The notes under the pieces were generated by a model that made no database searches, had not been told where the DNA came from, and saw nothing but the letters and a program-made list of their open reading frames with translations. Both the position numbers and the translations under genes were made by a program. This document shows, one piece after another, positions 1 through 64,000 of a DNA stretch of 64,000 nucleotides. The stretch covers positions 396 through 64,395 of the forward strand of contig CAMBEL010000004.1 of assembly GCA_945865605.1 (NCBI GenBank). Reading direction: 5' to 3'. Source of the DNA: Bifidobacterium breve. GTDB lineage: Bacteria; Actinomycetota; Acidimicrobiia; IMCC26256; JAENVU01. The first letter of the stretch is position 1, and each line of letters begins with the position of its first letter.

Positions 1-323
1 GTGGGCCAACAACACTTGCGAACCTGCACCGCCTGTGTCATCACCATCACAGACAAAAGCACAGAGACAATGCGCGCCTTATAGGTACTGGTTCAGAGAT
101 GAGCCTCATGCCAGCGCCAAGACCACCGCCATGACACGCCGCCGTAACGCGCGGGCCATGACACCCCCGCCCCCCAACCCCGGGGCGCTAGTCGTTTAGA
201 GCACCGCCACCGTGCATTCTGCGACAAACGGTTGAAGTGGGCGAGGTGCGCTCGTGAGGGAATGCACCTCCCAATTGAACAAGCCGTGGGCTACACGACA
301 AACGGTGAAATGGGTAGGGTTTG

Positions 324-404
324 TGGGCCCGGGAGGATTCGAACCTCCGAAGCTTGCGCAACTGGTTTACAGCCAGTCCCCTTTGGCCACTTGGGTACAG
401 ACCC
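324..404 (-). tRNA. tRNA-Tyr (anticodon GTA)
   Basis: Reverse complement reads GGGTCTG-TA-CCCAAGTGGCCAAAGGGG-ACTGG-CTGTAAA-CCAGT-(long variable arm)-GGAGG-TTCGAAT-CCTCC-CGGGCCC-A. It has a 7-bp acceptor stem with two G-U pairs, a canonical T-loop and a class II variable arm as in bacterial tRNA-Tyr. The 3-prime CCA is not encoded. Confidence 0.85.
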
Positions 405-457
405 CGGGGGCACATTAGCAGCCACCCTTTCGTCCTCACCCTGGAGTACCGACACCG

Positions 458-946
458 ATGCCCACTTTTGACGTTGTATCCGAGATCGACATGCAAGAGG
501 TACGCAACGCAGTCGATCAAGCCGCGCGTGAGATCGGTACGCGCTACGACTTCAAAGGAACCGACTCGTCAATCGAGTACAAGGAATCGACCATCGAGTT
601 GCACACCGAAAGCGAGTCACGCCTAACCGCGCTCACACAGGTGCTCGAAGAAAAGATCGTGCGGCGCAAGCTCTCTCTCAAGGCGCTCTCATACGGCAAG
701 ATCGAAGAAGCCTCCAAGGGCACCGTTCGCCAAGTCGTGACCCTGCAGGTCGGAATCAACGACGAGAAGGCGCGCGAAGTTGGCAAGTTCATCAAGGCGA
801 TGGGAATCAAAGGTCTCTCGCATCAAGTACAAGGAAACCAACTACGGGTGAGCGGTAAAAAGCGCGATGACCTTCAAGATGTCATAGCGGCATTGCGCGA
901 ACACGACTTCGGCATCCCATTGCAATTCGAAAACTTCCGAGACTGA
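458..946 (+). CDS. yajQ: YajQ-family nucleotide / cyclic-di-GMP-binding protein (UPF0234)
   Basis: 162-aa ORF. The N-terminus MPTFDVVSEIDMQEVRNAVDQA and C-terminus LQFENFRD are typical of the YajQ family. GGAG lies about 12 nt upstream of the ATG. Confidence 0.85.
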   Translation: MPTFDVVSEIDMQEVRNAVDQAAREIGTRYDFKGTDSSIEYKESTIELHTESESRLTALTQVLEEKIVRRKLSLKALSYGKIEEASKGTVRQVVTLQVGINDEKAREVGKFIKAMGIKGLSHQVQGNQLRVSGKKRDDLQDVIAALREHDFGIPLQFENFRD

Positions 947-950
947 ACTC

Positions 951-1442
951 TCAGCCGTAATAACCCGAATGGAAGTAGATGCAGGGAACACCTTCTGCGC
1001 GCAACATTTCGACGTTGCGACGATCATCCTCGATGGCTAGCCGGAGCCGGAAGCCATACGACCTCAAGTCCCAAACCGTGGACTGCTTGAATTCTCGCGA
1101 TACCTCGTAGTCGCCCCACGGCCGCATGATCAGCAAATCCCAACGGATGCCATAGTGCCGCAGCCACGCTTCCGTTAGATGATGCACGCGTTGCGGCCGA
1201 GCAGTTAGCAGAACCACGTTCATCGAAGGATCCAAGAGGTCGAGCATTACTCGCACCTCTTCAATCACAGGGTCGGCTCCACATGCGTCAAAAAAGGCGC
1301 GCCAATCGCTGCGCGGTGCTTCGATGTAATGCTGGCGAATCGTGGCATCGGATAGCACACCATCGATGTCGACAACCACAGCCGGACCAGGCTCGATTGG
1401 AGCGTCTCGCCATGTCCAATGCTCGGGCGGCGTCTTAGCCAT
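951..1442 (-). CDS. HAD-superfamily phosphatase-like protein
   Basis: 163 aa. HAD motif I DIDGVLSD lies near the N-terminus, followed by LLTARP and an acidic EDD motif. Family-level call only. Confidence 0.55.
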   Translation of the reverse strand: MAKTPPEHWTWRDAPIEPGPAVVVDIDGVLSDATIRQHYIEAPRSDWRAFFDACGADPVIEEVRVMLDLLDPSMNVVLLTARPQRVHHLTEAWLRHYGIRWDLLIMRPWGDYEVSREFKQSTVWDLRSYGFRLRLAIEDDRRNVEMLRAEGVPCIYFHSGYYG

Positions 1443-1457
1443 GCGCCCGATACTTAC

Positions 1458-3419
1458 TCATGCGTCATCGTCTGTTGAATCGGCGGCGTAGAGAGCTTTG
1501 ATGCCGGCCACTACGTTCGGATCAGCCAGTGTCGTCGTGTCGCCCAACGATTCGTCTTCTGCAACATTGCGCAGCAAGCGACGCATGATCTTGCCTGACC
1601 GCGTCTTGGGTAGATCATCTGTGAACAACACCGATTGCGGCTTCGCTATCGGCCCGATCTGTTCCGCTACGTGCGCGCGGAGTTCAGCGACGAGTTCTTG
1701 ACTGGCTTCATATCCCGAGCGCAATGTCACAAACGCAGCGATCGCTTGACCGGTCGTTTCGTGTGTCTTGCCTACCACCGCAGCCTCAGCTACTGCAGGA
1801 TGCGAGACCAATGCCGATTCAACCTCTGTCGTTGAGATGTTGTGGCCCGCCACAAGCATGATGTCGTCTACGCGGCCAAGAAGCCAGAAGTAGCCATCCC
1901 CATCGCGCTTCGCTCCATCGCCTGCGAAGTATTTCTTGTCGAACCGTGACCAGTACGTGTCGATGTATCGCTGCGGATCACCCCAAACGCCTCGCAACAT
2001 CGATGGCCAAGGATGCGTAAGCACCAAGTAGCCGCCACCTGGGATACCGACGGGTTCACCGTCGTCTCCGACAATGTCTGCGCCGATACCTGGAAGTGGA
2101 AACGTCGCGCTACCCGGCTTCGCCACCGTCTTTCCCGGCAGCGGGCTAATCATGATGGCTCCCGTCTCGGTCTGCCACCAAGTGTCAACGACTGGACATC
2201 GCGACCCTCCGATGTTTTCGAAATACCAGACCCATGCTTCGGGATTGATCGGCTCACCTACGGAACCGAGTAGCCGCAACGACGACAGGTCATGCCCTGC
2301 GGGGTATTCGCTGCCCCATTTCATAAACGTGCGGATTGCCGTTGGAGCGGTATAGAGCGTGGTCACCTTGTATTTCTCGATGATTTGCCAGAAGCGATCT
2401 TTGTCGGGGAAGTCCGGTGTGCCTTCATACATGACACTCGTCGCTCGGTTCGCGAGCGGGCCGTACACGATGTACGAGTGCCCTGTCACCCAACCACAGT
2501 CTGCCGTGCACCAGAAAACATCTGTTTCGGGATGCAGATCAAAGACGTACTTGTGGGTGAACGCGACCTGCGTTAGGTATCCACCCGTCGTGTGCATGAT
2601 TCCCTTGGGACTACCGGTGGTACCACTCGTGTAAAGCAGGAACAAAAGATCTTCAGCGTCCATCGACTCAGGAACACACTCGTCGGACTGCGATGGGACA
2701 AGGTCGTGCCACCACACGTCGCGTCCATCAATCATCGCGACTCCGTCGTGACCTGTACGCCGCAAGACAAGGCACTTCTCGATGGCAGGCGTCCCGGACA
2801 TCGCATCATCTGCGATCGCCTTCAACCCGACGATTCCACCCCTTCTCCACGCGCCATCGCCAGTTATCAATACCTTGGCTTCGGCATCATTGATGCGTGC
2901 ACGCAAAGAATCGGCTGTGAAGCCACCAAACACGACGGAGTGCACTGCTCCGATGCGCGCGCAAGCCAGCATCGCAACCGCCAACTCAGGCACCATACCC
3001 ATATAGATGGCAACGCGATCACCCTTCTCGACCCCCAACGACTTGAGAGCATTGGCGGTGCGGCAAACCTCTGCCAGCATCTCTGTGTAACTGATGACGC
3101 GCGAATCGCCTGGCTCACCTTCCCAGTGGAAAGCGACTTGATCACCGTGGCCAGAAATGACATGGCGATCTAGGCAGTTGTAAGAAACATTGAGCTTGCC
3201 ACCCAAGAACCACTTAGCGAATGGCTGTTTCCACTCGAGAACGGTGTGAAAGTCGACGTCCCAGTCGAGTAATTCAGTCGCTTGCGCGGCCCAGAAACTT
3301 TCGAAATCGGCATCTGCTGCGAACGTGCCGTCAACAACAAGCGCATTGGACACGAACTCCATCGATGGAGCGAAGAGGCGATCCTCCTCGAGCAGTCCTT
3401 CAAGCGTCACGTCGTCCAT
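1458..3419 (-). CDS. acs: acetyl-CoA synthetase (acetate--CoA ligase)
   Basis: About 650 aa with the AMP-binding motif YTSGTTGSPKG. Acs-type blocks WWQTETG and the C-terminal PKTRSGKIMRRLLR are present. The track ORF starts at TTG 3434; ATG at 3419 is preferred because GGAGG lies just upstream. Confidence 0.92.
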   Translation of the reverse strand: MDDVTLEGLLEEDRLFAPSMEFVSNALVVDGTFAADADFESFWAAQATELLDWDVDFHTVLEWKQPFAKWFLGGKLNVSYNCLDRHVISGHGDQVAFHWEGEPGDSRVISYTEMLAEVCRTANALKSLGVEKGDRVAIYMGMVPELAVAMLACARIGAVHSVVFGGFTADSLRARINDAEAKVLITGDGAWRRGGIVGLKAIADDAMSGTPAIEKCLVLRRTGHDGVAMIDGRDVWWHDLVPSQSDECVPESMDAEDLLFLLYTSGTTGSPKGIMHTTGGYLTQVAFTHKYVFDLHPETDVFWCTADCGWVTGHSYIVYGPLANRATSVMYEGTPDFPDKDRFWQIIEKYKVTTLYTAPTAIRTFMKWGSEYPAGHDLSSLRLLGSVGEPINPEAWVWYFENIGGSRCPVVDTWWQTETGAIMISPLPGKTVAKPGSATFPLPGIGADIVGDDGEPVGIPGGGYLVLTHPWPSMLRGVWGDPQRYIDTYWSRFDKKYFAGDGAKRDGDGYFWLLGRVDDIMLVAGHNISTTEVESALVSHPAVAEAAVVGKTHETTGQAIAAFVTLRSGYEASQELVAELRAHVAEQIGPIAKPQSVLFTDDLPKTRSGKIMRRLLRNVAEDESLGDTTTLADPNVVAGIKALYAADSTDDDA

Positions 3420-3512
3420 TGTGCCTCCATTCAATGCGCGGTGGTAACGCGCGACATTCGGGACCGGAGATTACCTGCATGCATTTCGTTTAAGAGGAAC
3501 GAGACCGATTAA

Positions 3513-4664
3513 TCAGATCCCCTTAGTGAACACCTCTACCGTGTGAGCCCCAAGCCCTGTCGGATCCGTCAATGCTGTCGCCTCAGAGATTCGACTGAGT
3601 CCGGCGAGAGCTTCTAGATCGCCGCGCGCGGCTCCCACTTCCCATGTTGCCCACCCTTCTGCAACCAGAGCATCGATGCCTAGCTCTCGGAGCCAGTCGG
3701 CTTGCGTGGTTTCCGCTGCGTGCGTTAGTCCAACGCGACGAGCTGCGCGGCGCAGTGGTTCAAGCAATACATCCGCCGTGATGTCCTGACTCCCCGGAGC
3801 TTCGAGCGGATCACCACCGGAACCGTGTGCGCGATAGGTACGCAACCACCCTCTACCCCTGCCGACCATCGTTTCGATGTCCGCTGCGTAATCGATGAGC
3901 ACAATCGCTCCTCTACGCATCGGTCCAGCAACGGCTTCGAGCCATGCCTCAATAGCGCGCTGCACCGGAAGGCGCGCACCGACGGGAGCATCGATGCCGA
4001 GCATCCACTCTCCGAGTTCATCGGATACAGGGATCGGTACTTCTAGAAATTTTCCCTCGTCATCAACGCCAACTCGTATCTCGTCCCAACCCCTACCGGT
4101 GCGTTCCACTACGTCGAAGGCAAGGTTGTCGAGAAGTTCGTTTGCAATCACTACTCCATCAAACACGGTCGCAGGAAGTGCATCGAGAGCCGTGACAATC
4201 GGACCGGTTCCCGCGATCCGTTCTACGGGTTCACCGTCGCCAACAGGCTCCGAAGGTCCTAGCGCATACTCAACGGGTTCAATCTCGATGCGTGCGTGCT
4301 GCTCTTCGCGCAATACCGCGCTGCGTTCCACCAACACGTAACGCAACGCTTGCGCGCAATCAGGAACGGATCGCAAAACGTCTCGGCACAAACGCCCATT
4401 GCCAGCGCCGGCCTCGATCACCAAAAACGGGTCCGGTTCCTTCATCAAATGCCAGTAATTATTTATGGCGAGCCCAACACAATGGCCAAACAACGGTCCC
4501 ACTTCAGGACTTGTCAGGAAGTCTGCACCAGCTCGCCCAGCACCGCCTCCCGTCGCAAAAAACCCATAACCGGGTTCGTATAGCGCGGCATCAACGAACG
4601 TCGAGAACGGAATCGGACCCACCCGATGGATTCGTTCTACTAGCCCGGAGAACGAGCTGCTCAC
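3513..4664 (-). CDS. MidA / NDUFAF7-family SAM-dependent methyltransferase (DUF185)
   Basis: Signature FFATGGGAGRAGADFLTSPEVGPLFG followed by the SAM-binding-like VIEAGAGNGRL. The long track ORF (to 4835) overlaps nuoN out of frame. A GTG at 4664, 14 nt after the nuoN stop, is the most plausible start; this start is uncertain. Confidence 0.75.
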   Translation of the reverse strand: MSSSFSGLVERIHRVGPIPFSTFVDAALYEPGYGFFATGGGAGRAGADFLTSPEVGPLFGHCVGLAINNYWHLMKEPDPFLVIEAGAGNGRLCRDVLRSVPDCAQALRYVLVERSAVLREEQHARIEIEPVEYALGPSEPVGDGEPVERIAGTGPIVTALDALPATVFDGVVIANELLDNLAFDVVERTGRGWDEIRVGVDDEGKFLEVPIPVSDELGEWMLGIDAPVGARLPVQRAIEAWLEAVAGPMRRGAIVLIDYAADIETMVGRGRGWLRTYRAHGSGGDPLEAPGSQDITADVLLEPLRRAARRVGLTHAAETTQADWLRELGIDALVAEGWATWEVGAARGDLEALAGLSRISEATALTDPTGLGAHTVEVFTKGI

Positions 4665-4678
4665 GTTGAGACAGCCCG

Positions 4679-6142
4679 TCAGCCGCCGGCGGCGAAGTCG
4701 CCGAGAAACGCAAAAGCCTGGGGATAAACACCGACCGCGAGCACGATCACCCCACAAACACCCATCGCAAAGGTGAGCGCTATCGGCATCTGAACGGGAG
4801 ACGCGTCGGCATCTTCGCGTACCGAATGGAACCACATCTCCCGCGCAACCCGTGCGTAATAGAAGAACGCGATTACCGAACTGACCGCTGCTATTACTCC
4901 CAGCACCGTCGCAGCAGGTGTGCCAGCTTCAAGCACCGATCGGAACATCACGAACTTGGCGAACCAACCAGCGAAAGGCGGCACACCTGCCAATGAAAAC
5001 ATGAACACGCTCATCAACAGCGCCAACCATGGCGCATACGAACCTAGACCTGCATACGACTCGATCTCGGCACTTTTCGTGCGCCGCGCCAAAGTGATAA
5101 CTACCGCAAACGCACCCAGGTTCATAGCGCCATAGATGAGCAAATAGATGATTACTGCTTCGAACGATGCCTTCGCGGCACCACCATCGGCGGCTACTGC
5201 GAATGGAACAAGCAGGAAACCACCTTGCGCGATCGATGAATAAGCAAGCATCCGGACGATATTGGTTTGGCGCAATGCTGCGAGGTTGCCAAGCAGCATG
5301 GATGCTGCGGCGAGAACCCAGATGACAGGCTGCCATGTATCAGGAGCGTCGAAGAAACCGAAATACACGATGGTCAGTAACGCGACAAAGCCACCCGCCT
5401 TAGAGGCGACAGAAAGATAAGCCGTAACAGGGGTCGGTGCTCCCTCGTAAGTATCTGGCGCCCAAAAGTGGAATGGCACCGCACTTACCTTGAATGCGAA
5501 ACCGACGAGCGTAAGGAACACGGCGACGATTAACAACGGTTCGTCGATGGAGGCAACCTTGGTCGAGATCTCGGAAAGCAAGGTAGATCCGGTAAGTCCA
5601 AATACCAGCGACATGCCGTACAACATCAGTGCCGATGAGATCACGCCGATCAGGTAGTACTTGATCGACGCCTCGTTCGACTTGCGGTCATGTTTCCGCC
5701 AACCCGCCATTACAAATGTCGGAATTGAAATCGTCTCTAGTGCCACGAAGATGCTGATCATGTCTCTTGCTGTCGTCATCACCAACATGCCCAACAGCGA
5801 GGTCAACATCAACACATAGAACTCACCTTGGTAGTAATCGCCATCGCCGATGTAATCGACAGAAATCAAAAGCGTGATGTACGTAGCGACTAGGAAAAAC
5901 CCCTGCATCGTGAGCGCGTATGGGTCCACGACGATTGCACCGCCGAACATCACACGGGTGCCACCGTCCACGGCGAGCGTCACGACAGGGACCATCGCAG
6001 CGAGCACGCCGAAGGTCGCGAATTGTGACGTGCGGAAGCGTCCGCGATATTCGAAGAAGAAGTCGGCGAACAGCACAACAACGATCGTGATCACAATCAC
6101 GATCAGCGGCGCTAACGCATGGAAATCCCAACCGGGATTCAT
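4679..6142 (-). CDS. nuoN: NADH-quinone oxidoreductase subunit N (operon 1, EFG-less set)
   Basis: 487-aa polytopic membrane protein with the antiporter-like block FHFWAPDTYEGAPTPVTAYL. It is the last nuo gene of the operon. Confidence 0.9.
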   Translation of the reverse strand: MNPGWDFHALAPLIVIVITIVVVLFADFFFEYRGRFRTSQFATFGVLAAMVPVVTLAVDGGTRVMFGGAIVVDPYALTMQGFFLVATYITLLISVDYIGDGDYYQGEFYVLMLTSLLGMLVMTTARDMISIFVALETISIPTFVMAGWRKHDRKSNEASIKYYLIGVISSALMLYGMSLVFGLTGSTLLSEISTKVASIDEPLLIVAVFLTLVGFAFKVSAVPFHFWAPDTYEGAPTPVTAYLSVASKAGGFVALLTIVYFGFFDAPDTWQPVIWVLAAASMLLGNLAALRQTNIVRMLAYSSIAQGGFLLVPFAVAADGGAAKASFEAVIIYLLIYGAMNLGAFAVVITLARRTKSAEIESYAGLGSYAPWLALLMSVFMFSLAGVPPFAGWFAKFVMFRSVLEAGTPAATVLGVIAAVSSVIAFFYYARVAREMWFHSVREDADASPVQMPIALTFAMGVCGVIVLAVGVYPQAFAFLGDFAAGG

Positions 6143-6146
6143 GGCC

Positions 6147-7655
6147 TCATCCGCCGTACAGCTTCATGACAGCACCGTTGGTGATACCAAATATTGCTTG
6201 CGGATAAATTCCGAATACCACGATGCCGATCAACATCGGCGACCAAGCGAGCCACTCGATCTTGGAAACATCATGAATGTGCGCTTCGGCGAACTCGGGT
6301 TTCGGCGTTCCAAAGGCGACGCGTTGGTACATCCAAAGCAAGTATCCGGCCGCGAGAACCGTGCCTATGGCGGCGACAACCATGAAAATTCGGAATGTAG
6401 TCACATCTAGACCCGGAGCCGGTTGATATGCCGAAAGAACCGCTGGGAACTCACCCCAGAATCCGGCTAATCCCGGAAGTCCGAGCGATGCCATCACACA
6501 GAACCCAAATATCCAGCCCATCTTTGGAGCCGAAGTTAGAAGCCCGCCCAGACGGCTCAACTCACGTGTCCCGTAGTTGTGCTGTACGGAACCGGCGACG
6601 AAGAACAACATTCCTGTGATGAGTCCGTGCGCAACCATGCCGAAGATGGCCGCGTTTATGCCGAAGGCAGTGAGAGTCGCGATGCCGAGCATGACAAACC
6701 CCATGTGGGACACCGACGAAAACGCAATGAGGCGTTTCATGTCCGTCTGCGCAAGGCAACACAATGCGCCGTAGATAATACCTACGACTGCGAGCAGACC
6801 AATCCATGGTGCCCATGTCTCAGCGGCATGCGGCAATGTCGGCAATGCGATGCGGATGAACCCGTAAGCACCAAGCTTCAGGAGAACGGCCGCCAGCAGC
6901 ACGGAGCCAACTGTTGGAGCTTCAGTATGTGCGTCTGGGAGCCAAGTGTGGAACGGGAACATTGGCACCTTGATCGCGAAACCAAGAAATAGACCAAGAA
7001 AGATCAGGTTCTGTGTGTTGTGCGCAATATCAATTCCGGCTTTCGCCGTAAGCGAGGGGATCTGGAACGTTCCAGCGAGGAAGAACAGCGCCAGGAATCC
7101 CAAGAGCATGAGTGCTGATCCGAACAGCGTGAACAAGAAAAACTTGATCGATGCATACTCGCGGTTCGGTCCTCCCCAAACACCGATCATGAAGAACATC
7201 GGCAGCAAAACGATCTCGAAGAAGACGAAGAAGAGGATCAGATCTTCTGCAAGGAACGTGCCGTTCATTCCGACTTCGAGTAGCAGAATGAGCGCGAGCA
7301 GCCCTTTCGGGTTATGCGGTTCAGGGAAGTGATTCCACGAGTAGACGATGCACAGAACTGTTACGACCATCGAGAGAATGAGCATCGGGAGTGAGATGCC
7401 ATCTACACCGAGGTGGTACCGAGCCTGGATCAGATCAATCCACGAATCGTTGACGCGGAACTGCATTACTCCCGTGTTGGAGTAGTCGAAGTCCGCGAGG
7501 ATCCCTATACCTACGGCGAGCGTGACAAGGGAAGTCAACAGCGCCACAAGCTTGATGGCGTTCTCCTTGGCGCGCGGGATGAACAGGATGATGACCATCC
7601 CGATAGCGGGTAAGAAGATCGCAAGGGTCAGCGCCCAATCCTGGAACCAGTTCAT
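6147..7655 (-). CDS. nuoM: NADH-quinone oxidoreductase subunit M (operon 1)
   Basis: Contains the block FPFHTWLPDAHTEAPTVGSVLLA. ATG at 7655 is preceded by AGGAGA and follows the nuoL stop at 7669. The longer track ORF to 7730 overlaps nuoL. Confidence 0.9.
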   Translation of the reverse strand: MNWFQDWALTLAIFLPAIGMVIILFIPRAKENAIKLVALLTSLVTLAVGIGILADFDYSNTGVMQFRVNDSWIDLIQARYHLGVDGISLPMLILSMVVTVLCIVYSWNHFPEPHNPKGLLALILLLEVGMNGTFLAEDLILFFVFFEIVLLPMFFMIGVWGGPNREYASIKFFLFTLFGSALMLLGFLALFFLAGTFQIPSLTAKAGIDIAHNTQNLIFLGLFLGFAIKVPMFPFHTWLPDAHTEAPTVGSVLLAAVLLKLGAYGFIRIALPTLPHAAETWAPWIGLLAVVGIIYGALCCLAQTDMKRLIAFSSVSHMGFVMLGIATLTAFGINAAIFGMVAHGLITGMLFFVAGSVQHNYGTRELSRLGGLLTSAPKMGWIFGFCVMASLGLPGLAGFWGEFPAVLSAYQPAPGLDVTTFRIFMVVAAIGTVLAAGYLLWMYQRVAFGTPKPEFAEAHIHDVSKIEWLAWSPMLIGIVVFGIYPQAIFGITNGAVMKLYGG

Positions 7656-7668
7656 TGCGCTTGTTCTC

Positions 7669-9741
7669 CTAGCTGAAGATGACGAGCGACAGGGCCAATA
7701 CCCCGACCGCTCCAAAAAGCATGAGCGCATAACGCTGCACGCGACCGGACTGTACGTATCGCAAGAGACCGCCTACGTTCCCCGTCTCTTGGGCAATGCT
7801 GTTGACTGCTTTGTCGACCACGTCTTGGTCTACAAAGCGATAGGTGAGACGACCGAGCGCGGCCGAGCCGCGCCCCGCCGCGTTGACAACTCCATCTATG
7901 ACGTTTTGATTCAACCAATACGCTGCCCTAGCAATCGGCCCCTTGATCCCGGCGACAATGCCTCGCTCGTAAAGGTGATCTAGGTAGTACTTGTTCATAA
8001 GGAACGAGTGACCGGCCTTCGCCGCGCCACTTCTATCGGTTAAACCCTTAAGCGCGCGCAACTCGCGCCGGTCTACCCAGAAAAACCCTCCAATGCCGAT
8101 AGCGATCACAACAATCGCGAACGACAGCGCTGCTAGAGCGACATCGAATTGTGGTGTCAACACTTCGGGGAACGCTTCTCCATGGGGCTCTATGTATTCC
8201 TTGAACTTCTCGATCCCAAACGCTGAGGCATTCGCGAGTCCTGCAAGAACACTGAATACTGCAAGGACAATCAGCGGGATGATGATGGGCTTCGGTGATT
8301 CGTGGGGATCTGCGTGGCCGCGGTACTCACCGAAGAACGAGAGCCAAACACAACGCGTCATGTATGCGGCGGTTAGGAAAGCGCCGACAAGTCCGACAAC
8401 CATAAAGATCTCATAGCCGCCTTGTCCGGCGGTTGCCAGGATTTCGTCCTTCGACCAGAAGCCGGCGAGCGGGAAAATCCCAGCCAGCGCGAATGAACCG
8501 ACCATGAACGTCCAGAATGTGACCGGCATGTGTTTCCTGAGGCCACCCATGTCCTTCTTCATATCGAAGGAGTGATGCGACCCAGAGTGAGCAATCGATC
8601 CTGCACCCAAGAATAGAAGTGCCTTGAAGAACGCATGCGTGAACAAGTGGAACACCGCGCCAACCCATGCGCCAATACCCAACGCCATCACCATGTACCC
8701 AAGTTGGCTGATGGTTGAGTACGCAAGCACCTTTTTGATGTCATCCTGCACGAAGGCAAGCGCAGCCCCGATAAGAATCGTGATCCCGCCGACCAGCGCC
8801 ATCGGGTTTACGCCGCCGTCTTCGATTGAGAACCCTTGCCAGAACACGCCGTACATACGCGCTCCGAGATACACACCTGCGACGACCATTGTTGCGGCGT
8901 GGATGAGAGCAGACACTGGGGTCGGCCCTGCCATTGCATCTGGCAACCACGTATGCAATGGGAACTGGCCGCTCTTACCGATTATCCCAACCAGCAAGCA
9001 CGAAGCGCCAACCATCCAGATGGTGTGTCCACCATGTCCTTCTAGGGCGAGCACGTTGATTTGAACTATGTCAAAGGTTTGGCCAGCTGCAAAGAAGGTG
9101 ACAATCACTCCGATCATGAGTCCTATGTCACCGGTACGCGTCGTTAAGAACGCCTTGAGCGCGGCATTCGTATTCTCCTTTTCTTCCCACCAATGGCCAA
9201 TGAGCATGAACGAACAAAGACCTACAAGTTCCCAACCTAGAAGTAGTTGCAATGTGTTTGGAGCAACGACCAGCGTGAGCATCGACGCCGTGAACAGCGA
9301 GAGCGCAGCGTAGAAGTACGTGTATCGAACATCACCGTGCATGTAGCTCGTCGAGTAGATGTGCACGAGTAACGAGATCAGAGTGACAACAAAGAGCATC
9401 ATCACGGCCAGGCCATCGATCTGTGTCCCGACAGCAACTTCTAAAGTGCCAATCCGAAACCACTCGACAGTGTTGATGACTGGCGTGATTGCAACGCCCT
9501 GTTCAGGATTGGCCAACAATCCCTTGCCGATGGCCCGAACTATCCCAAGCCCATGTTCACTAACGGTTTCGTCTACCCGCTGTATCCACTGGACGGCGAC
9601 GATGCACGACAGAACGAAGGAGCTTGCAATCGCCGCGATCCCAATCTCAGAACCTTGCCGCGGCATTTTCTTGCCAAAGAACAAGATCAGCGCGAAAGAG
9701 ACGACGGGGATAGCCGGAATGAGCCAGGCGAAATTCATCAT
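7669..9741 (-). CDS. nuoL: NADH-quinone oxidoreductase subunit L (operon 1)
   Basis: 690 aa with the block [28 protein letters not shown] and a long C-terminal region consistent with the lateral helix. Confidence 0.92.
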   Translation of the reverse strand: MMNFAWLIPAIPVVSFALILFFGKKMPRQGSEIGIAAIASSFVLSCIVAVQWIQRVDETVSEHGLGIVRAIGKGLLANPEQGVAITPVINTVEWFRIGTLEVAVGTQIDGLAVMMLFVVTLISLLVHIYSTSYMHGDVRYTYFYAALSLFTASMLTLVVAPNTLQLLLGWELVGLCSFMLIGHWWEEKENTNAALKAFLTTRTGDIGLMIGVIVTFFAAGQTFDIVQINVLALEGHGGHTIWMVGASCLLVGIIGKSGQFPLHTWLPDAMAGPTPVSALIHAATMVVAGVYLGARMYGVFWQGFSIEDGGVNPMALVGGITILIGAALAFVQDDIKKVLAYSTISQLGYMVMALGIGAWVGAVFHLFTHAFFKALLFLGAGSIAHSGSHHSFDMKKDMGGLRKHMPVTFWTFMVGSFALAGIFPLAGFWSKDEILATAGQGGYEIFMVVGLVGAFLTAAYMTRCVWLSFFGEYRGHADPHESPKPIIIPLIVLAVFSVLAGLANASAFGIEKFKEYIEPHGEAFPEVLTPQFDVALAALSFAIVVIAIGIGGFFWVDRRELRALKGLTDRSGAAKAGHSFLMNKYYLDHLYERGIVAGIKGPIARAAYWLNQNVIDGVVNAAGRGSAALGRLTYRFVDQDVVDKAVNSIAQETGNVGGLLRYVQSGRVQRYALMLFGAVGVLALSLVIFS

Positions 9742-9746
9742 GTTCG

Positions 9747-10046
9747 TCAGCCGCTCATCTGGTCTAGTTGGTCAAGATCAGGACTTGAAATGTTGCGATA
9801 AATCAAAAGCACGATCGCGAGGCCTACCCCAACCTCTGCGGCGGCGATGGTAATTACAAACAGCGCGAACACTTGGCCCGACGTCTCGCGCAGGTATGCA
9901 GAAAATGTAATCAGGTTGATATTGACTGCGTTCAACATGAGCTCGACACTCATCAGCACGAGCACTCCATTACGGCGAGCAAGAACTCCGTAAACACCAA
10001 TGCAGAACAGCACGGCCGCTAACACCAGGAACTGCGCGACCATCAT
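9747..10046 (-). CDS. nuoK: NADH-quinone oxidoreductase subunit K (operon 1)
   Basis: 99 aa with 3 TM segments. Contains the motif [10 protein letters not shown] ... [12 protein letters not shown]. Confidence 0.9.
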
Positions 10047-10561
10047 CAGTCTCTCCTCGCGAGCACGACTGCTCCGATGAGCGAAGCCAAGAGCAGTATT
10101 GACACAAGTTCAAATGGCAGCACGTAGGTCGAGAAGATCGACTCCGCAAGCGTGCCAGCCCGGCCGTTGTTGACCAGCTCTGAACCTTGTGGTCCGGTGA
10201 TGTCTATCTTCGAATCACCGAAAGCCTGGATCAACAGCGTGGACAACACACCGAGGAGGAATAGCGCCACCACCGCGCCCGCTAGCCGCTGGTCGTTGTC
10301 AAGGCTGAGGTCTTCGCGCATCGGAGCACGCGTGAGCATGATGCCGAACAGGAACAAGATGATTACAGCGCCGATGTAGATCAACACCTGGACCCACGCA
10401 ACGAACTCTGCTGCCAGGAGAATGAACTGCGCCGCCGAACCGGCGAGTACTACGACTAGATAAAGCGCGGCATGCACGAGGTTGTTGGAACGGACTACGC
10501 CGATCGCAGCGAGAACCATCGCGACAGCCAGGATCCAGAAGACAACGTTTTGAGCAATCAC
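10046..10561 (-). CDS. nuoJ: NADH-quinone oxidoreductase subunit J (operon 1)
   Basis: 171-aa membrane protein between nuoI and nuoK, with start and stop overlaps to both neighbours. Confidence 0.85.
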
Positions 10562-11040
10562 TTCTTCTTCACTTCCGCGCCAATTTCAAGTGGCTCGGGT
10601 TCATGCACGCCTGACATCCACTCACCGAGTTTGGTTTTGTCATGCAGCAAATCTGCGATATTCGGCTCGGAATACTCGTACTCGGGGCTCCAGAACAAAG
10701 CGTCGAACGGACAAACCTCAACGCATATCCCGCAGTACATACAGAGCCCGTAGTCAATATCGAATCGATCTAAGAGGCTGACCGCCCGAGGCTGACCGCC
10801 TTCTCTGCGCGGAGGACGTTGTTCTTTATGTCCTTCGATATATATGCACCAGTCCGGGCATTGACGCGCGCACAGCATGCAGACAGTGCAGTTCTCTTCC
10901 TTGAGTGCAATGACTCCACGCGCGCGCGGCGGCGGGTCTTCGCGTTCGTGTGGATACTGCACCGTTACCGCTGGTTTCATCATGGTGCGGAACGTCACAC
11001 CGAGTCCGCTAATGACTCCTGGGATCTTTAGTTTCTTCAT
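10558..11040 (-). CDS. nuoI: NADH-quinone oxidoreductase subunit I (operon 1)
   Basis: 160 aa with two ferredoxin-type motifs, [12 protein letters not shown] and [12 protein letters not shown]. Confidence 0.92.
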
Positions 11041-12077
11041 CCGACGGCCACCTTAAGGATCCCTGTAGCGACGATGTTGATCAGGCCGATCGGAATGAGC
11101 ACCTTCCAAGCGAGGGACTGCAGTTGGTCCTCGCGCAGGCGCGGATATGTGAACCTCACCCAGAACATCAGGAAGGCGATGGCCATCAATTTTACGAAAA
11201 GCACGATCGGGCCAAGCAGTTCAGCTGTGGCGCCGTGAACACCAGGTATTGCCCATCCGCCGAGAAAGAGCGTTGCTGCCAACGCTGCGAACGCGAACGC
11301 TGTACCGAACTCACCGATGAAGAAAAACAGGAAACGAAACCCTGAGTACTCGACCATGTAGCCGGAGATCAGTTCGCTCTCTGCTACTGGCATGTCGAAT
11401 GGGGGCTGTGTGAGTTCGGCTTGCGCGGCGACTAGGAACAGAGCGAAGCCGATGAATTGCGTGAAAATAAATGGGTTACCTATAGCCGTGATACCAAAAA
11501 TCGATCCGTCCTGTTGGGCGGTGACGATGCCCTGAAGGCTCATCGTTCCGGCCTGGATCACGACCCCGACAACAGCGAGCAGCAATGGAAGTTCGTACGC
11601 AATTAGTTGGCCGGCTGCGCGCAACGCGCCGAGCAGCGCGAACTTGTTGGAGCTAGCCCACCCGGCCATCAAGACACCGATGACCGACAGGCTCGACACG
11701 GCGAGCGCGTAGAAGACGCCCACATCTAGGTCCTCGACGATTGTACGCGGGCCCGCGGGGATTACGAGGAAGATCAGGAAGGTCGACATCACGATTACCG
11801 CCGGTGCCATCGCGAAAACTCTGCGATCAGCTTCGGCGGGCATGATGTCTTCTTTTTGCAGGAACTTGAGACCGTCGCCCACTAGTTGGAACCACCCGTG
11901 GAAGCCGCCGGGATCCATTGGCCCAAGACGACTCTGCATGTGGCTCATCATTTTCAGCAGGAACGTGTAGCCAAGAACTAACGCTCCGAACGGAATGATT
12001 GCGAGCACAAGAATCGTCTTGATCGCGAGGGTAGAACCCCAGCCAATGTCAAGAGCGAGAGTCGCTAGAACACTCAT
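11037..12077 (-). CDS. nuoH: NADH-quinone oxidoreductase subunit H (operon 1)
   Basis: 346-aa polytopic protein with [15 protein letters not shown] (the NuoH/ND1 loop) and [14 protein letters not shown]. Confidence 0.92.
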
Positions 12078-13264
12078 CGGTCGATGTCTCCGAGAATGAA
12101 GTACAGGCTTCCGAGGACTGTCACAACATCGGGAACGTATAGGCCGCGCAACAACCAGGGCAGGATGGAAACGTTGCTAAAACTCGCCGACCGAATCTTC
12201 ACGCGGAATGGCCCTATCGCTCCCTTGGAAACGACGTAGTACCCCATCTGTCCCAACGGGTTCTCGGTCTCTACCCACACTTCTCCAGCGGGAACCTTGA
12301 TGATGCGCGGGACCTTGGCCATCACGGGACCCGACGCAAGGCCATCTAAAAGTTGCAAAACCATACGTACTGACTCGCGGGTTTCCTGAAGCCGCACCCA
12401 ATACCGCGCGAACGAATCGCCGTCTTGATGTGTCCAGACCTTGAAATCCAACTCGTTGTAGGACAGGTAGGGCTTTCCGTCGCGACGAAGGTCCCAATCG
12501 ACACCGGATGCGCGCAGGTTTGCTCCTGAAACGCCATAGGCCGCGCCAAGTTCGGCCGGGATGATTCCGACGCCGCGCGTACGCGCTTGGAAGATCTCAT
12601 TACCTACGAGAACATCTTCGAAGTCGTCGCATCCGTCGAGGATGCGCTTCATGGCGGCGCGACACTCCACGATCCATCCCCATGGAAGATCGTCCTTGAC
12701 GCCTCCGATCCGGTTGAAGTTGGGATGGAAGCGACCACCAGTAGCACCTTCGATGAGATTGAGGACGTGCTCGCGATCGCGGAAGCCCCAGAAAGCCGGT
12801 GTCAATGCGCCAACCTGCAGACCCATCTCTCCGAGGAATAAATAGATAGTGGCGATGCGTGACAGCTCTGTAAGGAGAGTTCGGATGTGCTGTGCGCGCT
12901 GTGGCGCTTCGATCCCCATTAGTTGTTCGGCGGCATGGATGAATGGAACTTCATTAGCGAATGAACTCAGCCAGTCGATTCGATTGATCAAGGTCGTGAT
13001 CTGCGGGTACGTGCGAAATTCGGTGAGCTTCTCGTAGCCGCGATGCATGTAACCGATAACTGGGTCAGCCGCGATTACGCGTTCTCCATCGAGACGCACA
13101 ACCAGTCGCAATGTTCCATGCGTTGCTGGGTGCTGCGGCCCCATGTTCAGGATCATGTCTCCGGTATCGAGTTCAACTGCGAGACGTGCGTCTGCGAGGG
13201 GATTCAAAGACCCGGGCTCTACTTCGAACCCTGGCAATTGCGATGGAGGCTGAGTGGTTGTCAT
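12074..13264 (-). CDS. nuoD: NADH-quinone oxidoreductase subunit D (operon 1)
   Basis: 396 aa with NMGPQHPATHGTLRL, GYMHRGYEKL and the C-terminal ILGDIDR. It abuts nuoH directly, so no nuoE/F/G lie in between. Confidence 0.93.
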   Translation of the reverse strand: MTTTQPPSQLPGFEVEPGSLNPLADARLAVELDTGDMILNMGPQHPATHGTLRLVVRLDGERVIAADPVIGYMHRGYEKLTEFRTYPQITTLINRIDWLSSFANEVPFIHAAEQLMGIEAPQRAQHIRTLLTELSRIATIYLFLGEMGLQVGALTPAFWGFRDREHVLNLIEGATGGRFHPNFNRIGGVKDDLPWGWIVECRAAMKRILDGCDDFEDVLVGNEIFQARTRGVGIIPAELGAAYGVSGANLRASGVDWDLRRDGKPYLSYNELDFKVWTHQDGDSFARYWVRLQETRESVRMVLQLLDGLASGPVMAKVPRIIKVPAGEVWVETENPLGQMGYYVVSKGAIGPFRVKIRSASFSNVSILPWLLRGLYVPDVVTVLGSLYFILGDIDR

Positions 13265-13917
13265 TCTCCGCCCTCCGCGTCCACAACGCCCGGCATCGGT
13301 TCAACGTCTACAAGGCCGGGCCACGGCTTAACTTCGCGAGCCAGCAACGGAAAGTCTTTGCGCAGGGGGTGGCCTTCGAATCCGCCAGGCAAATACAAGT
13401 TGCGAAGGCTCGGATGGCCATCGAAGACGATGCCGTACATCTCCCAACATTCACGTTCGTGCCAGTCGGCACCTGGATAGATAGCAACCCAACTCGCGAT
13501 GCGCGGGTCGGTTTCATCGACGTCGGACTTGATCGTGACTCCCCAATGACGACTGGTCGACTGCACGTGTCCAAAAACTTGGAAACGTCCTGCCGATCCC
13601 GTTACACCGAAAGTCATTTCTGTCGGCTGTACCGGTGCGCTGAGATCTGAACCTTCTTGGCCGTCTGGGCGAGTAACCGGTTGCCAGTCGATGCCCGAAA
13701 TAAACGACAGGTAGTCACACTCGAGTTCACCCTTGGCGAACTCTGCGGCCGGTGCCCAAGAGTCCGGCTTTACGCGGATAACAAGTGTTCCGAAACTGTC
13801 TTCCCACGCCAGGATGCCGTCACCAAGAGCTTCGCCTAAACGGGCAGCGAGAACACCAACCACTGGGTCAGGAATATCAGCTTCGGCAGTTTCGACTGCA
13901 ACAACATCGTCAGACAA
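13261..13917 (-). CDS. nuoC: NADH-quinone oxidoreductase subunit C (operon 1)
   Basis: Contains the 30-kDa-subunit block [26 protein letters not shown]. The track ORF to 13965 overlaps nuoB by 56 nt. TTG at 13917 or a GTG further in is more likely; the start is uncertain. Confidence 0.85.
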
Positions 13918-14437
13918 CTTCGACTGGCTCCCCGCGCCAACGCGCCACCAACTCGTCGTTTCCAAGTCCTTCTTGTTGGATACGTTCTTGCAGCATCACA
14001 ACTGCATCGAGCAGCGCTTCTGGGCGAGGCGGGCAACCGGGTATGTAGATATCGACCGGAATGACTTGGTCTACGCCCTTGGTCACCGAGTACGAGTCCC
14101 AATACGGTCCCCCGCAGTTCGCGCAACTGCCCATCGAGATCACATATTTTGGATCGGGCATCTGTTCGTAGAGACGCTTGATCGCAGGGACCATCTTGTC
14201 TGTAACGGTTCCCGAGATGACTATGAGGTCAGCCTGACGCGGGCTTGCAGGAAACGGGATTACCCCGAGTCGCATCATGTCGAAACGCGGGCTCGCTAGT
14301 GCGGCACCCATTTCGATCGCACAGCATGCAAGGCCCCACTGAAACATCCAAAGCGAGTACTTGCGGCTGTAGTTGAGTAACCATGTCACCGGCTTGAGCG
14401 GCTTGCGGCTGAGAACGCCTTTCTCTACTAGGCCCAT
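13910..14437 (-). CDS. nuoB: NADH-quinone oxidoreductase subunit B (operon 1)
   Basis: 175 aa with the N2-cluster cysteine blocks [21 protein letters not shown] and IPGCPPRPE. Confidence 0.93.
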
Positions 14438-14790
14438 CGCAACACGCCCTTACGCCATGCGTACACCAGCCCAAGCGCTAGCAACACGATGAACACAATC
14501 ATCGATACCAACGCCTGAACACCGAGTTCTTCAACACGCACTGCCCACGGAAAAATAAATACTGCTTCAACATCGAACATCACGAACAGCAGCGCATACA
14601 CGTAGTACCGAACATTGGATTGGCCGAATGTGCCAACCGGGTCCGAACCCGCTTCGTACGTGATGTACTTCTGCGGCTGAGGGCGACGCGGCCGGATTAG
14701 GGATCCGAGGCCAAGCATGCCTCCAACCATCACAAGCGCTGCGCCGATGAGCACGGCTACCGCTAGATACTGCCGGTAGTACTCAGTCAC
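14428..14790 (-). CDS. nuoA: NADH-quinone oxidoreductase subunit A (operon 1)
   Basis: 120 aa with 3 TM segments and the block [22 protein letters not shown] start with GGAGAG upstream. Confidence 0.88.
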
Positions 14791-14904
14791 GCGCGTCTCT
14801 CCGCACCGGTGGACCCTCGAACAACCCGAGCATATACCGGCCGTTTAGCAATATAGGAACCCACTCGGAGTCCATGGCTGGGGTTTCTTGAGGCATCGAT
14901 TGTC

Positions 14905-16395
14905 CTAGAAGATGAGGTGGGCGTTGCTGGCAAATTCGAGCACGATGGTTGGCAAGACTCCGAACCAGATCGTGAATGCTGCGCAGAGGGCGAGAACGGC
15001 GGTCGTCGGACTATCGACCCTGGAATGGTTGGCGGCAGGAATGTCGCTTTCTTCATCGGCTCCGGCGAACATCACAAGAATGACCCGCAGGTAGAAGACA
15101 GCACCCACAACGGATGCAACGACTCCGATTATCAGTAGCGAATAGCTGTGGGCATCGGCAGCCGCGGCGAAAATGCCCAACTTTGCGATGAATCCTCCGG
15201 TTGGCGGAATGCCAGCCTGGGCTAACAAGAACAAGGCGAGCAGCGCAGCCATAACGGGCCTATCGCGGCCGAGTCCGCGGTAGTCCTCAATGAGGTGTTT
15301 GTCATCTCGCCTTCCGATCACAGCGACAATCGCAAAAGATCCGACCGTCATGAACGCATAAACCAGCAAGTACACAAGAGCGGATTGGAGCCCCTCACGT
15401 GTGCCAGCTTCAACACCAATCAACACATATCCAGCGTGGCTAATCGAGGAGTAAGCCAACATCCGCTTCATGTCTGTCTGAGCGATCGCGACAACCGAAC
15501 CAACTACCAACGTGATCACTGCGAGTGCCCAGATTGCCGGTCTCCAGTCGTCCCGGTATAGATCGAGGCCGGTGAAGAGGATGCGGATCAGAGCAGCGAA
15601 ACCGACGGCCTTGGTTGCCGATGCCATGAACGCTGTTACAGGGGTTGGTGAACCGTCGTATACGTCTGGTGTCCACATATGGAATGGGACGGCTGCAATT
15701 TTGAAGCCAAGCCCTACGAGCAGGAGCATGATTCCCGCTATCAGGGTCCCTTCACTAAGGAGGGTTACCGAGGCCAAGAAGTCCGCGATGCCCGATAGAG
15801 ATGTGGTTCCAGTGGCACCATATACGAGCGCGATTCCATAGAGGAAGATCGCCGACGCGAACGCGCCGAGAACGAAGTACTTCATGCCTGCCTCTAGAGA
15901 ACGTGCTCGACGGCGGTCGTATGCCGCCATTACATATAGAGGAATCGAAAGCGTCTCCAACGCCACGAACACAACGATTAGGTCATTGGCGGTGCTCATC
16001 ACGAGCATCCCCGCGGTGGACATCAGCAGTAGTGCTACGTACTCGGGCCGAGATTCGATGCCCTGACGTGCGAGGTACTGGCTCGACAACAACAGCGCAA
16101 GAGACGCGGCGATCAATACGATCACACCGATAAACACCGCGAAACCATCGATAGCCACCATGTCGTCGAGCGTGAGAAATGGCCCTGAGTCGGAGACTTC
16201 GGACCACTGGCACGTCAGGAACAAAGCTGCGGCAGCCAAGCCGGCGAAGCCGATCCCGATCGATGCTCCATAAACCCATCCGGCGTGTCGAACGACCGAT
16301 CTCAGCAAAATGATTACTAGGGCGGCTATTACGAGAGCGATAACCGGCGCGATTGCGAGCCAGTCGATACTTGGAGTCTGTGCAGCGAGGTTCAC
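14905..16395 (-). CDS. nuoN: NADH-quinone oxidoreductase subunit N (operon 2, 14-subunit set)
   Basis: 496 aa with the block FHMWTPDVYDGSPTPVTAFM. It is the last gene of the nuoA-N operon. Confidence 0.9.
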   Translation of the reverse strand: MNLAAQTPSIDWLAIAPVIALVIAALVIILLRSVVRHAGWVYGASIGIGFAGLAAAALFLTCQWSEVSDSGPFLTLDDMVAIDGFAVFIGVIVLIAASLALLLSSQYLARQGIESRPEYVALLLMSTAGMLVMSTANDLIVVFVALETLSIPLYVMAAYDRRRARSLEAGMKYFVLGAFASAIFLYGIALVYGATGTTSLSGIADFLASVTLLSEGTLIAGIMLLLVGLGFKIAAVPFHMWTPDVYDGSPTPVTAFMASATKAVGFAALIRILFTGLDLYRDDWRPAIWALAVITLVVGSVVAIAQTDMKRMLAYSSISHAGYVLIGVEAGTREGLQSALVYLLVYAFMTVGSFAIVAVIGRRDDKHLIEDYRGLGRDRPVMAALLALFLLAQAGIPPTGGFIAKLGIFAAAADAHSYSLLIIGVVASVVGAVFYLRVILVMFAGADEESDIPAANHSRVDSPTTAVLALCAAFTIWFGVLPTIVLEFASNAHLIF

Positions 16396-18008
16396 TTGGA
16401 CACGTCCTCATGCGGCGACGACGGGCCTTCGGTGTCGTACTGCTGGATCTTTTCTTCCTCTTCCACTATCTCGCTCGGACTCGGAACACGATCCGCAGCA
16501 GGTTGTCGGTAGTCCGTCTTGCGTTCGAAATTCTCGATCACGCGCCTTGCGGTCGGTTCAATTCGATCGAGGACCGGACTCGGGTGAATACCGATAAAAA
16601 GACTGATCAACAAGAGCGGGGCGACAACGGCAATCTCGCGGAGATTGACGTCTTTTACCTTCGCGTTCTCTTCATTTGGCACGCCCGTAAAGACGCGCTG
16701 GAACATCCAGAGCATGTAGACGGCGCCAAGGACAACACCAATCGTCGCTACGACACCCCACCAACGATGAGCAATAAACGCTCCCAGAATCGAGAGGAAC
16801 TCTCCGATGAACCCCGAGAATCCTGGGAGTCCTATCCCTGCGAACATCGCAACCATAAATAGGGTCGTCAGAATCGGCGCCGAACGCCAGATGCCACCGA
16901 ACGCGTCAATATCGCGCGTGTGGCGGCGTTCATAGAGCATGCCAATCACAAGGAACAGCGAGCCCGTGGTCAATGGATGGCTAACCATGGTGAACGCAGC
17001 GCCATCTAGTCCGAAAACAGTGATCGAGAAGATTCCCAGCAAGATGAACCCCATGTGCGCAACTGATGAAAACGCTATAAGCCGTTTTGCATCGCGTTGC
17101 ATCGCAGCAACAATCGATCCATAGACGATGCCTATTACGGCCATCGTCATTATCACTGGACCGAAGTAGACCGAAGCAGAGGGAAATAATTCAAAACTGA
17201 ATCGGAGAAAACCGTAAGCGCCCATTTTTAAAATCACACCGGCAAGCACCACAGAACCGGCGGTCGGCGCTTCGGTGTGTACGTCTGGCAACCATGTGTG
17301 GAATGGAAATAGGGGCGCCTTGATGGCAAAGGCCACCATGAAGCCAAGGAACAACCATTTCTCAGTTCCCCCCGCCAGCCCATCCCACGCAGCTAGAACC
17401 CGATAATCGAAAGTGAGCAAGCCGGTGTCCGCCTGATGCAAAAACCCAAGCGCGACGATCGCTGCAAGCAAGAACGCGGACCCAAGCGCTGTGTAGATGA
17501 AGAACTTCATCGATGCGTAAGCGCGGTTCGCGCTTCCCCAACCCGAGATTAGGAAGTACATCGGAACGAGCATTGCCTCCCAGAACACGAAGAAGGCGAT
17601 CAGATCAAGGGAGAGGAAGATGCCCATGATCGCGCCCTCGAGCAATAGGAACCAGAACATGTACTCCTTGACACGTCGTCCGATGTTTGCCGACGCAACC
17701 ATTCCGATAGGGAACAACAACGCCGTGATTACAACCATGAAGATCGAGAATCCATCAACGCCGACTATGTAACCAACACCTAAGGCATCGAACCAGCGGG
17801 CCTCCTCAACGAACTGAAATCCACCAACGCCTGCCTCAAACTCGGCCAAGAGCCACAACGCGAACCCGAGAGTTACCGCGGCAGTCAGAATCGCGACTGC
17901 ACGTGAAATCTCAGGGCGCTTAGACGGCGTACACAACACCGCTAATGCTCCGACGATCGGAGTAGCGATAAGCGCCGTGAGAATCGGGAAACCGAGGTCG
18001 CTCATCAT
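16392..18008 (-). CDS. nuoM: NADH-quinone oxidoreductase subunit M (operon 2)
   Basis: 538 aa with the block FPFHTWLPDVHTEAPTAGSVVLA and an acidic C-terminal tail. 4-nt overlaps with both neighbours. Confidence 0.9.
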   Translation of the reverse strand: MMSDLGFPILTALIATPIVGALAVLCTPSKRPEISRAVAILTAAVTLGFALWLLAEFEAGVGGFQFVEEARWFDALGVGYIVGVDGFSIFMVVITALLFPIGMVASANIGRRVKEYMFWFLLLEGAIMGIFLSLDLIAFFVFWEAMLVPMYFLISGWGSANRAYASMKFFIYTALGSAFLLAAIVALGFLHQADTGLLTFDYRVLAAWDGLAGGTEKWLFLGFMVAFAIKAPLFPFHTWLPDVHTEAPTAGSVVLAGVILKMGAYGFLRFSFELFPSASVYFGPVIMTMAVIGIVYGSIVAAMQRDAKRLIAFSSVAHMGFILLGIFSITVFGLDGAAFTMVSHPLTTGSLFLVIGMLYERRHTRDIDAFGGIWRSAPILTTLFMVAMFAGIGLPGFSGFIGEFLSILGAFIAHRWWGVVATIGVVLGAVYMLWMFQRVFTGVPNEENAKVKDVNLREIAVVAPLLLISLFIGIHPSPVLDRIEPTARRVIENFERKTDYRQPAADRVPSPSEIVEEEEKIQQYDTEGPSSPHEDVSK

Positions 18009-20095
18009 CCACCGACCAGTGCGAGCGCGTATAGAAGGAGCAACACGGTGCCGAGCACTATGCCTAAGGCGTATTGACGCACTAGGCCCGTCTGGATACG
18101 CCTCATGTTGCGCGCAGCCACAACAACAAGATGCGCTACACCATTGACCGCGCCATCAATGACCTTGAGATCGAAGACATCGGATAGCCATTGAGATGCC
18201 TTTCGTAGCGGGCCACCGACTGCAGCGCTCACAAATTTGTCGTAGTACCACGCGTTCCCGAACAGGCGACCCAATCGACCGAGACGCTTGGTGGTCGGGT
18301 CGGGCTTCGTGGAATCGAGTCCCTTGCCATATGTCTTGTACGCGATCCAGATTCCGGTTCCTACAACCAGTACCGCAACAACATCGAGCATGAGTGCAGA
18401 AACAAACGACGTCGGTTCTGGGGCATGGAACCCAGCGAAGACTGGCTCCAAAAAGGCGTTCAAGAACTCGAGTTTTGTGAATGGCAAATTGAGAAGTCCT
18501 GCAAAAATCGAGAAGGTCGCCAGGATCAATACCGGCGCGATCATCACCTTTGATCCCTCGTGTGGATTCCCACTGAGATGTTTAGGGGAAGGTTCCGTTC
18601 CGAAATCGACGGTCGGGGATGCAGTGGCGTCATGTTCATGGGCACGTTGGGGTTCGGTCACAACGGCTACCAGGGCTTCGGGTGCGGTGGTTTCGAGTAC
18701 CTGGGTTGTGGAAGCAGTGGCTCCTGCAGCAGAAACCGCGGGATGAAACCGTTCGTTGCCGAAGAAAACCAGCAATGTCTCGCGGCTCATATACATCGCC
18801 GTGAGCGCGGCAGCTGATAGGCCGACCGCATAGACGAAGTAGTTCCCCGCGTAGAACGCACTTGCAAGGACTTCGTCTTTGGCCCAGAAACCGGCTAAAG
18901 GAGGTACTCCGGAAATCGAAATCCAAGCGATGATGAACGCGACGCCAGTAAACGGTAAGTACTTGCGGAGTCCACCCAAATGGCGGATGTCCTGTTCATC
19001 GTGCGTCCCATGAATAACTGTTCCAGACCCAAGAAAGAGCGTCGCCTTGTAAAACGCGTGGACAAGCACGAAAAAGACGGCAGCCGAATACGCGCCGACG
19101 CCAGCCGCTACAAACATGTATCCAAGTTGGCTGATTGTCGAGTACGCAAGCACGCGTTTGATGTCGGGTTGGACAAGCGCAATGGTTCCCGCGAGCAACG
19201 CAGTAATCGCGCCGAAAACGGCAACGACTGTCATCGCATCGCCGCTACGCTCAAAGAACGGGGCCGCGCGGCACACAAGAAATACGCCAGCAGTCACCAT
19301 GGTTGCCGCATGGATCAACGCGGACACTGGTGTTGGGCCTTCCATCGCGTCTGGAAGCCAAATGTGCAGACCAATCTGCGCGCTTTTGCCGATGCAGGCA
19401 AGGAACAGCAACAACGCGATGGCTGTGGCTGTCGATTGCGCCATGCCCGCAGCTTTCGAACTCATCGCGGCGTAGTCGAGGCTACCGAGTGCACCCACGA
19501 TGAAGAACATGGCGAGCATGAATCCAAAATCGCCAACGCGGTTCGTCACGAAAGCCTTGACTGAAGCGGTCGAAGCACGGCGGCGCTCTGACCAGAATCC
19601 AACCAATAGATACGAACAGAGGCCGACACCCTCCCACCCGAGAAATGTGACGAGAAAACTGCTCGCTAATACGAGCACAAGCATCGAGGCTGCGAACAAG
19701 TTGAAGTATGCGAAGAATCGACCGAAGTTGGGATCGGTATGCATGTAACCGATCGCATAGAGATGGATCAACGATCCGACACCGGTGACAAGAAGTATCC
19801 AGGTAATCGAAAGAGGATCAGCCAGGAAGCCGAGATTTACCTTCAATGCTCCGGCCTCAAGCCAGGTGAAAAGGTTGACAGTGTTGTGGCGGGATTCTTC
19901 CGGCAAGTTCAAGAGTGCTGCGAACATCACAATCGACCATATGAACGCCGCAAATAACAACCCGGTTGCGATCCAACCAGAGCGCGGGTCGCCGATTCGG
20001 CGTCCACCAAACAAGAGGACGATCGCGCCCAGCAATGGCAGGGCAGGGACAATCCAAATCGTATTGAGAAGGTCGTGCGCGTCGATTGCGCTCAT
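18005..20095 (-). CDS. nuoL: NADH-quinone oxidoreductase subunit L (operon 2)
   Basis: 696 aa with the block [28 protein letters not shown]. Confidence 0.92.
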
Positions 20096-20400
20096 CCCCT
20101 CAGGAGGTCTATGTCATCGGCGGTGGCGCCTCCACGACGCCGCCGGAATATGGCCACGATGATCGCGAGACCCACAGCTACCTCTGCTGCTGCCACAACG
20201 AGCACGAAGAACACAATCGCTTGCCCACTGATGTCGTTCAACGATTTTGAGAATGCAACGAACGTCACGTTGACAGCATTGAGCATGAGCTCAACGCACA
20301 TGAACATGACTAGGACGTTTCTACGAACGAGAAATCCAACAGCGCCGATCGTGAAAAGCATCGCGGCGAAGGTAAGGAAGTAAGTATCGGTCAACTTCAC
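20092..20400 (-). CDS. nuoK: NADH-quinone oxidoreductase subunit K (operon 2)
   Basis: 102 aa with 3 TM segments and the motif [10 protein letters not shown] ... [12 protein letters not shown]. Confidence 0.9.
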
Positions 20401-20942
20401 GATGTCTCGACCTCATCGTCGATCGTGGGCTTGTTACTACGCCTAGCGAGTACGACGCTTCCGATCACCGCCGCCACGAGCAACACTGCGGTCACTTCAA
20501 ATGGCCATAGAAAGTCAGTAAATAAACTCCGCGCTACACGCTCGACGTTGCCACCGTCGCCAACTTGCAACGATCCACGAGATTGCTGCGCCCCGGTAGC
20601 CCATTGGTGGCCAGCCAAGAACAGCACCTCAGCGAGCACAACTAGCCCGAGGACGATGGCCACGGGTCTCTGGGCCTTAACCGGTTCGGTGAGGGATTCT
20701 TTTTCGTCGACACCAAGCAACATGATCACAAAGAGGAACAACACAACAATCGCGCCTGCGTAGACAATCACCTGTACGGCCGCGAGCAATTGTGCGTCTT
20801 GGATAATGAATAGAACCGCGATTGAAATCAGCACGGTGACGAGTAGCAACGCGCTGTGTACGGGATTTCGGGCGAGGACGACGCCAAGTGCTGCGCACAA
20901 CGCGATAGAGGCCATGATGAAGAAGATCACTACTTCGCTCAC
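20397..20942 (-). CDS. nuoJ: NADH-quinone oxidoreductase subunit J (operon 2)
   Basis: 181-aa membrane protein between nuoI and nuoK, with 4-nt overlaps. Confidence 0.85.
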
Positions 20943-21565
20943 GACTGCTCCTCTCCTGGCCCCGGCGTCGGTGCAACTGAATCGGATTGACCTTTTTCCG
21001 GCTCGCGATAACCAAAACCCAGTTCGTTAGACCAAGCGACTCTTCCCTCAAATCCGGCATCTCCCGAAGGAGAGGTAGCGCGCATCCAGCCGCTTGTGTC
21101 GTCGTCTTCGCCGCCCTTCCAAAACTCCCATGGTTGTCGCTGCGCGCGCCCGTCGTCATCAACCAGTAACTCGGCCTTCGTGTAAATGGCGTCATCACGA
21201 TTGGTAAAGGACAGTTCGAACAACTTGGTTTCGGTGATCGCTTCCGTTGGACACGCTTCGACGCACAGATCGCAATGGATACACCGCAAGTAGTTGATCT
21301 CGTAGACAAACCCGAAGCGCTCGCCGGGAGAAACCGGCGAGTCGGGATTGTTGTCCGCGCCGCGCACATAGATGCACTTAGCAGGACACACGCCGGCGCA
21401 AAGTTCACAGCCGATGCACTTCTCCATGCCGTCTTCGTAACGGTTGAGCACGTGCCGACCATGGAACCGCTCTGGCTTGGGGCGTTTTTCCTCTGGATAG
21501 AGCGACGTGACGCGCGGGAGGAACATCTGCTTGAAGGTGACACCGAATCCTTGGAGGAGTCCCAT
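20939..21565 (-). CDS. nuoI: NADH-quinone oxidoreductase subunit I (operon 2)
   Basis: 208 aa with the motifs [12 protein letters not shown] and [12 protein letters not shown], plus a C-terminal extension of about 50 aa. Confidence 0.92.
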
Positions 21566-21570
21566 CTTGC

Positions 21571-22788
21571 CTAGACCTCCTCTTCGATCAGTTCAGACTG
21601 TCGCGGCATACAAAGGCGAAGGATGCCAAGTAAACAAAACGCTCCACCTATCGCGGCAGGAACAACGACAAAGCGATTCCACGCTTCGTTGCGTGCAACG
21701 AGTACGACCGCGGTGACCATCACGGCTACGAACGCGATTTCGATCAGCCACTTCCAGCCGAGATCCATCAACTGGTCGTACCGCATGCGAGGCAACGAAG
21801 CGCGCACCCAGACCGTCCCGAACAGCAACACAAGCAGTTTGGTGAAGAACCAGAACATCGGCATGAGCCAGGTGTTCACGGTGCCGGTAGCGGACAGGAA
21901 CCCAAGTGCAGGACCCGACGGACCGCCCAAGAATAACGTGACTGCGATTGCAGACATCGTGATCAGGTTCATGAACTCAGCGAGAAAAAACATCGCGAAA
22001 CGAATTCCTGTGTACTCCGTGACGAACCCACCTACCAATTCTTGTTCGGCTTCGACCAGGTCGAACGGTGGATGATTGGTCTCTGCAATTGCGGCGATCA
22101 GGAAAATCACGAACGAGACGAACGCAACCGTCCAGTACCAGCTCGTCGCAAAACTGTCCCAACTCGTCCACGCTTGAGCGTCCACAATGCCGCGGGTCGA
22201 CAGCGTTCCAGAGTGAAGTAAAACAGCGACAATCGCTAGGCCGAAGGCCGCCTCGTAAGAGAGCAACTGTGCCGAAGCGCGCACGGAGCCGAGCAACGGG
22301 TACTTCGATCCGCTCGACCATCCCGCGAGCATCACGCCGTATAGCCCTATCCCGGACATCGCAAGAAGTAACAACACCCCAATCGCAGGATCGGCGAGTT
22401 GGAGGTAGGTGGTGTGGCCGAGGATCGATACTTCTCCGCCGATTGGAATAATCGAGAATGCCAAGAACGCGGGAATGATCGATAGATACGGAGCAAGCCG
22501 AAACACGAACGGATCCGCGCCATCCGGAACTGACTGTTCCTTAAAGAAAAGTTTGATGCCGTCGGCGAGAGTTTGCAGGACCCCGTAGCGGCCACCCGCG
22601 CGGGCTGGACCGACGCGGTTCTGCATGTCAGCAATCACCTTGCGCATAAACCATATGTAAAACAAGACCAGCACCATTAGAAGTGCGAATGCCGCGACTG
22701 TCTTGATGATCAGAATGAGAACGACCGCTGGATCTACTCCACCGGCGAATAGCGGATCACCGGCGGCGAGGCTTTGTGGAGCAGTCAT
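21571..22788 (-). CDS. nuoH: NADH-quinone oxidoreductase subunit H (operon 2)
   Basis: 405 aa with [15 protein letters not shown] and [18 protein letters not shown] overlap with the nuoG stop. Confidence 0.92.
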
Positions 22789-25427
22789 CGGATCGACTCG
22801 ACGCGAATATCAGTAACGCTCAAAGTTGCATCGACTAGATCAGCCGCGCCGGGTCCAGGCAGGTTGAACGCCATGAACGCGGTGCCGATTGGCGTCGCAA
22901 GATCACCTCGAACGCGTGCAGCAATAGAACCTCGCCCCGTAGCCACACGCACGGATTCGCCATCCGCCACCCCGATCCGGTCTCGGTCTTGGGGATTCAC
23001 AAGCAACACCGACTCTGGCACGAGCGGGGACAAGGATGGCGATGCCATTGTCCATGTGCCCCCGTCGTACAGCGTTCTCCCCACGATTAGTCGCAGTGCG
23101 TAAGCGTCGCGAGCCGGTGTAGGCAGTTGCGGCGACGCACTGTCCCACTCGTGTAGCTGTACGGCTGGCGACACCGACAGCACTATTGAATGTAGATCGG
23201 AATTGTCATCTGTATCTTCAGGTACAACCTCTGGAACTGGCAAGATCGGATCCCACGACGCGCCCTGTAACGCAACGCCTGCACGCCCTAGATGTATTTC
23301 GTCTGGGAACAAAGCGATCGGGATCACTGCGCCGTCACGAGCGCGGCGCAGGAGCGACATGTCGAGCCCGACGAATGCTGGCGCAACGCGTGCAATCTCT
23401 TCGGTCACTTCATCGGCGGACTCAAGATCGAACTCAACGCCGAGGCGAGCCGCGAGTTCGGCAGCAATGCGCCAATCAGGCATCGCCGTACCGTCAGGCG
23501 AAACCTTTTGGGCTACGCGCTGCACGCGACCTTCAAGGTTGGTGATCGTCCCGGTCTTCTCACCCCAAATACTCGCTGGAAGGAATACATCTGCGCGCTT
23601 AGAACTTTCGGTCAGGAACGTGTCTATCGCTACAACAAATCCGGACGCCATGATTGCGTTACGTGCCAATGCGCGGTCTGGGCAGTCGTTAATGGGGTCG
23701 GAGCCAGCGAGGATGAGAGCATGTATGCGCCCTTCGGCGGCGGCCGAGAAGATCCCCAACGCGTCGAGCCCCACTTCTTCCGGTACGCCACCCCACTCGT
23801 TAACGAAATGATCGCGTCCCGTATCGAGCGTGGCACGTCCTGGCAAGAAACCGGGGGCAAGACCAAGTTCAAGCGCGCCGCGCACATTCGCGCGGCGCAG
23901 CGCAACAAGGAACTTCACGTTTTCAATAATCGATAACGCCGCCGCAGCGCCAACGGTGACATCTGCAGACTCGGCAAGGTCGCCACGGCCCAGCACAACA
24001 ACTAGATCGCCATCGCGACCTACAAGTAGTGCGGCAGCGGCATCGATATCTGGGCTGGCAGACGGAGTTCCACTGATCGCTGCTGCCAACTTGCGCGCCG
24101 TGTCAGCTTGCTCGCCGGGTAGATGACGAAGTCGTGCAGATGCGTAACGAGAAAGACCCGTATCGCGCGGGGATATTTCGATGAGTGGAACGCCACCATC
24201 GGCCGCAGCCTTTTTGACACGCAGGTAAAGAACGGGAAGTTCTTCCTTGAGGTCTGGGCCGAGCAGCACGATCGCTGCAGCGGTGTCAAGATCATTGATG
24301 AGCGCATGAGGCAAACCGAGCGCGACCGCTGCCGGCAATCCATCACCGAGTTGAGCATCGACGTTGTCAGTTCGAAGTACGCCCTTGGCCAAGCGCGCCC
24401 ATGCGAATGCATCTTCGTTGGTTCCGCGCGCACCACCGATTAAGGCGACTGAGCGCGGGCCGTTGAGATCGAGCGCACGTTGGATCCCGTCGGCCGCTGC
24501 GTCTAAAGCCTCAGGCCAAGAGCACTCGACAAGTTCGCCAGGCGAACCGTCGGCACCCGTGCTCTTACGCACCATCGGATAGCGCACACGATTTTCGGCA
24601 TTAATTGCTTCGTATCCGTATCGGCCCTTGTCGCAAAGCCATCCTTGGTTTACCGGATCACTATCGACACCAAGCAGGCGCACGAGCTGGTTGCTTGCAG
24701 ACTCGAGGGCGCCGCGACATTGGACGGCGCAAGTGAGGCATGAAGTTTCTGCGGCGTCAAGATCCCATGGACGGGCTTTGAATCGATAGGGCTGCGCAGT
24801 TAGAGCGCCGACGGGACAGACCTGCACCGTGTTGCCCGAGAAGTACGACGCGAACGGTTCATCGGGGAACGTTGTTATTTCGGTATGACCACCTCGCTCT
24901 CCGAAAGAGATGAGCGGGTCACCCGCGATCTCGTCTGCGAACCGCGTGCAGCGCGCGCACTGGATACAACGTTCACGATCGAGCAACACAAGATCGGAAA
25001 CCGGAATCGGCTTCTCCCAGTGTCGCTTCTCCTCAACAAACCGCGACTCGCCTGGCCCGAACGCAAGCGTTGTGTCTTGGAGCGGACACTCGCCACCGCG
25101 ATCACACACAGGGCAATCGAGTGGGTGATTGATTAGGAGAAGTTCGAGAACACCATCTTGCACCTTGCGCACCTGTGGCGTAGTCGTGTGAACCACCATG
25201 CCGTCAGTAACCGGTGTTGTGCATGCAGGCGGAAGACCAGGCACGCCATCTATCTCGACAAGACACATTCGGCACATTCCGACTGGCTTCATGCGCTCGT
25301 GCCAACAGAAACGCGGGATGTATGTGCCGTGTTCCTGCGCGACTTTGATCAGCAACTCGCCGGACGGCACCTTCACTTCTTTGCCGTCAATTGTGATGGT
25401 TACCAAGGCGTCACCGTTCGCGCTCAT
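22785..25427 (-). CDS. nuoG: NADH-quinone oxidoreductase subunit G (operon 2)
   Basis: About 880 aa. The N-terminal 2Fe-2S/4Fe-4S cysteine region is CWHERMKPVGMCRMCLVE ... CPVCDRGGEC ... CIQCARC, followed by a molybdopterin-oxidoreductase-like domain. ATG at 25427 forms an ATGA overlap with the nuoF stop; the track ORF begins 36 nt earlier. Confidence 0.92.
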   Translation of the reverse strand: MSANGDALVTITIDGKEVKVPSGELLIKVAQEHGTYIPRFCWHERMKPVGMCRMCLVEIDGVPGLPPACTTPVTDGMVVHTTTPQVRKVQDGVLELLLINHPLDCPVCDRGGECPLQDTTLAFGPGESRFVEEKRHWEKPIPVSDLVLLDRERCIQCARCTRFADEIAGDPLISFGERGGHTEITTFPDEPFASYFSGNTVQVCPVGALTAQPYRFKARPWDLDAAETSCLTCAVQCRGALESASNQLVRLLGVDSDPVNQGWLCDKGRYGYEAINAENRVRYPMVRKSTGADGSPGELVECSWPEALDAAADGIQRALDLNGPRSVALIGGARGTNEDAFAWARLAKGVLRTDNVDAQLGDGLPAAVALGLPHALINDLDTAAAIVLLGPDLKEELPVLYLRVKKAAADGGVPLIEISPRDTGLSRYASARLRHLPGEQADTARKLAAAISGTPSASPDIDAAAALLVGRDGDLVVVLGRGDLAESADVTVGAAAALSIIENVKFLVALRRANVRGALELGLAPGFLPGRATLDTGRDHFVNEWGGVPEEVGLDALGIFSAAAEGRIHALILAGSDPINDCPDRALARNAIMASGFVVAIDTFLTESSKRADVFLPASIWGEKTGTITNLEGRVQRVAQKVSPDGTAMPDWRIAAELAARLGVEFDLESADEVTEEIARVAPAFVGLDMSLLRRARDGAVIPIALFPDEIHLGRAGVALQGASWDPILPVPEVVPEDTDDNSDLHSIVLSVSPAVQLHEWDSASPQLPTPARDAYALRLIVGRTLYDGGTWTMASPSLSPLVPESVLLVNPQDRDRIGVADGESVRVATGRGSIAARVRGDLATPIGTAFMAFNLPGPGAADLVDATLSVTDIRVESIR

Positions 25428-26752
25428 GACGCGCTCACTGGGATCAGAGCAGGTCCAGCGCACATCGCAAGAACTTCATCGCGGAAGTATTTCTGCAGAC
25501 TTGCTACACAACTCACTGCCGACGGGCCGAGCGGACAAATCGTTGTTTGAGTGAACGGCGCATTCATTACGCCAGGAGAGATGCTCTCGCATACGTCAAA
25601 CAACATGTCTAAATCCTGCGGCCGTCCATGCCCGTTGACAATGCGGAACAGCACCTTCTCGATCCATCCAGTTCCTTCACGGCACGGCGTGCACTTCCCA
25701 CATGATTCATGCGCAAAGAACTTCGCTAGCCTCCACGCCACTAGTACCGGGTTGACGGTCTCGTCGTAGACCATCACCGCTCCGGAACCGAGCATGACGC
25801 CAAATGTCTGCTGCACATAGTCCATGTCGAGAGGCGCATCTAAGTGTTCGTCGGAACCTATGAGCCACTGGCTCGACGCGCCGCCTGGAATAAAGAACTT
25901 CACAGCGCGATCCTCTCGGATGCCTCCACCTAGTTCCGGTGAATACAAAAGATCGCGGAACGTGATACCCAACTCGACTTCATAGTTACCGGGACGTTTG
26001 ACATGACCCGACAATGAGAAAAGGCGCGTACCCGTGGAACGGTTCACTCCAAGTTTGGCGTACTCGTCGCCGCCCATGAGGACGATGTGCGGAAGAGTCG
26101 AAATGGTCTCGACGTTGTTGACGACAGTTGGCTTCGCGTAGAGCCCTTCAATCGCTGGAAATGGCGGGCGTATGCGTGGCATGCCGCGTTCGCCTTCGAG
26201 GCTCTCGAGAAGGGCGGTTTCCTCACCACATATGTACGCACCTGCGCCGCGATGCACAACAATTTCGAGGTCGAATCCTGAACCGAGAATGTTGGAACCT
26301 AAGAAGCCCTTCGCGTGTGCTGCTGCGATGGCATCTACAAGACGCTCGTATCCAAGCGCGAACTCGCCTCTGAGGTAGATGAACGCGAGGTTGCATTCGA
26401 TCGCGTAGGCAGCGATGACGATTCCCTCAATCAATTGATGCGGATCTGCTTCAAGCAACATGCGGTCTTTGAAGGTGGACGGTTCACCTTCGTCCGCGTT
26501 GATCACGAGATAGCGCGGGAAGGACGCCTCTGGAAGAAACGACCACTTGGTCGCTGTGGGGAATCCGGCGCCGCCGCGGCCGCGCAGCCCGGAAGCCTTC
26601 ACCTGTTCTTGGCCGATTGCATCGCGTCCGATCGCGATGGCCTTCTTGAGTCCTTCATACGCGCCAGACGCAAGTGCACCATCGATCGTCCAAGAGTCTT
26701 CTGCGCGATCGCGAATGCGCTTCGTAATTATTCTTGTTTCGACGGCGCTCAT
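25424..26752 (-). CDS. nuoF: NADH-quinone oxidoreductase subunit F (operon 2)
   Basis: 442 aa with GLRGRGGAGFPT (FMN/NADH site) and ESCGKCTPCREG (cluster N3). Confidence 0.94.
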   Translation of the reverse strand: MSAVETRIITKRIRDRAEDSWTIDGALASGAYEGLKKAIAIGRDAIGQEQVKASGLRGRGGAGFPTATKWSFLPEASFPRYLVINADEGEPSTFKDRMLLEADPHQLIEGIVIAAYAIECNLAFIYLRGEFALGYERLVDAIAAAHAKGFLGSNILGSGFDLEIVVHRGAGAYICGEETALLESLEGERGMPRIRPPFPAIEGLYAKPTVVNNVETISTLPHIVLMGGDEYAKLGVNRSTGTRLFSLSGHVKRPGNYEVELGITFRDLLYSPELGGGIREDRAVKFFIPGGASSQWLIGSDEHLDAPLDMDYVQQTFGVMLGSGAVMVYDETVNPVLVAWRLAKFFAHESCGKCTPCREGTGWIEKVLFRIVNGHGRPQDLDMLFDVCESISPGVMNAPFTQTTICPLGPSAVSCVASLQKYFRDEVLAMCAGPALIPVSAS

Positions 26753-27240
26753 GACAGGCGGCCGCCACTGGTGCCGCGTGCAACCAACTCGCCGCGCTTA
26801 TACGCCTCGATGATGTCCTCCGCGCTGGCAGTTGTAAGACCGTCGTGGAATTCGTAATTCACTTGCATGGCGGGCGCACCGTCGCAAGACGCTAGGCACT
26901 CAACTTCTTCTACGAATACTTCGTCATCATCTGAATAACGATCAACTAAGTGTTCGAGCAATTCGGGTCCGCCGGTCACCAGACAAGTCACATTCGTGCA
27001 AACAGAAACAACTAGGCGGCCTACTGGGTCTCGTTTAAACATTGTGTAGAAACTGCACGTCCCGAGTACTTCTGCGGGCTCGATGCCCGTCATAAGGGCG
27101 ATTTCGCGCATCGCTTCTGGCGAGAGCCAACCGTCTTGGTCCTGTGCGAGATGAGCCAGCGGAAGAACTGCTGACTTAGGACGCGGATAACTCGCGACGA
27201 TTGTTCGGGCGCGTTCGAGGTTCTTTGTGGTGAAGGTCAC
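26749..27240 (-). CDS. nuoE: NADH-quinone oxidoreductase subunit E (operon 2)
   Basis: 163-aa thioredoxin-like 2Fe-2S protein with the cysteine pattern CTNVTC ... CLASCDGAP. Confidence 0.9.
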   Translation of the reverse strand: MTFTTKNLERARTIVASYPRPKSAVLPLAHLAQDQDGWLSPEAMREIALMTGIEPAEVLGTCSFYTMFKRDPVGRLVVSVCTNVTCLVTGGPELLEHLVDRYSDDDEVFVEEVECLASCDGAPAMQVNYEFHDGLTTASAEDIIEAYKRGELVARGTSGGRLS

Positions 27241-27242
27241 GG

Positions 27243-28529
27243 CTACCTGTCCACCTCGCCCAAGATCGGATCAACGCTAGAGATCACGGCGACGGCATCC
27301 GCAACGAGGCGATCTTCCATCATGGGTCCCATCGACTGCAGGTTGTAGAAGGAAGGCGCACGGACGTGCATGCGCGTTGGCTTGCCAGTGCCATCAGAAA
27401 CGATGTAGCAGCCAACCTCTCCGCGCGGAGACTCAACCGACACATATGTCTCACCCGCAGGAACTCTGAATCCTTCTGTGAACAACTTGAAGTGATGGAT
27501 CAATGCTTCCATCGACTGATCAATGCGTTCGCGTGGTGGCGGAGTGATCTTTTTGTCCTGCACCCGGTAGTCACCTGGCGGCATCATCTCTACACATTGA
27601 CGAACGATCTTGATTGATTCGGCAATCTCTGTGAGGCGAATGCGATACCGATCGAAACAGTCGCCGTTCTGCGTGTAGATCACGTCGAAGTCGACCTTGT
27701 CATAGGCAAGGTACGGCTGAGCTTTACGAAGGTCCCATGCAAAACCTGTCGACCGAAGGATCGGTCCCGATACCCCAAGAGCGAGAGCCTGCTCGGTTGT
27801 TATGACGCCGACGCCAACAGTTCGCTCGATCCAGATTGGGTTACCGGTGAGGAGTGTGTCGTAGTCCCCGATGCCAACTTCGACTTTGTCGCAAAGTTCG
27901 AGAACAGCGTGCTGCCAACCGTCAGGTAAATCGGCTGCCACGCCGCCGGGACGCACAAAGTTGTGGTTCATGCGAAGGCCGGTGATCATCTCAAGAACTC
28001 TGAGCGTCTCTTCACGCTCACGCCAGCCGTAGAGCATCATCGAGACCGCGCCAATGTCCATTCCGTTAGACGCTTGGAACAGCAAATGACTTGCCATCCG
28101 ACTGAGCTCGGCGAGCATCATCCGAATCCATATGGAGCGTTCTGGAACCTCTACATCGAGAAGCTGTTCGACTGCCATTGAGAAGACGATTTCGTTCGCA
28201 ATCGGCGACGCGTAGTCCATGCGCGTGACGTTGGTGCACCCCTGCACGTAGGTCAGTTGCTCACCCGTTTTTTCCATGCCGGTGTGCAAGTAACCAATCA
28301 CTGGTTTCGCTCGCACGACGGTCTCACCGTCGAGTTCCATCATTACGCGCAACACGCCGTGCGTAGATGGATGCTGCGGGCCCATGTTGATGATCATGGT
28401 TTCGCCGTCGCCCTCGAGCTCGGGCCATACCGTTCCCGTAACAACAAGTTCGTGGCTTGCTTTTAGTTCTTGCGCGCCTTCGTCGGTCTGGCGGCTTAGA
28501 CGTTCGGTTTCGTTAACAACTTCGTTCAT
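27243..28529 (-). CDS. nuoD: NADH-quinone oxidoreductase subunit D (operon 2)
   Basis: Contains NMGPQHPSTHGVLRV, GYLHTGMEKT and the C-terminal ILGEVDR. ATG at 28529 has AGGAGC 8 nt upstream. The track ORF begins at GTG 28571, inside the duplicated spacer. Confidence 0.92.
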   Translation of the reverse strand: MNEVVNETERLSRQTDEGAQELKASHELVVTGTVWPELEGDGETMIINMGPQHPSTHGVLRVMMELDGETVVRAKPVIGYLHTGMEKTGEQLTYVQGCTNVTRMDYASPIANEIVFSMAVEQLLDVEVPERSIWIRMMLAELSRMASHLLFQASNGMDIGAVSMMLYGWREREETLRVLEMITGLRMNHNFVRPGGVAADLPDGWQHAVLELCDKVEVGIGDYDTLLTGNPIWIERTVGVGVITTEQALALGVSGPILRSTGFAWDLRKAQPYLAYDKVDFDVIYTQNGDCFDRYRIRLTEIAESIKIVRQCVEMMPPGDYRVQDKKITPPPRERIDQSMEALIHHFKLFTEGFRVPAGETYVSVESPRGEVGCYIVSDGTGKPTRMHVRAPSFYNLQSMGPMMEDRLVADAVAVISSVDPILGEVDR

Positions 28530-28536
28530 AACGCCT

Positions 28537-28636
28537 GCTCCTGGCCCTGCGGGCCGGGCCGCTCTGGCCACGCTCCGCTCATGATTTCCGCTCCTGGCCC
28601 TGCGGGCCGGGCCGCTCTGGCCACGCTCCGCTCATG
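28537..28636. repeat. 53-bp-period tandem duplication (two 47-nt identical copies) in the nuoC2-nuoD2 junction
   Basis: gctcctggccctgcgggccgggccgctctggccacgctccgctcatg occurs at 28537..28583 and again at 28590..28636. The same peptide PAPGPAGRAALATLRS therefore appears in two plus-strand track ORFs. Confidence 0.95.
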
Positions 28637-29225
28637 CTGCTCCACCGACTCTGGGTCCGGGGTCTTCTTTGAAGGTGACCGGAACGCGCGCCGGGGCATC
28701 GTCTTTGCGAAGTGGGTAACCGGACCAGTCGTCGGGCATCAAGATGCGCGTGAGATCGGGGTGGCCAACGAACACAATGCCGAATAGGTCGAACACTTCG
28801 CGTTCTGCAAAGTTCACACCCGCGTAGACCGGCGTCAGACTTGGGACGGTCGTGTCAGACACAGGCACTTGTGCGATGACTCGGATGCGCCGGTTGCGCG
28901 CGTGCGAAATGAAGTTGGCCACTAACTCGAAACGTTCAGGCGCTACGCCTGGAACCGCCATACGTTCTGCATCGGTTAGGTGATCCACCGCGGTGACGTC
29001 GAGACAGGTTGTGAATTGTTCTTCATCACGCAGGTATGTCGCGATGTCTGCCATCTGCGAACGATCTGCGTAGACAACCGGCTGCCCATGGCTGTCGTGG
29101 AAGATCGAGCCCTCAAATTTCGCTACGAGCGCGGCGGCAACTTCGTCGGTAGGGACGGGCTTATCAGGCCGCTCGTGAAACTCTTCACTAGCACCTTCGT
29201 CGACGACTGCAGTCGGTTCTGCCAT
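28632..29225 (-). CDS. nuoC: NADH-quinone oxidoreductase subunit C (operon 2)
   Basis: Contains the block NFAEREVFDLFGIVFVGHPDLTRILMPDDW. ATG at 29225 lies 4 nt after the nuoB stop; the track ORF to 29324 overlaps nuoB. Confidence 0.88.
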   Translation of the reverse strand: MAEPTAVVDEGASEEFHERPDKPVPTDEVAAALVAKFEGSIFHDSHGQPVVYADRSQMADIATYLRDEEQFTTCLDVTAVDHLTDAERMAVPGVAPERFELVANFISHARNRRIRVIAQVPVSDTTVPSLTPVYAGVNFAEREVFDLFGIVFVGHPDLTRILMPDDWSGYPLRKDDAPARVPVTFKEDPGPRVGGAA

Positions 29226-29229
29226 TGAC

Positions 29230-29796
29230 TTAGGTGGCCTGCGAGATTGAGACGGGCATGCGGGGTGTGCCAGCTGGCGGCTCAGAAACTTGAATCGCCG
29301 CACCACCGGTTGGCGAAACTTCACGACGCTTTAGCAACTCGCCAGTTCGGATTTGTTCGTGCAACGTGAGGATGCCGTGCATGAGCGTCTCTGGACCTGG
29401 GGGGCAACCAGGTACGTACACATCGACGGGAACAATCTGGTCGACGCCTTGCACGATGGCGTAGTTGTTGAACATGCCGCCAGAACTTGCGCACACTCCC
29501 ATGGAAATGACCCACTTGGGTTCAACCATCTGGTCGTATACCTGACGCAGCACGGGAGCCATCTTCTGCGACACGCGTCCCGCGACAATCATGAGGTCTG
29601 CTTGGCGCGGACTGGCGCGGAACACTTCCATTCCGTAACGCGCAAGGTCGTAGTGCGCTGCACCTGTTGCCATCATCTCAATGGCGCAACATGCAAGACC
29701 GAATGTTGCGGGAAAAACACTGTTGCGGCGCGCCCATCGAACAACGTCTTCGAGACGACCGGTGAGAAAGTTGTGTGGGACAGCGTCGAGTGCCAC
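29230..29796 (-). CDS. nuoB: NADH-quinone oxidoreductase subunit B (operon 2)
   Basis: Contains the blocks [21 protein letters not shown] and [12 protein letters not shown] at 29796 overlaps the nuoA TAG by 1 nt. The upstream part of the 353-aa track ORF is an out-of-frame shadow of nuoA. Confidence 0.9.
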
Positions 29797-30257
29797 TACG
29801 CGGCTTCTTCTTGTGGTGCGCGTAATGGAGGTGCGGCGACACCTTCGGGAAGTCCGGCCGCGCGCAACACGGGACGAATGATGCGATCGGCAACTTGGCG
29901 CACCGGTCCCCAGTCGAGTGCGCCGACAGAGAGTAGATATGCGAACGGCACGAGGAGAACGATGAGGAAGGTACCCATCAATGCCAATCCATAGCCACCC
30001 AACTCTTCGAAAACGGTCGCGAATGGGTAGAGGAAAATGATCTCGACGTCGAGCACAATGAAGGCCATCGCAACCAAGTAGAAGCGGACCGGGAAGCGTT
30101 CGGCTGGCTCGTTTTCGGGAACGATGCCGCACTCGTATGGCGCTGTCTTCGCACGCGTCGGTCGCTTGACGGTCAGCAGCATTGAGACTTTGAAAGAGAT
30201 GACGACGAAGATGAAGACGAGCATGGTCATCGCCAAGATCGGCAGAAACTGGACCAT
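29796..30257 (-). CDS. nuoA: NADH-quinone oxidoreductase subunit A (operon 2)
   Basis: 153 aa with 3 TM segments and the block [22 protein letters not shown]. It is the first gene of the operon. Confidence 0.88.
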
Positions 30258-30372
30258 GTTCCTCTCCTTTCGCGTTGTCCTTCCGGAGCACGCTGGTGCA
30301 TCCGGTTGTTTCGGGTTCTTCAGACTTGTCCTGCGGCGCCGCAGGCTACCCCGCGATCCGGCCGGTAATGCA

Positions 30373-30414
30373 ACTCGTTTCGGGGTGTAGACCGGTCTGC
30401 ACCCCGAAACGAGT
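30373..30414. terminator. 15-bp perfect stem-loop downstream of the glycosyltransferase gene (terminator-like, no U-tract)
   Basis: actcgtttcggggtg (30373..30387) pairs perfectly with caccccgaaacgagt (30400..30414) around a 12-nt loop. It sits 3 nt after the GT stop codon and upstream of the nuoA2 promoter region. Confidence 0.6.
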
Positions 30415-30417
30415 GGG

Positions 30418-31572
30418 TCAGGGTTGGTGACGGGATTCAGCTTCTCGGATTACCTCTAGTAGCGCGGCAGTCGTCTTGCGCGCGTCGTACTTCTCGACCG
30501 CGCGCTGCCTGGCCTCGGCTCCCATACGGTCGCGTTCGGCCGGGTAGTCCAACAGCCTCTCGATTGCGACTGCCAGCGCTTCGTCATTGCCTATCCCCAC
30601 TAGCAACCCAGTCTCGCCGTCCACCACCATCTCTGGCACACCGCCAACCTTCGTCGACACGACGGGAACGCCCGCGAACATTGCCTCGAGCACTGAGTAT
30701 GGCGACTTGTCGATTTCACTCGGGAGCGCAAAAACCGCAGTTCTGGCGAGCATTTCGGTCAATCGGGAGTCGCCGGGGCGCAAATCTGGAAAAGCCTTCA
30801 CGCCCGGCATATCCGGCACCGGATCCCTTGTAACCATGTTCAATACAACTCCGCGCTCATTCCAGCGGCGGTTGGCGAACACCCGCATCAACTGCACTCC
30901 ACCCTTGCGCAGGATCGTGTTACCCGTAAAAGTGATCTCCAAAAGGTTGGTCGCCGGTTGGGCTACTGCGGGTGGCGGCATGATGCCGAATGGAATTACC
31001 TGCAGACGGTCATCGCTGATTCCGTATCTCTCGCGGATGCCGTCAGCCGCCCACTCACTTTGGGCAACAACGATCGTGGCTGCTTCAAAGACCTTCTTCT
31101 CGAAACGCTCGGCAAGGGCGGTGACATGGGGCGTGAATCGAGTCGGGTAACGAAACGGCAACTGATCTGCGTTCTGCGCCGCCGTCCCATCGGTTGAAAC
31201 AACACTCGGATATTTGCGGATCAGACCCGCGGAGCTCAATGCAACGTGTTGGGAGTACGCATGAATCGCTCCGACTGGCCCCGATGAGATTGCGTCGCGC
31301 AACATCGAATCGGCCTGTCGGCTCAGCGCTATCTGCGCGCGTAAGCCAGCTAGGTCTAAGTCGAGCCCGGCAAGCCCTGGTATTTGTGCCCCCAAGATGC
31401 GGCGCCCCAAACCCGACGGAGGCACCTCAATATGCACTGCGTTTAGATCGGGATAGTCCTCTAACGCCTGGAATAGGTGGAGGTGCATGGTGGCGTGTCC
31501 ACCGAGGTTCTCGTTGAGAAACAACAACCGATCCATGTCGGCGCTTCCTGCCGAGCCCCTCGTATCGGCCAT
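30418..31572 (-). CDS. GT4-family glycosyltransferase (Glycos_transf_1 domain)
   Basis: The C-terminal domain PSEIDKSPYSVLEAMFAGVPVVSTKVGGVPEMVVDGETGLLV is the retaining-GT EX7E-type region. ATG at 31572 lies 2 nt after the upstream stop, with GGAG 8 nt upstream. Confidence 0.8.
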   Translation of the reverse strand: MADTRGSAGSADMDRLLFLNENLGGHATMHLHLFQALEDYPDLNAVHIEVPPSGLGRRILGAQIPGLAGLDLDLAGLRAQIALSRQADSMLRDAISSGPVGAIHAYSQHVALSSAGLIRKYPSVVSTDGTAAQNADQLPFRYPTRFTPHVTALAERFEKKVFEAATIVVAQSEWAADGIRERYGISDDRLQVIPFGIMPPPAVAQPATNLLEITFTGNTILRKGGVQLMRVFANRRWNERGVVLNMVTRDPVPDMPGVKAFPDLRPGDSRLTEMLARTAVFALPSEIDKSPYSVLEAMFAGVPVVSTKVGGVPEMVVDGETGLLVGIGNDEALAVAIERLLDYPAERDRMGAEARQRAVEKYDARKTTAALLEVIREAESRHQP

Positions 31573-31574
31573 CT

Positions 31575-32885
31575 CTATGGCTCCGGGAGAACAGCGACGA
31601 TTCTCGATGCCAACTTGTAAGCCGCCTCTGCCGGTCCTAACTCTTCGGGCCGTAAGAGGTTGGCCATAATCCGCAGCACCCACTCCATAAGGGTCTTTGA
31701 CCGGAAACCTACGCGGGTCAATTCCCGCATAACCGCGGGATTTCCGATGGCCTTCACAAATAAGCGTGCCACCTTGAAGTAGAGCCCATATACCTCGTCT
31801 AACCGCTCTGGATACCGGGCCAACGCCAGCCCATCGCCTGTTACCAAAGCCTCATCTACCGCATCAGCCACCATGCGGGCAGTCTCGTACGCATACGCGA
31901 TGCCCTCACCGTTGAATGGGTTGATTGCGCCGACGGCATCACCCGCGACGATCCAGGTAGGTCCGGTTTTTGGAAGTACGGATCCGCCTGTGGGCAATTT
32001 GCCACCAGTCCACGGGCCATCGGCTGTATCGGTCGAGATGCCCCAATAAGCAGGGGCGCTCGCCGTGAACGCTTCCATCAGCTTGGTTGTGTTGACGGAC
32101 TTGAAGCCGGTGAATGTGTCGAGGAGTCCCGCCCCCACATTTATGGTGCCATCGCCAACGGGAAAAATCCATCCATATCCGGGCATATGGTTCCCATCGC
32201 GGTCCCGAAGGTCTAGATGGCTTTCTATCCATGGGTCATCGTGCATGTCAGAGCGGTAGTAACCCCGAATCGCCATTCCCATGGGATACGAGCGATCGCG
32301 TGAGGTGCCCAGGGCGCGCCCAAAACGGGAGTTCGCGCCGTCAGCAACAACGACATACCGAGCCGATACCGTCTCCACCGTGCCTGTTTCTTTACGGCGG
32401 ATAGCCGCCCCGGTCACCAGGCCACCTTCAAACACAGGCTCGAGGGCCTCTGCCCCTTGCCACAACGTGGCGCCAGCCTTAACCGCCCGCTCGGCCACCA
32501 TCTGATCCAGATCTCTACGTCTAACTACATATCCATGGGCCGGCAGGGTCGGGTGTTCTGGCCACTCCAACTCGAGGGTTACCCCGTGGGCGATCGAGCG
32601 CAACCCGTCATACCGGTGGAACTCACTCAAAGGCTCCGCTAGGCCAATGTCACAAAGTTGTCGCACTGCCCTTGGGGTGAGGCCATCTCCGCAGGTCTTT
32701 TCGCGCGGGAAATGCTTCTTCTCAACCACCAGAACTCGGTGGCCCCGATCGGCAAGCCAATAGGCGGTAGCTGCACCGGATGGACCGGCCCCGACGACCA
32801 GAGCATCGTAGGTATCCCGCTTCGGTAATGGCATATGCGCATCGTCGCGCGGATCGGGGGCGGACGGGGTACTGCAGGTCGGCAT
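31575..32885 (-). CDS. geranylgeranyl-reductase-family FAD-dependent oxidoreductase (MenJ-like candidate)
   Basis: Contains the dinucleotide fold YDALVVGAGPSGAATAYWLADRGHRVLVVEKK, then the hallmark PREKTCGDGLTP of geranylgeranyl reductases. Start is uncertain: ATG at 32885 has GGGGGAAAG upstream, and the track ORF begins at 32930. Confidence 0.8.
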   Translation of the reverse strand: MPTCSTPSAPDPRDDAHMPLPKRDTYDALVVGAGPSGAATAYWLADRGHRVLVVEKKHFPREKTCGDGLTPRAVRQLCDIGLAEPLSEFHRYDGLRSIAHGVTLELEWPEHPTLPAHGYVVRRRDLDQMVAERAVKAGATLWQGAEALEPVFEGGLVTGAAIRRKETGTVETVSARYVVVADGANSRFGRALGTSRDRSYPMGMAIRGYYRSDMHDDPWIESHLDLRDRDGNHMPGYGWIFPVGDGTINVGAGLLDTFTGFKSVNTTKLMEAFTASAPAYWGISTDTADGPWTGGKLPTGGSVLPKTGPTWIVAGDAVGAINPFNGEGIAYAYETARMVADAVDEALVTGDGLALARYPERLDEVYGLYFKVARLFVKAIGNPAVMRELTRVGFRSKTLMEWVLRIMANLLRPEELGPAEAAYKLASRIVAVLPEP

Positions 32886-33015
32886 AGGTCGTTCTTTCCC
32901 CCGACCCGTCGATGTATCCTGCGCCGACATAGCGTGGTATCAAACAACGTCAATACTGAGGTTCTGGGCGCGCAAAAGTGTCGCGACTGGACCAACTAAG
33001 GAGATCCAGCAGCCA

Positions 33016-33510
33016 ATGCCCAACCTGCTACCCGATATCGCCTTCTTGCGACCTGGCGGCCGTCTGATCTGGGCCACGGTGCTATTGGTGATATTCGCGA
33101 TCCCGCTGTTGATGGCTCTGCGGCGACCAAAGTCTGACTCAGTTACCACCTGGGCACAGGCGATGGCGGGCGCTACATATGTATTCGCAATGATGCTGCT
33201 CGCTTACGCCGTTATCCCGAGCGAGTTCATCACGTTCGCGGACAAGTACCTGCTCTGGGGAACGAACAGTTACATCATCAAGTCGACGACCGCGATTCCG
33301 TTTTACAATTCGCTTGACTGGCCACTCTCGATCGACATGAAGGCAATCAGAGACATCGTCGTTGTTGGCATCTACATCGTTTTCTTCGGCATCAACATCG
33401 CGTTGATCGTGTTATGGCAAAAGCGTAAGACGGCTGCAGAGTTGGAAAGTGCGCCGCCGAAAGAACTTGGCAAGTCGCGTTTTGGTCGCCCACTTCGAGC
33501 GAAGGCGTAG
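33016..33510 (+). CDS. uncharacterised integral membrane protein, first gene of the bc cluster
   Basis: 164 aa with about 3-4 hydrophobic segments. AAGGAG lies 10 nt upstream of the ATG, and the stop is 5 nt before the ferredoxin gene. No family recognised. Confidence 0.6.
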   Translation: MPNLLPDIAFLRPGGRLIWATVLLVIFAIPLLMALRRPKSDSVTTWAQAMAGATYVFAMMLLAYAVIPSEFITFADKYLLWGTNSYIIKSTTAIPFYNSLDWPLSIDMKAIRDIVVVGIYIVFFGINIALIVLWQKRKTAAELESAPPKELGKSRFGRPLRAKA

Positions 33511-33514
33511 GCGA

Positions 33515-33928
33515 ATGGCCAAGACCGACGCGAATCCACCGATGCCCCTGTTCGTTACGGACTATGTATTGCAAGAAGTCGACACGTCATACCTGACGCA
33601 GACTGTTAAACCGAAGCAGTTTTTGCACATCGATCAAGCCGAATGCATCCTGTGCGAAGGCTGTGTCGATATCTGCCCGTGGAAGTGCATTCACATGGTG
33701 TCGTTATCGGCGATCGATGAAGCGATTGGCACCGAACTCCCCGGAGAAGACCCGCGGGACCAGGTTGCGTTTATCGTTGACGAAGATGTTTGCACCCGCT
33801 GCGCGCTTTGCGTAGACCGGTGCCCAACTGGAGTAATCATTCTTGGAAAAATTACAGACCAAAGCGCAGAGGGCGATCCACATACCCGCACTCCGCGCAA
33901 TGGGTACGCGTACGGCCTGAGGTTCTAG
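33515..33928 (+). CDS. 2[4Fe-4S] dicluster ferredoxin-domain protein
   Basis: 137 aa with two complete motifs, CILCEGCVDICP and CTRCALCVDRCP. ATG at 33515 follows the preceding stop; the track ORF starts earlier and overlaps. Confidence 0.85.
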   Translation: MAKTDANPPMPLFVTDYVLQEVDTSYLTQTVKPKQFLHIDQAECILCEGCVDICPWKCIHMVSLSAIDEAIGTELPGEDPRDQVAFIVDEDVCTRCALCVDRCPTGVIILGKITDQSAEGDPHTRTPRNGYAYGLRF

Positions 33929-33986
33929 AACGCAAACTCGTTCGGCGACTTTGCCGAACTCGAACAGAAAAGTAGGAGACACACTC

Positions 33987-34784
33987 GTGGCCAGTGCCAA
34001 CGGGAGCAACGGGAGCGGCGGCATCGGAACGAAGTTGCGCGCGCGCTCGAAAAAACTCGGAGAGCAGGTAGGCAACTCGCAGGTAATGAACTCGATCTTC
34101 CGCCCGGGTTCCATCTTTAGACACGGCTACACGGATAGCCCACGTAACCGCTCATACGTCGTGATGAACAGCGTGCTGTACCACCTTCACCCTGTGAAGG
34201 TGAAACGACATGCAGTCAAGGTGAGCTACACGCTTTGTCTCGGCGGGCTTTCCTTCTTCTTGTTCATCTTGCTCACGGTCACCGGCATCTTCCTCATGTT
34301 CTTCTACCGCCCAACCGAGGCACTCGCTTGGAACAACATTCAGCAACTCGAAACTGCTGTGTGGTTTGGTTCCATGGTTCGCAACATGCATCGATGGGGC
34401 GCTCACCTAATGGTGCTCACCGTGTTCATGCACATGAGCCGCGTCTTCTACCACGGTGCGTACAAGGCACCGCGCGAGTTCAACTGGGTGATCGGCGTAA
34501 TCCTGCTCACGCTCACGCTCATGCTCTCGTTCACCGGATACCTATTGCCGTGGGACCAACTGGCACTTTGGGCAGTGACAGTAGGTACGAACATGATGGG
34601 TTACACGCCAGTATTCGGTGGCCAAGTTCGTTACGCACTTTTGGGTTCCAAAGAAATCAGCGGCGATACTTTGTTGCGTTGGTACACCTTGCACGTGTTG
34701 CTACTGCCGTTCATCATTGTGATCTTTATGGCCGTCCACTTCTGGCGAGTTCGTAAGGATGGGGGCATCAGTGGACCTCTCTAA
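33987..34784 (+). CDS. cytochrome b6-type subunit (cytochrome b N-terminal half, 4 TM)
   Basis: His pairs lie in MVRNMHRWGAHLMVLTVFMHM and TLHVLLLPFIIVIFMAVHFWRV. FFYRPT and PWDQ-type blocks are present. A CLGG cysteine lies before TM1 at 34236..34238. GTG at 33987 has AGGAG 8 nt upstream; the track ORF starts at 33951. Confidence 0.88.
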   Translation: MASANGSNGSGGIGTKLRARSKKLGEQVGNSQVMNSIFRPGSIFRHGYTDSPRNRSYVVMNSVLYHLHPVKVKRHAVKVSYTLCLGGLSFFLFILLTVTGIFLMFFYRPTEALAWNNIQQLETAVWFGSMVRNMHRWGAHLMVLTVFMHMSRVFYHGAYKAPREFNWVIGVILLTLTLMLSFTGYLLPWDQLALWAVTVGTNMMGYTPVFGGQVRYALLGSKEISGDTLLRWYTLHVLLLPFIIVIFMAVHFWRVRKDGGISGPL

Positions 34785-34796
34785 GGGGAAGCGCAC

Positions 34797-35648
34797 ATGA
34801 CCGAACTCCCCGAGCACCTTAAAAAGCGCGCCGCCGAACGGCGAGCACAACTAGCCAAGGCCAGCGGTGACGCACCCGAAGAAACTGCGACGGGCGCCAC
34901 ACCAGGCGCCACTACAGCCGACGAGCAACCAGTCGCTCAAGAAATCTCCGAAGCTGCTGCACCAGTTGCTGCCACCTCGGCGAGCTCCGAGATCACCGAA
35001 TCGAAGGGCGGCGTCCCTTCTCATCTGCTCGAACGCTCGCGTAAGCGTAAGGCGGCACTCGCTGGTGGCGACGGCGAAGAAGTTTCTGGTGGTGGCGTTG
35101 CAACAGCGGTGAAGGCGGCTCCAATCGCGGTCCCGACAGGAACCGGTCCAGACGGACACACGCAACGGCTGCTAACGGTTGTTAAGTCCGGGTCCATCCA
35201 ACAGACCCGCGGCGAAGCGGTCGACAAAGTCCACACATGGCCACACCTTCTCGTAGTCGAGTTCGCTGCAACTCTCGCCTGCAGTGCGATGCTCCTCATC
35301 TTCTCTGCTCTGGTGCGCGCTCCCCTTCTTGGCCTAGCCGATGTCAACCAAACCCCTAACCCGTCAAAGGCCCCGTGGTACTTCCTGGGCCTTCAGGAGT
35401 TGTTGACGATGTTCCACCCGATGGTCGCTGGAGTGACCATCCCGGGCATGGGGTTGTTCTTGCTCATGATTGCCCCCTATGTCGACAAGACCACTTCCAA
35501 TAGGCCAGAGGACCGCAAGTTTGCGATCTCCGTGTTCACCATATTCTTGATGTTCTGGGCAGTACTAGTAATTATCGGTTCGTTCTTCCGGGGACCAGGT
35601 TTCAACTTTGTTTTCCCGTGGAACGACGGAATCTTCTTCGAACTTTAG
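34797..35648 (+). CDS. cytochrome b C-terminal / subunit IV-like protein with long N-terminal extension
   Basis: The C-terminal 135 aa carry NPSKAPWYFLGLQELL (the PEWY-region equivalent) and 3 TM segments. The N-terminal ~145 aa are Ala/Glu/Thr-rich. Confidence 0.82.
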   Translation: MTELPEHLKKRAAERRAQLAKASGDAPEETATGATPGATTADEQPVAQEISEAAAPVAATSASSEITESKGGVPSHLLERSRKRKAALAGGDGEEVSGGGVATAVKAAPIAVPTGTGPDGHTQRLLTVVKSGSIQQTRGEAVDKVHTWPHLLVVEFAATLACSAMLLIFSALVRAPLLGLADVNQTPNPSKAPWYFLGLQELLTMFHPMVAGVTIPGMGLFLLMIAPYVDKTTSNRPEDRKFAISVFTIFLMFWAVLVIIGSFFRGPGFNFVFPWNDGIFFEL

Positions 35649-35661
35649 GAGTCTTTAGCCA

Positions 35662-36528
35662 GTGTCAGTTGCCCTTGTCATCGCTATCCCGGTTCTGCTG
35701 ATTTTTGCAGCGGTGATGATTTTCGCTACCGGACGTCGCCGCGCATCAACGGATGTAACGGGCAACGTCACGGGAACCCTCACCGCCGAGACACGCAGTC
35801 GCGACGCCGATTCCAACCCGGATGCAGGCGGCGTAGATGACGGTTCATCAGATGCGCGAGATCGGGCAGATGAAACAAAAGAAGGTGTCGACGGTGTTCC
35901 TGCGCTTCGCAACGGTGGCGAAGTAACAAAACTGCAGCCCGTAAGTGACGACGAGATCCAGATAAGTAGACGCCAATTCTTTAACCGCGGCATCCTGATA
36001 ACGATGTCGATAAGCCTCGGTGCTTTCGGCGCCGCATCCATCAGTTTCCTCTACGCCAAGTCGGCTGGAGGCTTTGGTGGCAAAGTCGATGCCGGTTCAA
36101 GTCTCGAAGATGTACTCGCGTTCACAAATGAAAACAAGCAACCGTTCTACGTTCCAGCGGCCCGCACATATCTACTCCCGTTCCCTTCGGCTGCCGTAAG
36201 CGAGGCGAAGAAAGTCCCGCAATACATGCTTCTAATCCCGGGGATGGAGCAGGGAATCATCGCGAGTTATCAGAAGTGTCCGCACCTCGGATGCAAGGTC
36301 CCGTGGTGTGGGAGTTCGCAGTGGTTCGAATGCCCATGCCACGGCTCCAAATACAACAGGGTCGGCGAGAAGACAGGTGGCCCGGCTCCCCGTGGCATGG
36401 ATCATTTCATGCTTGACGTGAACGGCGGCAAAATCACGATCGACACGTCTACTCCGATCGAGGGTGCACCTATCGGAACCGATACCACCGGCCAAGGCGC
36501 CGAGGGACCCCCATGCGTGGGCGGCTGA
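35662..36528 (+). CDS. Rieske 2Fe-2S subunit
   Basis: Contains the Rieske boxes CPHLGCKV and CPCHGSKYN. An N-terminal TM segment is followed by an internal twin-arginine-like SRRQFFNRG before a second TM. GTG start with GGAG upstream. Confidence 0.9.
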   Translation: MSVALVIAIPVLLIFAAVMIFATGRRRASTDVTGNVTGTLTAETRSRDADSNPDAGGVDDGSSDARDRADETKEGVDGVPALRNGGEVTKLQPVSDDEIQISRRQFFNRGILITMSISLGAFGAASISFLYAKSAGGFGGKVDAGSSLEDVLAFTNENKQPFYVPAARTYLLPFPSAAVSEAKKVPQYMLLIPGMEQGIIASYQKCPHLGCKVPWCGSSQWFECPCHGSKYNRVGEKTGGPAPRGMDHFMLDVNGGKITIDTSTPIEGAPIGTDTTGQGAEGPPCVGG

Positions 36529-36568
36529 TCATCATGAACCACCACCGCATCAACACTTCGAGGCGACC

Positions 36569-37834
36569 TTGATACTCGCGATCACGTTACGGACACTCAT
36601 CTTCATCATCAACATCGCTGCTGTCGGTGTGATCTTTGGTGTTATTGGTTATCGGGTGTTGTCTGTGCGACGTACACCGACCGAAGTAGAGGCTCAAAAC
36701 ATCACGCCTTTCTTCGATGATGACACTCTAGAAAATGAACACCTAACGCGCGCTTTGCGTTGGACACTGATCTTCTCGACCATCGTTGCGGTGTCACTTC
36801 CCCTTTACTGGGTACTCGAACCGTCGCGGCAAAGAGCTGAGGCAGAAGGCTTCGAACAACGCGCAATCGCTCGCGGCGGGGTGCTGTTTGCGAACGACTC
36901 CATGCCCGCTTACAACAACGCTATTTCGTTGCTCTGCGCCAACTGTCACGGCGTCGATGCTAAGGGTGGGGCAGCGCCGTTCGTAATCACGCCCGAAGCT
37001 CAAGGTGAACTCGAAGGTAGGGCGGTACAAGTGTCGTGGGACGCGCCCGCTCTGGACACGCTCTTCTGGCGCTTCAACGAGTGCACGGCAGAGGAAGTCA
37101 CAGCTGGCACCGGTGGTTGCGGCGGAGTGGAGCAACAGGTAACGCAGATCCTGATTTACGGGCGGCCCGGCACTCCGATGCCAGCGTGGGGACTCAAGGG
37201 TGGTGGACCAAAGAATGACCAAGCGATCAGTGACATCGTCGCATACCTCAAGAGCATCCAGGTCTCGCCAGCCCAGGCAAGCGCAAGAGTTCAATCCGAC
37301 ATCGCCGCACTTCAAGACGAAGCCACCAGTGGAGTCGACGTTGCGAAGGGGAACCTCAAAGACGCCCAAACCGAACGTGCTGCTGCAAAGAATGTGGAAG
37401 ATCGCGCTGTAGCGGTAGGGAAAGTCATTGCTGCCGAGACTGCCGTAAAGCGCGCTGAGAATTATCTCGCCGAAGTCGAGCGCTCGAGTGAAGGCGAGTT
37501 GCTTTTCATGACGCAGTGCGCGCGTTGCCACACGACTGGCTGGTCCTATAACGAGCCGAGTGATCCGCTGGTTCCGTTGCCCGGACCACAGGGTGGCGGC
37601 GCATTCGGGCCATCGTTGCGAGCCGGTGCCGTGACGGAACAGTTCCCTGGAAATCCGTTCAGTGATCCGAACACTCCCGGTTATATAAAGCAATACGCAT
37701 GGGTAGCCGAAGGTGTCGAGGCCAACAAGGGATACGGCGTGCGCGGCATCTCTTCAGGACGCATGCCCCACTTCGGCCAGATATTCACCAAGGGTCAACT
37801 CGACGCCGTAATCACGTTTGAACGAGGTCTGTGA
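36569..37834 (+). CDS. membrane-anchored dihaem cytochrome c
   Basis: Two haem c motifs, CANCHG and CARCHT, with an N-terminal TM segment. The track ORF begins at 36464, overlapping the Rieske gene. TTG at 36569 with GAGG 5 nt upstream is a plausible start; the start is uncertain. Confidence 0.82.
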   Translation: MILAITLRTLIFIINIAAVGVIFGVIGYRVLSVRRTPTEVEAQNITPFFDDDTLENEHLTRALRWTLIFSTIVAVSLPLYWVLEPSRQRAEAEGFEQRAIARGGVLFANDSMPAYNNAISLLCANCHGVDAKGGAAPFVITPEAQGELEGRAVQVSWDAPALDTLFWRFNECTAEEVTAGTGGCGGVEQQVTQILIYGRPGTPMPAWGLKGGGPKNDQAISDIVAYLKSIQVSPAQASARVQSDIAALQDEATSGVDVAKGNLKDAQTERAAAKNVEDRAVAVGKVIAAETAVKRAENYLAEVERSSEGELLFMTQCARCHTTGWSYNEPSDPLVPLPGPQGGGAFGPSLRAGAVTEQFPGNPFSDPNTPGYIKQYAWVAEGVEANKGYGVRGISSGRMPHFGQIFTKGQLDAVITFERGL

Positions 37835-38739
37835 TGGGAACGTCGTTGGTTAATGCAGCAGTCCTTGCAAGCGGTGGACTCACTGAACGGAGTCTTTGGT
37901 ATCCGACGATCCTCGGGGTACTCGTATTCATCGCAGCGATCAGCCTGTTTTGCGGAACTATCTACTTATTGCTTGCAACCAACCTGGGCGCGCGCCTCGG
38001 GTTCCTGATCGCTGGTGCCGGTCTCTCTGGCCTAATGATGTTGATGGCGTCATTGTGGATGACTACATCGTTCCCACTAACCACACTCAAAGGGCGCATA
38101 CCCCAATGGGTTGCGCTCGAATCAATCGATGGCGGAGACACGGCCAGGTCACCGTACGTACCTGTTCAGACGATCAGAACGCCGGGCAACGAAGCCGACA
38201 TCGCAGAGATGACAAACGTAAAAGCTTCTGTAGATCAGGCGCTGGTAAATACGAGTGAGACAGGCGCCATCTCGGAGGAAGTGGGCACAACCGCACGCTT
38301 CGCGGTTTACGAATCTGCTTCGGACTACATCGTCAAGGATGTGTACGAGACCGGCGGAGGAACCATATTTAGCCAGGTCGACGTTTCAACCAGCAGCGAC
38401 TGGCCATGGCTGCACGTGAGCCTGCACGAGCCGCTCTACGCGATGGCAGACCTATGCCCTGTCGATTCCTCAAAGATGATTGTTCCGTTCGGCGACCCAA
38501 TACCGCCTCCAGTTTGCGACAAGTCCAAAGGCATCGACAGCCTCGTATTCGTTCGCGACCTTGGTTCAATGCGCATGCCGCCATTCGTTGCCTTCCTGGC
38601 TTCTGGCACGCTGTTTGCATTGTTCCTGCTCGGTTTGCACTGGCGAGAACGCGATCTACTGGAAATGGCTGCTGTGTCGCAGCCTGAGAAGCAACCCGAG
38701 TTGGATGCAGCCGAAGACAAGACGTTGGAACCGGTATGA
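37831..38739 (+). CDS. uncharacterised membrane protein translationally coupled to cytochrome c
   Basis: 302 aa. Two N-terminal TM segments, a soluble domain of about 170 aa and a C-terminal TM segment. The start (GTGATG) overlaps the cytochrome c stop. No family recognised. Confidence 0.65.
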   Translation: MMGTSLVNAAVLASGGLTERSLWYPTILGVLVFIAAISLFCGTIYLLLATNLGARLGFLIAGAGLSGLMMLMASLWMTTSFPLTTLKGRIPQWVALESIDGGDTARSPYVPVQTIRTPGNEADIAEMTNVKASVDQALVNTSETGAISEEVGTTARFAVYESASDYIVKDVYETGGGTIFSQVDVSTSSDWPWLHVSLHEPLYAMADLCPVDSSKMIVPFGDPIPPPVCDKSKGIDSLVFVRDLGSMRMPPFVAFLASGTLFALFLLGLHWRERDLLEMAAVSQPEKQPELDAAEDKTLEPV

Positions 38740-38978
38740 GGAATACGTTGAACGCACTGCAGGTATTCACCCGGCGATCGGGCATTCGATTGGCGTCAGT
38801 CTTGGGCCTCGCTGTGTTCGCTGCGGGCTGCAACGACGGCCAACTGATCGACGCAGCGGGCGCAGGTGGTGGCGGAGGCGCTGCCTTCGTGCTGTTCGTG
38901 ATTTTCTTCTGGGGGTTCATCGCGAGCTTGTTCTACATGGACAAAATCCGCCGCAAGAAGTCCAACAAAGATACCTAG
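38736..38978 (+). CDS. small putative lipoprotein / membrane protein
   Basis: 80 aa with an ATGA overlap to the preceding gene. Lipobox-like LAVFAAGC, a Gly run, one TM segment (AAFVLFVIFFWGFIASLFY) and a basic tail. Confidence 0.5.
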   Translation: MRNTLNALQVFTRRSGIRLASVLGLAVFAAGCNDGQLIDAAGAGGGGGAAFVLFVIFFWGFIASLFYMDKIRRKKSNKDT

Positions 38979-40234
38979 AAACCCATCGCTGCCTGCTCGA
39001 CGGTTCTTGATAGTTCTTCGTCGGTGTGGGCCATGCTCACGAACATCACCTCGTAGCCACCCGGTGCAAAGAACACTCCGCGGCGAAGCATCGCGTGAAA
39101 GAACTTTGCGTAGGTCTCGTGGTTGGCGGCCTTCGCTCCCGCGTAGTTGGTAACGGGACCCTTCGCGAATGCGATTCCCGCAAGCGTGCCGACGACTGGA
39201 ACCTGGACCTCTAAGCCCGAAGATGTGATTGCATCTTGTAGGTCCGTTGCGAACTTTGCGACCTTCTGCGTGAGCTCTTCATACACACCGTCGTCAAGTT
39301 CGGCGATGACGGCAAGTCCTGCCGCTGTCGCCAACGGATTACCTGACAACGTGCCAGCCTGGTAGACGTCTCCGATTGGCGCGAGATGGTCCATCAGATC
39401 AGCGCGGCCGCCTACAGCGGCTAGCGGGAGACCGCCGCCGATAACTTTCCCGAAGATCGAAAGATCCGGTTTCACTTCGTAGTACTGCTGTGCGCCGCCC
39501 AGCCCGAGACGAAACCCGGTAATCACCTCATCGAAAATAAGCAATGTCCCATTGCTCGCACATAGTTGCTCTATGTGTTTGAGCAAACCAGGAATCGGTG
39601 GGACCAGACCCATATTGGCCGGAATACCTTCGACGATTACGGCAGCAATTGTGTCGGCATGAACAGCGAAGGCTTCATCGAGCGCGGCTATGTCGTTGAA
39701 CGGAACCACAACGGTGTCAGCCGCAGCGCCTGGTGTCACGCCCGCAGTGTCGGGTAATCCGAGTGTTGCAACACCGCTACCAGCTGCGACGAGCAGCGCA
39801 TCTACATGTCCGTGATAGCAGCCCTCGAACTTGATCACCTTGGCTCTACCGGTTATCCCGCGCGCGAGTCGTACCACGGTCATCGCGGCTTCCGTTCCTG
39901 AAGACACCATCCTGACCTTCTCAACGCTCGCAACGCGATCTGCGATTGCCTCAGCTAACTCAACTTCACGCGCAGTTGGCGCGCCATAACTTGTGCCGTC
40001 CGACGCAGCTCGTTGGACTGCTTCGACAATGCGTGGGTGCGCGTGTCCCAGAATCGAGGCACCCCAAGACTGCACAAAGTCCAGATACTCGTTTCCATCT
40101 GCGTCAATGAGATGCGAACCATGAGCCCTTGCGACGAAAAAGGGGTCGCCTCCTACGCCCTTGAATGCACGCACGGGCGAATTGACGCCTCCCGGTATCA
40201 CGCGGTTAGCTCGCGTGAACAACTCGTAGTTCAC
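38975..40234 (-). CDS. hemL: glutamate-1-semialdehyde 2,1-aminomutase
   Basis: 419 aa with the N-terminus PGGVNSPVRAF and class III aminotransferase blocks. It is the last gene of the hem operon. Confidence 0.92.
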   Translation of the reverse strand: MNYELFTRANRVIPGGVNSPVRAFKGVGGDPFFVARAHGSHLIDADGNEYLDFVQSWGASILGHAHPRIVEAVQRAASDGTSYGAPTAREVELAEAIADRVASVEKVRMVSSGTEAAMTVVRLARGITGRAKVIKFEGCYHGHVDALLVAAGSGVATLGLPDTAGVTPGAAADTVVVPFNDIAALDEAFAVHADTIAAVIVEGIPANMGLVPPIPGLLKHIEQLCASNGTLLIFDEVITGFRLGLGGAQQYYEVKPDLSIFGKVIGGGLPLAAVGGRADLMDHLAPIGDVYQAGTLSGNPLATAAGLAVIAELDDGVYEELTQKVAKFATDLQDAITSSGLEVQVPVVGTLAGIAFAKGPVTNYAGAKAANHETYAKFFHAMLRRGVFFAPGGYEVMFVSMAHTDEELSRTVEQAAMGF

Positions 40235-41217
40235 GCGTTCAGGCGCTCCGCAACCTCGCGGGCGAGATAAGTAAGCACAAAATCAGCACCAGCACGACGG
40301 ATCGCTATCAGATGCTCTAGCGCCACAGCATCGCCGTCTATCCACCCATTTGCTGCTGCTGCTTTCAGCATCGAATACTCACCGCTCACGTGATACGCAG
40401 CCACAGGTACATCGAAGTTCTGTCGCACCGATGCGATTATGTCGAGATATGCGAGGGCTGGCTTCACCATCACCATGTCGGCGCCTTCACCTATGTCATG
40501 CGCTGTTTCATCAAGTGCTTCGCGCGCATTGGTCACTTGCATTTGGTAGCCGCGCCTGTCTCCAAATTGCGGAGAGCACTCGGCGGCGTCGCGGAACGGG
40601 CCGTAAAGAGCAGACGCGTACTTGGCGGCATAAGCGAGAATCGCTACTTCAGTGTGGCCGTTTTCATCGAGTGCGGACCTGATCGCACCGACCTGACCAT
40701 CCATCATCCCGCTGGGCGCTACCACATCTGCACCGGCATCCGCCTGCGCGATTGCAATCGATGCGTAGCGTTCGAGGGTCCCGTCGTTGTCAACGGTTCC
40801 ATCGGCACTCACCAAACCGCAATGACCGTGATCCGTGTACTCATCAAGACAATCGTCGGCCATGAGAACAATCGAGTCGCCGACTTCGTCACGCAACATC
40901 GACAGCGCGACCTGCACAACACCATTCGGGTCATCAGCCCCTGAACCCGTCGCATCTTTGGCTGTGGGAATTCCGAAGAGGATGATGGCGGGCACACCGA
41001 GGTCAGTCAGTGCTCGAACTTCCTTGCGCAAACTTTCTTGCGTGTGCTGGAACACACCAGGCATTGAGATGACCGGTTCAGGAACTTCGATGCCTTCTTT
41101 GATGAATAGGGGAGCGACCAGGTCATCGACCGATAGGTGTGTTTCCGCGGTGAGGCGTCGCATTGCCTCGGTGCGTCGCAACCGTCTGGGACGATGCTCG
41201 GGGAAACTCATAGACAC
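40231..41217 (-). CDS. hemB: porphobilinogen synthase (delta-aminolevulinate dehydratase)
   Basis: 328 aa with RPRRLR near the N-terminus, active-site region MVKPAL and the VSGEY block. Confidence 0.92.
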   Translation of the reverse strand: MSMSFPEHRPRRLRRTEAMRRLTAETHLSVDDLVAPLFIKEGIEVPEPVISMPGVFQHTQESLRKEVRALTDLGVPAIILFGIPTAKDATGSGADDPNGVVQVALSMLRDEVGDSIVLMADDCLDEYTDHGHCGLVSADGTVDNDGTLERYASIAIAQADAGADVVAPSGMMDGQVGAIRSALDENGHTEVAILAYAAKYASALYGPFRDAAECSPQFGDRRGYQMQVTNAREALDETAHDIGEGADMVMVKPALAYLDIIASVRQNFDVPVAAYHVSGEYSMLKAAAANGWIDGDAVALEHLIAIRRAGADFVLTYLAREVAERLNA

Positions 41218-41253
41218 AAGGCTAGGCCGAGCGTCGCCTCGATTCCCAACGAT

Positions 41254-42714
41254 CTAGGCAAGACCGGTTACGACTGCCTCAACAACTCCATCGATGGTAT
41301 GGGGGTTCGCCTCTATCCCAACCTTCAGTCCGCTGGCTTGGACCGTCGCACTTGTGATCGGTCCTATCGACACGACCAGTGGGGAGACGTCTCCGCTGAG
41401 GGAGACGAGATCGCAGAAATTTGTGACAGTTGAACTCGACGTGAACGTGATCGCGTCGAAGTTGCCGTCGCGCACAAGGTCTAGTTGGTCATCGCGTGGC
41501 TTCGCGGCGACGGTTCGATAAACAGGTAACACATCTACGGCGTGACCGCGATCGACCAACCCGTTCGGCAACACGTCGCGTGCCTGTTCCGCAACTGCTA
41601 GCAAGATTCGTTCACCGGGCGCACCTGGAGCAGGGAAAGACTCGAGCAGCGACTCGGCAACAAATTTCTCTGGTACCAAATCAGCGTTGATCCCATACGT
41701 TGTTAATGCCTGCGCGGTAGATGGCCCGACCGCCGCGATGCGTAAGTGAGCTAGCGCTCGTGAATCGAATCCGTTCTTCGCGAGCCCTCGTTCAAAGAAT
41801 GCTTCAACACCGTTGGGAGAGGTGAACACAAGCCACGCATACCTATGTAACGCCGGAAAGTCGAACTCGATCTCTTCGATTGCGATCGTTGGAAATTCGA
41901 TCACCGAAGCACCGAGCAGTTCCAAGCGCGTAGCTAACTCACTCGCTTGTTCACGCGCTCGGGTCACGACGATCGTGCGGCCTTGTAACGGGCGCGTTTC
42001 GAACCAAGCAAGATTCATCGCAGCTACGGCGCCAATGACAATTGCGCTCGGAGCTTGGACTCCAGCGTGCGCGATTGTGCCGAGTGTTGCTCGCACAGTC
42101 GACTGGTCCGGCCTTGTCCCCCACCTGACTGCCGCTACCGGAGTGTCGGGTGATAGGCCTCCAGCCATCAGGCGTGCCGAGATTTCCGAAAGGTGTTTGG
42201 CGCCCATCAAGACTACGAGTGTCCCTCTGGTTTTCGCGAGCGCTTCCCAATCGGTGTCGCTCCGGCCTTTCGCTGGGTCTTCGTGGCCCGTCACCACGGT
42301 GAAGTGTGTTGAGAGGCCGCGGTGGGTTACCGGGATTCCGGCGTATGCGGGCGCAGCGACGGCGCTGGTGATACCAGGCACGACCTCGAAGGCAACTCCT
42401 GCGGCTGAAAGTACTTCCGCCTCTTCGCCGCCTCGTCCAAAGACAAAGGGGTCGCCGCCTTTGAGACGCACAACTACGCGACTCGATCGGCCGTGCTCCA
42501 CCAATGCCGCGTTTATTCCGTCCTGGTCCATCTCGACGTTGCCGGGTGCCTTACCGACATTGATCAGAATCGCGTCGAATGGAGCGAGCCTAAGCAGGGA
42601 GGGATGTGCGAGGCGGTCATAGATCACAACGTTCGCGCGTCTCAGTAATTCCGCGGCGCGCATTGTTAGTAATCCTGGATCTCCGGGACCAGCCCCTACG
42701 AGGTACACCGTCAT
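41254..42714 (-). CDS. fused uroporphyrinogen-III C-methyltransferase / uroporphyrinogen-III synthase
   Basis: 486 aa. The N-terminal half has VYLVGAGPGDPGLLT and VVRLKGGDPFVFGRGGEE (SUMT). The C-terminal half is HemD-like. Confidence 0.88.
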   Translation of the reverse strand: MTVYLVGAGPGDPGLLTMRAAELLRRANVVIYDRLAHPSLLRLAPFDAILINVGKAPGNVEMDQDGINAALVEHGRSSRVVVRLKGGDPFVFGRGGEEAEVLSAAGVAFEVVPGITSAVAAPAYAGIPVTHRGLSTHFTVVTGHEDPAKGRSDTDWEALAKTRGTLVVLMGAKHLSEISARLMAGGLSPDTPVAAVRWGTRPDQSTVRATLGTIAHAGVQAPSAIVIGAVAAMNLAWFETRPLQGRTIVVTRAREQASELATRLELLGASVIEFPTIAIEEIEFDFPALHRYAWLVFTSPNGVEAFFERGLAKNGFDSRALAHLRIAAVGPSTAQALTTYGINADLVPEKFVAESLLESFPAPGAPGERILLAVAEQARDVLPNGLVDRGHAVDVLPVYRTVAAKPRDDQLDLVRDGNFDAITFTSSSTVTNFCDLVSLSGDVSPLVVSIGPITSATVQASGLKVGIEANPHTIDGVVEAVVTGLA

Positions 42715-43601
42715 CGCGAGTCCTCTAACAAGAGTGCTCCACCATGATCATCGAGCAAGCGTCGCGCAAGGGTGTGTCCGAGGTGTTCGGGATCGGTACC
42801 GTTGTCGGAGATTCGCAACACAACGCTGCCGTCCAAGTTCGCCAGCAACACCTCAAGACTAATAATTCCATCGGCTGACTCACTCGCAAGCGCACCGCAT
42901 GGCAAATCACACCCGCCTCCCAATTCAGCTAGATACGCGCGTTCCGCATTCAACACGCGATGCAATCGTGCATTGTCGATACCGGCGAGCGTGTCGAGCG
43001 TGTCTTGATCATCAGACTGACACTCGACAGCAATTGCGCCTTGCCCAACCTGAGGCAACATCACCGAAGTTTCTAGGATCTGAGCGACACGATCACTCAA
43101 TCCAAGGCGGTTGATTGCGGCCATTGCAACGACTACCGCTCCGAATTCAGACGCCTTGTCCATCCGAGTAGCGATGTTGCCGCGCAATTCTCCAAAGGTA
43201 AGATCGGGTCTCTCCGCAGCCAGTTGCGCCCGGCGACGCGTTGCTCCAGTTCCAACTCGGGCACCAGTTGGCAACTCATCGAGTGTCGCTCCGACCAGAG
43301 CGTCACGTACATCGTCACGCTCCGGGACAGCACCGATCACTAGACCATCTGGAGTTAATGAAGGAAGGTCTTTGGCCGAGTGCACCGCGATGTCGGCATC
43401 GTTGCGAAGCACGGCGTCTTGTATTTCCTTAGTGAATACACCCGTGCCACCAATAGCATGAATCGGAGCAAGGGTGTCGCGGTCACCTTTGGTACTCACA
43501 ATGACCAGTTCCGTTGGTACACCCAGCAAACGCACAACTCGTTCCGTCTGAACAAGGGCTAACTTGGATCCACGCGTCGCTATCCGAAGTGCGCGGGTCA
43601 T
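42711..43601 (-). CDS. hemC: hydroxymethylbilane synthase (porphobilinogen deaminase)
   Basis: 296 aa with IATRGSKLALVQT, RGNIATR and a cofactor cysteine region (GGCDLPCG). Confidence 0.92.
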   Translation of the reverse strand: MTRALRIATRGSKLALVQTERVVRLLGVPTELVIVSTKGDRDTLAPIHAIGGTGVFTKEIQDAVLRNDADIAVHSAKDLPSLTPDGLVIGAVPERDDVRDALVGATLDELPTGARVGTGATRRRAQLAAERPDLTFGELRGNIATRMDKASEFGAVVVAMAAINRLGLSDRVAQILETSVMLPQVGQGAIAVECQSDDQDTLDTLAGIDNARLHRVLNAERAYLAELGGGCDLPCGALASESADGIISLEVLLANLDGSVVLRISDNGTDPEHLGHTLARRLLDDHGGALLLEDSR

Positions 43602-44920
43602 GACTCCGGCGCCGGGTCACTCTCCAGGGACAGTTCGGGAGAAACCGGTTCGAATGCTTCAACGATATTGAAGAGAGTTGCCAATGCATCTGCGAACAGT
43701 TCGCCACGCGCGGTGCCCGCTGCATCTTTGATTCTTACCGTAGGTTCATGCAGCAGCTTGTTCACGATTCCCTGCGTGAGCGCTTCAACAACCTTTCGTG
43801 CGTCAGTGTCAAGAGCGTCGAGTTTTGCACTGAACCGCGCGAGTTCAGTTAGACGAATCTGTTCGGCACGGTCGTGCAATGCGGCGATTAGCGGCGCTAC
43901 CTGGCGCGCGGTGCGCTCTAGTTGGAAACGTTCTAATTCATCGATGATGACACTTTGCACCTTGCTCACTTCACGCCGACGCGCGTGCAGGGATGATTCC
44001 GTAAAGGCCATCAAGTCGTCCATGTCCAAAAGTGTCACGCCATGTACTTGCCCAGCACCGGGATCAACATCACGCGGAACCGCAACATCAACAACTAGAA
44101 GTGCGGTGCCTGCCCTTCGCTCCATCACGGCTTCAATATCTGCACGTTCCACATGAACTTCTGTGGAATCGGTCGCAGTCAACAAAACATCGACCGTCTC
44201 TAAAACCTCGGAAAGGTCACCAAGAGCTACTGCGCGGCCACCAACCCGTTCGGCCAGTTCAGTCGCCCGCGCTCGCGTTCGATTTGCGACAACTACCTCA
44301 CCGACCCCCGCTCCCAACAGGGCTCGTGCCATCCCTTCGGCAACATCGCCTGCGCCAAGAATGAGCACGTTACGACCGCGCAGCGAAAACATCTTTTGTT
44401 CGGCTAATGCCACGGCAGCCGACGACACCGATAACGCGCTCCGTCCTATAGCCGTTTCGGTGCGTGCGCGTTTACCGACGCGCACTGCATGTTGAAACAA
44501 CCGCGCTAACGATTGGCCAGTCGCGCCTTCTTGTTCGGCAAGTTGAAATGCGTCGCGCACCTGGCCGAGGATCTCACCTTCACCAACGATCATGGAATCA
44601 AGACCGGCTGCGACTCCAAACAGATGCGCGACCGCACCATCGTCGTAATACGTGTACAGGTGTTCTGAAAAATCATCGGGAGTGGCGGATGCCTGCTCTG
44701 CAAAGAATGTGATCGCGTCAGAGACAGCGGAGTGGAACTTGGTGCAGCGAGCGTAAATCTCTGTTCGGTTGCAGGTAGAAAGAAGAACTACTTCCTCAAG
44801 ATGTTCACGGCTAGCCAAGTCGTGGATCGCCTTTGTAAGCCGCGACGCGGGAACCGCGACCTTTTCGCGCATCTCGACAGGTGCGGTGCGGTGGTTCAGT
44901 CCCACAACGATCACAGACAT
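43598..44920 (-). CDS. hemA: glutamyl-tRNA reductase
   Basis: 440 aa with N-terminal VVGLNHRTAPVEMRE, catalytic LSTCNRTEIY and NADPH fold ILGAGDVAE. Confidence 0.92.
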   Translation of the reverse strand: MSVIVVGLNHRTAPVEMREKVAVPASRLTKAIHDLASREHLEEVVLLSTCNRTEIYARCTKFHSAVSDAITFFAEQASATPDDFSEHLYTYYDDGAVAHLFGVAAGLDSMIVGEGEILGQVRDAFQLAEQEGATGQSLARLFQHAVRVGKRARTETAIGRSALSVSSAAVALAEQKMFSLRGRNVLILGAGDVAEGMARALLGAGVGEVVVANRTRARATELAERVGGRAVALGDLSEVLETVDVLLTATDSTEVHVERADIEAVMERRAGTALLVVDVAVPRDVDPGAGQVHGVTLLDMDDLMAFTESSLHARRREVSKVQSVIIDELERFQLERTARQVAPLIAALHDRAEQIRLTELARFSAKLDALDTDARKVVEALTQGIVNKLLHEPTVRIKDAAGTARGELFADALATLFNIVEAFEPVSPELSLESDPAPES

Positions 44921-45567
44921 GAGCGGAGCAGCTCCCTTGCCTCATCGAGGCGTCCTTCGCGGATCAGCTCGAGGATGCCGGACTCAAGCGCACCTCGCCA
45001 ATTAGAGGCCTCGGTAGAGCTGCCTGTTGCAATCAACTCCAACCTGCATTCCTCGAGAATGACCAAAAGTGTCTCATATTCCTCGCCAATTTCTTTACGG
45101 AATCGATCGGCCAGATGCGCACTTAGTGCAGGGCTTCGTCCGTTGGTCCCAATCGCAACAACGATATCGCCGCGTCGCACTAGAGCCATAAGAGTTAGCG
45201 AGCAGTTGGATGGATCATCGGCGCTGTTCACCCATATCTGCCGTTCCTCACTAGCTTCGAAAACTGCGAGGTCAACGGCAGGAACTCCGGTTGCCGTTAT
45301 AACAAGCCACGCTCCCTCTACGTCAGACGAGGCGAACTCTCGCTGCGCCCATGTACACCGGCCTGCCTCCACCAATGCACGAACCTCTGCAGATGCTTCG
45401 GGGGCCACAACCTCAACTACAGCGTTTTGATCGAGGAGTCTGTTGATCTTTCGAAAAGCGATATGACCGGCACCGACTACGAGACAACGACGCCCTCCAA
45501 CGCTCAGGTTTGCCGGGAAACCTGACAACACCGGACGTTCTACCGAACTTTCTGGATCTGTGGTCAT
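44911..45567 (-). CDS. precorrin-2 dehydrogenase / sirohydrochlorin ferrochelatase (siroheme synthase N-terminal-domain type)
   Basis: 218 aa with the fold CLVVGAGHIAFRKINRLL and the later blocks VNSADDP and VAIGTNGRSPALS. Confidence 0.8.
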   Translation of the reverse strand: MTTDPESSVERPVLSGFPANLSVGGRRCLVVGAGHIAFRKINRLLDQNAVVEVVAPEASAEVRALVEAGRCTWAQREFASSDVEGAWLVITATGVPAVDLAVFEASEERQIWVNSADDPSNCSLTLMALVRRGDIVVAIGTNGRSPALSAHLADRFRKEIGEEYETLLVILEECRLELIATGSSTEASNWRGALESGILELIREGRLDEARELLRSCL

Positions 45568-46271
45568 GATGTCTTCGCCGTTGTCGCCTGGAGTTGCACA
45601 TCGGGAGTGAATTTCCCGACGCGTCGACGTGACTTTCGCTCTGCTTGGTAGTACGAAAGAATTTGAAGTTCGGTCGCGAGATCTACCTTACGAAGCGATA
45701 CCCCTTCGGGAACAGAAACGATGGCTGGCGCAAAGTTGAGGATCGACGAGATGCCAGCATCGACGAGTTGGTCTGTGACGTCTTGGGCCGCTGCAGCGGG
45801 AGTTGCAATAACTCCAATGCGGATGCCACGCATCGCGACCAAGTCCGCGAGCGACTCGATCGGATCTACAGCAAGCCCACCAACTTTTTCGCCATGCTTC
45901 GCTGGATCGGCATCTACCAACGCGCTTACTTGAAAACCGCGCGCTCCGAATCCACCATAGTTTGCCAACGCTTGTCCAAGATTTCCTATGCCGACGATCA
46001 CGACGGGCCAGTCCTGAGTGAGACCGAGTTCCCTTGAGATAACAGCCAATAGGAACTCGACCGCGTATCCGACACCGCGCGTGCCGTAGGACCCGAGATA
46101 AGAGAGGTCTTTACGGACCTTGGCGGCGTTCACACCAGCGAGATCGGCCAGCTGTTCAGATGAAACGGTCTCAATGTCCCGCTCGGCCGTCTCATTGAGG
46201 GCCCTGTAATAAAGGGGGAGACGAGCAACCGTGGCCTCGGGGATCCGACGTCCGTCGAGGCGGTCTGGCAC
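45564..46271 (-). CDS. rex: redox-sensing transcriptional repressor Rex
   Basis: 235 aa with the N-terminal winged helix IPEATVARLPLYYRAL and Rossmann fold VVIVGIGNLGQALANY. It is the first gene of a rex-hem operon, as in Streptomyces. Confidence 0.9.
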   Translation of the reverse strand: MPDRLDGRRIPEATVARLPLYYRALNETAERDIETVSSEQLADLAGVNAAKVRKDLSYLGSYGTRGVGYAVEFLLAVISRELGLTQDWPVVIVGIGNLGQALANYGGFGARGFQVSALVDADPAKHGEKVGGLAVDPIESLADLVAMRGIRIGVIATPAAAAQDVTDQLVDAGISSILNFAPAIVSVPEGVSLRKVDLATELQILSYYQAERKSRRRVGKFTPDVQLQATTAKTS

Positions 46272-46335
46272 TGCTGGTCCTTTGCTAGCGGGGTCTTCGG
46301 TTCCGATGATCCGGAATGACGAGGGTACACCGCGC

Positions 46336-46353
46336 TAGTGCACTTGTTCACAA
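46336..46353. promoter_or_regulatory. candidate Rex operator (ROP)
   Basis: tagtgcacttgttcacaa matches TTGTGAA-N4-TTCACAA at 12 of 14 specified positions. It lies 65 nt upstream of the rex start, in the divergent intergenic region. Confidence 0.65.
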
Positions 46354-46388
46354 AGTATTGCAATACTCCCCGTATAGCGGGGATGTGA

Positions 46389-47159
46389 TTGACGGAGGGC
46401 CGCCCCCGTACGCTCGGTGTCTTGGTCGTTGCCCTTGCATTCATTGCCACAGCCGTATCGACGCTTTTTGCCCAGGCGACGCTAGTTCGCTTTACCCGCG
46501 ACAGGCGCCCACAAGATCGTGCATGGTGCATTGCCCTGGCCTTATTCGCTCTGGCGTCGGCGGCATTGTCGGTAGGTGTTTCGACGGGTTGGGATGACGC
46601 GACGTTTCGAATCTTCTACCTGCTCGGTGCCGTCGTGAACGTTCCATGGCTAGCTCTCGGAACTGTGTATGTAGTTGCTGGTCGGAAAGTGGGTTCGCGC
46701 GTACAAATTGGGGTGGTGTTCTTCTCTGGCCTTGCGGCTGGTGTGGTGTTCGCAGCTCCCATCATCGGAGTGCCGGTCAGCGGCGTTGAGATTCCTGCAG
46801 GTAGCGATGTGTTCGGTGCATTACCGCGGATCATGGCTGCGATCGGCAGCGGCGTTGGCGCAGCCGTGATATTCGGCGGCGCGGTGCTGTCGAGTTGGCG
46901 ATTTGCTCGAGCCAGTACGACCCCCGGTAATGCGATGCGAGCAACAGCAAACGCGTGCATCGCGCTTGGGACCATCGTGTTGTCTAGCGGCGGGCTGGCC
47001 CAGGGAGTTGCAGGAAAGGACCAAGCGTTTGTCGCCTCTTTAGCTATCGGAATATGCATCATCTACGCGGGCTTCGTGTTGTCGGCCGCAGCGACAACGC
47101 GCTCTCTTTCTGCTGAGACTCAACTGAGCGCGTCTTCGACCGCTATCAGCGCGTCGTAG
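46389..47159 (+). CDS. uncharacterised polytopic membrane protein
   Basis: 256 aa, about 7-8 hydrophobic segments, TTG start. No family recognised. Divergent from rex. Confidence 0.55.
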   Translation: MTEGRPRTLGVLVVALAFIATAVSTLFAQATLVRFTRDRRPQDRAWCIALALFALASAALSVGVSTGWDDATFRIFYLLGAVVNVPWLALGTVYVVAGRKVGSRVQIGVVFFSGLAAGVVFAAPIIGVPVSGVEIPAGSDVFGALPRIMAAIGSGVGAAVIFGGAVLSSWRFARASTTPGNAMRATANACIALGTIVLSSGGLAQGVAGKDQAFVASLAIGICIIYAGFVLSAAATTRSLSAETQLSASSTAISAS

Positions 47160-48609
47160 TTCGCAACTCGCGTCGCAACAATTTTCCAGCAATATCGCGC
47201 GGGAGTGATTCGACAAATTTAACCGCGCGTGGTGCTTTGTAACGAGCGAGATGAAGCAACGCTTGGTCGCGTATATCTTCGAAAACGAGCTCGCTTCCTA
47301 GGCGCGCCACAACCCAAGCGACTACTTCTTCGCCGCTAAGAACATTGGGAACTCCGAACACACCGACATCGATTACATCGGCATGCATGCGTATTACATC
47401 TTCGACTTCGGCTGGATACACGTTGAATCCGGACACGATGATCAAGTCCTTCACGCGGTCTACGAGGGCTAGGTAGCCGTGCTCGTCGGCTACCGCTATG
47501 TCACCGGTATGCAGCCAACCATCTTGTAAGACGCGGTCGGTCGCTTCGCGATCATTCCAGTATCCGGCAAAGACATTTGGACCGTTCACCCAAATCTCAC
47601 CTGGGTCTCCAACGAGTGCGTCTGTGCCGTCTTCGGAAACGAGTCGGACTTGCACACCTGGGAGTGGGGGCCCGATCGATCCCCAGTGAGGAAGATCTAC
47701 AACCGCAGTTGTCGTGACGATCGGCGATGCTTCGGTGAGCCCGTATCCCTCGAAGATCGTTAGGCCGAAACGTTCTCGGAACTGCTCCGCGTTGTCGCGC
47801 TGGAGTGCGGAGGCTCCACAGACTGCGAGACGAACGGATGCGAACGAATCACTCGGCGCTTCATCTTCAGACAACGCGAGAATCGCCGAATACATCGTAG
47901 GAACACCCGTCAGAACGGTGACCCTGTGCTCGCGTATCAACTCCAACGCTCGCTGTACATCCAGTTTCTCCAGAAGAACCGTCGTGCTTCCTCCAGCCAG
48001 TCCTAGCCCTAACGACACGTTGAGGCCAAACACGTGAAAGAACGGAAGTGCTGCAAGCCCAACATCATCGGTGCCGACACGCAACCCGCTGTGGCCCTGC
48101 ACTTGACCAATGTTGGAAGCAAGGTTGCCATGCGTGAGCATTGCGGCGCGCGGCGCTCCCGCGGTACCAGAGGTATAGAGCAACACTGCGAGTTCTGAGT
48201 CGTCGCGTTCGGCTTCGGCTGACATCGGATCAGCTATGGGTAAGTCATCTAGCGCGTGTGCACCAGGAAGTGAACCGAGGTGATGCACCGTTGAGCCGAG
48301 GACGACAACCGAGGCACCGACCTTTTCTATTTCTGTGGCTAGTGCAACAACCGGTGTTTGTGGATTCAACGGAACAACAACTGCGCCGGCCCACAACACA
48401 CCGAGATAGGTCTCGACAAAACCCAGATCGTTGCCACTCACGATCGCGACACGATCGCCTGTCACCACACCTATTTGCGCGAGCGCGCCTGCAATTTGCG
48501 CCGCGCGTGCTTGAAGTTCTGCGTACGTAACCACAGCGTTGCCCGCGACGATCGCCGTTGCATCGGGACGGTCCGCGGCATGAGCAAGCAGCGTCGAAAC
48601 CAGGTTCAT
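47146..48609 (-). CDS. AMP-dependent acyl-CoA synthetase / ligase (FadD-like)
   Basis: Contains the AMP-binding motif LLYTSGTAGAPRAAMLTHGN, then GYGLTEASP, TGDIAV and the C-terminal GKLLRRELR. ATG at 48609 is preferred over GTG at 48654. Confidence 0.85.
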   Translation of the reverse strand: MNLVSTLLAHAADRPDATAIVAGNAVVTYAELQARAAQIAGALAQIGVVTGDRVAIVSGNDLGFVETYLGVLWAGAVVVPLNPQTPVVALATEIEKVGASVVVLGSTVHHLGSLPGAHALDDLPIADPMSAEAERDDSELAVLLYTSGTAGAPRAAMLTHGNLASNIGQVQGHSGLRVGTDDVGLAALPFFHVFGLNVSLGLGLAGGSTTVLLEKLDVQRALELIREHRVTVLTGVPTMYSAILALSEDEAPSDSFASVRLAVCGASALQRDNAEQFRERFGLTIFEGYGLTEASPIVTTTAVVDLPHWGSIGPPLPGVQVRLVSEDGTDALVGDPGEIWVNGPNVFAGYWNDREATDRVLQDGWLHTGDIAVADEHGYLALVDRVKDLIIVSGFNVYPAEVEDVIRMHADVIDVGVFGVPNVLSGEEVVAWVVARLGSELVFEDIRDQALLHLARYKAPRAVKFVESLPRDIAGKLLRRELRTTTR

Positions 48610-48772
48610 GAACGCAGTCTCGCAGAGCGACGCGGGCGTGCGCTGCGAAGCCACTGGCAGGCCAATCAGCCCTGTTTCACATTCGGTCGCGATTTGGACT
48701 CAAGACATCACGTACCCGCGCCGAAACAAGACACGTACGGCGGACAAGGGGTTCGACCGAAGGGAGGCCAGC

Positions 48773-49408
48773 ATGCGATTTCACCGAGTTTCACTAGCAC
48801 TGCTAGCCGTTCTTGCGTTCTCGGTCTTCGGTGCGCTGGCTAGTCCTGCTCACGCCGACATCGATGGCGGAGCAGAAGCGTCCTTCATCGCAGAGACAAA
48901 CGCCCTTCGCGCTAGCCGCGGCCTCCCAGGGCTAGTGGTTCACGGCACACTTGTTGCTAAAGCACGTGGCTGGGCGCAACACCTGTCTGGTACGGGCACC
49001 ATCTTCCACTCCAATCTCCCCGACGGCGCTCCGAACGAGTGGGTACGCCTCGGAGAGAACGTGGGCAAGGGCCCATCGGTCGCCAGTATCCACGCTGCCC
49101 TTGTTGCCTCACCTACTCACTTAGCCAATCTCCTAGATCCGGGGTTCCGGTATGTGGGCGTGGGCGTCGTGAATGCCAACGGGACGTTGTACGTCTCCGA
49201 GGTGTTCATGGAAACAGCCTCCCAGCCCGTCACAATGCCCTCGGCCACAGCCGGGACTCCGCCTTCGCCACGACCGATTCAACCTGTATCGCAGGTAAGG
49301 CCGGCGGCGGTACCAGTAGCAGCAGCAGCGATGCCAGTAGCGGCACCGATACCAGCGCCGGTTGAACCGAGACGGTTCTTCAGCCAGGGTGCTTACCGAC
49401 TCGTATAA
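48773..49408 (+). CDS. secreted CAP / SCP-domain protein
   Basis: The signal peptide MRFHRVSLALLAVLAFSVFGALASPAHA is followed by NALRASRGLPGL ... HSNL ... GENVG ... HLANLL, typical of bacterial SCP/PR1-like domains. A Pro/Ala-rich tail follows. GGGAGG lies upstream of the ATG at 48773. Confidence 0.7.
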   Translation: MRFHRVSLALLAVLAFSVFGALASPAHADIDGGAEASFIAETNALRASRGLPGLVVHGTLVAKARGWAQHLSGTGTIFHSNLPDGAPNEWVRLGENVGKGPSVASIHAALVASPTHLANLLDPGFRYVGVGVVNANGTLYVSEVFMETASQPVTMPSATAGTPPSPRPIQPVSQVRPAAVPVAAAAMPVAAPIPAPVEPRRFFSQGAYRLV

Positions 49409-49419
49409 CCCCTCACCGA

Positions 49420-49504
49420 CCCCCCCACCCCCCCCCCCCCCAGCATTCTCGGCACGCTTCGGGCCCTATAAGGGCCTCGAACGTGCCGAGATCGCCCTAG
49501 GGGC
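49420..49504. repeat. palindromic intergenic element, copy 1 (C-tract plus long hairpin)
   Basis: C7-A-C14 tract (49420..49441), then ctcggcacg (49448..49456) / cgtgccgag (49482..49490) flanking cttcgggccctataagggcctcgaa. This 55-nt core, running on through atcgccct-a/g-gggg (about 49448..49503), recurs as its reverse complement at about 52519..52574, differing only at the a/g position. Confidence 0.9.
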
Positions 49505-49589
49505 CTAGTTGGACGAGGAATTGGGCGAGGCCGGCACCCAGAATCAGCAGCAGTAACACCGCTAGCGCGATTGTCGTGCCCGGTCTCAT
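49497..49589 (-). CDS. possible 30-aa hydrophobic micro-protein
   Basis: ATG..TAG ORF below the track cutoff, hand-translated as MRPGTTIALAVLLLLILGAGLAQFLVQLGP, with a single TM-like segment. It lies 56 nt downstream of the DUF62 gene, has only a weak SD, and its stop lies inside the palindromic element. Confidence 0.3.
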   Translation of the reverse strand: MRPGTTIALAVLLLLILGAGLAQFLVQLGP

Positions 49590-49647
49590 CGACCTGTCGC
49601 TCTCACCGGTTCGCTAACCGAGGCACTGATCCGGCCACCTTCGAGTC

Positions 49648-50499
49648 TCATTTGCTTCCCGCTACTTTAATCGGCCGACTTGTTGGATTGAACGCCAGCG
49701 TCACGGCTTGTCCCGCCTTTACACCTAATTCTTCAGCGGCAGATCGTTTGTCGCACGCGATTGCCATGAGTCCATAAGAATCGACCAACAGCAACAGCTC
49801 TCCGGGATTGCCATCTGCATACGTGTGAACCCATCGGGCCATTCGCGCACTCTTTTCATCATCACCCACTCGGACTTCTACCGTTGCTCCCTGCGCGACC
49901 CCTGCCGCTCCCAGTTCAGTCGGGTCCACATTTAGTTGACAGTTTCCAAAGCGGTCTACCCACCACACCTCGCCCACAATTGCGCCGTCGGCGGCCTGTG
50001 GCAGTGACACCAGACCCGGGGTCAAACTGACGGGGTCGATCTCATCACCTAGATCCGACAGGTCCACGCCCGCGGCGAGATACCCGGCTGCTGGAGCCAT
50101 CACATCGCGACCCGCGAATGTTGGACCTGGCGATTCGAGCCAGTACTCGGTATTGGTGAGCGACACCGCGCGACTGGCGCCACCGATCATCGCTACCGCC
50201 GGTGCGAGTAAACCATTGTCTGGCCCGATGAGGACTCCCGAATCTGTTTGCACCGCGATCGCACGGCGGTCGGTACCCACGCCGGGATCTACAACCGCGA
50301 GCACAATTCCTGCAGGTAGGTACTGAATTGCGCGTACCAGCGCTAGGCCACCTGCTCGTACATCGTGCACCGGGATCTCGTGGGTCACATCAACGATCGT
50401 TGTCTCCGGAGCGAGACCGACAATGACCGCCTTGCATACCCCGACAAACTCATCGGCATTTCCGTAGTCTGACAAGAATGAAACAAAGGAGGGAGGCAC
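49648..50499 (-). CDS. SAM hydrolase / SAM-dependent halogenase family protein (DUF62)
   Basis: 283 aa with the N-terminal block FLSDYGNADEFVGVCKAVI and the later VVDPGVGTDRRAIAV, typical of the 5-prime-halo-5-prime-deoxyadenosine synthase / SAM hydroxide adenosyltransferase family. Confidence 0.8.
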   Translation of the reverse strand: MPPSFVSFLSDYGNADEFVGVCKAVIVGLAPETTIVDVTHEIPVHDVRAGGLALVRAIQYLPAGIVLAVVDPGVGTDRRAIAVQTDSGVLIGPDNGLLAPAVAMIGGASRAVSLTNTEYWLESPGPTFAGRDVMAPAAGYLAAGVDLSDLGDEIDPVSLTPGLVSLPQAADGAIVGEVWWVDRFGNCQLNVDPTELGAAGVAQGATVEVRVGDDEKSARMARWVHTYADGNPGELLLLVDSYGLMAIACDKRSAAEELGVKAGQAVTLAFNPTSRPIKVAGSK

Positions 50500-50542
50500 G
50501 GCTCCGACGGTATCTGTTATTGGAACAGCGACCCGACCCGGG

Positions 50543-50574
50543 CTAGCTGGTGTAGTGGCTAGCTGGTGTAGTGA
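50543..50574. repeat. 16-nt tandem duplication spanning the stop codon of the BldC-like gene
   Basis: ctagctggtgtagtgg (50543..50558) is followed by ctagctggtgtagtga (50559..50574) and a partial third ctagct. Confidence 0.85.
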
Positions 50575-50747
50575 CTAGCTAGGTAGGAGTCGACGTCGGC
50601 TTCACGTACCCGAAAGGAACGGCCAACGCGCACAGCGGCAAGGTCGCCTGCCTTGATCAAGCGATAGACCGTCATCGACGACACACGCATTAGATCTGCT
50701 ACTTCTTGGACTGTCAGAAAACGCGAACTTGAAAGTGATTGCGACAC
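50559..50747 (-). CDS. BldC-like / excisionase-family MerR-type small DNA-binding protein
   Basis: 62 aa with the motif FLTVQEVADLMRVSSMTVYRLIKAGDLAAVRVGRSFRV, the helix-turn-helix_17 / excisionase-type motif. It has the proC-adjacent position seen in actinobacteria. Confidence 0.8.
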   Translation of the reverse strand: MSQSLSSSRFLTVQEVADLMRVSSMTVYRLIKAGDLAAVRVGRSFRVREADVDSYLASHYTS

Positions 50748-50821
50748 GCGGCAAGACCCCCTATCTCCGAAGCGGCATCCTAGGCTGTGAAAGGGAAGTT
50801 GTCGAATGTGACCCGAGTGAC

Positions 50822-51667
50822 TCAGGTGGGGATGTTTTCAGGTTTAAGGTCCTCGGCCGCCAACATTTTGACCAAGGGCGCATAACTCGACGGGGAACGC
50901 CGTTCATTGAGTGGAACCACTGTTATCGGGAGCCCCCGAGAGGCGGCGACGGCCAGGGCGACAGCATCTAAGTCTGCGAGTGCGACAACTTCTACCCCTG
51001 CCGCTGCGGCTCCACCCGCGATCCCACGGTCGCCAACAACCAGATCAGGCGGGGGAAGGTCGAACAGCATCTCCCGTGCTGACGCAGGCGATGGATCGCC
51101 GAGAAGCCCATCGCCGTCGGTCATGACGGCCACACCTTCGATCCACCACAGGCGGGCACGAACTCTGGCAGAGGTGTCAAAGGGGCCGGCTTGGGGAGTC
51201 TCGAGCACATCTCCACCGAGCGATTTAGCGAGGCGTGCAAACCCAAGATGGATTCCCAAAAGCGATGCAGGACGGGTTGTGCCGATCGCTATGCGTCCAC
51301 CTCGTTTGGCAACGTCAACCACCCGTTCACGCGCCGCTTCAAACGCAGCGATCCCGAGGTCTGGGCTCATGGACACGCTCGAGTCACCACTGTCCCAGCC
51401 CCAAACGTCGCGAGCGACCTGCGCGACCTCAGCGGCCGTGAGGCCTTCCATGGGTGCAAGACCAAGAAGACTTGCTGGATCACCCGCTGCAACACGGCGC
51501 ATAACCGCTCGAACTTCGGCTGAACCCAATCGATCATGCCGTCCAAACACACGGGAACGAACGAGCTGAGACCGCGCAGATGGCGGCTTACGGCGCGCCG
51601 GTTGAGAAGAAGCGCGCGACTGAAGATCCTCGAGAATCGGGGGCCTGCGCGAAGCGTTTCGCGTCAT
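50822..51667 (-). CDS. conserved hypothetical protein, translationally coupled to proC
   Basis: 281 aa with an ATGA overlap to the proC stop. Basic, disordered N-terminus and an Ala/Gly-rich globular part. No family recognised. Confidence 0.6.
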   Translation of the reverse strand: MTRNASRRPPILEDLQSRASSQPARRKPPSARSQLVRSRVFGRHDRLGSAEVRAVMRRVAAGDPASLLGLAPMEGLTAAEVAQVARDVWGWDSGDSSVSMSPDLGIAAFEAARERVVDVAKRGGRIAIGTTRPASLLGIHLGFARLAKSLGGDVLETPQAGPFDTSARVRARLWWIEGVAVMTDGDGLLGDPSPASAREMLFDLPPPDLVVGDRGIAGGAAAAGVEVVALADLDAVALAVAASRGLPITVVPLNERRSPSSYAPLVKMLAAEDLKPENIPT

Positions 51668-52464
51668 GCGCGCCCAAGTTCGCGGGACCGGGCGGTTGCG
51701 GCCGAAACCGCCTCAAGAATGGCGCCGCGCATGCCGTGCGTTTCGAGCGCGTGTAGACCCGCTGCCGTTGTTCCACCAGGCGACGTCACTGACGCACGCA
51801 GTGTTTCGGCACCATCGTCACTTTCTACTAGAAGAGTGCCCGCGCCGAGCACGGTCTGGTGCACTAGTGCGGCCGCGGTTTCGCGAGGGAGTCCGTTGAG
51901 CACTCCGCCCTCGATCATCGCTTCGGCAAGAAGAAATATGTACGCAGGTCCAGAACCCGATACTCCCGTCACTGCGTCCAAGAGATCCTCCGGCACGCGC
52001 ACAACCGTTCCGACAGCGCCGAGAACGCGTTCCGCAGTTTCCATATCTGCATCGGTCGCATGCGTACCGCCAGCGATCGCCGCCGCGCCGCGCCCAACTA
52101 ACGCAGGGGTATTGGGCATGGCCCGCACTACAGGACGGCCGGGAGCACACCGTTCGAGGTGAGCAATCGTTACGCCGGCGGCGATAGAGAGCACCAGGGC
52201 ATGCTCGGGCAATGTGGGTGCTGCCACCTCGAGGACATCGGCAACATCGCCGGGCTTCACAGCGAGAATCACAACATCGGCATCGCCCACAACCCACGCG
52301 GGATTCGGTGCGACACGTACTCCGGGGAGCCTTTGTTCGAGCGCGTGACGTCGCTCTGGATCGATTTCGGCAACTGCGAGAAGGTCGGGTTCAAAGCCCG
52401 AGGCGACAAGACCTGCCAACAAGGCCTCGCCCATTCGTCCACCACCGAGAAGCGCAACATGCAT
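51664..52464 (-). CDS. proC: pyrroline-5-carboxylate reductase
   Basis: 266 aa with the N-terminal Rossmann fold VALLGGGRMGEALLAGL and C-terminal SPGGTTAAGL, the ProC signature. Confidence 0.9.
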   Translation of the reverse strand: MHVALLGGGRMGEALLAGLVASGFEPDLLAVAEIDPERRHALEQRLPGVRVAPNPAWVVGDADVVILAVKPGDVADVLEVAAPTLPEHALVLSIAAGVTIAHLERCAPGRPVVRAMPNTPALVGRGAAAIAGGTHATDADMETAERVLGAVGTVVRVPEDLLDAVTGVSGSGPAYIFLLAEAMIEGGVLNGLPRETAAALVHQTVLGAGTLLVESDDGAETLRASVTSPGGTTAAGLHALETHGMRGAILEAVSAATARSRELGRA

Positions 52465-52517
52465 GACCTAACGAGGGTACGCGCCCGAGCAGTAAGAAGT
52501 TGGGAACTTTGTCCGTA

Positions 52518-52603
52518 CCCCAGGGCGATCTCGGCACGTTCGAGGCCCTTATAGGGCCCGAAGCGTGCCGAGATCGCCCTGGGGGTTGGGTGGGGGTTGG
52601 GGG
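52518..52603. repeat. palindromic intergenic element, copy 2 (inverted relative to copy 1) plus G-tract
   Basis: The 21-nt perfect arms ccccagggcgatctcggcacg (52518..52538) and cgtgccgagatcgccctgggg (52564..52584) flank ttcgaggcccttatagggcccgaag. GGGGGTTGGGTGGGGGTTGGGGG follows at 52581..52603. It lies 54 nt upstream of the proC start. Confidence 0.9.
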
Positions 52604-52793
52604 CACTTAGGTCGGAACAGAAGAGGGCCCGAGGAACGATTGGCTGTTTCGTACTTCCCCGAACGAAACGACTTACTGCACCTCGGGCCACTCTTTGGGC
52701 CCCACTCCGAAGAGTGCGACACGCGGCAACGTACTCCTCAAGATGGCTTCTGGCAAGCGGAAAAATCTCGCCGCGTCCCGTACCTGATGAGAG

Positions 52794-53291
52794 CTATTGA
52801 GCCGCCTGCGACCGCTGCCGAAATGCAATCTGAACCGCCGCCTGGAACCAGCGCTCGGTGAGTTCGAAAAGCACGCCGATGATCCGGTCGAGTTCGGTTT
52901 CTGAGAGGTGCTCGAGGGCCAGCCGACCAGTTATATAGATGTCTCCGTCGGGGCCGGCCGAGAAACGCGCGGCGTATAGATCGTGGTTGCGTCTGAGCAG
53001 CCAAGCGTTCAATTCGTTGCGACGCTCCACTTCTTCTGGTGCAGGAATGAAGTAGAGCTCGTAGCGCAGCGTGCGCTGGTGCAGATCAAAGTAAATCGTG
53101 GCTGCGTCACGGCCGTCACAACCAAATCGCAAGTACCACCGTCGTAACTCGGCGTCGTACTCGACGTGTTGCACCGCAGGTTGAGACTTCACGGGACCAA
53201 ACAGGTGCGCGTCGATCAACGCGCGTGCAGATTCGAGCCTCGCTGCCAGTTCAGACGCTTCAGTTCCGGTGGAGACCGGATCTACCGGCAC
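52794..53291 (-). CDS. YbjN-domain (T3SS-chaperone-like fold) protein
   Basis: Contains LRFGCDGRDAATIYFDLHQRTLRYELYFIP ... NELNAWLLRRNH. It sits immediately downstream of mshA, as in other actinobacteria. GTG at 53291 is a likely start; the track ORF to 53357 overlaps mshA further. Confidence 0.65.
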   Translation of the reverse strand: MPVDPVSTGTEASELAARLESARALIDAHLFGPVKSQPAVQHVEYDAELRRWYLRFGCDGRDAATIYFDLHQRTLRYELYFIPAPEEVERRNELNAWLLRRNHDLYAARFSAGPDGDIYITGRLALEHLSETELDRIIGVLFELTERWFQAAVQIAFRQRSQAAQ

Positions 53292-54517
53292 GAGACAGGT
53301 TCGCGTGCGAGCAGGTCGGCGTAAAGGCGGCGTAACTTGGCGGCAGTCATGCTCCACCCGTAGCGGCGCGAGCGCAGTTCCGCTGCAACGCCCATCGCAT
53401 TAGCCATGTCTGGGTCATCGATGAGACGCTCCACTGGTACAGCGAAGTCGGCAGGGTCGCGACCATCTACAAGGAAACCCGTAACGCCGTCGTCAACGAG
53501 TGAACAGAGGCCTCCGACTGCCGCGGCAACCACCGGCGTGCCACAAGCGGCCGCTTCGAGGGCCACAAGACCGAACGATTCCGCGTGGCTCGGGACGATG
53601 CAAACATCTACTGCACGATAGAAGCGCGCGAGTTGTTCGTGAGTTTGTGGAGGAACGAAGCGCACGCGATCGGTGACGCCTAGATCGTGGGCAAGTTCAT
53701 GAAGGTGCGCGACTTCCGCTTTGCCACTTGCGCCGCTAGGGCCTCCGACAATGAACAAGACAGCATCGGAGTCTTCTAAGGCTGCGAGCGCGCACACCGC
53801 TAGGTCTGCGCCCTTGAGCGGTTGAATGCGACCGGCAAATAACAGCGCGGGTTGACCGTTGAGATTGAGCGCGGCACGGTCGGCTGCGCGCTCAGCCGCA
53901 TCGCCCACGCGAAATACCTCGTGATCAACTCCGGGCGGAACAACTTCTATGCGGTCGCAGTTCGCGCCATAGAGAGAACGAAGTTGGTGTCTTTCGTCGT
54001 CTGTTGAAGCAAGCATGAGATCGGCGCACCGGATAATTTCTTGTTCTTCGCGCGCACGCTGCACGGGATCGTCGTCTACGCCAGCATCGGCCTTCACGCG
54101 CGCGAGCGTGTGGAAGGTGGCAACGAGCGGACGGTCGAGTTGATGCTTAAGCCGATGCCCTACCGCGCCCGAGATCCAATAGTTGGCATGCAGCGCGTCA
54201 TAGTGAACGTCTTCGCTCGCTACATGTTCAAGCACCGCTGCAGCCATCGGGTCTACGAGATCTACCAGATCATGCTTCGCTACGGGTTCGGCGGGACCAG
54301 CATCTAGGTGAACGACGCGGAACCCCGGCTCCACGTCGACAACTGCATCCTGGGAAGGACGATCGCGTCGCGTGAGGACGTCGCACTCAACACCTGCTCT
54401 GGCCAGCCCGCTCGCTAGCGAACGTACGTAGACGTTCATTCCGCCACCGTCGCCCGTTCCAGGTTGCGCTAACGGCGAGGTGTGAACACTCAATATGGCA
54501 AGGCGGCGCAGGGACAT
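53282..54517 (-). CDS. mshA: D-inositol-3-phosphate glycosyltransferase (mycothiol biosynthesis)
   Basis: 411 aa with N-terminal LAILSVHTSPLAQPGTGDGGGMNVYV, characteristic of MshA, and the C-terminal GT4 block ESFGLVALEAAACGTPVVAAAVGGL. Confidence 0.88.
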   Translation of the reverse strand: MSLRRLAILSVHTSPLAQPGTGDGGGMNVYVRSLASGLARAGVECDVLTRRDRPSQDAVVDVEPGFRVVHLDAGPAEPVAKHDLVDLVDPMAAAVLEHVASEDVHYDALHANYWISGAVGHRLKHQLDRPLVATFHTLARVKADAGVDDDPVQRAREEQEIIRCADLMLASTDDERHQLRSLYGANCDRIEVVPPGVDHEVFRVGDAAERAADRAALNLNGQPALLFAGRIQPLKGADLAVCALAALEDSDAVLFIVGGPSGASGKAEVAHLHELAHDLGVTDRVRFVPPQTHEQLARFYRAVDVCIVPSHAESFGLVALEAAACGTPVVAAAVGGLCSLVDDGVTGFLVDGRDPADFAVPVERLIDDPDMANAMGVAAELRSRRYGWSMTAAKLRRLYADLLAREPVSCR

Positions 54518-54578
54518 AACTTTTCGATTCTATCCGGGACAAGTACAAAACACTCCGGCCGTAATTAGCGCCAATTAG

Positions 54579-54983
54579 TTAGCTGGCCGGGACCGCTTCT
54601 TGGCTTCGTTGCTCCCGATCAGCATCAAACTCACGCTGGAATGATCGATAGACCTCGATGAGCGTCTGCTTTTGGCGCTCGGTAATCGATGTGTCTCGCA
54701 TCACATGCGCAACCAAATCGGTCTCGTCATTGCGTTCGTCGAGAATGCCCGCTCGCACATAAAGCGTTTCGGCAGAGATGCGCAGACCCTTCGCAATAGC
54801 TTGCAAAATCTCGGCACTCGGCTTGCGAAGTCCGCGTTCAATCTGGCTGAGATAAGGGTTAGAGATTCCCGCTAGTTCACTCAACTTGCGAAGAGACAGA
54901 CGATCACGATGGCGCTCTTCGCGAATAAACGAACCGAGATCACGCAGGCGCGCCTCTACTGCTGCGGCTTGCTGCGAAACCAT
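54579..54983 (-). CDS. XRE-family helix-turn-helix transcriptional regulator
   Basis: 134 aa with the HTH LSLRKLSELAGISNPYLSQIERGLRKPSAEILQAIAKGL. Confidence 0.8.
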   Translation of the reverse strand: MVSQQAAAVEARLRDLGSFIREERHRDRLSLRKLSELAGISNPYLSQIERGLRKPSAEILQAIAKGLRISAETLYVRAGILDERNDETDLVAHVMRDTSITERQKQTLIEVYRSFQREFDADREQRSQEAVPAS

Positions 54984-54984
54984 T

Positions 54985-55500
54985 TCAGTTAGTGCCGACG
55001 GCTATCCGTGCAGCAAGAACACTGTCGAGCGCGTCGATGATGCCATGCAAGCTCTTGCGCTTTCCCGACACGTCAAGATCCAATTCCTTGAGCTGCGTGA
55101 TGCGTTGCGTTAGTTCGTCGTCGGCAAGCGTCGGCAAGTTGGCAAGCGTTGAATCGGCGATGAGACCTTCTAGGCCTCGGTTCCACTCGATACTCATTGA
55201 CGGAGCGAGTGAGCCCTGCACACGCGTGTTCGCGGGTGGTGGCCGAGTGCCCTGGTCCGCAAGAATGCGCGGTAAATCATCTATTAGGTCGCTGAGTGAT
55301 CTACCGCGTTTACGGCGATCGATCTCGGCCTCAAGGATTCCGATCCGCGCATGAGCCAGGCGGCGCACATAAGAGACTTCGGTCTCGATCTCGACGCACT
55401 CGTCGCGCATCGCACGAATGTCGTCCAGTGAGCGTCCATCTACGCCGTCTAGGTAGGTGCTCTCAAGGACACGATCGAGTCGCCGTTGTTTGGCTGCCAT
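54985..55500 (-). CDS. coiled-coil protein, RsiG-like (putative c-di-GMP-binding anti-sigma-type) candidate
   Basis: 171 aa, predicted helical. Two copies of an E/D-x3-S-x2-R-x3-H motif: EVSYVRRLAH in helix 1 and DVSGKRKSLHGIID near the C-terminus. Its stop lies 1 nt upstream of the XRE regulator gene start. Confidence 0.4.
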   Translation of the reverse strand: MAAKQRRLDRVLESTYLDGVDGRSLDDIRAMRDECVEIETEVSYVRRLAHARIGILEAEIDRRKRGRSLSDLIDDLPRILADQGTRPPPANTRVQGSLAPSMSIEWNRGLEGLIADSTLANLPTLADDELTQRITQLKELDLDVSGKRKSLHGIIDALDSVLAARIAVGTN

Positions 55501-55536
55501 AGACCACGCAGGCTACCGCGGCGCCACGCCCAGTGT

Positions 55537-55803
55537 TCACCCGCCGGATACGGGTGGGAGGATCGCAATCTCGTCTCCATCTTGGAGTTCAGTCTCTTCG
55601 GCTCGTCCCCGCGCTTCACCTTGCCCTGGTTCTTCGCCGTTTACCCAGACCCGTGACGTTTCCAACACCAGTCGAAACTGTTCACCGAATCGCTCGCTCG
55701 CCTGGGCGAGTAGATCACCGAGCGTCGTCGCGTAGAAGTCAGCGCTGCCGGTTCCCGCGGCTTCTCGCGCACCGGCAAAACATCTCAGGCGCACCGACGC
55801 CAT
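55537..55803 (-). CDS. moaD: MoaD/ThiS-family sulfur-carrier protein
   Basis: 88 aa with beta-grasp-like length and the C-terminal diglycine ILPPVSGG. Confidence 0.75.
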   Translation of the reverse strand: MASVRLRCFAGAREAAGTGSADFYATTLGDLLAQASERFGEQFRLVLETSRVWVNGEEPGQGEARGRAEETELQDGDEIAILPPVSGG

Positions 55804-55807
55804 CGAG

Positions 55808-56659
55808 TTAGCTCGATACGGTCGCGAGGCCGTCCTTGATCACAACGTCGCCGTCACCATTTCGGGTCTCGAATCCGTAGACAGTGTTCCCATCTTCGAC
55901 TCCGAACTTCCAAAACGTTGTCGTGATCTCTTCGCCAGGCAGCACGGGCTTCGAGAAACGCACGACTAGTCGCTTCAGGCGCGTGGAGTCGCCGTCGCAT
56001 AGTTCCGAAACCGCTGCAGTTGAAGTGAACGCCATCGTGCACAATCCGTGAATGATGATGCCGGGTAGCCCTACCTGCTTCGCTATTTCTGCGTCGAGGT
56101 GAATGGGCATGTTGTCACCCGACGCTTCGGCGTAGCGATACGTCTGGTCATCATCAAGCTTCTGAGTGACCGAGCCGACCGGATCAGTCGCCTTCGTCGC
56201 GGCATCAAGCTTGTGCGCTGGAGCTTCTTCGCCCCCACTCTCTCCTTCGCTAACCCCACGGAAGAATGAAGTCATGTACTGCTCGACAATCAGGTCACCC
56301 GTCTGGTCACGCGACTCGACCTTCACAACAACCGACGTTCCGTTCGGCTTGACATGGATTCCAATCGGAGCGGCCGTCGATTTAAGAACCATGCCTGGTG
56401 TGATGGGCGCGTGGAAACGCATGTCTTGTTCCCCATGCACGACAAACAAGAGAACCTCTGGCGGAGTGACCCCTGCCATCGCGCCGGCCATCGTGTCCCA
56501 AATCGGAACGACAGCGAATATGGGAGGAGCCACTTGGCCGCTTGTGTGGGCGGGGCTGGTGTCGTTGGTAGCCGCCGCATACGCCTTAGCGCGCTCGGCT
56601 TCGACCTTGAACTCCGGACCTTCAGTCCACTGCCCTAGCTTTTCGATTGCGAACCCCAT
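55808..56659 (-). CDS. MaoC-like double hot-dog (R)-hydratase / dehydratase
   Basis: 283 aa from the ATG at 56659, with GGGAGGAG upstream. The C-terminal half carries YAEASGDNMPIHLD ... GIIIHGLCTMA, a hydratase-2-like motif. The track ORF to 56794 is a 5-prime extension. Confidence 0.78.
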   Translation of the reverse strand: MGFAIEKLGQWTEGPEFKVEAERAKAYAAATNDTSPAHTSGQVAPPIFAVVPIWDTMAGAMAGVTPPEVLLFVVHGEQDMRFHAPITPGMVLKSTAAPIGIHVKPNGTSVVVKVESRDQTGDLIVEQYMTSFFRGVSEGESGGEEAPAHKLDAATKATDPVGSVTQKLDDDQTYRYAEASGDNMPIHLDAEIAKQVGLPGIIIHGLCTMAFTSTAAVSELCDGDSTRLKRLVVRFSKPVLPGEEITTTFWKFGVEDGNTVYGFETRNGDGDVVIKDGLATVSS

Positions 56660-56836
56660 GCTCGGCTCCTCCCGATTTCGGCACGTGCGCGCCAGAATTG
56701 ACGAAGCGGATGCTAGGCGAGCCCGAAGAAGTGATCCCAATGGCACCCTCATACCACGCTTACGTCGGACGCTTGGCGCACAATCCACCGCCACCGTGCA
56801 CTACACGACAAATGCTCGGGGGTTGGAAGAGCGGGG

Positions 56837-57022
56837 TTACGAAGGCGTGGTTCCTCCATCGATCCGCTCTATTGCCGCTTCTATCTCCGCCAACTCGAGT
56901 TCTAATGCGTCGAGAGTCGGCATTTCCTGTTCTTCGATTGCGGTGGCGCTCTCATTGGCCGCGCTCTCATAACCGAATGCTGTGTCAGCACTTCCGGCGG
57001 GCGTTATCTGGTCTGCTTCCAT
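56837..57022 (-). CDS. small acidic hypothetical protein
   Basis: About 61 aa counting from an internal ATG; the track ORF of 88 aa overlaps the upstream gene. Very acidic, with a C-terminal helix LDALELELAEIEAAIERID. Coding status is uncertain. Confidence 0.35.
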   Translation of the reverse strand: MEADQITPAGSADTAFGYESAANESATAIEEQEMPTLDALELELAEIEAAIERIDGGTTPS

Positions 57023-57071
57023 TCCTTCAGGGTAGCCAGCGACAGTGACCGACTCGCGGAGCGCGGACGGG

Positions 57072-57680
57072 TCATTCACGATTGCGCATGGCGAGCAACT
57101 CACATAGATCTTTCATCAACAAATTCGCCAGATCCAGACGCTCGCTCACATCCTCCACCCGCAGGACGGCCAAAGCATCCATCGGATTGACTGGCGACAA
57201 CTCGATTGCTCGCCAGCAAGCCTCAACTGGATCTGCGGGCAACTCCTGAGGCACACCCTCGAATCTCCCAGCTAGGAGGATCAAGTCCTGAAACGTTTGC
57301 TCTAGTACATCCCGTTTCTCACCGTCCCTAGGGAAAGACTCCCGTTCCAGCACGCGTGTCACGCTCGCCCACGGGTATGGAGCATCTTCCAACCACTCAT
57401 CGACACGCACGCGCCCCGCACCCACAACGACGAGTTGATACCTACCGTCGTCATATTGCGATGCCTCAACAATTCGGGCGACGGTACCAATATCGAAACG
57501 CGCATCACCGCCGCCCACTTCCGATCCTCGCTCGATAAGCACAACACCAAACTCAGAACTCACTGCGAGGCACTCCGTAACGAGGGTTCGGTAACGCTCC
57601 TCAAAGATGTGTAACTGCATCACTTGTCCAGGCACCAACACGTTCCCGAGAGGAAACATCGGCATCACATCTGCGGCCAT
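57072..57680 (-). CDS. LON N-terminal substrate-binding-domain protein
   Basis: 202 aa. The start MPMFPLGNVLVPGQVMQLHIFEERYRTLV is the canonical opening of stand-alone LON_substr_bdg proteins. Confidence 0.8.
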   Translation of the reverse strand: MAADVMPMFPLGNVLVPGQVMQLHIFEERYRTLVTECLAVSSEFGVVLIERGSEVGGGDARFDIGTVARIVEASQYDDGRYQLVVVGAGRVRVDEWLEDAPYPWASVTRVLERESFPRDGEKRDVLEQTFQDLILLAGRFEGVPQELPADPVEACWRAIELSPVNPMDALAVLRVEDVSERLDLANLLMKDLCELLAMRNRE

Positions 57681-57686
57681 GGTCGA

Positions 57687-58472
57687 TCAGTTCGCTCGCG
57701 CTCGAAACGAAACCGCTTGTGCTCGCACTTCTTCTGCAATATCACCGGAGAGAGAATCGGCGAGAGTGTCAAGGACTCCTGATGCCTCTGCGAAGGCTCC
57801 GGTTGAGCCGAGCACGAGAGCCGTGCGACGGCGTTCGGCAACGGGCAACTCGACGAAACCCAGTCGAAGGCGACATACCCACGCAGCGCCGCGGCCACTG
57901 GCATAGGACTGAGCGAGATTGTTGAGCATGCGCAGCAGAATCGCCCGGGTACCGGTGGGTACGAGATACGCGGACGACCAAGTGGCGTTCGGACCTTGAA
58001 GCGCTTCAAACCGTATGCGGCAACCGTCGGCGTCTATTTGCGCACCTCCGTAGAAAGGGTCTACGAACATTCCCGGTTCTTCATCTACACCGACCAGAAA
58101 GTGTCCAGGCATCCCAACGCCATGAAGTCGCACACCAAGTCTGCGAGCGACCTCGATCAACAACACGCTAAGCGTTATCGGAATACCAACACGACGATCG
58201 ATTACTTCGTTCAACATCGAGTTACGCGGGTCACCATAGGCCTCGATATTCCCGGCAAAGCCTTGGTCGACAAACAATGAGTGGACTACTCCACGTGCCG
58301 TCGCATCGTGTGCACACATTGCTGCTAGGTCATCTAAGCGATAAAGCCAGGAATCGACATCAAAATCAGGATATGCGTGCGCAGCAATCAGCAATGCCGC
58401 TTCATCTAGAGCTAGATCGTCTTCTTCAAGGTCGATCATCGCGAGGAACCGTTGAGTTGGTGACGTATCCAT
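57687..58472 (-). CDS. SirB1 / transglutaminase-like N-terminal plus TPR-like protein (UPF0162)
   Basis: 261 aa with DLALDEAALLIAAHAYPDFDV ... GFAGN ... YGDPRNSMLNEVIDRRVGIPITLSVL ... GMPGHFLV, the SirB1 family pattern. Confidence 0.72.
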   Translation of the reverse strand: MDTSPTQRFLAMIDLEEDDLALDEAALLIAAHAYPDFDVDSWLYRLDDLAAMCAHDATARGVVHSLFVDQGFAGNIEAYGDPRNSMLNEVIDRRVGIPITLSVLLIEVARRLGVRLHGVGMPGHFLVGVDEEPGMFVDPFYGGAQIDADGCRIRFEALQGPNATWSSAYLVPTGTRAILLRMLNNLAQSYASGRGAAWVCRLRLGFVELPVAERRRTALVLGSTGAFAEASGVLDTLADSLSGDIAEEVRAQAVSFRARAN

Positions 58473-58507
58473 AGGGGTGACGGTACCGCCATCGGTACAC
58501 TCCGAAC

Positions 58508-58957
58508 ATGGCGGCTACTTCAATCGACGAATGGTTGCACGAAGTTGTCAAAGACCGCCTTCACGCGACGGGCCAAAAGGTTACGGCCAACCGCGAGGCA
58601 TTGGTTGGGCTACTGAGCGCGGCGACGCGACCGCTGACTATCCCCGAGATCATTGACGCCCGGCCGACTATTGCGCAAAGTTCTGCATACCGGAACCTAG
58701 TTGTGCTCGAGGACGCTGGTTTGGTGCACCGCATAGTCACGAATGACGACTTCGCCCGCTACGAACTTGCCGAAGATCTAACCGGCCACCACCACCATCT
58801 CATTTGCTCGGTATGCGGAAGCGTTCAGGATGTCCCAGCGCCAGAAGGACTCGAACGCGCCGTTGGAGTGGCCACTAAAGCAATCGCTCGCAAGACAGGT
58901 TTTCGCGCGCAACATCACCGCATTGACCTCGTCGGTATTTGCCAAGGCTGCAACTGA
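58508..58957 (+). CDS. Fur-family metalloregulator (Zur/Fur type)
   Basis: 149 aa with a winged-helix N-terminus. Metal site HHHHLICSVCGSVQDV and the C-terminal CQGC pair. Confidence 0.82.
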   Translation: MAATSIDEWLHEVVKDRLHATGQKVTANREALVGLLSAATRPLTIPEIIDARPTIAQSSAYRNLVVLEDAGLVHRIVTNDDFARYELAEDLTGHHHHLICSVCGSVQDVPAPEGLERAVGVATKAIARKTGFRAQHHRIDLVGICQGCN

Positions 58958-58987
58958 ACGACCGATGGGTCTCAGCCATCGCGCGTA

Positions 58988-60727
58988 TCAACCGATAGGA
59001 ATGGTGACGCTCGCTTTCTGCGAATCGACCTCGCTTACAAGCGCGTTCACGGTTAGTTTCCAATCGCCTTCAAACGGGACCGTAAGGCCGCGCGAAATGT
59101 AGTGACCGACGCCTGCGCGCAGGAGCGCGACATCAAACGGCGCTATGTCTTTTTTTGGCAGAGACATTTCAGCCGACATCTCTTTGACATCTACGGGAAC
59201 ACCGTTATCGCTCAGCGCCGTCAGGTGTAGGTCGTTCTTACCTCGACTCGCCGGAGCGAGTGTGGTTTCAATCTCAATTGTCTCAGCAACCAAATTGGCA
59301 AAGAACGGCTCTGAAGACACCTTCTTCGGCGGCGGGGAATTCACAAGCAATGCTGTAACCACAAGCACCACGGCACTGATCGCTACTTCTGTCCACACAG
59401 AGGACCTGAGCCGACGCTGCGCCGTCGGTGCATCAAGTTCGTATCCATCGGGAAGTTCCTGATGCGGTTGACTCGCTCCGTCGCCATCGGTTGCAACCAG
59501 TAACAGCCATCGTCGATTTATAACGTCTCGGCTGACAGTTCCGACGAGCACGATTCCTAGAACCAGTATCACCTTCACAGAGAGAAGGCGGCCATAGTCC
59601 GTATCCACAAGGTCCGACACAGCGCCGACTTGTCGCAGCGCTTGGGCGAGTCCCGTGAAGATGATCGCAAGGATCGCAAACATCGCGACTCGTGAGAACC
59701 GTGGTGCAACAACTCCTAACGTGCGGTCATCGCGATTCGCGAGCGTGACGAGAAGCATCGCAAGACCACCCAGCCAAACACCGACCGCTCCCAAGTGGAT
59801 CGTGTCGAGCACTAGGGCAAGCGGCACCATGATTCCTGTCGATGCGTGCCCCGCGAGTCCAGGAGTCGCAAGGAGAAATACCCCTAATGCAAATGCCGAA
59901 GCTAGCCACCACTTCGGCATTTGTCGCGCCTCGTCCATCACATCTTTTCTAAAAAGAACGCGCAGCAACGGAACGGCAAGCAACAAAAGCACCGCACGCA
60001 CGAGCGTGGTCTCACCGAACCGCGTCGCAAATACGTCCGACCAAAGATTAGGGTCAGCAACACCGCCAAGGCCTGTTCCATCAACGTACGGGCCTTGAAG
60101 AACGTAACCAAACAAGGTCGACACAAGAGCGATTACCCACGCCGCCCACACAAGCCGACGCGCCCGACGATCGTCGCGTCCCGCGGCCCAAACACCGACG
60201 GCGAAAAATGTAGAACCGATCAAGAGCAGGATCCCGATGAACGTCGTGGCGCGCACAACTGCCACGATTATTCTGACATTCCTGTCTCCGCCTTCGGCAC
60301 TGAGGAGCCTGTTGGAAACCGATTCGGCTTCTGCATTTGATGCACTAGGCGCGCCGATCGAAAATGTAAACGAGCCCCGAATCGGATGCGAATCTGTGGA
60401 ACTGGCGCGCCACGTGACTATGTAGGTGCCACGTTCCATTTGCGGAAGGCTTGCTGCGAGCAACTCGGACTTAGCGGCGGGATGGTACGTCTTTCCAACA
60501 CCCGAAACACCCTGACCGCGATCATCCAAGACGCGGATGGCGTCACGCGCTGATTGAACCCCTTCGGTGAAACTGAGGGTCACGGTTTCCGGCGCGTCCT
60601 TCTCGGTAGTCCCAGGACCTGGATCGCTCGCGATTAGCTCGGAGTGTGCAGATGCCGGAGCTATCCAAAGGCCGGATAACAGCATTCCCAATGCAACCGC
60701 GCCGATTGCGCGTCGGGCGACGTTCAT
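58988..60727 (-). CDS. CopC-CopD fusion copper resistance/uptake protein (YcnJ-like)
   Basis: 579 aa. The signal peptide ends ...APASA, then HSELIASDP (CopC beta-sandwich with N-terminal His). About 8 TM segments of CopD type follow, plus a C-terminal extracytoplasmic domain. Confidence 0.82.
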   Translation of the reverse strand: MNVARRAIGAVALGMLLSGLWIAPASAHSELIASDPGPGTTEKDAPETVTLSFTEGVQSARDAIRVLDDRGQGVSGVGKTYHPAAKSELLAASLPQMERGTYIVTWRASSTDSHPIRGSFTFSIGAPSASNAEAESVSNRLLSAEGGDRNVRIIVAVVRATTFIGILLLIGSTFFAVGVWAAGRDDRRARRLVWAAWVIALVSTLFGYVLQGPYVDGTGLGGVADPNLWSDVFATRFGETTLVRAVLLLLAVPLLRVLFRKDVMDEARQMPKWWLASAFALGVFLLATPGLAGHASTGIMVPLALVLDTIHLGAVGVWLGGLAMLLVTLANRDDRTLGVVAPRFSRVAMFAILAIIFTGLAQALRQVGAVSDLVDTDYGRLLSVKVILVLGIVLVGTVSRDVINRRWLLLVATDGDGASQPHQELPDGYELDAPTAQRRLRSSVWTEVAISAVVLVVTALLVNSPPPKKVSSEPFFANLVAETIEIETTLAPASRGKNDLHLTALSDNGVPVDVKEMSAEMSLPKKDIAPFDVALLRAGVGHYISRGLTVPFEGDWKLTVNALVSEVDSQKASVTIPIG

Positions 60728-60790
60728 CGGGGCATCCTAAAAGATAAGTCGAGGGGCTAGTTCTTTCGCCACCGTTGGTCCCAATCTCAA

Positions 60791-61915
60791 ATGAATATCG
60801 ATGGATGCAGATGGCTAGCGTTTTGCAGTGTGAACTTCCTCGCGCGATCGGTCGTTGTTGCACGCAGCCACAGCATCGGGGGCGTCGCGAGTCTCGGCAT
60901 AGCAGGGACGATGCTCGTAGGAGCGTTACTCGTCACTACCACGTCACCGGCAGATGCACACGAAGTCGGAACCACGCAATCATCGAACTATGTAACGACT
61001 CTCGATGGAATCGAGCCTCTTGTGAGAGGACTAACTGCTCGCGTGGGGACAGACCAACGCATCGAGCTGCGAAACACAACCCGACACATTGTGGAGGTTA
61101 CCGGTTACCAGGGTGAGCAGTACTTGCGAATTGGAAGAAACGGCGTATGGGAAAACCGCCGGTCGCCTGCGGTATTTCTTAATCGCACTGCTACGCCTAC
61201 CGAAGTACCACCCGGAAGGTACGACGCCGAGGCGGACCCAGTTTGGAAGCAGATCTCGAATGGAAACGTGGCGCGCTGGCACGAGCATCGCGCTCATTGG
61301 ATGGCAAGGACACACACATCGGGAAAGAGCACAAACGTCCACAATGAACAAGTCCTCATAAGCAACTGGGAAATACCTCTCGAGTGGAACAGCACAGAAC
61401 TCAGCATCACCGGTGACACGTTGTGGGTAGAGGGACCATCGCCGTTGCCGTGGTTATTCGGCGCGATCGCTTTAGCGATTGCAGTCATCGCGGGTAGTCA
61501 CACGCGCGCATGGTCTGCGATCGCAGGTGGAGTATTAGGTCTACTAATCATCACCGAGATGCCCCACATTGGCGACTCTCTAATTGGGTCCACGGCTGCA
61601 ATCGGCTCCCGTGTAGCAGCAAGTGCTTATCCGATTACATCGATCGTCATCGCTGTGGTCACAATCGTCTGGATCGTTCGACGCGGGCTCCCCTCAGCCG
61701 CACCAGCCCTTTTGATCACAGGTCTCTTTATTGCCGTTACCGGTGGATTGGGTGAACTATCAACCCTGTCGAGTTCACAGCTAGCCACGACCCTTCCCTA
61801 TTGGTGGACTCGCATGGGCGTGATGTTCGCCATCGGACTGGGGAGCGGATGTTTGATCGCCTCTGCCTTACACTTGCGACAGTCCAATCCTGAGCCAACG
61901 CGCCAGACTGTGTGA
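60791..61915 (+). CDS. uncharacterised secreted-domain membrane protein (predicted mature N-terminal His)
   Basis: 374 aa. The signal-like segment ends TTSPADA, followed by HEVGT. An extracytoplasmic domain of about 190 aa is followed by about 5 TM segments. An in-frame GTG at 60830 is a plausible alternative start. Divergent from copCD; its stop abuts the HIT gene ATG. Confidence 0.6.
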   Translation: MNIDGCRWLAFCSVNFLARSVVVARSHSIGGVASLGIAGTMLVGALLVTTTSPADAHEVGTTQSSNYVTTLDGIEPLVRGLTARVGTDQRIELRNTTRHIVEVTGYQGEQYLRIGRNGVWENRRSPAVFLNRTATPTEVPPGRYDAEADPVWKQISNGNVARWHEHRAHWMARTHTSGKSTNVHNEQVLISNWEIPLEWNSTELSITGDTLWVEGPSPLPWLFGAIALAIAVIAGSHTRAWSAIAGGVLGLLIITEMPHIGDSLIGSTAAIGSRVAASAYPITSIVIAVVTIVWIVRRGLPSAAPALLITGLFIAVTGGLGELSTLSSSQLATTLPYWWTRMGVMFAIGLGSGCLIASALHLRQSNPEPTRQTV

Positions 61916-62317
61916 ATGTCAACAATCTTCACGCGAATAATCAATGGAGAGTTGCCGGGTCGCTTCGTGTGGACCGACGAGGTCTGCGTTGCCTTCCTCT
62001 CGATCAATCCACTAGCGACCGGTCACGCCCTCGTAGTCCCCCGCGCCGAAGTTGATCACTGGATCGACCTTGATCCAGACACCAACGCGCACTTGATGCG
62101 AGTCGCACAATCCATCGGCGCTGCGCAACAACAAGTATTTAATCCGGGCCGGATCGGATTGATAATCGCAGGCCTCGAGGTTCCACATGTGCACTTACAT
62201 GTGGTTCCGATCAACGGGATGAACGACCTCGACTTCGCGAACGCCGATCTAGATCCCGATGCAGCGGTACTCGACGCCGCAGCCGATGCCCTGCGCACCG
62301 CGCTGGGGTCTCCCTAG
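61916..62317 (+). CDS. HIT-family (histidine triad) nucleotide hydrolase
   Basis: 133 aa with the N-terminal IFTRIINGELP, ATGHALVVP and the triad HVHLHVVP. Confidence 0.88.
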   Translation: MSTIFTRIINGELPGRFVWTDEVCVAFLSINPLATGHALVVPRAEVDHWIDLDPDTNAHLMRVAQSIGAAQQQVFNPGRIGLIIAGLEVPHVHLHVVPINGMNDLDFANADLDPDAAVLDAAADALRTALGSP

Positions 62318-62333
62318 TCTGTTCGGATGCTGA

Positions 62334-63200
62334 TCAGTTGCAGGTCAGGGCTTTCCTTAGGGCTTGCAAATTCTTCTTCATCACGCTGATGTAGTTCGCT
62401 CCTGCGGTTCGTTGCGTTTCGCTAAGACTTTCGAGTGGGTCGAGCACCGCGGTTAGCAATCCCCCTGCTTCCTTTGCCAATGTACGGGCGACCTTCGGCG
62501 AAACGAGTGTCTCTGTAAACACGGTCGTGACGCCATCGCGTTCCGCAAGGTCTGCCAGTTCCGCTAACCGCTTTGGGTCGGGCTCCTGGTCCGGAGAGAT
62601 GCCGGCAATCGGTTCCGCTACGAGGTCGTAGCGCCGCGCAAGGCGTCCGAATGCGTCATGCGCTGTGACTATCGTTCGCCGTACGCACGTTGCGAGTCCC
62701 TGCGTGTATTCGCGATCAAGTGCATCTAGTTGTTCCCGATACACGCCTGCGTTGCGCGCGTAGCGGCGAGCGTTGTCTGAATCAACACCGATCAGCGCGT
62801 ACTCAACCCGATCGACGATGCGGACCATCTCGTGCGGGTCCAACCAAATATGAGGGTCATCGCTCGCACTCCCAACTGTCAACGTCTCACCGCTGCGCGC
62901 ACGGGCGGCAGTTTCAACCGCAGGCTGAAAACCGCCGCCAAGTACAACCACGAGGTCAGCATCCTCAGTGCGATCACGTTCCTTCGTCGTCATTTCAAGG
63001 TCATGGGGTTCTGCACCAGCCGGAGTTAGATCGTCGACCTGCACACGATTCCCACCGACTTGCCGGGCTGCCTCTGCCAGTGGATAGAAACCAGCTACTA
63101 CCCGAACGCGGTCAGACCCTGTGCTCTCGGAAGCGCCCCCGCAGCCCACTAATGCCCAACAAAACACTGCTAAACAACTCCAGATCCGAACCGTGTCCAC
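62334..63200 (-). CDS. metal ABC transporter substrate-binding lipoprotein (ZnuA/TroA cluster 9)
   Basis: 288 aa with lipobox ALVGCGG. Blocks EPHDLE, DPHIWLDP and AFGRLARRY are typical of Zn/Mn SBPs. Confidence 0.82.
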   Translation of the reverse strand: MDTVRIWSCLAVFCWALVGCGGASESTGSDRVRVVAGFYPLAEAARQVGGNRVQVDDLTPAGAEPHDLEMTTKERDRTEDADLVVVLGGGFQPAVETAARARSGETLTVGSASDDPHIWLDPHEMVRIVDRVEYALIGVDSDNARRYARNAGVYREQLDALDREYTQGLATCVRRTIVTAHDAFGRLARRYDLVAEPIAGISPDQEPDPKRLAELADLAERDGVTTVFTETLVSPKVARTLAKEAGGLLTAVLDPLESLSETQRTAGANYISVMKKNLQALRKALTCN

Positions 63201-63220
63201 GGCTCCACTCTAATCGGAAA

Positions 63221-63235
63221 TGGGAACGATTCCCA
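63221..63235. promoter_or_regulatory. 6-3-6 inverted repeat in the divergent znuA / znuC promoter region
   Basis: TGGGAA-cga-TTCCCA is centred in the 50-bp gap between the two divergent transporter genes. Confidence 0.4.
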
Positions 63236-63250
63236 ACTAGGATTCCTGCC

Positions 63251-63997
63251 GTGACCGCAGTCCTAACCGCCGATGCCGTTTCGTTCTCCTACGGTCGAGA
63301 GCCCGCGATCGACTCCGTAAGCCTGTCGATAGAACCGGGCGAGTTCGTCGCGCTCGTTGGACCCAATGGTTCCGGCAAGACGACTCTGCTGCGAGTTCTA
63401 CTCGGGCTCGTTCGCCCACAGCGCGGAACCGTCACAGTGCTAGGCGAAGACCCGCGAGAACTCCGCGACAGGGGCCGCGTTGGCTACGTTCCACAACGGC
63501 ACAGGTTGGACCCGGAACTTCCGGTGACCGTCGCCGAGCTAGTTGCGACTGGGCGACTCGCGCGGCGCGGTTGGTGGCGGCGATTCAACACCGAAGACCA
63601 CGAGGCAATCGACCACGCAATCGATGCAGTTGCACTGTCCGGCGTGCGCAAGCGTCCAGTAGCCGAACTCTCCGGTGGACAACAGCAGCGAGTCATGATC
63701 GCTCGCGCACTCGCGAGTAATCCCGATCTTCTTGTTCTCGACGAACCTGTAGCGGGAGTCGATGCGGAATCACAGCGACTGGTCCGCGACTCGCTCGGAC
63801 ACATCGTGCGCGAGCTCGCGGCGGCGGTGCTGTTGGTAAGCCACGAACTAGGTGCCGTGGCAGACGACCTCGACCGTGTCATCGTCCTCAAGCGATCCGT
63901 GCTCTTTGACGGCCCCCCCGACGAACTCGCTGCGCGCGGGGTGAGCCTCGGTATCCACGCATCGGATCTTCCGCTGTGGCTCGAGGATCTCGGCTGA
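63251..63997 (+). CDS. metal ABC transporter ATP-binding protein (ZnuC-like)
   Basis: Walker A GPNGSGKTTLL, signature LSGGQQQRV and Walker B LLVLDEP. GTG at 63251 is preferred; the upstream 560 nt of the track ORF are antisense to znuA. Its TGA overlaps an ATG (63997) that opens the next gene, probably the permease, which is cut by the window end. Confidence 0.85.
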   Translation: MTAVLTADAVSFSYGREPAIDSVSLSIEPGEFVALVGPNGSGKTTLLRVLLGLVRPQRGTVTVLGEDPRELRDRGRVGYVPQRHRLDPELPVTVAELVATGRLARRGWWRRFNTEDHEAIDHAIDAVALSGVRKRPVAELSGGQQQRVMIARALASNPDLLVLDEPVAGVDAESQRLVRDSLGHIVRELAAAVLLVSHELGAVADDLDRVIVLKRSVLFDGPPDELAARGVSLGIHASDLPLWLEDLG

Positions 63998-64000
63998 TGG

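Follow-up and report, generated by a model that had tools for sequence, protein, structure and literature searches.

A MidA-family methyltransferase gene at the end of a NuoEFG-less complex I operon, and its likely target arginine in NuoD, in an uncultured freshwater actinobacterium

The window, the whole 64,000-nucleotide stretch of DNA analysed here, stems from an uncultured freshwater actinobacterium of the class Acidimicrobiia and encodes a second complex I without the NADH-oxidising NuoEFG module. The genes follow each other on the minus strand in the order nuoA-B-C-D-H-I-J-K-L-M-N, with a MidA gene as the twelfth and last, and nuoEFG are absent. Since nuoH1 overlaps nuoD1 by 4 nt, there is no space for nuoE, nuoF and nuoG, and the ORF coordinates place none of them between the two genes. 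A 14-subunit operon that does contain nuoE, nuoF and nuoG lies immediately upstream on the same strand (14905 to about 30257), in tandem and separated by 114 nt. Pfam and NCBIfam scans covered nine subunits (NuoA, B, C, D, H, I, L, M and N), while nuoJ1 and nuoK1 were assigned by ORF position together with Oxidored_q3 and Oxidored_q2 matches of their orthologues in related loci. ORFs and scans confirm the coordinates of the EFG-less 11-gene operon and of the nuoD/nuoH overlap given in an earlier, sequence-only reading of this DNA. The features are as follows.

14428-14790, minus strand: nuoA1, first gene of the EFG-less operon (PF00507, 115 bits)
13910-14437, minus strand: nuoB1, N2-cluster subunit (PF01058 match)
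13261-13965, minus strand: nuoC1 (PF00329, 121 bits)
12074-13264, minus strand: nuoD1, short-type 49-kDa subunit, 396 aa (PF00346 match)
11037-12077, minus strand: nuoH1 (NF004741, 303 bits)
10558-11040, minus strand: nuoI1, 2x[4Fe-4S] ferredoxin-type (NF004537 and TIGR01971 matches, under the equivalog cut-offs)
10046-10561, minus strand: nuoJ1 (ORF; Oxidored_q3 in orthologues)
9747-10046, minus strand: nuoK1 (ORF; Oxidored_q2 in orthologues, related locus L004)
7669-9741, minus strand: nuoL1 (NF005141, 591.6 bits)
6147-7730, minus strand: nuoM1 (TIGR01972, 552 bits)
4679-6142, minus strand: nuoN1, antiporter-like subunit (TIGR01770, 393 bits; stop codon 4679-4681)
3513-4664, minus strand: MidA/NDUFAF7-family SAM-dependent methyltransferase, 383 aa, GTG start (PF02636, 140.6 bits)
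27243-28571, minus strand: nuoD2 of the 14-subunit operon, comparator (TIGR01962, 554 bits)
29230-29790, minus strand: nuoB2 of the 14-subunit operon, comparator, start approximate (alignments to 8e9g_B and 2fug_6)

The last ORF of the EFG-less operon begins with a GTG at 4664, 14 nt past the nuoN1 stop, ends at 3513, and carries GADFLTSPEVGPLFG and VIEAGAGNGRL, as described before. Its match to the PF02636 (Methyltransf_28) profile, at 140.6 bits, lies far above the cut-off of 23.3. Sequence matches in the PDB include 4f3n (6.6e-32) and Dictyostelium MidA (5ztz, 1.2e-15), besides COG1565 proteins, and the glycine-rich SAM motif VIEAGAGNGRL lines up with its counterpart in 4f3n. An AF2 model of the protein (pLDDT 91.3) was matched by Foldseek to 4f3n and 5ztz with a TM of 0.79 each, the next unrelated methyltransferases reaching about 0.4. 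Judged from profile, alignment and model, the protein belongs to the MidA family and has the MidA fold, in agreement with the first assignment. The mitochondrial NDUFAF7 proteins (human, bovine, Dictyostelium) are members of the same family, with which the window protein shares the fold but only about 22% of its sequence. Unlike them, it is actinobacterial, its methyltransferase activity is predicted, and its gene lies inside the operon of the presumed substrate. A scan of the 14-nt spacer between nuoN and MidA found neither a terminator-like nor a promoter-like site. MidA is probably co-transcribed as the final gene of the EFG-less operon.

The MidA family has one established substrate, the NDUFS2-type arginine (PMC3829151, PMC3750175). 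This residue is symmetrically dimethylated in complex I of cattle, humans, Pichia and Paracoccus denitrificans (PMC3750175), and NDUFAF7 is the enzyme responsible for NDUFS2 arginine methylation in human cells (Rhein 2013, PMC3829151). The dimethyl-arginine of Paracoccus Nqo4, at the same residue, provides a bacterial precedent (PMC3750175), although the enzyme there is likewise only inferred to be a MidA homologue (PMC9006661). In the mature chain of human NDUFS2 (5xtd_Q, 430 residues), position 85 is the arginine within LLHRGTEK; the sequence-only reading had thus placed the methylated arginine in the correct motif (PMC3829151). By alignment, Arg75 of NuoD1 falls into the column of Arg85, and the alignments of NuoD1 to Thermus Nqo4 and fly NDUFS2 are gap-free. 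Arg75 (codon 13040-13042) is part of GYMHRGYEKL, whereas NuoD2 has Thr97 (codon 28281-28283) in GYLHTGMEKT, exactly as first reported. Among NuoD1 orthologues, GYMHRGYEK is invariant, with Arg in 48 of 48.

A reciprocal exchange is found in NuoB. NuoB1, in which the cluster cysteines including the PGCPP motif are present, carries Thr (ISGTVTDKM) at the swap position in an alignment to bovine NDUFS7, and Thr occupies this position in 34 of 34 orthologues. NuoB2 has a compensating Arg (VAGRVSQKM), equivalent to R83 of Thermus Nqo6 in alignments to 2fug_6 and to M. smegmatis NuoB (8e9g_B). According to these alignments, the pairing of NuoD1 Arg and NuoB1 Thr against NuoD2 Thr and NuoB2 Arg is the inter-subunit "arginine swap" already published for NuoD and NuoB (PMC8042128, PMC5552823). 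As the swap is reciprocal, the canonical complex has no target arginine. The EFG-less complex resembles the mitochondrial one in the HRGxE target column of the 49-kDa subunit and in the Thr at the swap position of NDUFS7. The 14-subunit operon is of the Thermus thermophilus/Mycobacterium type (Nqo4 Thr64, Nqo6 Arg83; PMC8042128, PMC5552823), which is devoid of the methylation target and here provides an internal contrast.

The EFG-less complex also has a remodelled quinone site. In NuoD1, Trp98 replaces the quinone-ligand Tyr (Trp in 47 of 48 orthologues) and Gln150 replaces Asp139 in Thermus numbering (Gln in 48 of 49), while in NuoB1 a Pro, found in all 31 orthologues compared, takes the place of a conserved Arg. 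This NuoB Arg is hydroxylated in bovine PSST. NuoD1 furthermore lacks a segment of about 23 aa that is present in Thermus Nqo4 (residues 314-337), and NuoD2 of the 14-subunit operon retains the canonical Tyr and Asp. The complex differs from the mitochondrial enzyme not only in the missing NADH module but also in the exchange of the quinone-ligand Tyr for Trp. Given the changed site, textbook quinone reduction may not apply to the EFG-less complex. The loss of the canonical Tyr and Asp had escaped the sequence-only reading.

Two tandem operons on one strand, 114 nt apart, would also suit an arrangement in which the 11-gene set borrows NuoEFG from its neighbour, so that the cell possesses two NADH-dependent isozymes and MidA adapts the second Q-module. 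This is rather unlikely. NuoD1 is of the short type, as in the EFG-less Bacillus enzyme examined. Its lack of the Tyr and Asp that serve as proton donors in NADH:quinone oxidoreductases points to an enzyme with a function of its own, and 11-subunit enzymes are generally considered to receive their electrons from ferredoxin or a different partner (PMC11238625, PMC3144371). The 11-subunit enzymes of Bacillota (Bacillus cereus group, Desulfitobacterium) show the same A-B-C-D-H-...-N order without EFG (PMC11238625). The EFG-less enzyme of Bacillus shares the short-type NuoD, the NuoD Arg and the NuoB Thr with the window complex but still has the canonical quinone-site residues, Tyr and Asp in NuoD and Arg in NuoB. 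Within Actinomycetota, the Streptomyces-type second set (nuoA2, B2, H2-N2, with nuoD2 elsewhere) is likewise EFG-less (PMC3765725, PMC8388888), so that, as recognised at the outset, such a set is not new; the operon in the window, however, includes nuoC and nuoD and ends with MidA.

The association of MidA with nuoN extends well beyond the window. In all 79 informative Acidimicrobiia loci, each from a different species, nuoN lies upstream of MidA on the same strand, directly before it in 76 and with an insertion in three; MidA identity lies between 44 and 98% across the set, and the gap has a median of about 30 nt. Many of the loci have insertions between MidA and the acs and HAD genes downstream of it, so the nuoN-MidA junction is the stabler one. 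When the search started from nuoN, MidA was found downstream in 32 of 33 close relatives and nearby in 8 of 29 distant ones, and 21 of these 29 distant informative contigs had no MidA within the 1.2-6 kb that follow nuoN. Four distant relatives with MidA at 29-34% identity keep the adjacency. The gene link is thus strongly conserved and fades in distant relatives of the operon; since the tight adjacencies all come from one class, shared ancestry inflates the counts. The proposed reading of MidA as a possible dedicated modification or assembly factor is supported, at the level of sequence, at three points where it might have failed: family membership, the arginine column, and enrichment beside EFG-less nuo operons.

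Outside Acidimicrobiia, MidA occurs near a solitary nuoD2. The nuo2 operon of Nonomuraea is devoid of nuoD; the nuoD2 gene is found at a distance of 740 kb, with a MidA homologue 4.3 kb from it, and this neighbourhood recurs in Thermoactinospora and Streptosporangium. In these Streptosporangiaceae, MidA is located 4-6 kb from nuoD2, which is preceded by a cysteine-desulfurase-like gene, and opposite-strand genes lie between them, so that they form no operon. With 57 bits against the window MidA, compared with 84 for a rhizobial and 106 for a Bacillus homologue, the Streptosporangiaceae protein is very divergent and no nearer to the window MidA than these two. The Streptosporangiaceae NuoD2 examined is 51% identical to NuoD1, both having the Arg and the Trp; its Asp139 position is occupied by Glu, as opposed to Gln in NuoD1, and the corresponding NuoB2 has Thr. 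Literature searches yielded no paper linking MidA with nuoD2. The proximity of MidA to the separate nuoD2 and the reciprocal NuoB1/NuoB2 swap go beyond the sequence-only reading and strengthen it.

MidA might nevertheless be tied to the operon by inherited gene order only, its true substrate being another protein or DNA and Arg75 remaining unmodified. The presence of the arginine is no proof of methylation, because the equivalent Arg of E. coli NuoCD is unmodified (PMC3750175). The function of prokaryotic MidA has been inferred in silico only, and the Wolbachia protein is claimed to methylate DNA (PMC12455994). Besides the single class behind all tight adjacencies and the 21 distant relatives without a downstream MidA, the gene lies elsewhere in other bacteria. 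It stands between lgt and pgeF, away from nuo, in S. meliloti, and about 980 kb from the EFG-less operon in Bacillus sp. N5-665. Complex I of alphaproteobacteria is the canonical NADH dehydrogenase with 14 subunits. Against this speaks the persistence of the junction down to 44% MidA identity, and to 29-34% in the four distant loci, while downstream genes are reshuffled. Furthermore, the divergent MidA of Streptosporangiaceae neighbours the orphan nuoD2 rather than the remaining nuo2 genes. The chance of two given genes lying within about 6 kb in a genome of about 10 Mb is approximately 1/1000. Finally, every MidA-linked complex examined pairs a NuoD that carries the target Arg with a NuoB that carries Thr. 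Inherited order as the sole explanation is therefore decidedly improbable.

It is very improbable, too, that MidA acts on the EFG-less complex at a residue or subunit other than Arg75, or mainly as a methylation-independent chaperone of NuoD1 and NuoB1. The gene link ties MidA functionally to the complex or to NuoD but does not single out a residue, and the unusual residues of the N2/quinone region (Trp98 and Gln150 of NuoD1, Pro of NuoB1) mean that the surroundings of Arg75 differ from those in mitochondria. However, the HRGxE motif is kept with an invariant Arg, the only established substrate of the family is the equivalent arginine, and the intact SAM-binding motif speaks against a purely structural role.

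MidA is thus probably a dedicated methyltransferase for Arg75 of NuoD1, or an assembly factor. Newly made NuoD1 would be bound by MidA, which would methylate Arg75 of the HRGxE motif, probably yielding symmetric dimethyl-arginine, the form known from mitochondria and Paracoccus. Arg75 is expected at the NuoD-NuoB interface, a few angstroms from the iron-sulfur cluster N2, where its methylation may aid the joining of NuoD1 and NuoB1, tune N2 in the finished enzyme, or both. The cell's other complex I, the canonical one with 14 subunits, would have no need of MidA: Thr occupies this position in NuoD2, and the positive charge is supplied by the Arg of NuoB2, following the Thermus/Mycobacterium pattern. 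The operon-encoded MidA represents the clearest genomic evidence to date for a role of the MidA family in bacteria.

A contiguous 11-gene nuo operon without nuoE, nuoF and nuoG had been proposed by the sequence-only reading, with a DUF185/MidA-type ORF carrying GADFLTSPEVGPLFG and VIEAGAGNGRL following 14 nt after the nuoN stop codon, and this description holds throughout. ORF calling places 12 consecutive ORFs on the minus strand. Nine of them are assigned to NuoA, B, C, D, H, I, L, M and N by Pfam and NCBIfam, and the identity of NuoJ and NuoK comes from their position and from Pfam matches of the orthologues at related loci. The order is A, B, C, D, H, I, J, K, L, M, N. The nuoE, nuoF and nuoG genes are absent, because nuoD and nuoH share 4 nt, as first described; the same D-to-H adjacency recurs in every related locus long enough to reach nuoD. 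Immediately upstream, also on the minus strand, is a complete 14-gene nuo operon that includes nuoE, nuoF and nuoG; its nuoN is separated by 114 nt from the nuoA of the EFG-less operon. Products of the 11-gene operon carry the suffix 1 below, and those of the 14-gene operon of the window the suffix 2.

Features of the two nuo operons in the window
~30257 to 14905, minus strand: 14-gene nuo operon
14790 to 3513, minus strand: 12 consecutive ORFs, the EFG-less nuo operon and MidA
12074-13264, minus strand: nuoD of the EFG-less operon
11037-12077, minus strand: nuoH of the EFG-less operon
4679-4681, minus strand: stop codon of nuoN of the EFG-less operon
4664 to 3513, minus strand: MidA, GTG start at 4664, 383 codons
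~14246-14248, minus strand: codon of NuoB1 Pro64
13040-13042, minus strand: codon of NuoD1 Arg75
12971-12973, minus strand: codon of NuoD1 Trp98
12815-12817, minus strand: codon of NuoD1 Gln150
28281-28283, minus strand: codon of NuoD2 Thr97

The 14-nt spacer, which shows no terminator-like site, suggests that midA is co-transcribed with nuoN; a promoter and terminator scan gave no signal exceeding the shuffled background and so speaks neither for nor against this beyond the spacing. A second EFG-less nuo set is known from Streptomyces (PMC3765725, PMC8388888), so the set itself is not new, in agreement with the sequence-only reading. The mechanical ORF of nuoB2 (29230-30291, minus strand; 353 aa) includes a long N-terminal extension, rich in Arg and Ser, which overlaps nuoA2 (29796-30257) in a different frame. 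Its real start almost certainly lies far downstream, because the ORF enters the conserved NuoB domain only near residue 168.

The remaining window is a respiratory neighbourhood (31575-32930, minus strand; 33951-37834, plus strand; 38975-46271, minus strand). A geranylgeranyl-reductase-like flavoprotein is encoded upstream of the 14-gene nuo operon and is followed by a cytochrome bc-type complex made up of a cytochrome b split over two ORFs, a Rieske protein and a cytochrome c. A haem biosynthesis cluster follows, with a hemL-like aminotransferase, hemB, a cobA/hemD fusion, hemC, hemA and a precorrin-2 dehydrogenase-like gene; the last gene of the cluster encodes a Rex-type redox-sensing regulator. 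A SAM hydroxide adenosyltransferase (SAM_HAT_N and SAM_HAT_C, DUF62 family) is encoded at 49648-50499 on the minus strand, ~45 kb from MidA, and has no evident connection with it.

Membership of the ORF in the MidA/NDUFAF7 family is solid, as judged from profile, sequence and model comparisons. The protein scores 140.6 bits against PF02636 (Methyltransf_28), far above the gathering cut-off of 23.3, and its residues 62-314 cover profile positions 1-244 of 249; this is the result that the original assignment called for. PF02636 was formerly named DUF185 and represents the MidA family. None of the NCBIfam models matches the protein. Its sequence matches in the PDB are the Burkholderia COG1565 protein 4f3n (6.6e-32), the Rhodopseudomonas DUF185 protein 1zkd (3.2e-25) and Dictyostelium MidA 5ztz (1.2e-15). 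In the alignment with 4f3n, the SAM-binding motif VIEAGAGNGRL pairs with VMEFGAGTGKL, and further family motifs correspond as well (DFLTSPE/DFVTAPE, ANELLDN/GNEVLDA, QDITA/QDITA). Residues N175, E176, D179 and D294 are invariant among 31 relatives. An AlphaFold2 model made from 31 relatives (pLDDT 91.3, pTM 0.90) has the MidA fold, a seven-beta-strand methyltransferase core with family-specific extra domains. Foldseek with this model retrieves 4f3n (E 6.6e-29, TM 0.79), 5ztz (E 1.3e-25, TM 0.79) and 1zkd (TM 0.72), and a wide gap separates them from the best unrelated methyltransferases at ~TM 0.4.

The identical protein is recorded in several metagenome assemblies, and a 98% identical locus is found in the Lake Baikal MAG "Acidimicrobiia bacterium Baikal-deep-G23" (L007), which assigns the window to an uncultured freshwater bacterium of the class Acidimicrobiia (Actinomycetota). 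Among the representative relatives, P0262 (580 aa) joins a NuoN-type antiporter C-terminus to the MidA N-terminus. It was rejected as a true fusion, since it probably reflects a gene call that ran on through the short nuoN-MidA spacer. A scan of long representatives for fusions also returned P0139 (867 aa), which combines a MidA domain with an AAA ATPase domain.

The predicted target of the methyltransferase is an arginine of NuoD1. NDUFAF7 dimethylates Arg85 of human NDUFS2 (PMC3829151), and residue 85 of the 430-residue mature chain 5xtd_Q is the R of LLHRGTEK. The sequence-only reading had placed the methyl-arginine in an LHRGxEK motif, which proves to be the right column. NuoD1 reads GYMHRGYEKL, and its Arg75 falls in this column in gap-free alignments to Thermus Nqo4 and fly NDUFS2. 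NuoD2 of the window reads GYLHTGMEKT, with Thr97 in place of the arginine, so the Arg/Thr difference and both codon positions stand as first read.

This difference is one half of a known arginine swap. Thermus Nqo4 has Thr, and Arg83 of Nqo6 (NuoB) takes the same space (Hameedi et al., PMC8042128; Haapanen and Sharma, PMC5552823), while in the bovine, Yarrowia and E. coli enzymes the D subunit carries the Arg and the B subunit the Thr (PMC8042128, PMC5552823). The VAGRVSQKM stretch of NuoB2 aligns residue for residue with VAGRLSKKM of Thermus, which contains R83, and also with M. smegmatis NuoB; NuoB1, with ISGTVTDKM, aligns with bovine VAGTLTNKM. The neighbouring 14-subunit operon therefore has the Thermus-type swap, NuoD2 Thr with NuoB2 Arg, and the EFG-less operon has NuoD1 Arg with NuoB1 Thr, so that one cell encodes both solutions. 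At the swap position the 14-subunit enzyme follows the Thermus/Mycobacterium type, which leaves MidA without a target, and the EFG-less enzyme follows the mitochondrial type. The arginine is symmetrically dimethylated in the bovine, human, Pichia and Paracoccus denitrificans enzymes but unmodified in E. coli (Carroll et al., PMC3750175). Because the arginine alone is no proof of methylation, what informs is whether a genome has a MidA gene.

The mechanism that we consider probable has three parts. MidA would be made from one transcript with the genes of the EFG-less complex; it would methylate Arg75 of NuoD1 before or during the joining of NuoD1 and NuoB1, as NDUFAF7 does in human cells (PMC3829151); and the canonical 14-subunit complex would be independent of MidA. 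One of its two main rivals holds that the synteny is conserved and nothing more, and that MidA acts on a different substrate, possibly DNA, an idea raised for Wolbachia MidA (PMC12455994). How far the gene order is conserved bears on this choice.

The MidA-side scan used one genome per GTDB species and yielded 591 relatives, the best 80 of which were kept and their gene order read by tblastn with the window proteins. These best 80 of 591 are all MAGs of the Acidimicrobiia type, and their MidA shares 44-98% identity with that of the window. Among them, an EFG-less-type nuoN lies upstream on the same strand in all loci with upstream sequence (79/79), and in 76 of the 79 the estimated nuoN-MidA spacer does not exceed 337 nt (median ~30 nt). 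The remaining three have one or two opposite-strand genes inserted (1.1-1.8 kb). In many loci, insertions of 1-5 kb separate MidA from the acetyl-CoA synthetase and HAD phosphatase genes that follow it, or other genes take their place. Since the genes after MidA are so often separated or replaced, the nuoN-MidA junction is more stable than the junction downstream of MidA.

A reciprocal metagenome search with NuoN1 (80 loci) sets the limits of this link. Where NuoN identity is at least 55%, MidA is downstream in 32 of 33 informative contigs, within 350 nt in 31. Where it is 44-54%, MidA is downstream in only 8 of 29: adjacent in four, diverged to 29-34% identity, and 3-5 kb off with unrelated genes between in the other four. 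In the other 21 distant contigs, it is absent within the 1.2-6 kb available downstream of nuoN. The expectation that MidA homologues follow EFG-less nuo operons is thus borne out for close relatives, on the MidA side (79/79 among the best 80 of 591) as on the nuoN side, but only in part for distant ones, so that the tight link characterises a large clade rather than all relatives of the operon. A profile of the most distant MidA representatives, aimed at other phyla, returned the same actinobacterial clade, including two further loci of the same architecture. At the level of genome organisation, these data suggest a functional association of MidA with complex I.

A Peptidase_M48 gene recurs near EFG-less nuo operons, which may be coincidence. 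It directly follows nuoN in a metagenome contig without MidA (L157, 7595-8515), is located in an Acidimicrobiia genome ~8.5 kb downstream of MidA (L004, 19689-20537) and is found within the Nonomuraea nuo2 operon (L095, 9701-11395).

The second main rival accepts the EFG-less complex as the client of MidA but has the protein act at another site, or as a chaperone only. Genomes in which the operon is broken up bear on the choice of partner. Nonomuraea gerenzanensis (Actinomycetes, Streptosporangiales) has a MidA homologue (PF02636, 80 bits) 4.3 kb upstream of an orphan nuoD, whose product is 51% identical to NuoD1 and 38% to NuoD2 of the window. No other nuo gene occurs within 26 kb of this nuoD. 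The rest of the EFG-less set (nuoA2, B2, C2-like, H2, I2-N2) is located 740 kb away, with no nuoD between C and H. This detached nuoD2 agrees with the arrangement published for Streptomyces, whose nuoA2-N2 operon does not include nuoD2 (PMC3765725, PMC8388888). The same order is present in Thermoactinospora rubra and a Streptosporangium: MidA, a few genes partly on the opposite strand, Aminotran_5, nuoD2 and an acyltransferase. MidA thus neighbours an orphan nuoD2 in three Streptosporangiaceae genomes.

Streptosporangiaceae loci of the EFG-less set
L092, 5710-13307: nuoD2 region of Nonomuraea gerenzanensis, NZ_LT559118.1, 465.7-473.3 kb
L093, 10001-18689: Streptosporangiaceae nuoD2 region
L094, 10001-17489: Streptosporangiaceae nuoD2 region
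L095, 9281-24713: Nonomuraea nuo2 operon without nuoD, NZ_LT559118.1, 1.209-1.225 Mb

In two other genomes MidA and nuo lie apart. The MidA homologue of Sinorhizobium meliloti is flanked by lgt and pgeF, far from nuo, and that of a Bacillus with an EFG-less 11-gene nuo operon is ~980 kb from the operon. Streptosporangiaceae MidA scores 57 bits (28% identity) against the window protein, the rhizobial homologue 84 bits and the Bacillus homologue 106 bits. As the Streptosporangiaceae protein is no closer than these two, the associations in Acidimicrobiia and Streptosporangiaceae do not represent one recently shared block. The position of MidA beside the D-subunit gene where the operon is broken up is the best available evidence, drawn from gene order, that NuoD may be its partner.

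In Streptosporangiaceae a class-V aminotransferase (cysteine-desulfurase-like) gene comes before the orphan nuoD2 and an Acyl_transf_3 gene after it, so that a desulfurase-like gene is paired with a subunit bordering an Fe-S cluster. The aminotransferase gene directly precedes nuoD2 in Nonomuraea and Streptosporangium, and an opposite-strand DoxX gene lies between them in Thermoactinospora. The MidA homologue is 4-6 kb upstream of nuoD2, and the region is located between panC/coaX and folK/folB genes. Extra genes occur in the Nonomuraea nuo2 operon: nuoA2 and nuoB2 are separated by an M48-peptidase-like ORF, and nuoH2 and nuoI2 by three ORFs (582, 134 and 371 aa) that match no Pfam family. These could be candidate accessory or electron-input subunits. 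The Nonomuraea, Bacillus and S. meliloti loci come from a plasmid collection that includes whole chromosomes labelled as plasmids. Chromosome-size entries include NZ_LT559118.1, NZ_CP093325.1, CP090106.1, NZ_CP119142.1 and others, with sizes of 11.85 Mb (Nonomuraea), 5.5 Mb (Bacillus), 3.7 Mb (S. meliloti, 'pSymB') and 2.2 Mb (Neisseria). Such mislabelled chromosomes in PLSDB are a trap when plasmid-borne genes are counted.

The EFG-less NuoD1 differs from the canonical subunit in more than its arginine. The arginine is as the sequence-only reading claimed; the missing Tyr and Asp of the quinone site had escaped it. Tyr87 of Thermus Nqo4 is a ligand of the quinone head group and a proton donor, and Asp139 is the partner of His38 (PMC5552823). 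In a gap-free alignment, NuoD1 has Trp98 at the Tyr87 position and Gln150 at the Asp139 position; His38 (Thermus numbering) is retained. The replacements are conserved among Acidimicrobiia NuoD1 orthologues (Trp in 47/48, Gln in 48/49), and the NuoD2 proteins of Streptosporangiaceae have Trp too, with Glu at the Asp139 position. The B subunit is altered as well: NuoB1 has Pro64 (IPFPASPRQ) at the position of bovine PSST Arg77, a residue that is hydroxylated in the bovine enzyme (PMC3750175). Pro is found there in 31 of 31 orthologues, and Nonomuraea NuoB2 has Ala. NuoD2 of the window and Bacillus NuoD retain Tyr and Asp, and both enzymes retain the NuoB Arg, in FRASPRQ in the case of NuoB2 of the window. 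The Tyr, the His/Asp pair and the NuoB Arg that mark a canonical quinone-reducing complex I are therefore not present as such in the EFG-less complex. The literature searched contains no description of Trp at the Tyr87 position.

NuoD1 is also of a short type, lacking ~23 residues that match Nqo4 314-337. Among NCBIfam models PRK12322 fits it best, and its alignment with the MBS subunit 6u8y_L runs from end to end. In the alignment to bovine NDUFS7, NuoB1 has its N2 cysteines intact, including PGCPP. NuoI1 matches NuoI models, its orthologues carry Fer4_7 and Fer4, and the cluster motifs are intact. Because the cluster ligands are kept but Tyr, Asp and Arg are replaced, the electron path to N2 is conserved and the acceptor-site chemistry would not be that of the textbook. 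Two sources of electrons have been raised: the complex may borrow NuoEFG of the neighbouring operon, an idea found in PMC4453560, or it may take electrons from ferredoxin or another donor (PMC11238625, PMC3144371).

A bolder interpretation would make the EFG-less enzyme a distinct, old branch of complex I in Actinomycetota, with a changed quinone site, a dedicated MidA tied to the D subunit and a catalytic methyl-arginine; as a whole we regard it as rather doubtful. Trp for Tyr87 and Gln or Glu for Asp139 in NuoD, with Pro or Ala for Arg in NuoB, would have replaced the proton donors, and the substrate chemistry or direction would therefore be unlike that of textbook complex I. Maturation would need a dedicated MidA, genetically tied to the D subunit through the break-up of the operon. 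This dependence would be an older, widespread feature of complex I with Arg in NuoD. Finally, methylation of the N2-adjacent arginine would be catalytic or redox-tuning, not a matter of assembly alone.

The MidA family, the methyl-arginine, the arginine swap and the EFG-less second nuo sets of actinomycetes are already known. New, as far as the literature searched shows, are the operon link that joins MidA to an EFG-less complex I throughout a class, the position of MidA beside a detached nuoD2 in another actinobacterial order, the occurrence of both arginine solutions in one cell with a methyltransferase attached to only one of them, and a quinone site of that complex in which Trp, Gln and Pro are invariant replacements. 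The search found no paper joining Acidimicrobiia with nuoEFG, or describing a methyltransferase next to nuo. These observations do not overturn existing knowledge, and their basis is comparative genomics only.

The role of MidA/NDUFAF7 is established in eukaryotes only; that of the bacterial protein is "only inferred in silico" and has lately been questioned (PMC12455994). The class-conserved operon link provides independent evidence that bacterial MidA serves complex I, specifically its D subunit, and the gene beside the detached D-subunit gene adds a second line to this link. With Tyr, Asp and Arg of its quinone site invariably lost, the actinobacterial EFG-less complex may be unusual in its substrate chemistry and not only in its electron donor. 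The two operons represent a natural experiment in one cell, a methylatable arginine with a dedicated methyltransferase versus a compensating arginine on the partner subunit, and the role of dimethyl-arginine near N2, in assembly or redox tuning, becomes testable without killing the organism. The same type of NuoD occurs in cultivable Streptosporangiaceae actinomycetes and possibly in Streptomyces. For specialists in complex I and protein methylation, bacterial MidA thereby gains a testable context outside the proteobacteria.

Follow-up and report, generated by a model that had tools for sequence, protein, structure and literature searches.

A putative b6c-type menaquinol:cytochrome c oxidoreductase with an operon-encoded ferredoxin-like protein in Acidimicrobiia

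Why should the genes for a Rieske/cytochrome b complex of an actinobacterium stand directly behind a gene for a dicluster ferredoxin? The question is raised by a gene cluster at 33016-38978 of the window (the whole 64,000-nucleotide stretch of DNA analysed), which comes from an Acidimicrobiia MAG. In the ORF listing the cluster consists of eight ORFs, all on the + strand and tightly packed:

33016..33510, + strand: gene 1, 164-aa membrane protein (ORF)
33515..33928, + strand: 137-aa 2[4Fe-4S] ferredoxin-like protein, Fd (Pfam Fer4 families)
33987..34784, + strand: cytochrome b6, 265 aa (Pfam and NCBIfam; alternative start TTG 33951)
34797..35648, + strand: subunit IV (SUIV), 283 aa (Pfam Cytochrom_B_C)
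35662..36528, + strand: Rieske protein, 288 aa (Pfam Rieske and NCBIfam b6f Rieske-like)
36569..37834, + strand: membrane-anchored dihaem cytochrome c, 421 aa (Pfam Cytochrom_C)
37831..38739, + strand: gene 7, 302-aa membrane protein (ORF)
38736..38978, + strand: gene 8, small membrane protein, 80 aa (ORF)

The cluster and its encoded proteins

The starts of Fd, b6, and cytochrome c were refined using gene calls on identical contigs. Fd starts at 33515 (the ORF itself is open from 33449 and overlaps gene 1), b6 at 33987 with the TTG at 33951 as the alternative, and cytochrome c at 36569 (ORF open from 36464). The successive intergenic gaps are 4, 58 (or 22), 12, 13, 40, -4, and -4 nt from 5' to 3', in agreement with the first-pass annotation, which had described eight tightly spaced, co-oriented genes with an overlap between the last two. 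No convincing intergenic terminator was found within the cluster. The HMM searches proposed in that annotation matched the Fer4, cytochrome b/b6, Cytochrom_B_C, Rieske, and Cytochrom_C families, while the three other membrane proteins (genes 1, 7, and 8) have no family in Pfam or NCBIfam. The cluster is surrounded by nuo, menJ-like, and haem-synthesis genes. The window also carries a full nuoA-N set and a second NDH-1-like operon of 11 subunits without NuoEFG. The complex encoded by this second operon could already perform ferredoxin-to-quinone transfer.

Cytochrome b6 matches the Cytochrome_B/b6 family (E 1e-45). It has the four haem-ligand histidines noticed earlier (H135, H149, H236, and H251), and their spacing of 14/15 is of the b6 type. 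Other motifs are HLHP (34182-34193, with H66 as its His), CLGG (34236-34247), and RKDGG (34752-34766); Cys84 of YTLCLGG is at 34236-34238, exactly where the first reading placed it. Within its first 87 residues, b6 carries an excess of basic side chains (13 K/R and 2 D/E). By hydropathy, SUIV has a cytoplasmic N-terminal extension of ~150 aa followed by three TM helices. It carries the Qo motif APWY at 35370-35381 and WPHLLVVEF at 35238-35264; the Glu of the latter may serve as an axial ligand to haem cn, a role drawn from PMC12954380. When 80 Acidimicrobiia species-representative genomes are compared, HLHP and YTLCLGG are each found in 80/80 b6 proteins; APWY is found in 75/80 loci, the remainder being partial sequences, and EF in 74. 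The Cys of CLGG, on whose conservation in the clade the first-pass proposal had been made to depend, is thus kept throughout.

The Rieske protein begins with a TM helix; a cytoplasmic loop of 89 aa then leads to a Tat-like RRQFF motif and a second TM helix. Its boxes, CPHLGC at 36277-36294 and CPCHGSKY at 36331-36354, bear the S-Y signature, the predominant form among relatives; by the published rule this signature goes with a high midpoint potential, predicted to be >260 mV (PMC4122944). Cytochrome c has CxxCH sites at 36935-36949 (CANCH) and 37517-37531 (CARCH), and weakly resembles actinobacterial QcrC and cbb3 CcoP.

Conservation of Fd and its homologues

Fd has two cluster motifs of the Fer4 dicluster type, CILCEGCVDICP at 33644-33679 and CTRCALCVDRCP at 33791-33826, separated by an insertion of ~37 residues. 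Outside the cluster-binding core there are a conserved N-terminal extension and a GYxYGxR tail. The protein has neither a TM helix nor a signal peptide, and is acidic (11 K/R and 21 D/E). Its nearest PDB sequences are the polyferredoxins FwdF/MvhB and NuoI/NdhI.

In 79 of the 80 Acidimicrobiia genomes Fd is directly upstream of b6 and the gene order is shared, an arrangement far beyond chance. Sequence identities are 76-94% for b6, 65-86% for Fd, 38-65% for the Rieske protein, and 27-61% for cytochrome c. Fd is therefore the second most conserved protein of the cluster, behind b6 only, and is conserved along its entire length, extensions and all eight Cys included. The same order (gene 1, Fd, b6, SUIV, Rieske, cytochrome c, gene 7, and a small gene) recurs in other deep Actinomycetota, in which Fd is only 36-44% identical to that of the window. 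Loss of the ferredoxin gene from the neighbourhood in related genomes had been named as evidence against a functional link; instead, the gene is kept at both distances.

Gene 1 is predicted to span the membrane with three TM helices and ends in a basic tail with a conserved S..GRPL. It is found upstream of Fd in Acidimicrobiia loci, has a homologue of 123 aa that occupies the equivalent place in distant Actinomycetota (E 5e-9), and has no relative in PDB. In gene 7, a periplasmic domain of ~175 residues lies between two TM helices at the N-terminus and one at the C-terminus. It is seen in the Acidimicrobiia loci that reach far enough downstream (25-58% identity), and is homologous to the same-position gene of distant Actinomycetota (E 9e-10); a PDB profile search found nothing significant (top match IsdB NEAT, E 0.095). 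Gene 8 combines a lipobox-like AAGC (38820-38831) with a single TM helix towards the C-terminus and a basic tail; it is detectable in closer relatives only, with a marginal match in a distant cluster (E 0.005). Judged from these comparisons, genes 1 and 7 are accessory proteins specific to Actinomycetota.

Homologues of Fd are also found as part of larger proteins. In GltD-like proteins of ~600 aa (Fer4_20 and Pyr_redox_2), the C-terminal domain is 45-51% identical to Fd and shares its insertion. Of 80 metagenome loci with such a GltD-Fd gene, 64 have b6 following it, usually accompanied by SUIV and Rieske; the figure is 64/75 when only loci with enough flanking sequence are counted. These b6 proteins are 39-63% identical to that of the window, and their loci lack genes 1 and 7. 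In about 11 of the 75 loci cytochrome b is missing from the neighbourhood; the dicluster domain therefore also occurs apart from Rieske/cytochrome b complexes. In some lineages (L089 and L090) the flavoprotein and the Fd domain are on separate genes, and in L089 the Fd gene lies between the flavoprotein and the Rieske/cytochrome b genes. No GltD-like flavoprotein gene is found near the cluster in the 80 Acidimicrobiia genomes, with flanks of ~8 kb inspected on each side. The phylogenetic placement suggested in the first-pass annotation was carried out with a neighbour-joining (NJ) tree of b6 rooted on b6f. Actinomycetota b6 are monophyletic (NJ bootstrap 92%) and nested among GltD-Fd-linked b6 (99%), which implies that the flavoprotein module was lost on the way to the Fd-only form.

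Comparison with known complexes

By these sequence features the complex is assigned to the 'APWY' clade (subfamily G) of Rieske/cytochrome b complexes. Its closest parallels are operons of the anammox bacterium Kuenenia stuttgartiensis that include an NAD(P) oxidoreductase subunit (Kuste4569-4574 and Kustd1480-1485) and, more widely, other 'subfamily G' operons encoding large NAD(P)/FeS proteins (Kartal 2011/2013; Dibrova 2013/2017; PMC12954380). The two Kuenenia clusters, Kuste4569-74 and Kustd1480-85, have the same architecture, and their subunits co-migrate (PMC12954380). In AF3 models, four FeS clusters lie on the way from FAD to the n-side haems (PMC12954380), and the extra interfacial haem of these complexes is likewise an AF3 prediction. 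Co-occurrence of this cytochrome b subfamily with cytoplasmic NAD(P)/FeS oxidoreductases has been reported for planctomycetes and 'many other cases' (PMC5600118, PMC12954380). Shared with anammox are a four-helix b6 with CxGG, a separate APWY SUIV, an S-type high-potential Rieske signature, and a cytoplasmic 2[4Fe-4S] module of the same family encoded beside b6. The N-terminal His of b6 and its spacing to the C-terminal RK motif also match: the distance from H66 is 190 residues in the window and 204 in L089, which has a 14-residue insertion, and by residue numbering 204 equals both Kuste4571 His43 to Arg247 and Kustd1481 His62 to Arg266. On this homology, Fd most likely corresponds, as a protein of its own, to the C-terminal dicluster domain joining the GltD-like oxidoreductase to cytochrome b in anammox-type complexes. 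The differences are that the GltD-like FAD/NAD(P) module is missing here (from the operon and from ~8 kb around it in 80 genomes), leaving two of the four FeS clusters; that cytochrome c is dihaem rather than hexa- or octahaem; that SUIV has three TM helices rather than five; and that three Actinomycetota-specific membrane proteins are added. The hosts here are aerobic heterotrophs or mixotrophs, and the complex is probably their main complex III. Should it be the sole complex III, any low-potential electrons taken out of the Q cycle would come at the expense of proton-motive yield.

Among solved structures, this b6 is most closely related to cyanobacterial/chloroplast b6f, whose b6 chains are its best PDB matches (E 1e-46). 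Common to both are the split b6/SUIV, b6-type His spacing, CxGG for haem cn, the S-Y Rieske, and a proposed n-side interaction with ferredoxin/FNR. Cytochrome f and PetG/L/M/N are missing here, the Qo motif is APWY instead of PEWY, menaquinone serves as the quinone, the N-terminus of b6 is extended by a long basic stretch bearing HLHP, and the ferredoxin-like protein is operon-encoded and conserved like a subunit. Another relative is the Firmicute b6c complex (Bacillus QcrABC; heliobacterial PetCBD with a dihaem cytochrome c), which is also Gram-positive and menaquinol-oxidising, with split b6/SUIV and c-type haem partners including a dihaem cytochrome. Its covalent haem ci/cn has been shown biochemically; here one is presumed at Cys84. 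Firmicute complexes have PDWY or PEWY and low-potential Rieske signatures (PMC4122944), no FeS subunit is described for them, and in Bacillus cytochrome c is fused to SUIV.

Classical actinobacterial QcrCAB (Mycobacterium/Corynebacterium supercomplex III2IV2) shares the phylum, the menaquinol substrate, and the exit through a membrane-anchored dihaem cytochrome c. It differs in its unsplit QcrB of ~550 aa without CxGG, its 3-TM QcrA, its PDWY motif, and the absence of a ferredoxin. This identity is rejected, and the b6c-type reading of the first-pass annotation upheld, by scores of 110, 16, and 22 bits with the NCBIfam QcrB, QcrA, and QcrC models (cut-offs 500, 275, and 200). The b6 here belongs to the same APWY-type split cytochrome b group as Geobacter ExtOPQ (extHIJKLMNOPQS cluster) and scores just over the NCBIfam ExtP equivalog cut-off (302 vs 290 bits). 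It is not taken as ExtP: the ExtQ model scores 55 against a cut-off of 150, and the Ext multihaem cytochromes, porin, and rhodanese (PMC5877670) are missing. The NCBI name 'selenite/tellurite reduction operon b-type cytochrome ExtP' on Acidimicrobiales homologues (P0044) looks like an over-extension of the model.

The first-pass annotation knew of no actinobacterial system of this composition. This holds in part: the Fd-only variant, conserved across Acidimicrobiia, appears undescribed, but the link to FeS oxidoreductases is already published, as is, for Acidimicrobidae (Ilumatobacter), a split b6 that carries CxGG together with APWY (Kao and Hunte 2014, PMC4122944).

Possible roles of Fd

On balance, the cluster probably encodes a b6c-type menaquinol:cytochrome c oxidoreductase (complex III) that has the operon Fd as an n-side subunit. 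This reading is based on gene content, conservation, homology, and motifs, from which we infer binding, cofactors, and the direction of electron flow. The complex would consist of b6, SUIV, Rieske, dihaem cytochrome c, three Actinomycetota-specific accessory membrane proteins, and Fd. Charge and hydropathy indicate a cytoplasmic topology, and the charges of Fd and the b6 N-terminus are complementary; the acidic Fd may dock on b6 at its N-terminal part, which is basic and conserved. This would bring Fd close to haem bN, to a haem cn presumed to be covalently bound (Cys84 and the SUIV Glu), and to a possible extra haem at His66. Through its two clusters, Fd would connect the chain of low-potential haems with a redox partner in the cytoplasm that is encoded outside the operon, since the cluster itself encodes none.

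The first-pass annotation had tentatively placed Fd at the cytoplasmic face because of haem ci. A physical link is supported by the homology to dicluster domains of oxidoreductase subunits encoded beside related b6 genes and by one natural in-frame Fd-b6 fusion. The fusion has no frameshift remnant and comes from a single 4.9-kb contig; its AF2 model is uninformative (pLDDT 53, pTM 0.35). The haem-ci rationale is too narrow: although the Cys is kept in 80/80 Acidimicrobiia, it is missing from ~24/63 GltD-Fd-linked b6, whereas the His 18 residues upstream of it (H66 of HLHP) is found in 63/63. Fd is probably, on sequence grounds, a cytoplasmic-side FeS subunit of the complex.

Which way would electrons flow? 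With a high-potential-type Rieske (S-Y) paired with low-potential menaquinone (MK-9(H8) in one Acidimicrobiia isolate), the second electron released when quinol is oxidised at Qo could reach a very low potential. Fd may then be an outlet to acceptors at the ferredoxin level, in competition with quinone reduction at Qn or in its place, a role we propose tentatively. The opposite direction is unlikely, if somewhat less so than the readings below. Here the FeS subunit would take electrons from reduced ferredoxin or a flavoprotein and pass them through the n-side haems to menaquinone at Qn, analogous to the long-proposed ferredoxin-dependent cyclic route via haem cn of b6f, and reducing power from POR/OGOR would enter the respiratory chain. 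POR and OGOR are nearly universal in Acidimicrobiia (PMC11697166), so a ferredoxin pool exists. The invariant CxGG Cys (haem cn), the SUIV Glu-Phe at the discussed cn-ligand position, the location among nuo, menJ-like, and haem-synthesis genes, and the precedent of ferredoxin/FNR interaction in b6f (cited in PMC5600118) also fit. However, such a route would be energetically wasteful compared with a proton-pumping one, an argument also raised against this direction for the anammox complexes; with a full nuoA-N present, the NuoEFG-less NDH-1-like operon is the better candidate for ferredoxin oxidation, and the Rieske signature with menaquinone suits an outlet better.

That Fd is no stable subunit, acting as a transient soluble ferredoxin or as an adaptor recruiting a GltD-like flavoprotein encoded elsewhere, is quite improbable. 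An adaptor would restore an anammox-like NAD(P)-linked complex, and a split partner is feasible because flavoprotein and Fd domain are separate genes in L089 and L090; Fd lacks a TM helix, and the inspected flanks extend ~8 kb per side only. Against this, conservation of the full length, non-cluster extensions included, is unusual for a freely diffusing ferredoxin, the operon position is fixed with a 4-nt gap behind gene 1, Fd is naturally fused to b6 in one case, and no GltD-like gene lies inside those flanks in 80 genomes. There is very little to be expected of a non-catalytic role, in which the FeS protein, perhaps jointly with gene 1, would serve assembly or maturation (e.g., the covalent attachment of haem cn on the cytoplasmic side) or be a structural relic. 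In its favour, haem cn maturation in non-cyanobacterial lineages is termed 'a mystery' (PMC5600118), gene 1 and Fd directly follow ccm genes in other Actinomycetota, and three cluster proteins lack a known function. Against it, homologous dicluster domains also accompany the b6 without the haem-cn Cys, so that their presence is not tied to haem cn; each of the eight cluster-binding Cys is conserved, and relatives carry the domain as part of a redox enzyme.

The preferred reading remains that of a complex III with Fd as its n-side subunit. Such an Fd-bearing complex III may tie respiration to low-potential electron carriers.

Gene cluster, protein families and genomic setting

The cluster consists of eight co-oriented ORFs, found by ORF calling in the window. 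Pfam and NCBIfam assign five of the eight proteins to families (ferredoxin, cytochrome b6, Cytochrom_B_C, Rieske and c-type cytochrome), in agreement with the first-pass annotation. The other three (the products of genes 1, 7, and 8) match no family in either database. All of the motifs quoted in that annotation, including Cys84 of YTLCLGG, were found in place by a motif scan. The features of the cluster and of its surroundings are as follows.

Features of the cluster and its surroundings (window coordinates)
33016-38978, + strand: cluster of eight co-oriented genes
33515 (start), + strand: dicluster ferredoxin; Pfam Fer4, Fer4_7 and Fer4_21 above cut-off
33644-33679 and 33791-33826, + strand: the two CxxCxxCxxxCP motifs of the ferredoxin (motif scan), kept in relatives; cluster occupancy predicted
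33987 (start), + strand: four-helix cytochrome b6; Pfam Cytochrome_B, E 1e-45; H135/H149 and H236/H251 with b6-type spacing
34236-34238, + strand: Cys84 of YTLCLGG in b6; CxGG before helix A, candidate haem cn site
35370-35381, + strand: APWY (Qo motif) of subunit IV (SUIV), a separate gene; Pfam Cytochrom_B_C
Rieske gene, + strand: box II CPCHGSKY; best NCBIfam matches are b6f-type
36569 (start), + strand: cytochrome c; class-I-like dihaem protein with two CxxCH only and a membrane anchor
31575-32930, - strand: MenJ-like FAD-dependent geranylgeranyl-reductase-family gene, divergently adjacent to the cluster
14905-30257: complete nuoA-N operon (complex I)
4679-14772, - strand: second complex-I-like operon (nuoA-like, B, C, D, H, I, J, L, M, N) without nuoE/F/G, directly downstream of nuoA-N
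45564-46271, - strand: Rex-type redox repressor gene

The starts of the ferredoxin, b6, and cytochrome c genes were refined from gene calls on contigs with identical proteins, which gives spacings of 4, 58, 12, 13, 40, -4, and -4 nt between successive genes. A promoter and terminator scan around the cluster gave no informative sites. Topology and charge were obtained by simple hydropathy analysis of the window proteins. The ferredoxin is acidic and has no transmembrane (TM) helix, and the N-terminal 87 residues of b6 form a strongly basic stretch. SUIV combines a cytoplasmic extension of 150 residues with three helices, and carries a WPxxxxxEF motif besides APWY. In the Rieske protein a cytoplasmic loop of 89 residues separates two helices, and a Tat-like RRQFF motif is present. 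The product of gene 1 has three helices and a basic tail, and that of gene 7 has three helices and a periplasmic domain of ~175 residues. Neither of these two proteins had a significant match in PDB profile searches. The best PDB match of gene 7, an IsdB NEAT domain (E 0.095), was taken as noise, and the single-sequence AF2 model of this protein has a pLDDT of 46.7.

The window derives from an Acidimicrobiia MAG. Upstream of the cluster and divergent from it are the gene for the MenJ-like flavoprotein, a glycosyltransferase gene, and the nuoA-N operon. Downstream and convergent are hemL, hemB, cobA/hemD, hemC, hemA, and rex. Related genomes have the same nuo, menJ-like, bc, and hem genes together, in one of two arrangements, and within the fetched flanks 44 of the 80 related loci have the MenJ-like gene upstream of the cluster. 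This recurrence is consistent with a partly saturated menaquinone such as MK-9(H8), which is used by one cultured member of Acidimicrobiia (PMC11697166). The second complex-I-like operon encodes an 11-subunit NDH-1 without the NADH module. It is a candidate ferredoxin- or F420-dependent quinone reductase and bears on how the organism handles low-potential electrons.

The rex gene heads the string hemA-hemC-cobA/hemD-hemB-hemL; Streptomyces has a comparable arrangement, rex-hemACD. A Rex-operator-like site, TAGTGCACTTGTTCACAA (two mismatches, 46336-46353), exists just upstream of rex. It is the only plausibly placed match, none being found upstream of the bc cluster, and the number of Rex-site matches in the window is not above chance. 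A CopC-CopD fusion (copper resistance or delivery) is encoded ~20 kb from the cluster (58988-60727, - strand) and may be relevant to the copper supply of haem-copper oxidases.

Conservation and association of the ferredoxin with b6

Related clusters were collected from one genome per species with the b6 protein as the query, so that the ferredoxin was not presupposed. The 80 loci obtained are nearly all from Acidimicrobiia or unclassified Actinomycetota (Ilumatobacteraceae, Microthrixaceae, acIV, and others). When these loci were compared with the eight window proteins by tblastn, the ferredoxin gene was found directly upstream of b6 in 79 of them. The exception is a stand-alone b6 copy in an unrelated context (L049:8001-8738, Ilumatobacteraceae MAG CAVUUX010000008.1). 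It is 82% identical to the window b6 and has HLHP and CLGG intact, and no ferredoxin, SUIV, or Rieske gene was found near it. Its neighbours encode an LPG-synthase-like membrane protein and an ABC transporter. This copy could be a second paralogue or an assembly chimera.

Identity to the window protein in the 80 loci (tblastn)
b6: 76-94%
ferredoxin: 65-86%
SUIV: 52-79%
Rieske: 38-65%
cytochrome c: 27-61%
gene 1: 25-63%
gene 7: 25-58%

By these ranges the ferredoxin is the second most conserved protein of the cluster, after b6. It is conserved over its full length, including the N-terminal extension, the insertion between the two motifs, all eight Cys, and the GYxYGxR tail. In b6, HLHP (the first His of which is H66) and YTLCLGG are invariant (80/80). 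APWY is present in the SUIV of 75 of the 80 relatives, and the S-Y form of the Rieske signature predominates among them. The first-pass annotation would have counted a lack of conservation of the ferredoxin-bc linkage or of the CLGG Cys as refuting its reading; both are kept in the clade, and neither refutes it.

An exhaustive homology search with the ferredoxin across 1.8 billion cluster representatives shows that its family is small (652 representatives at E<1e-3 and 156 at E<1e-10). It includes divergent free-standing ferredoxins, 36-44% identical, from other 'Actinomycetota bacterium' MAGs. In these MAGs the genes are ordered as gene-1 homologue, ferredoxin, b6, SUIV, Rieske, cytochrome c, gene-7 homologue, and a small gene; genes 1 and 7 are homologous to those of the window (E 5e-9 and 9e-10). 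At two loci (L085:1-6429 and L087:1-6359) the ferredoxin-b6c cluster is co-oriented with, and directly follows, a complete System I cytochrome c maturation set of ccmE, F, H, A, B, and C, where the Acidimicrobiia cluster adjoins nuo, menJ-like, and hem genes instead. The ferredoxin-bearing cluster is real. Its gene content and order are class-wide, and these results show that it is a fixed, strongly conserved feature of what is probably the main complex III of the class, and of sister lineages. For the isolate S. flava, petC and ctaCDE appear in the supplementary gene list and qcr genes do not, which is consistent with a b6-type enzyme as the main complex III, though it is not proof.

A natural in-frame fusion of ferredoxin and b6 (P0088, 377 aa) was observed once, on a single 4.9-kb metagenome contig (L171:1600-2733). 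The ferredoxin tail, stop codon, spacer, and b6 start are cleanly deleted, and no remnant of the tail was found in the other frames. Two other apparent fusions, P0063 and P0091, were disregarded as likely read-throughs of frameshifts. An AF2 model of P0088 (53-row unpaired alignment) is uninformative on docking, with a pLDDT of 53.4, a pTM of 0.35, and ~30 for the ferredoxin part. We infer that the ferredoxin is bound to the complex as a subunit on the n side, in electron-transfer contact with the haems there.

Relationship to other Rieske/cytochrome b complexes

b6, SUIV, and the Rieske protein belong to the APWY clade (Kao and Hunte 2014), or subfamily G (Dibrova et al.). As in this group, cytochrome b has four helices and four His with b6-type spacing, SUIV is separate and has APWY as its Qo motif, and CxGG, predicted to bind a covalent haem, precedes helix A. 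The Rieske signature (S-F or S-Y after CxCH; CPCHGSKY in the window) is also that of the group, Mid+ to High. Classical QcrCAB differs in its QcrB and QcrA. The NCBIfam model of unsplit QcrB, bc1_QcrB_actin, scores 110 bits against a cut-off of 500, and bc1_QcrA_actin scores 16.3 against 275. The window cytochrome c has two CxxCH motifs and a membrane anchor but scores only 21.6 against 200 with bc1_QcrC_actin. The top PDB matches to the window b6 are b6 chains of b6f complexes (E 1e-46). Unlike the cyanobacterial and plastid b6f complex, the cluster has no cytochrome f, the c-type partner being the class-I-like dihaem protein, and no match to the PetG/L/M/N families was found among its eight proteins with Pfam and NCBIfam.

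Of the models for the Geobacter Ext proteins, ExtP is above its cut-off (302.4 vs 290) and ExtQ is below (55.5 vs 150). An Ext operon includes the multihaem cytochromes ExtH-N/S, a porin, and a rhodanese (PMC5877670), and none of these was found in the window cluster or the related loci. Public records call Acidimicrobiales b6 a 'selenite/tellurite reduction operon b-type cytochrome ExtP', owing to a score just above the NCBIfam equivalog cut-off (302 vs 290 bits), and call several bc-linked ferredoxins 'NADH-quinone oxidoreductase subunit I' (P0044; P0399, P0404, P0437). Both the ExtP and the NuoI names look wrong for this family. The ferredoxin as a displaced NuoI was rejected, since each nuo operon of the window encodes a NuoI of its own, and these share only ~35% identity with the ferredoxin over 75 residues.

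Other members of the ferredoxin family are proteins of ~600 aa (GltD-Fd). Their N-terminal part is GltD/NfnB-like (Fer4_20 + Pyr_redox_2), and the 110 residues at the C-terminus, which contain the same insertion, match the window ferredoxin with 45-51% identity. The ferredoxin is homologous to this dicluster domain, which is found next to cytochrome b. A scan of metagenome contigs with the GltD-Fd C-terminal domains gave 80 loci. A b6 gene, 39-63% identical to that of the window, follows the GltD-Fd gene in 64 of them, and both SUIV and Rieske were detected in 46 of these 64. The other 16 have no detectable cytochrome b; five end at a contig edge and ~11 have ample flanks. A GltD-Fd subgroup not beside cytochrome b is found at L114, L135, L138, L142, L144, L149, L150, L153, L157, L165, and L166. 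At L144 the GltD-Fd gene (6384-8390) is followed by a gene for a 412-aa protein without a Pfam family. In loci without cytochrome b the dicluster domain may dock on a different partner. Genes 1, 7, and 8 were not found in the GltD-Fd loci. At L089 the ferredoxin has a gene of its own, flanked by the flavoprotein gene and the Rieske/cytochrome b genes.

The His corresponding to H66 is present in all 63 GltD-Fd-linked b6 sequences compared, as it is in all 80 from Acidimicrobiia. The Cys of CxGG is present in only ~39 of the 63 and absent from ~24. The cytochrome b of L089 (1592-3181) is a long form in which b6 and SUIV are fused, with WGLGG in place of CxGG. It agrees, as does the Cys loss in ~24/63, with the published correlation between cytochrome b length and the CxGG motif in subfamily G. 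A role of the ferredoxin specific to haem cn was rejected because homologous domains also accompany b6 genes without the Cys.

A neighbour-joining tree of Actinomycetota and GltD-Fd-linked b6 was rooted with spinach and Chlamydomonas b6. Actinomycetota b6 is monophyletic in 92 of 100 bootstraps. It is nested among APWY-type GltD-Fd-linked b6, apart from b6f, in 99 of 100, and the tree does not settle the exact sister group. Given this nesting, the ferredoxin-only form would most simply be derived, through loss or detachment of the flavoprotein module, a reading that presupposes the root at b6f and a distance-based tree.

The anammox bacterium Kuenenia has two unusual Rieske/cytochrome b complexes (Kuste4569-4574 and Kustd1480-1485), with which an NAD(P) oxidoreductase subunit co-migrates (PMC12954380). 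In AF3 models four FeS clusters connect FAD with the n-side haems, and Glu ligates haem cn (PMC12954380). An extra b haem is predicted by AF3 at the dimer interface, with His43 (Kuste4571) or His62 (Kustd1481) as a ligand and its propionates contacted by Arg247 (Kuste4571) or Arg266/Lys267 (Kustd1481) (PMC12954380). According to Dibrova et al. (2017), oxidoreductases of this kind accompany short subfamily G cytochromes b 'in many other cases' (PMC5600118). The gene organization of the GltD-Fd, b6, SUIV, and Rieske loci is that published for the Kuenenia complexes. Compared through the GltD-Fd homologues and with Kuenenia taken from its published description, the window cluster is alike in encoding a cytoplasmic dicluster domain together with cytochrome b. 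It is also alike in the conserved N-terminal His and C-terminal Arg/Lys of cytochrome b. In the window b6, H66 is 190 residues from R256/K257 of the invariant RKDGG. In the cytochrome b of L089, which has a 14-residue insertion, His42 is 204 residues from Arg246/Lys247, which equals the offset between the residues numbered in the Kuenenia paper. From this spacing we infer that H66 is the counterpart of the ligand of the extra haem, itself an AF3 prediction. Both haem cn and the extra haem are putative components of the window complex. A phmmer search of the SUIV core against PDB gave no match, and the Glu/Phe40 equivalence is putative. Unlike the anammox type, the window cluster has no GltD-like FAD/NAD(P) module (Fer4_20 + Pyr_redox_2), and a GltD-like gene was found within ~8 kb of the cluster in none of the 80 related loci. 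In addition, the anammox cytochrome c is hexa- or octahaem while that of the window is dihaem, and SUIV has five helices there and three TM helices here.

Direction of electron flow and implications

The S-Y form of the Rieske signature predicts a potential >260 mV, and every Rieske protein of the APWY clade falls in the Mid+ to High range (PMC4122944). For the anammox complexes it was proposed that, owing to the same mismatch between a high-potential Rieske protein and low-potential menaquinone, haem bP could be low enough to drive a low-potential acceptor (PMC12954380). The ferredoxin may be such an outlet, the low-potential branch of a bifurcation at Qo, or electrons may enter the complex from the ferredoxin side. 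POR and OGOR are nearly universal in Acidimicrobiia (PMC11697166), so a ferredoxin pool is available for coupling in either direction. Entry is a serious rival. The window has two NDH-1-type operons, and the one without NuoEFG could pass ferredoxin electrons to the quinone pool more profitably than entry through the bc complex. For this reason, and because of the Rieske signature, we lean toward the outlet.

In a complete scheme, Acidimicrobiia and the deep-branching Actinomycetota related to them would have a 'ferredoxin-reducing complex III'. Menaquinol would be oxidized at Qo, driven by the high-potential branch of Rieske protein, cytochrome c, and oxidase. The second electron would be bifurcated via bP, bN, and haem cn and/or the extra His66-ligated haem to the bound 2[4Fe-4S] subunit, and from there to soluble ferredoxin. 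It is rather unlikely that all of these steps hold. If they did, the complex would supply an aerobic, respiration-coupled low-potential reductant for POR/OGOR of a reversed oxidative TCA cycle and for other chemistry that depends on ferredoxin. A mechanism so far proposed only for anammox complexes would also gain a cultivable model. Acidimicrobiia and related Actinomycetota are aerobes that abound in lakes, oceans, soils, and activated sludge.

A split b6 with CxGG/APWY was already known in Acidimicrobidae from one strain (Kao and Hunte 2014, PMC4122944), as were the association of subfamily G with NAD(P)/FeS oxidoreductases (PMC5600118) and the AF3-based n-side wire in anammox bacteria (PMC12954380). 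The first-pass annotation knew of no actinobacterial system of this composition; within the searched literature this holds for the ferredoxin-only variant, and the novelty is smaller than that annotation implied. The literature search found no description of a ferredoxin-bearing or ferredoxin-only actinobacterial b6c complex, of the universality of the ferredoxin in Acidimicrobiia and sister Actinomycetota, or of the three lineage-specific membrane proteins.

The usual view of Rieske/cytochrome b complexes is that of closed Q-cycle machines. The idea of a low-potential diversion to a cytoplasmic FeS chain rests on anammox bacteria, which are hard to grow, and there on co-migration data and AF3 models. 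Here the minimal n-side module is a two-cluster ferredoxin, in a class of widespread aerobic Actinomycetota and its sister lineages. The bioenergetic interest is solid, because cultivable aerobic hosts allow the exchange between Rieske/cytochrome b complexes and cytoplasmic FeS carriers to be tested. If the ferredoxin is a real subunit, the textbook picture of actinobacterial respiration with only qcrCAB would be incomplete, and bc-type exchange with ferredoxin-level carriers would become testable in Ilumatobacter, Iamia, and Salinilacustrithrix. It would touch both the old question of cyclic flow in b6f and the newer question of bifurcation in anammox bacteria, and would be a candidate link between respiration and the ferredoxin-dependent reactions of POR and OGOR.
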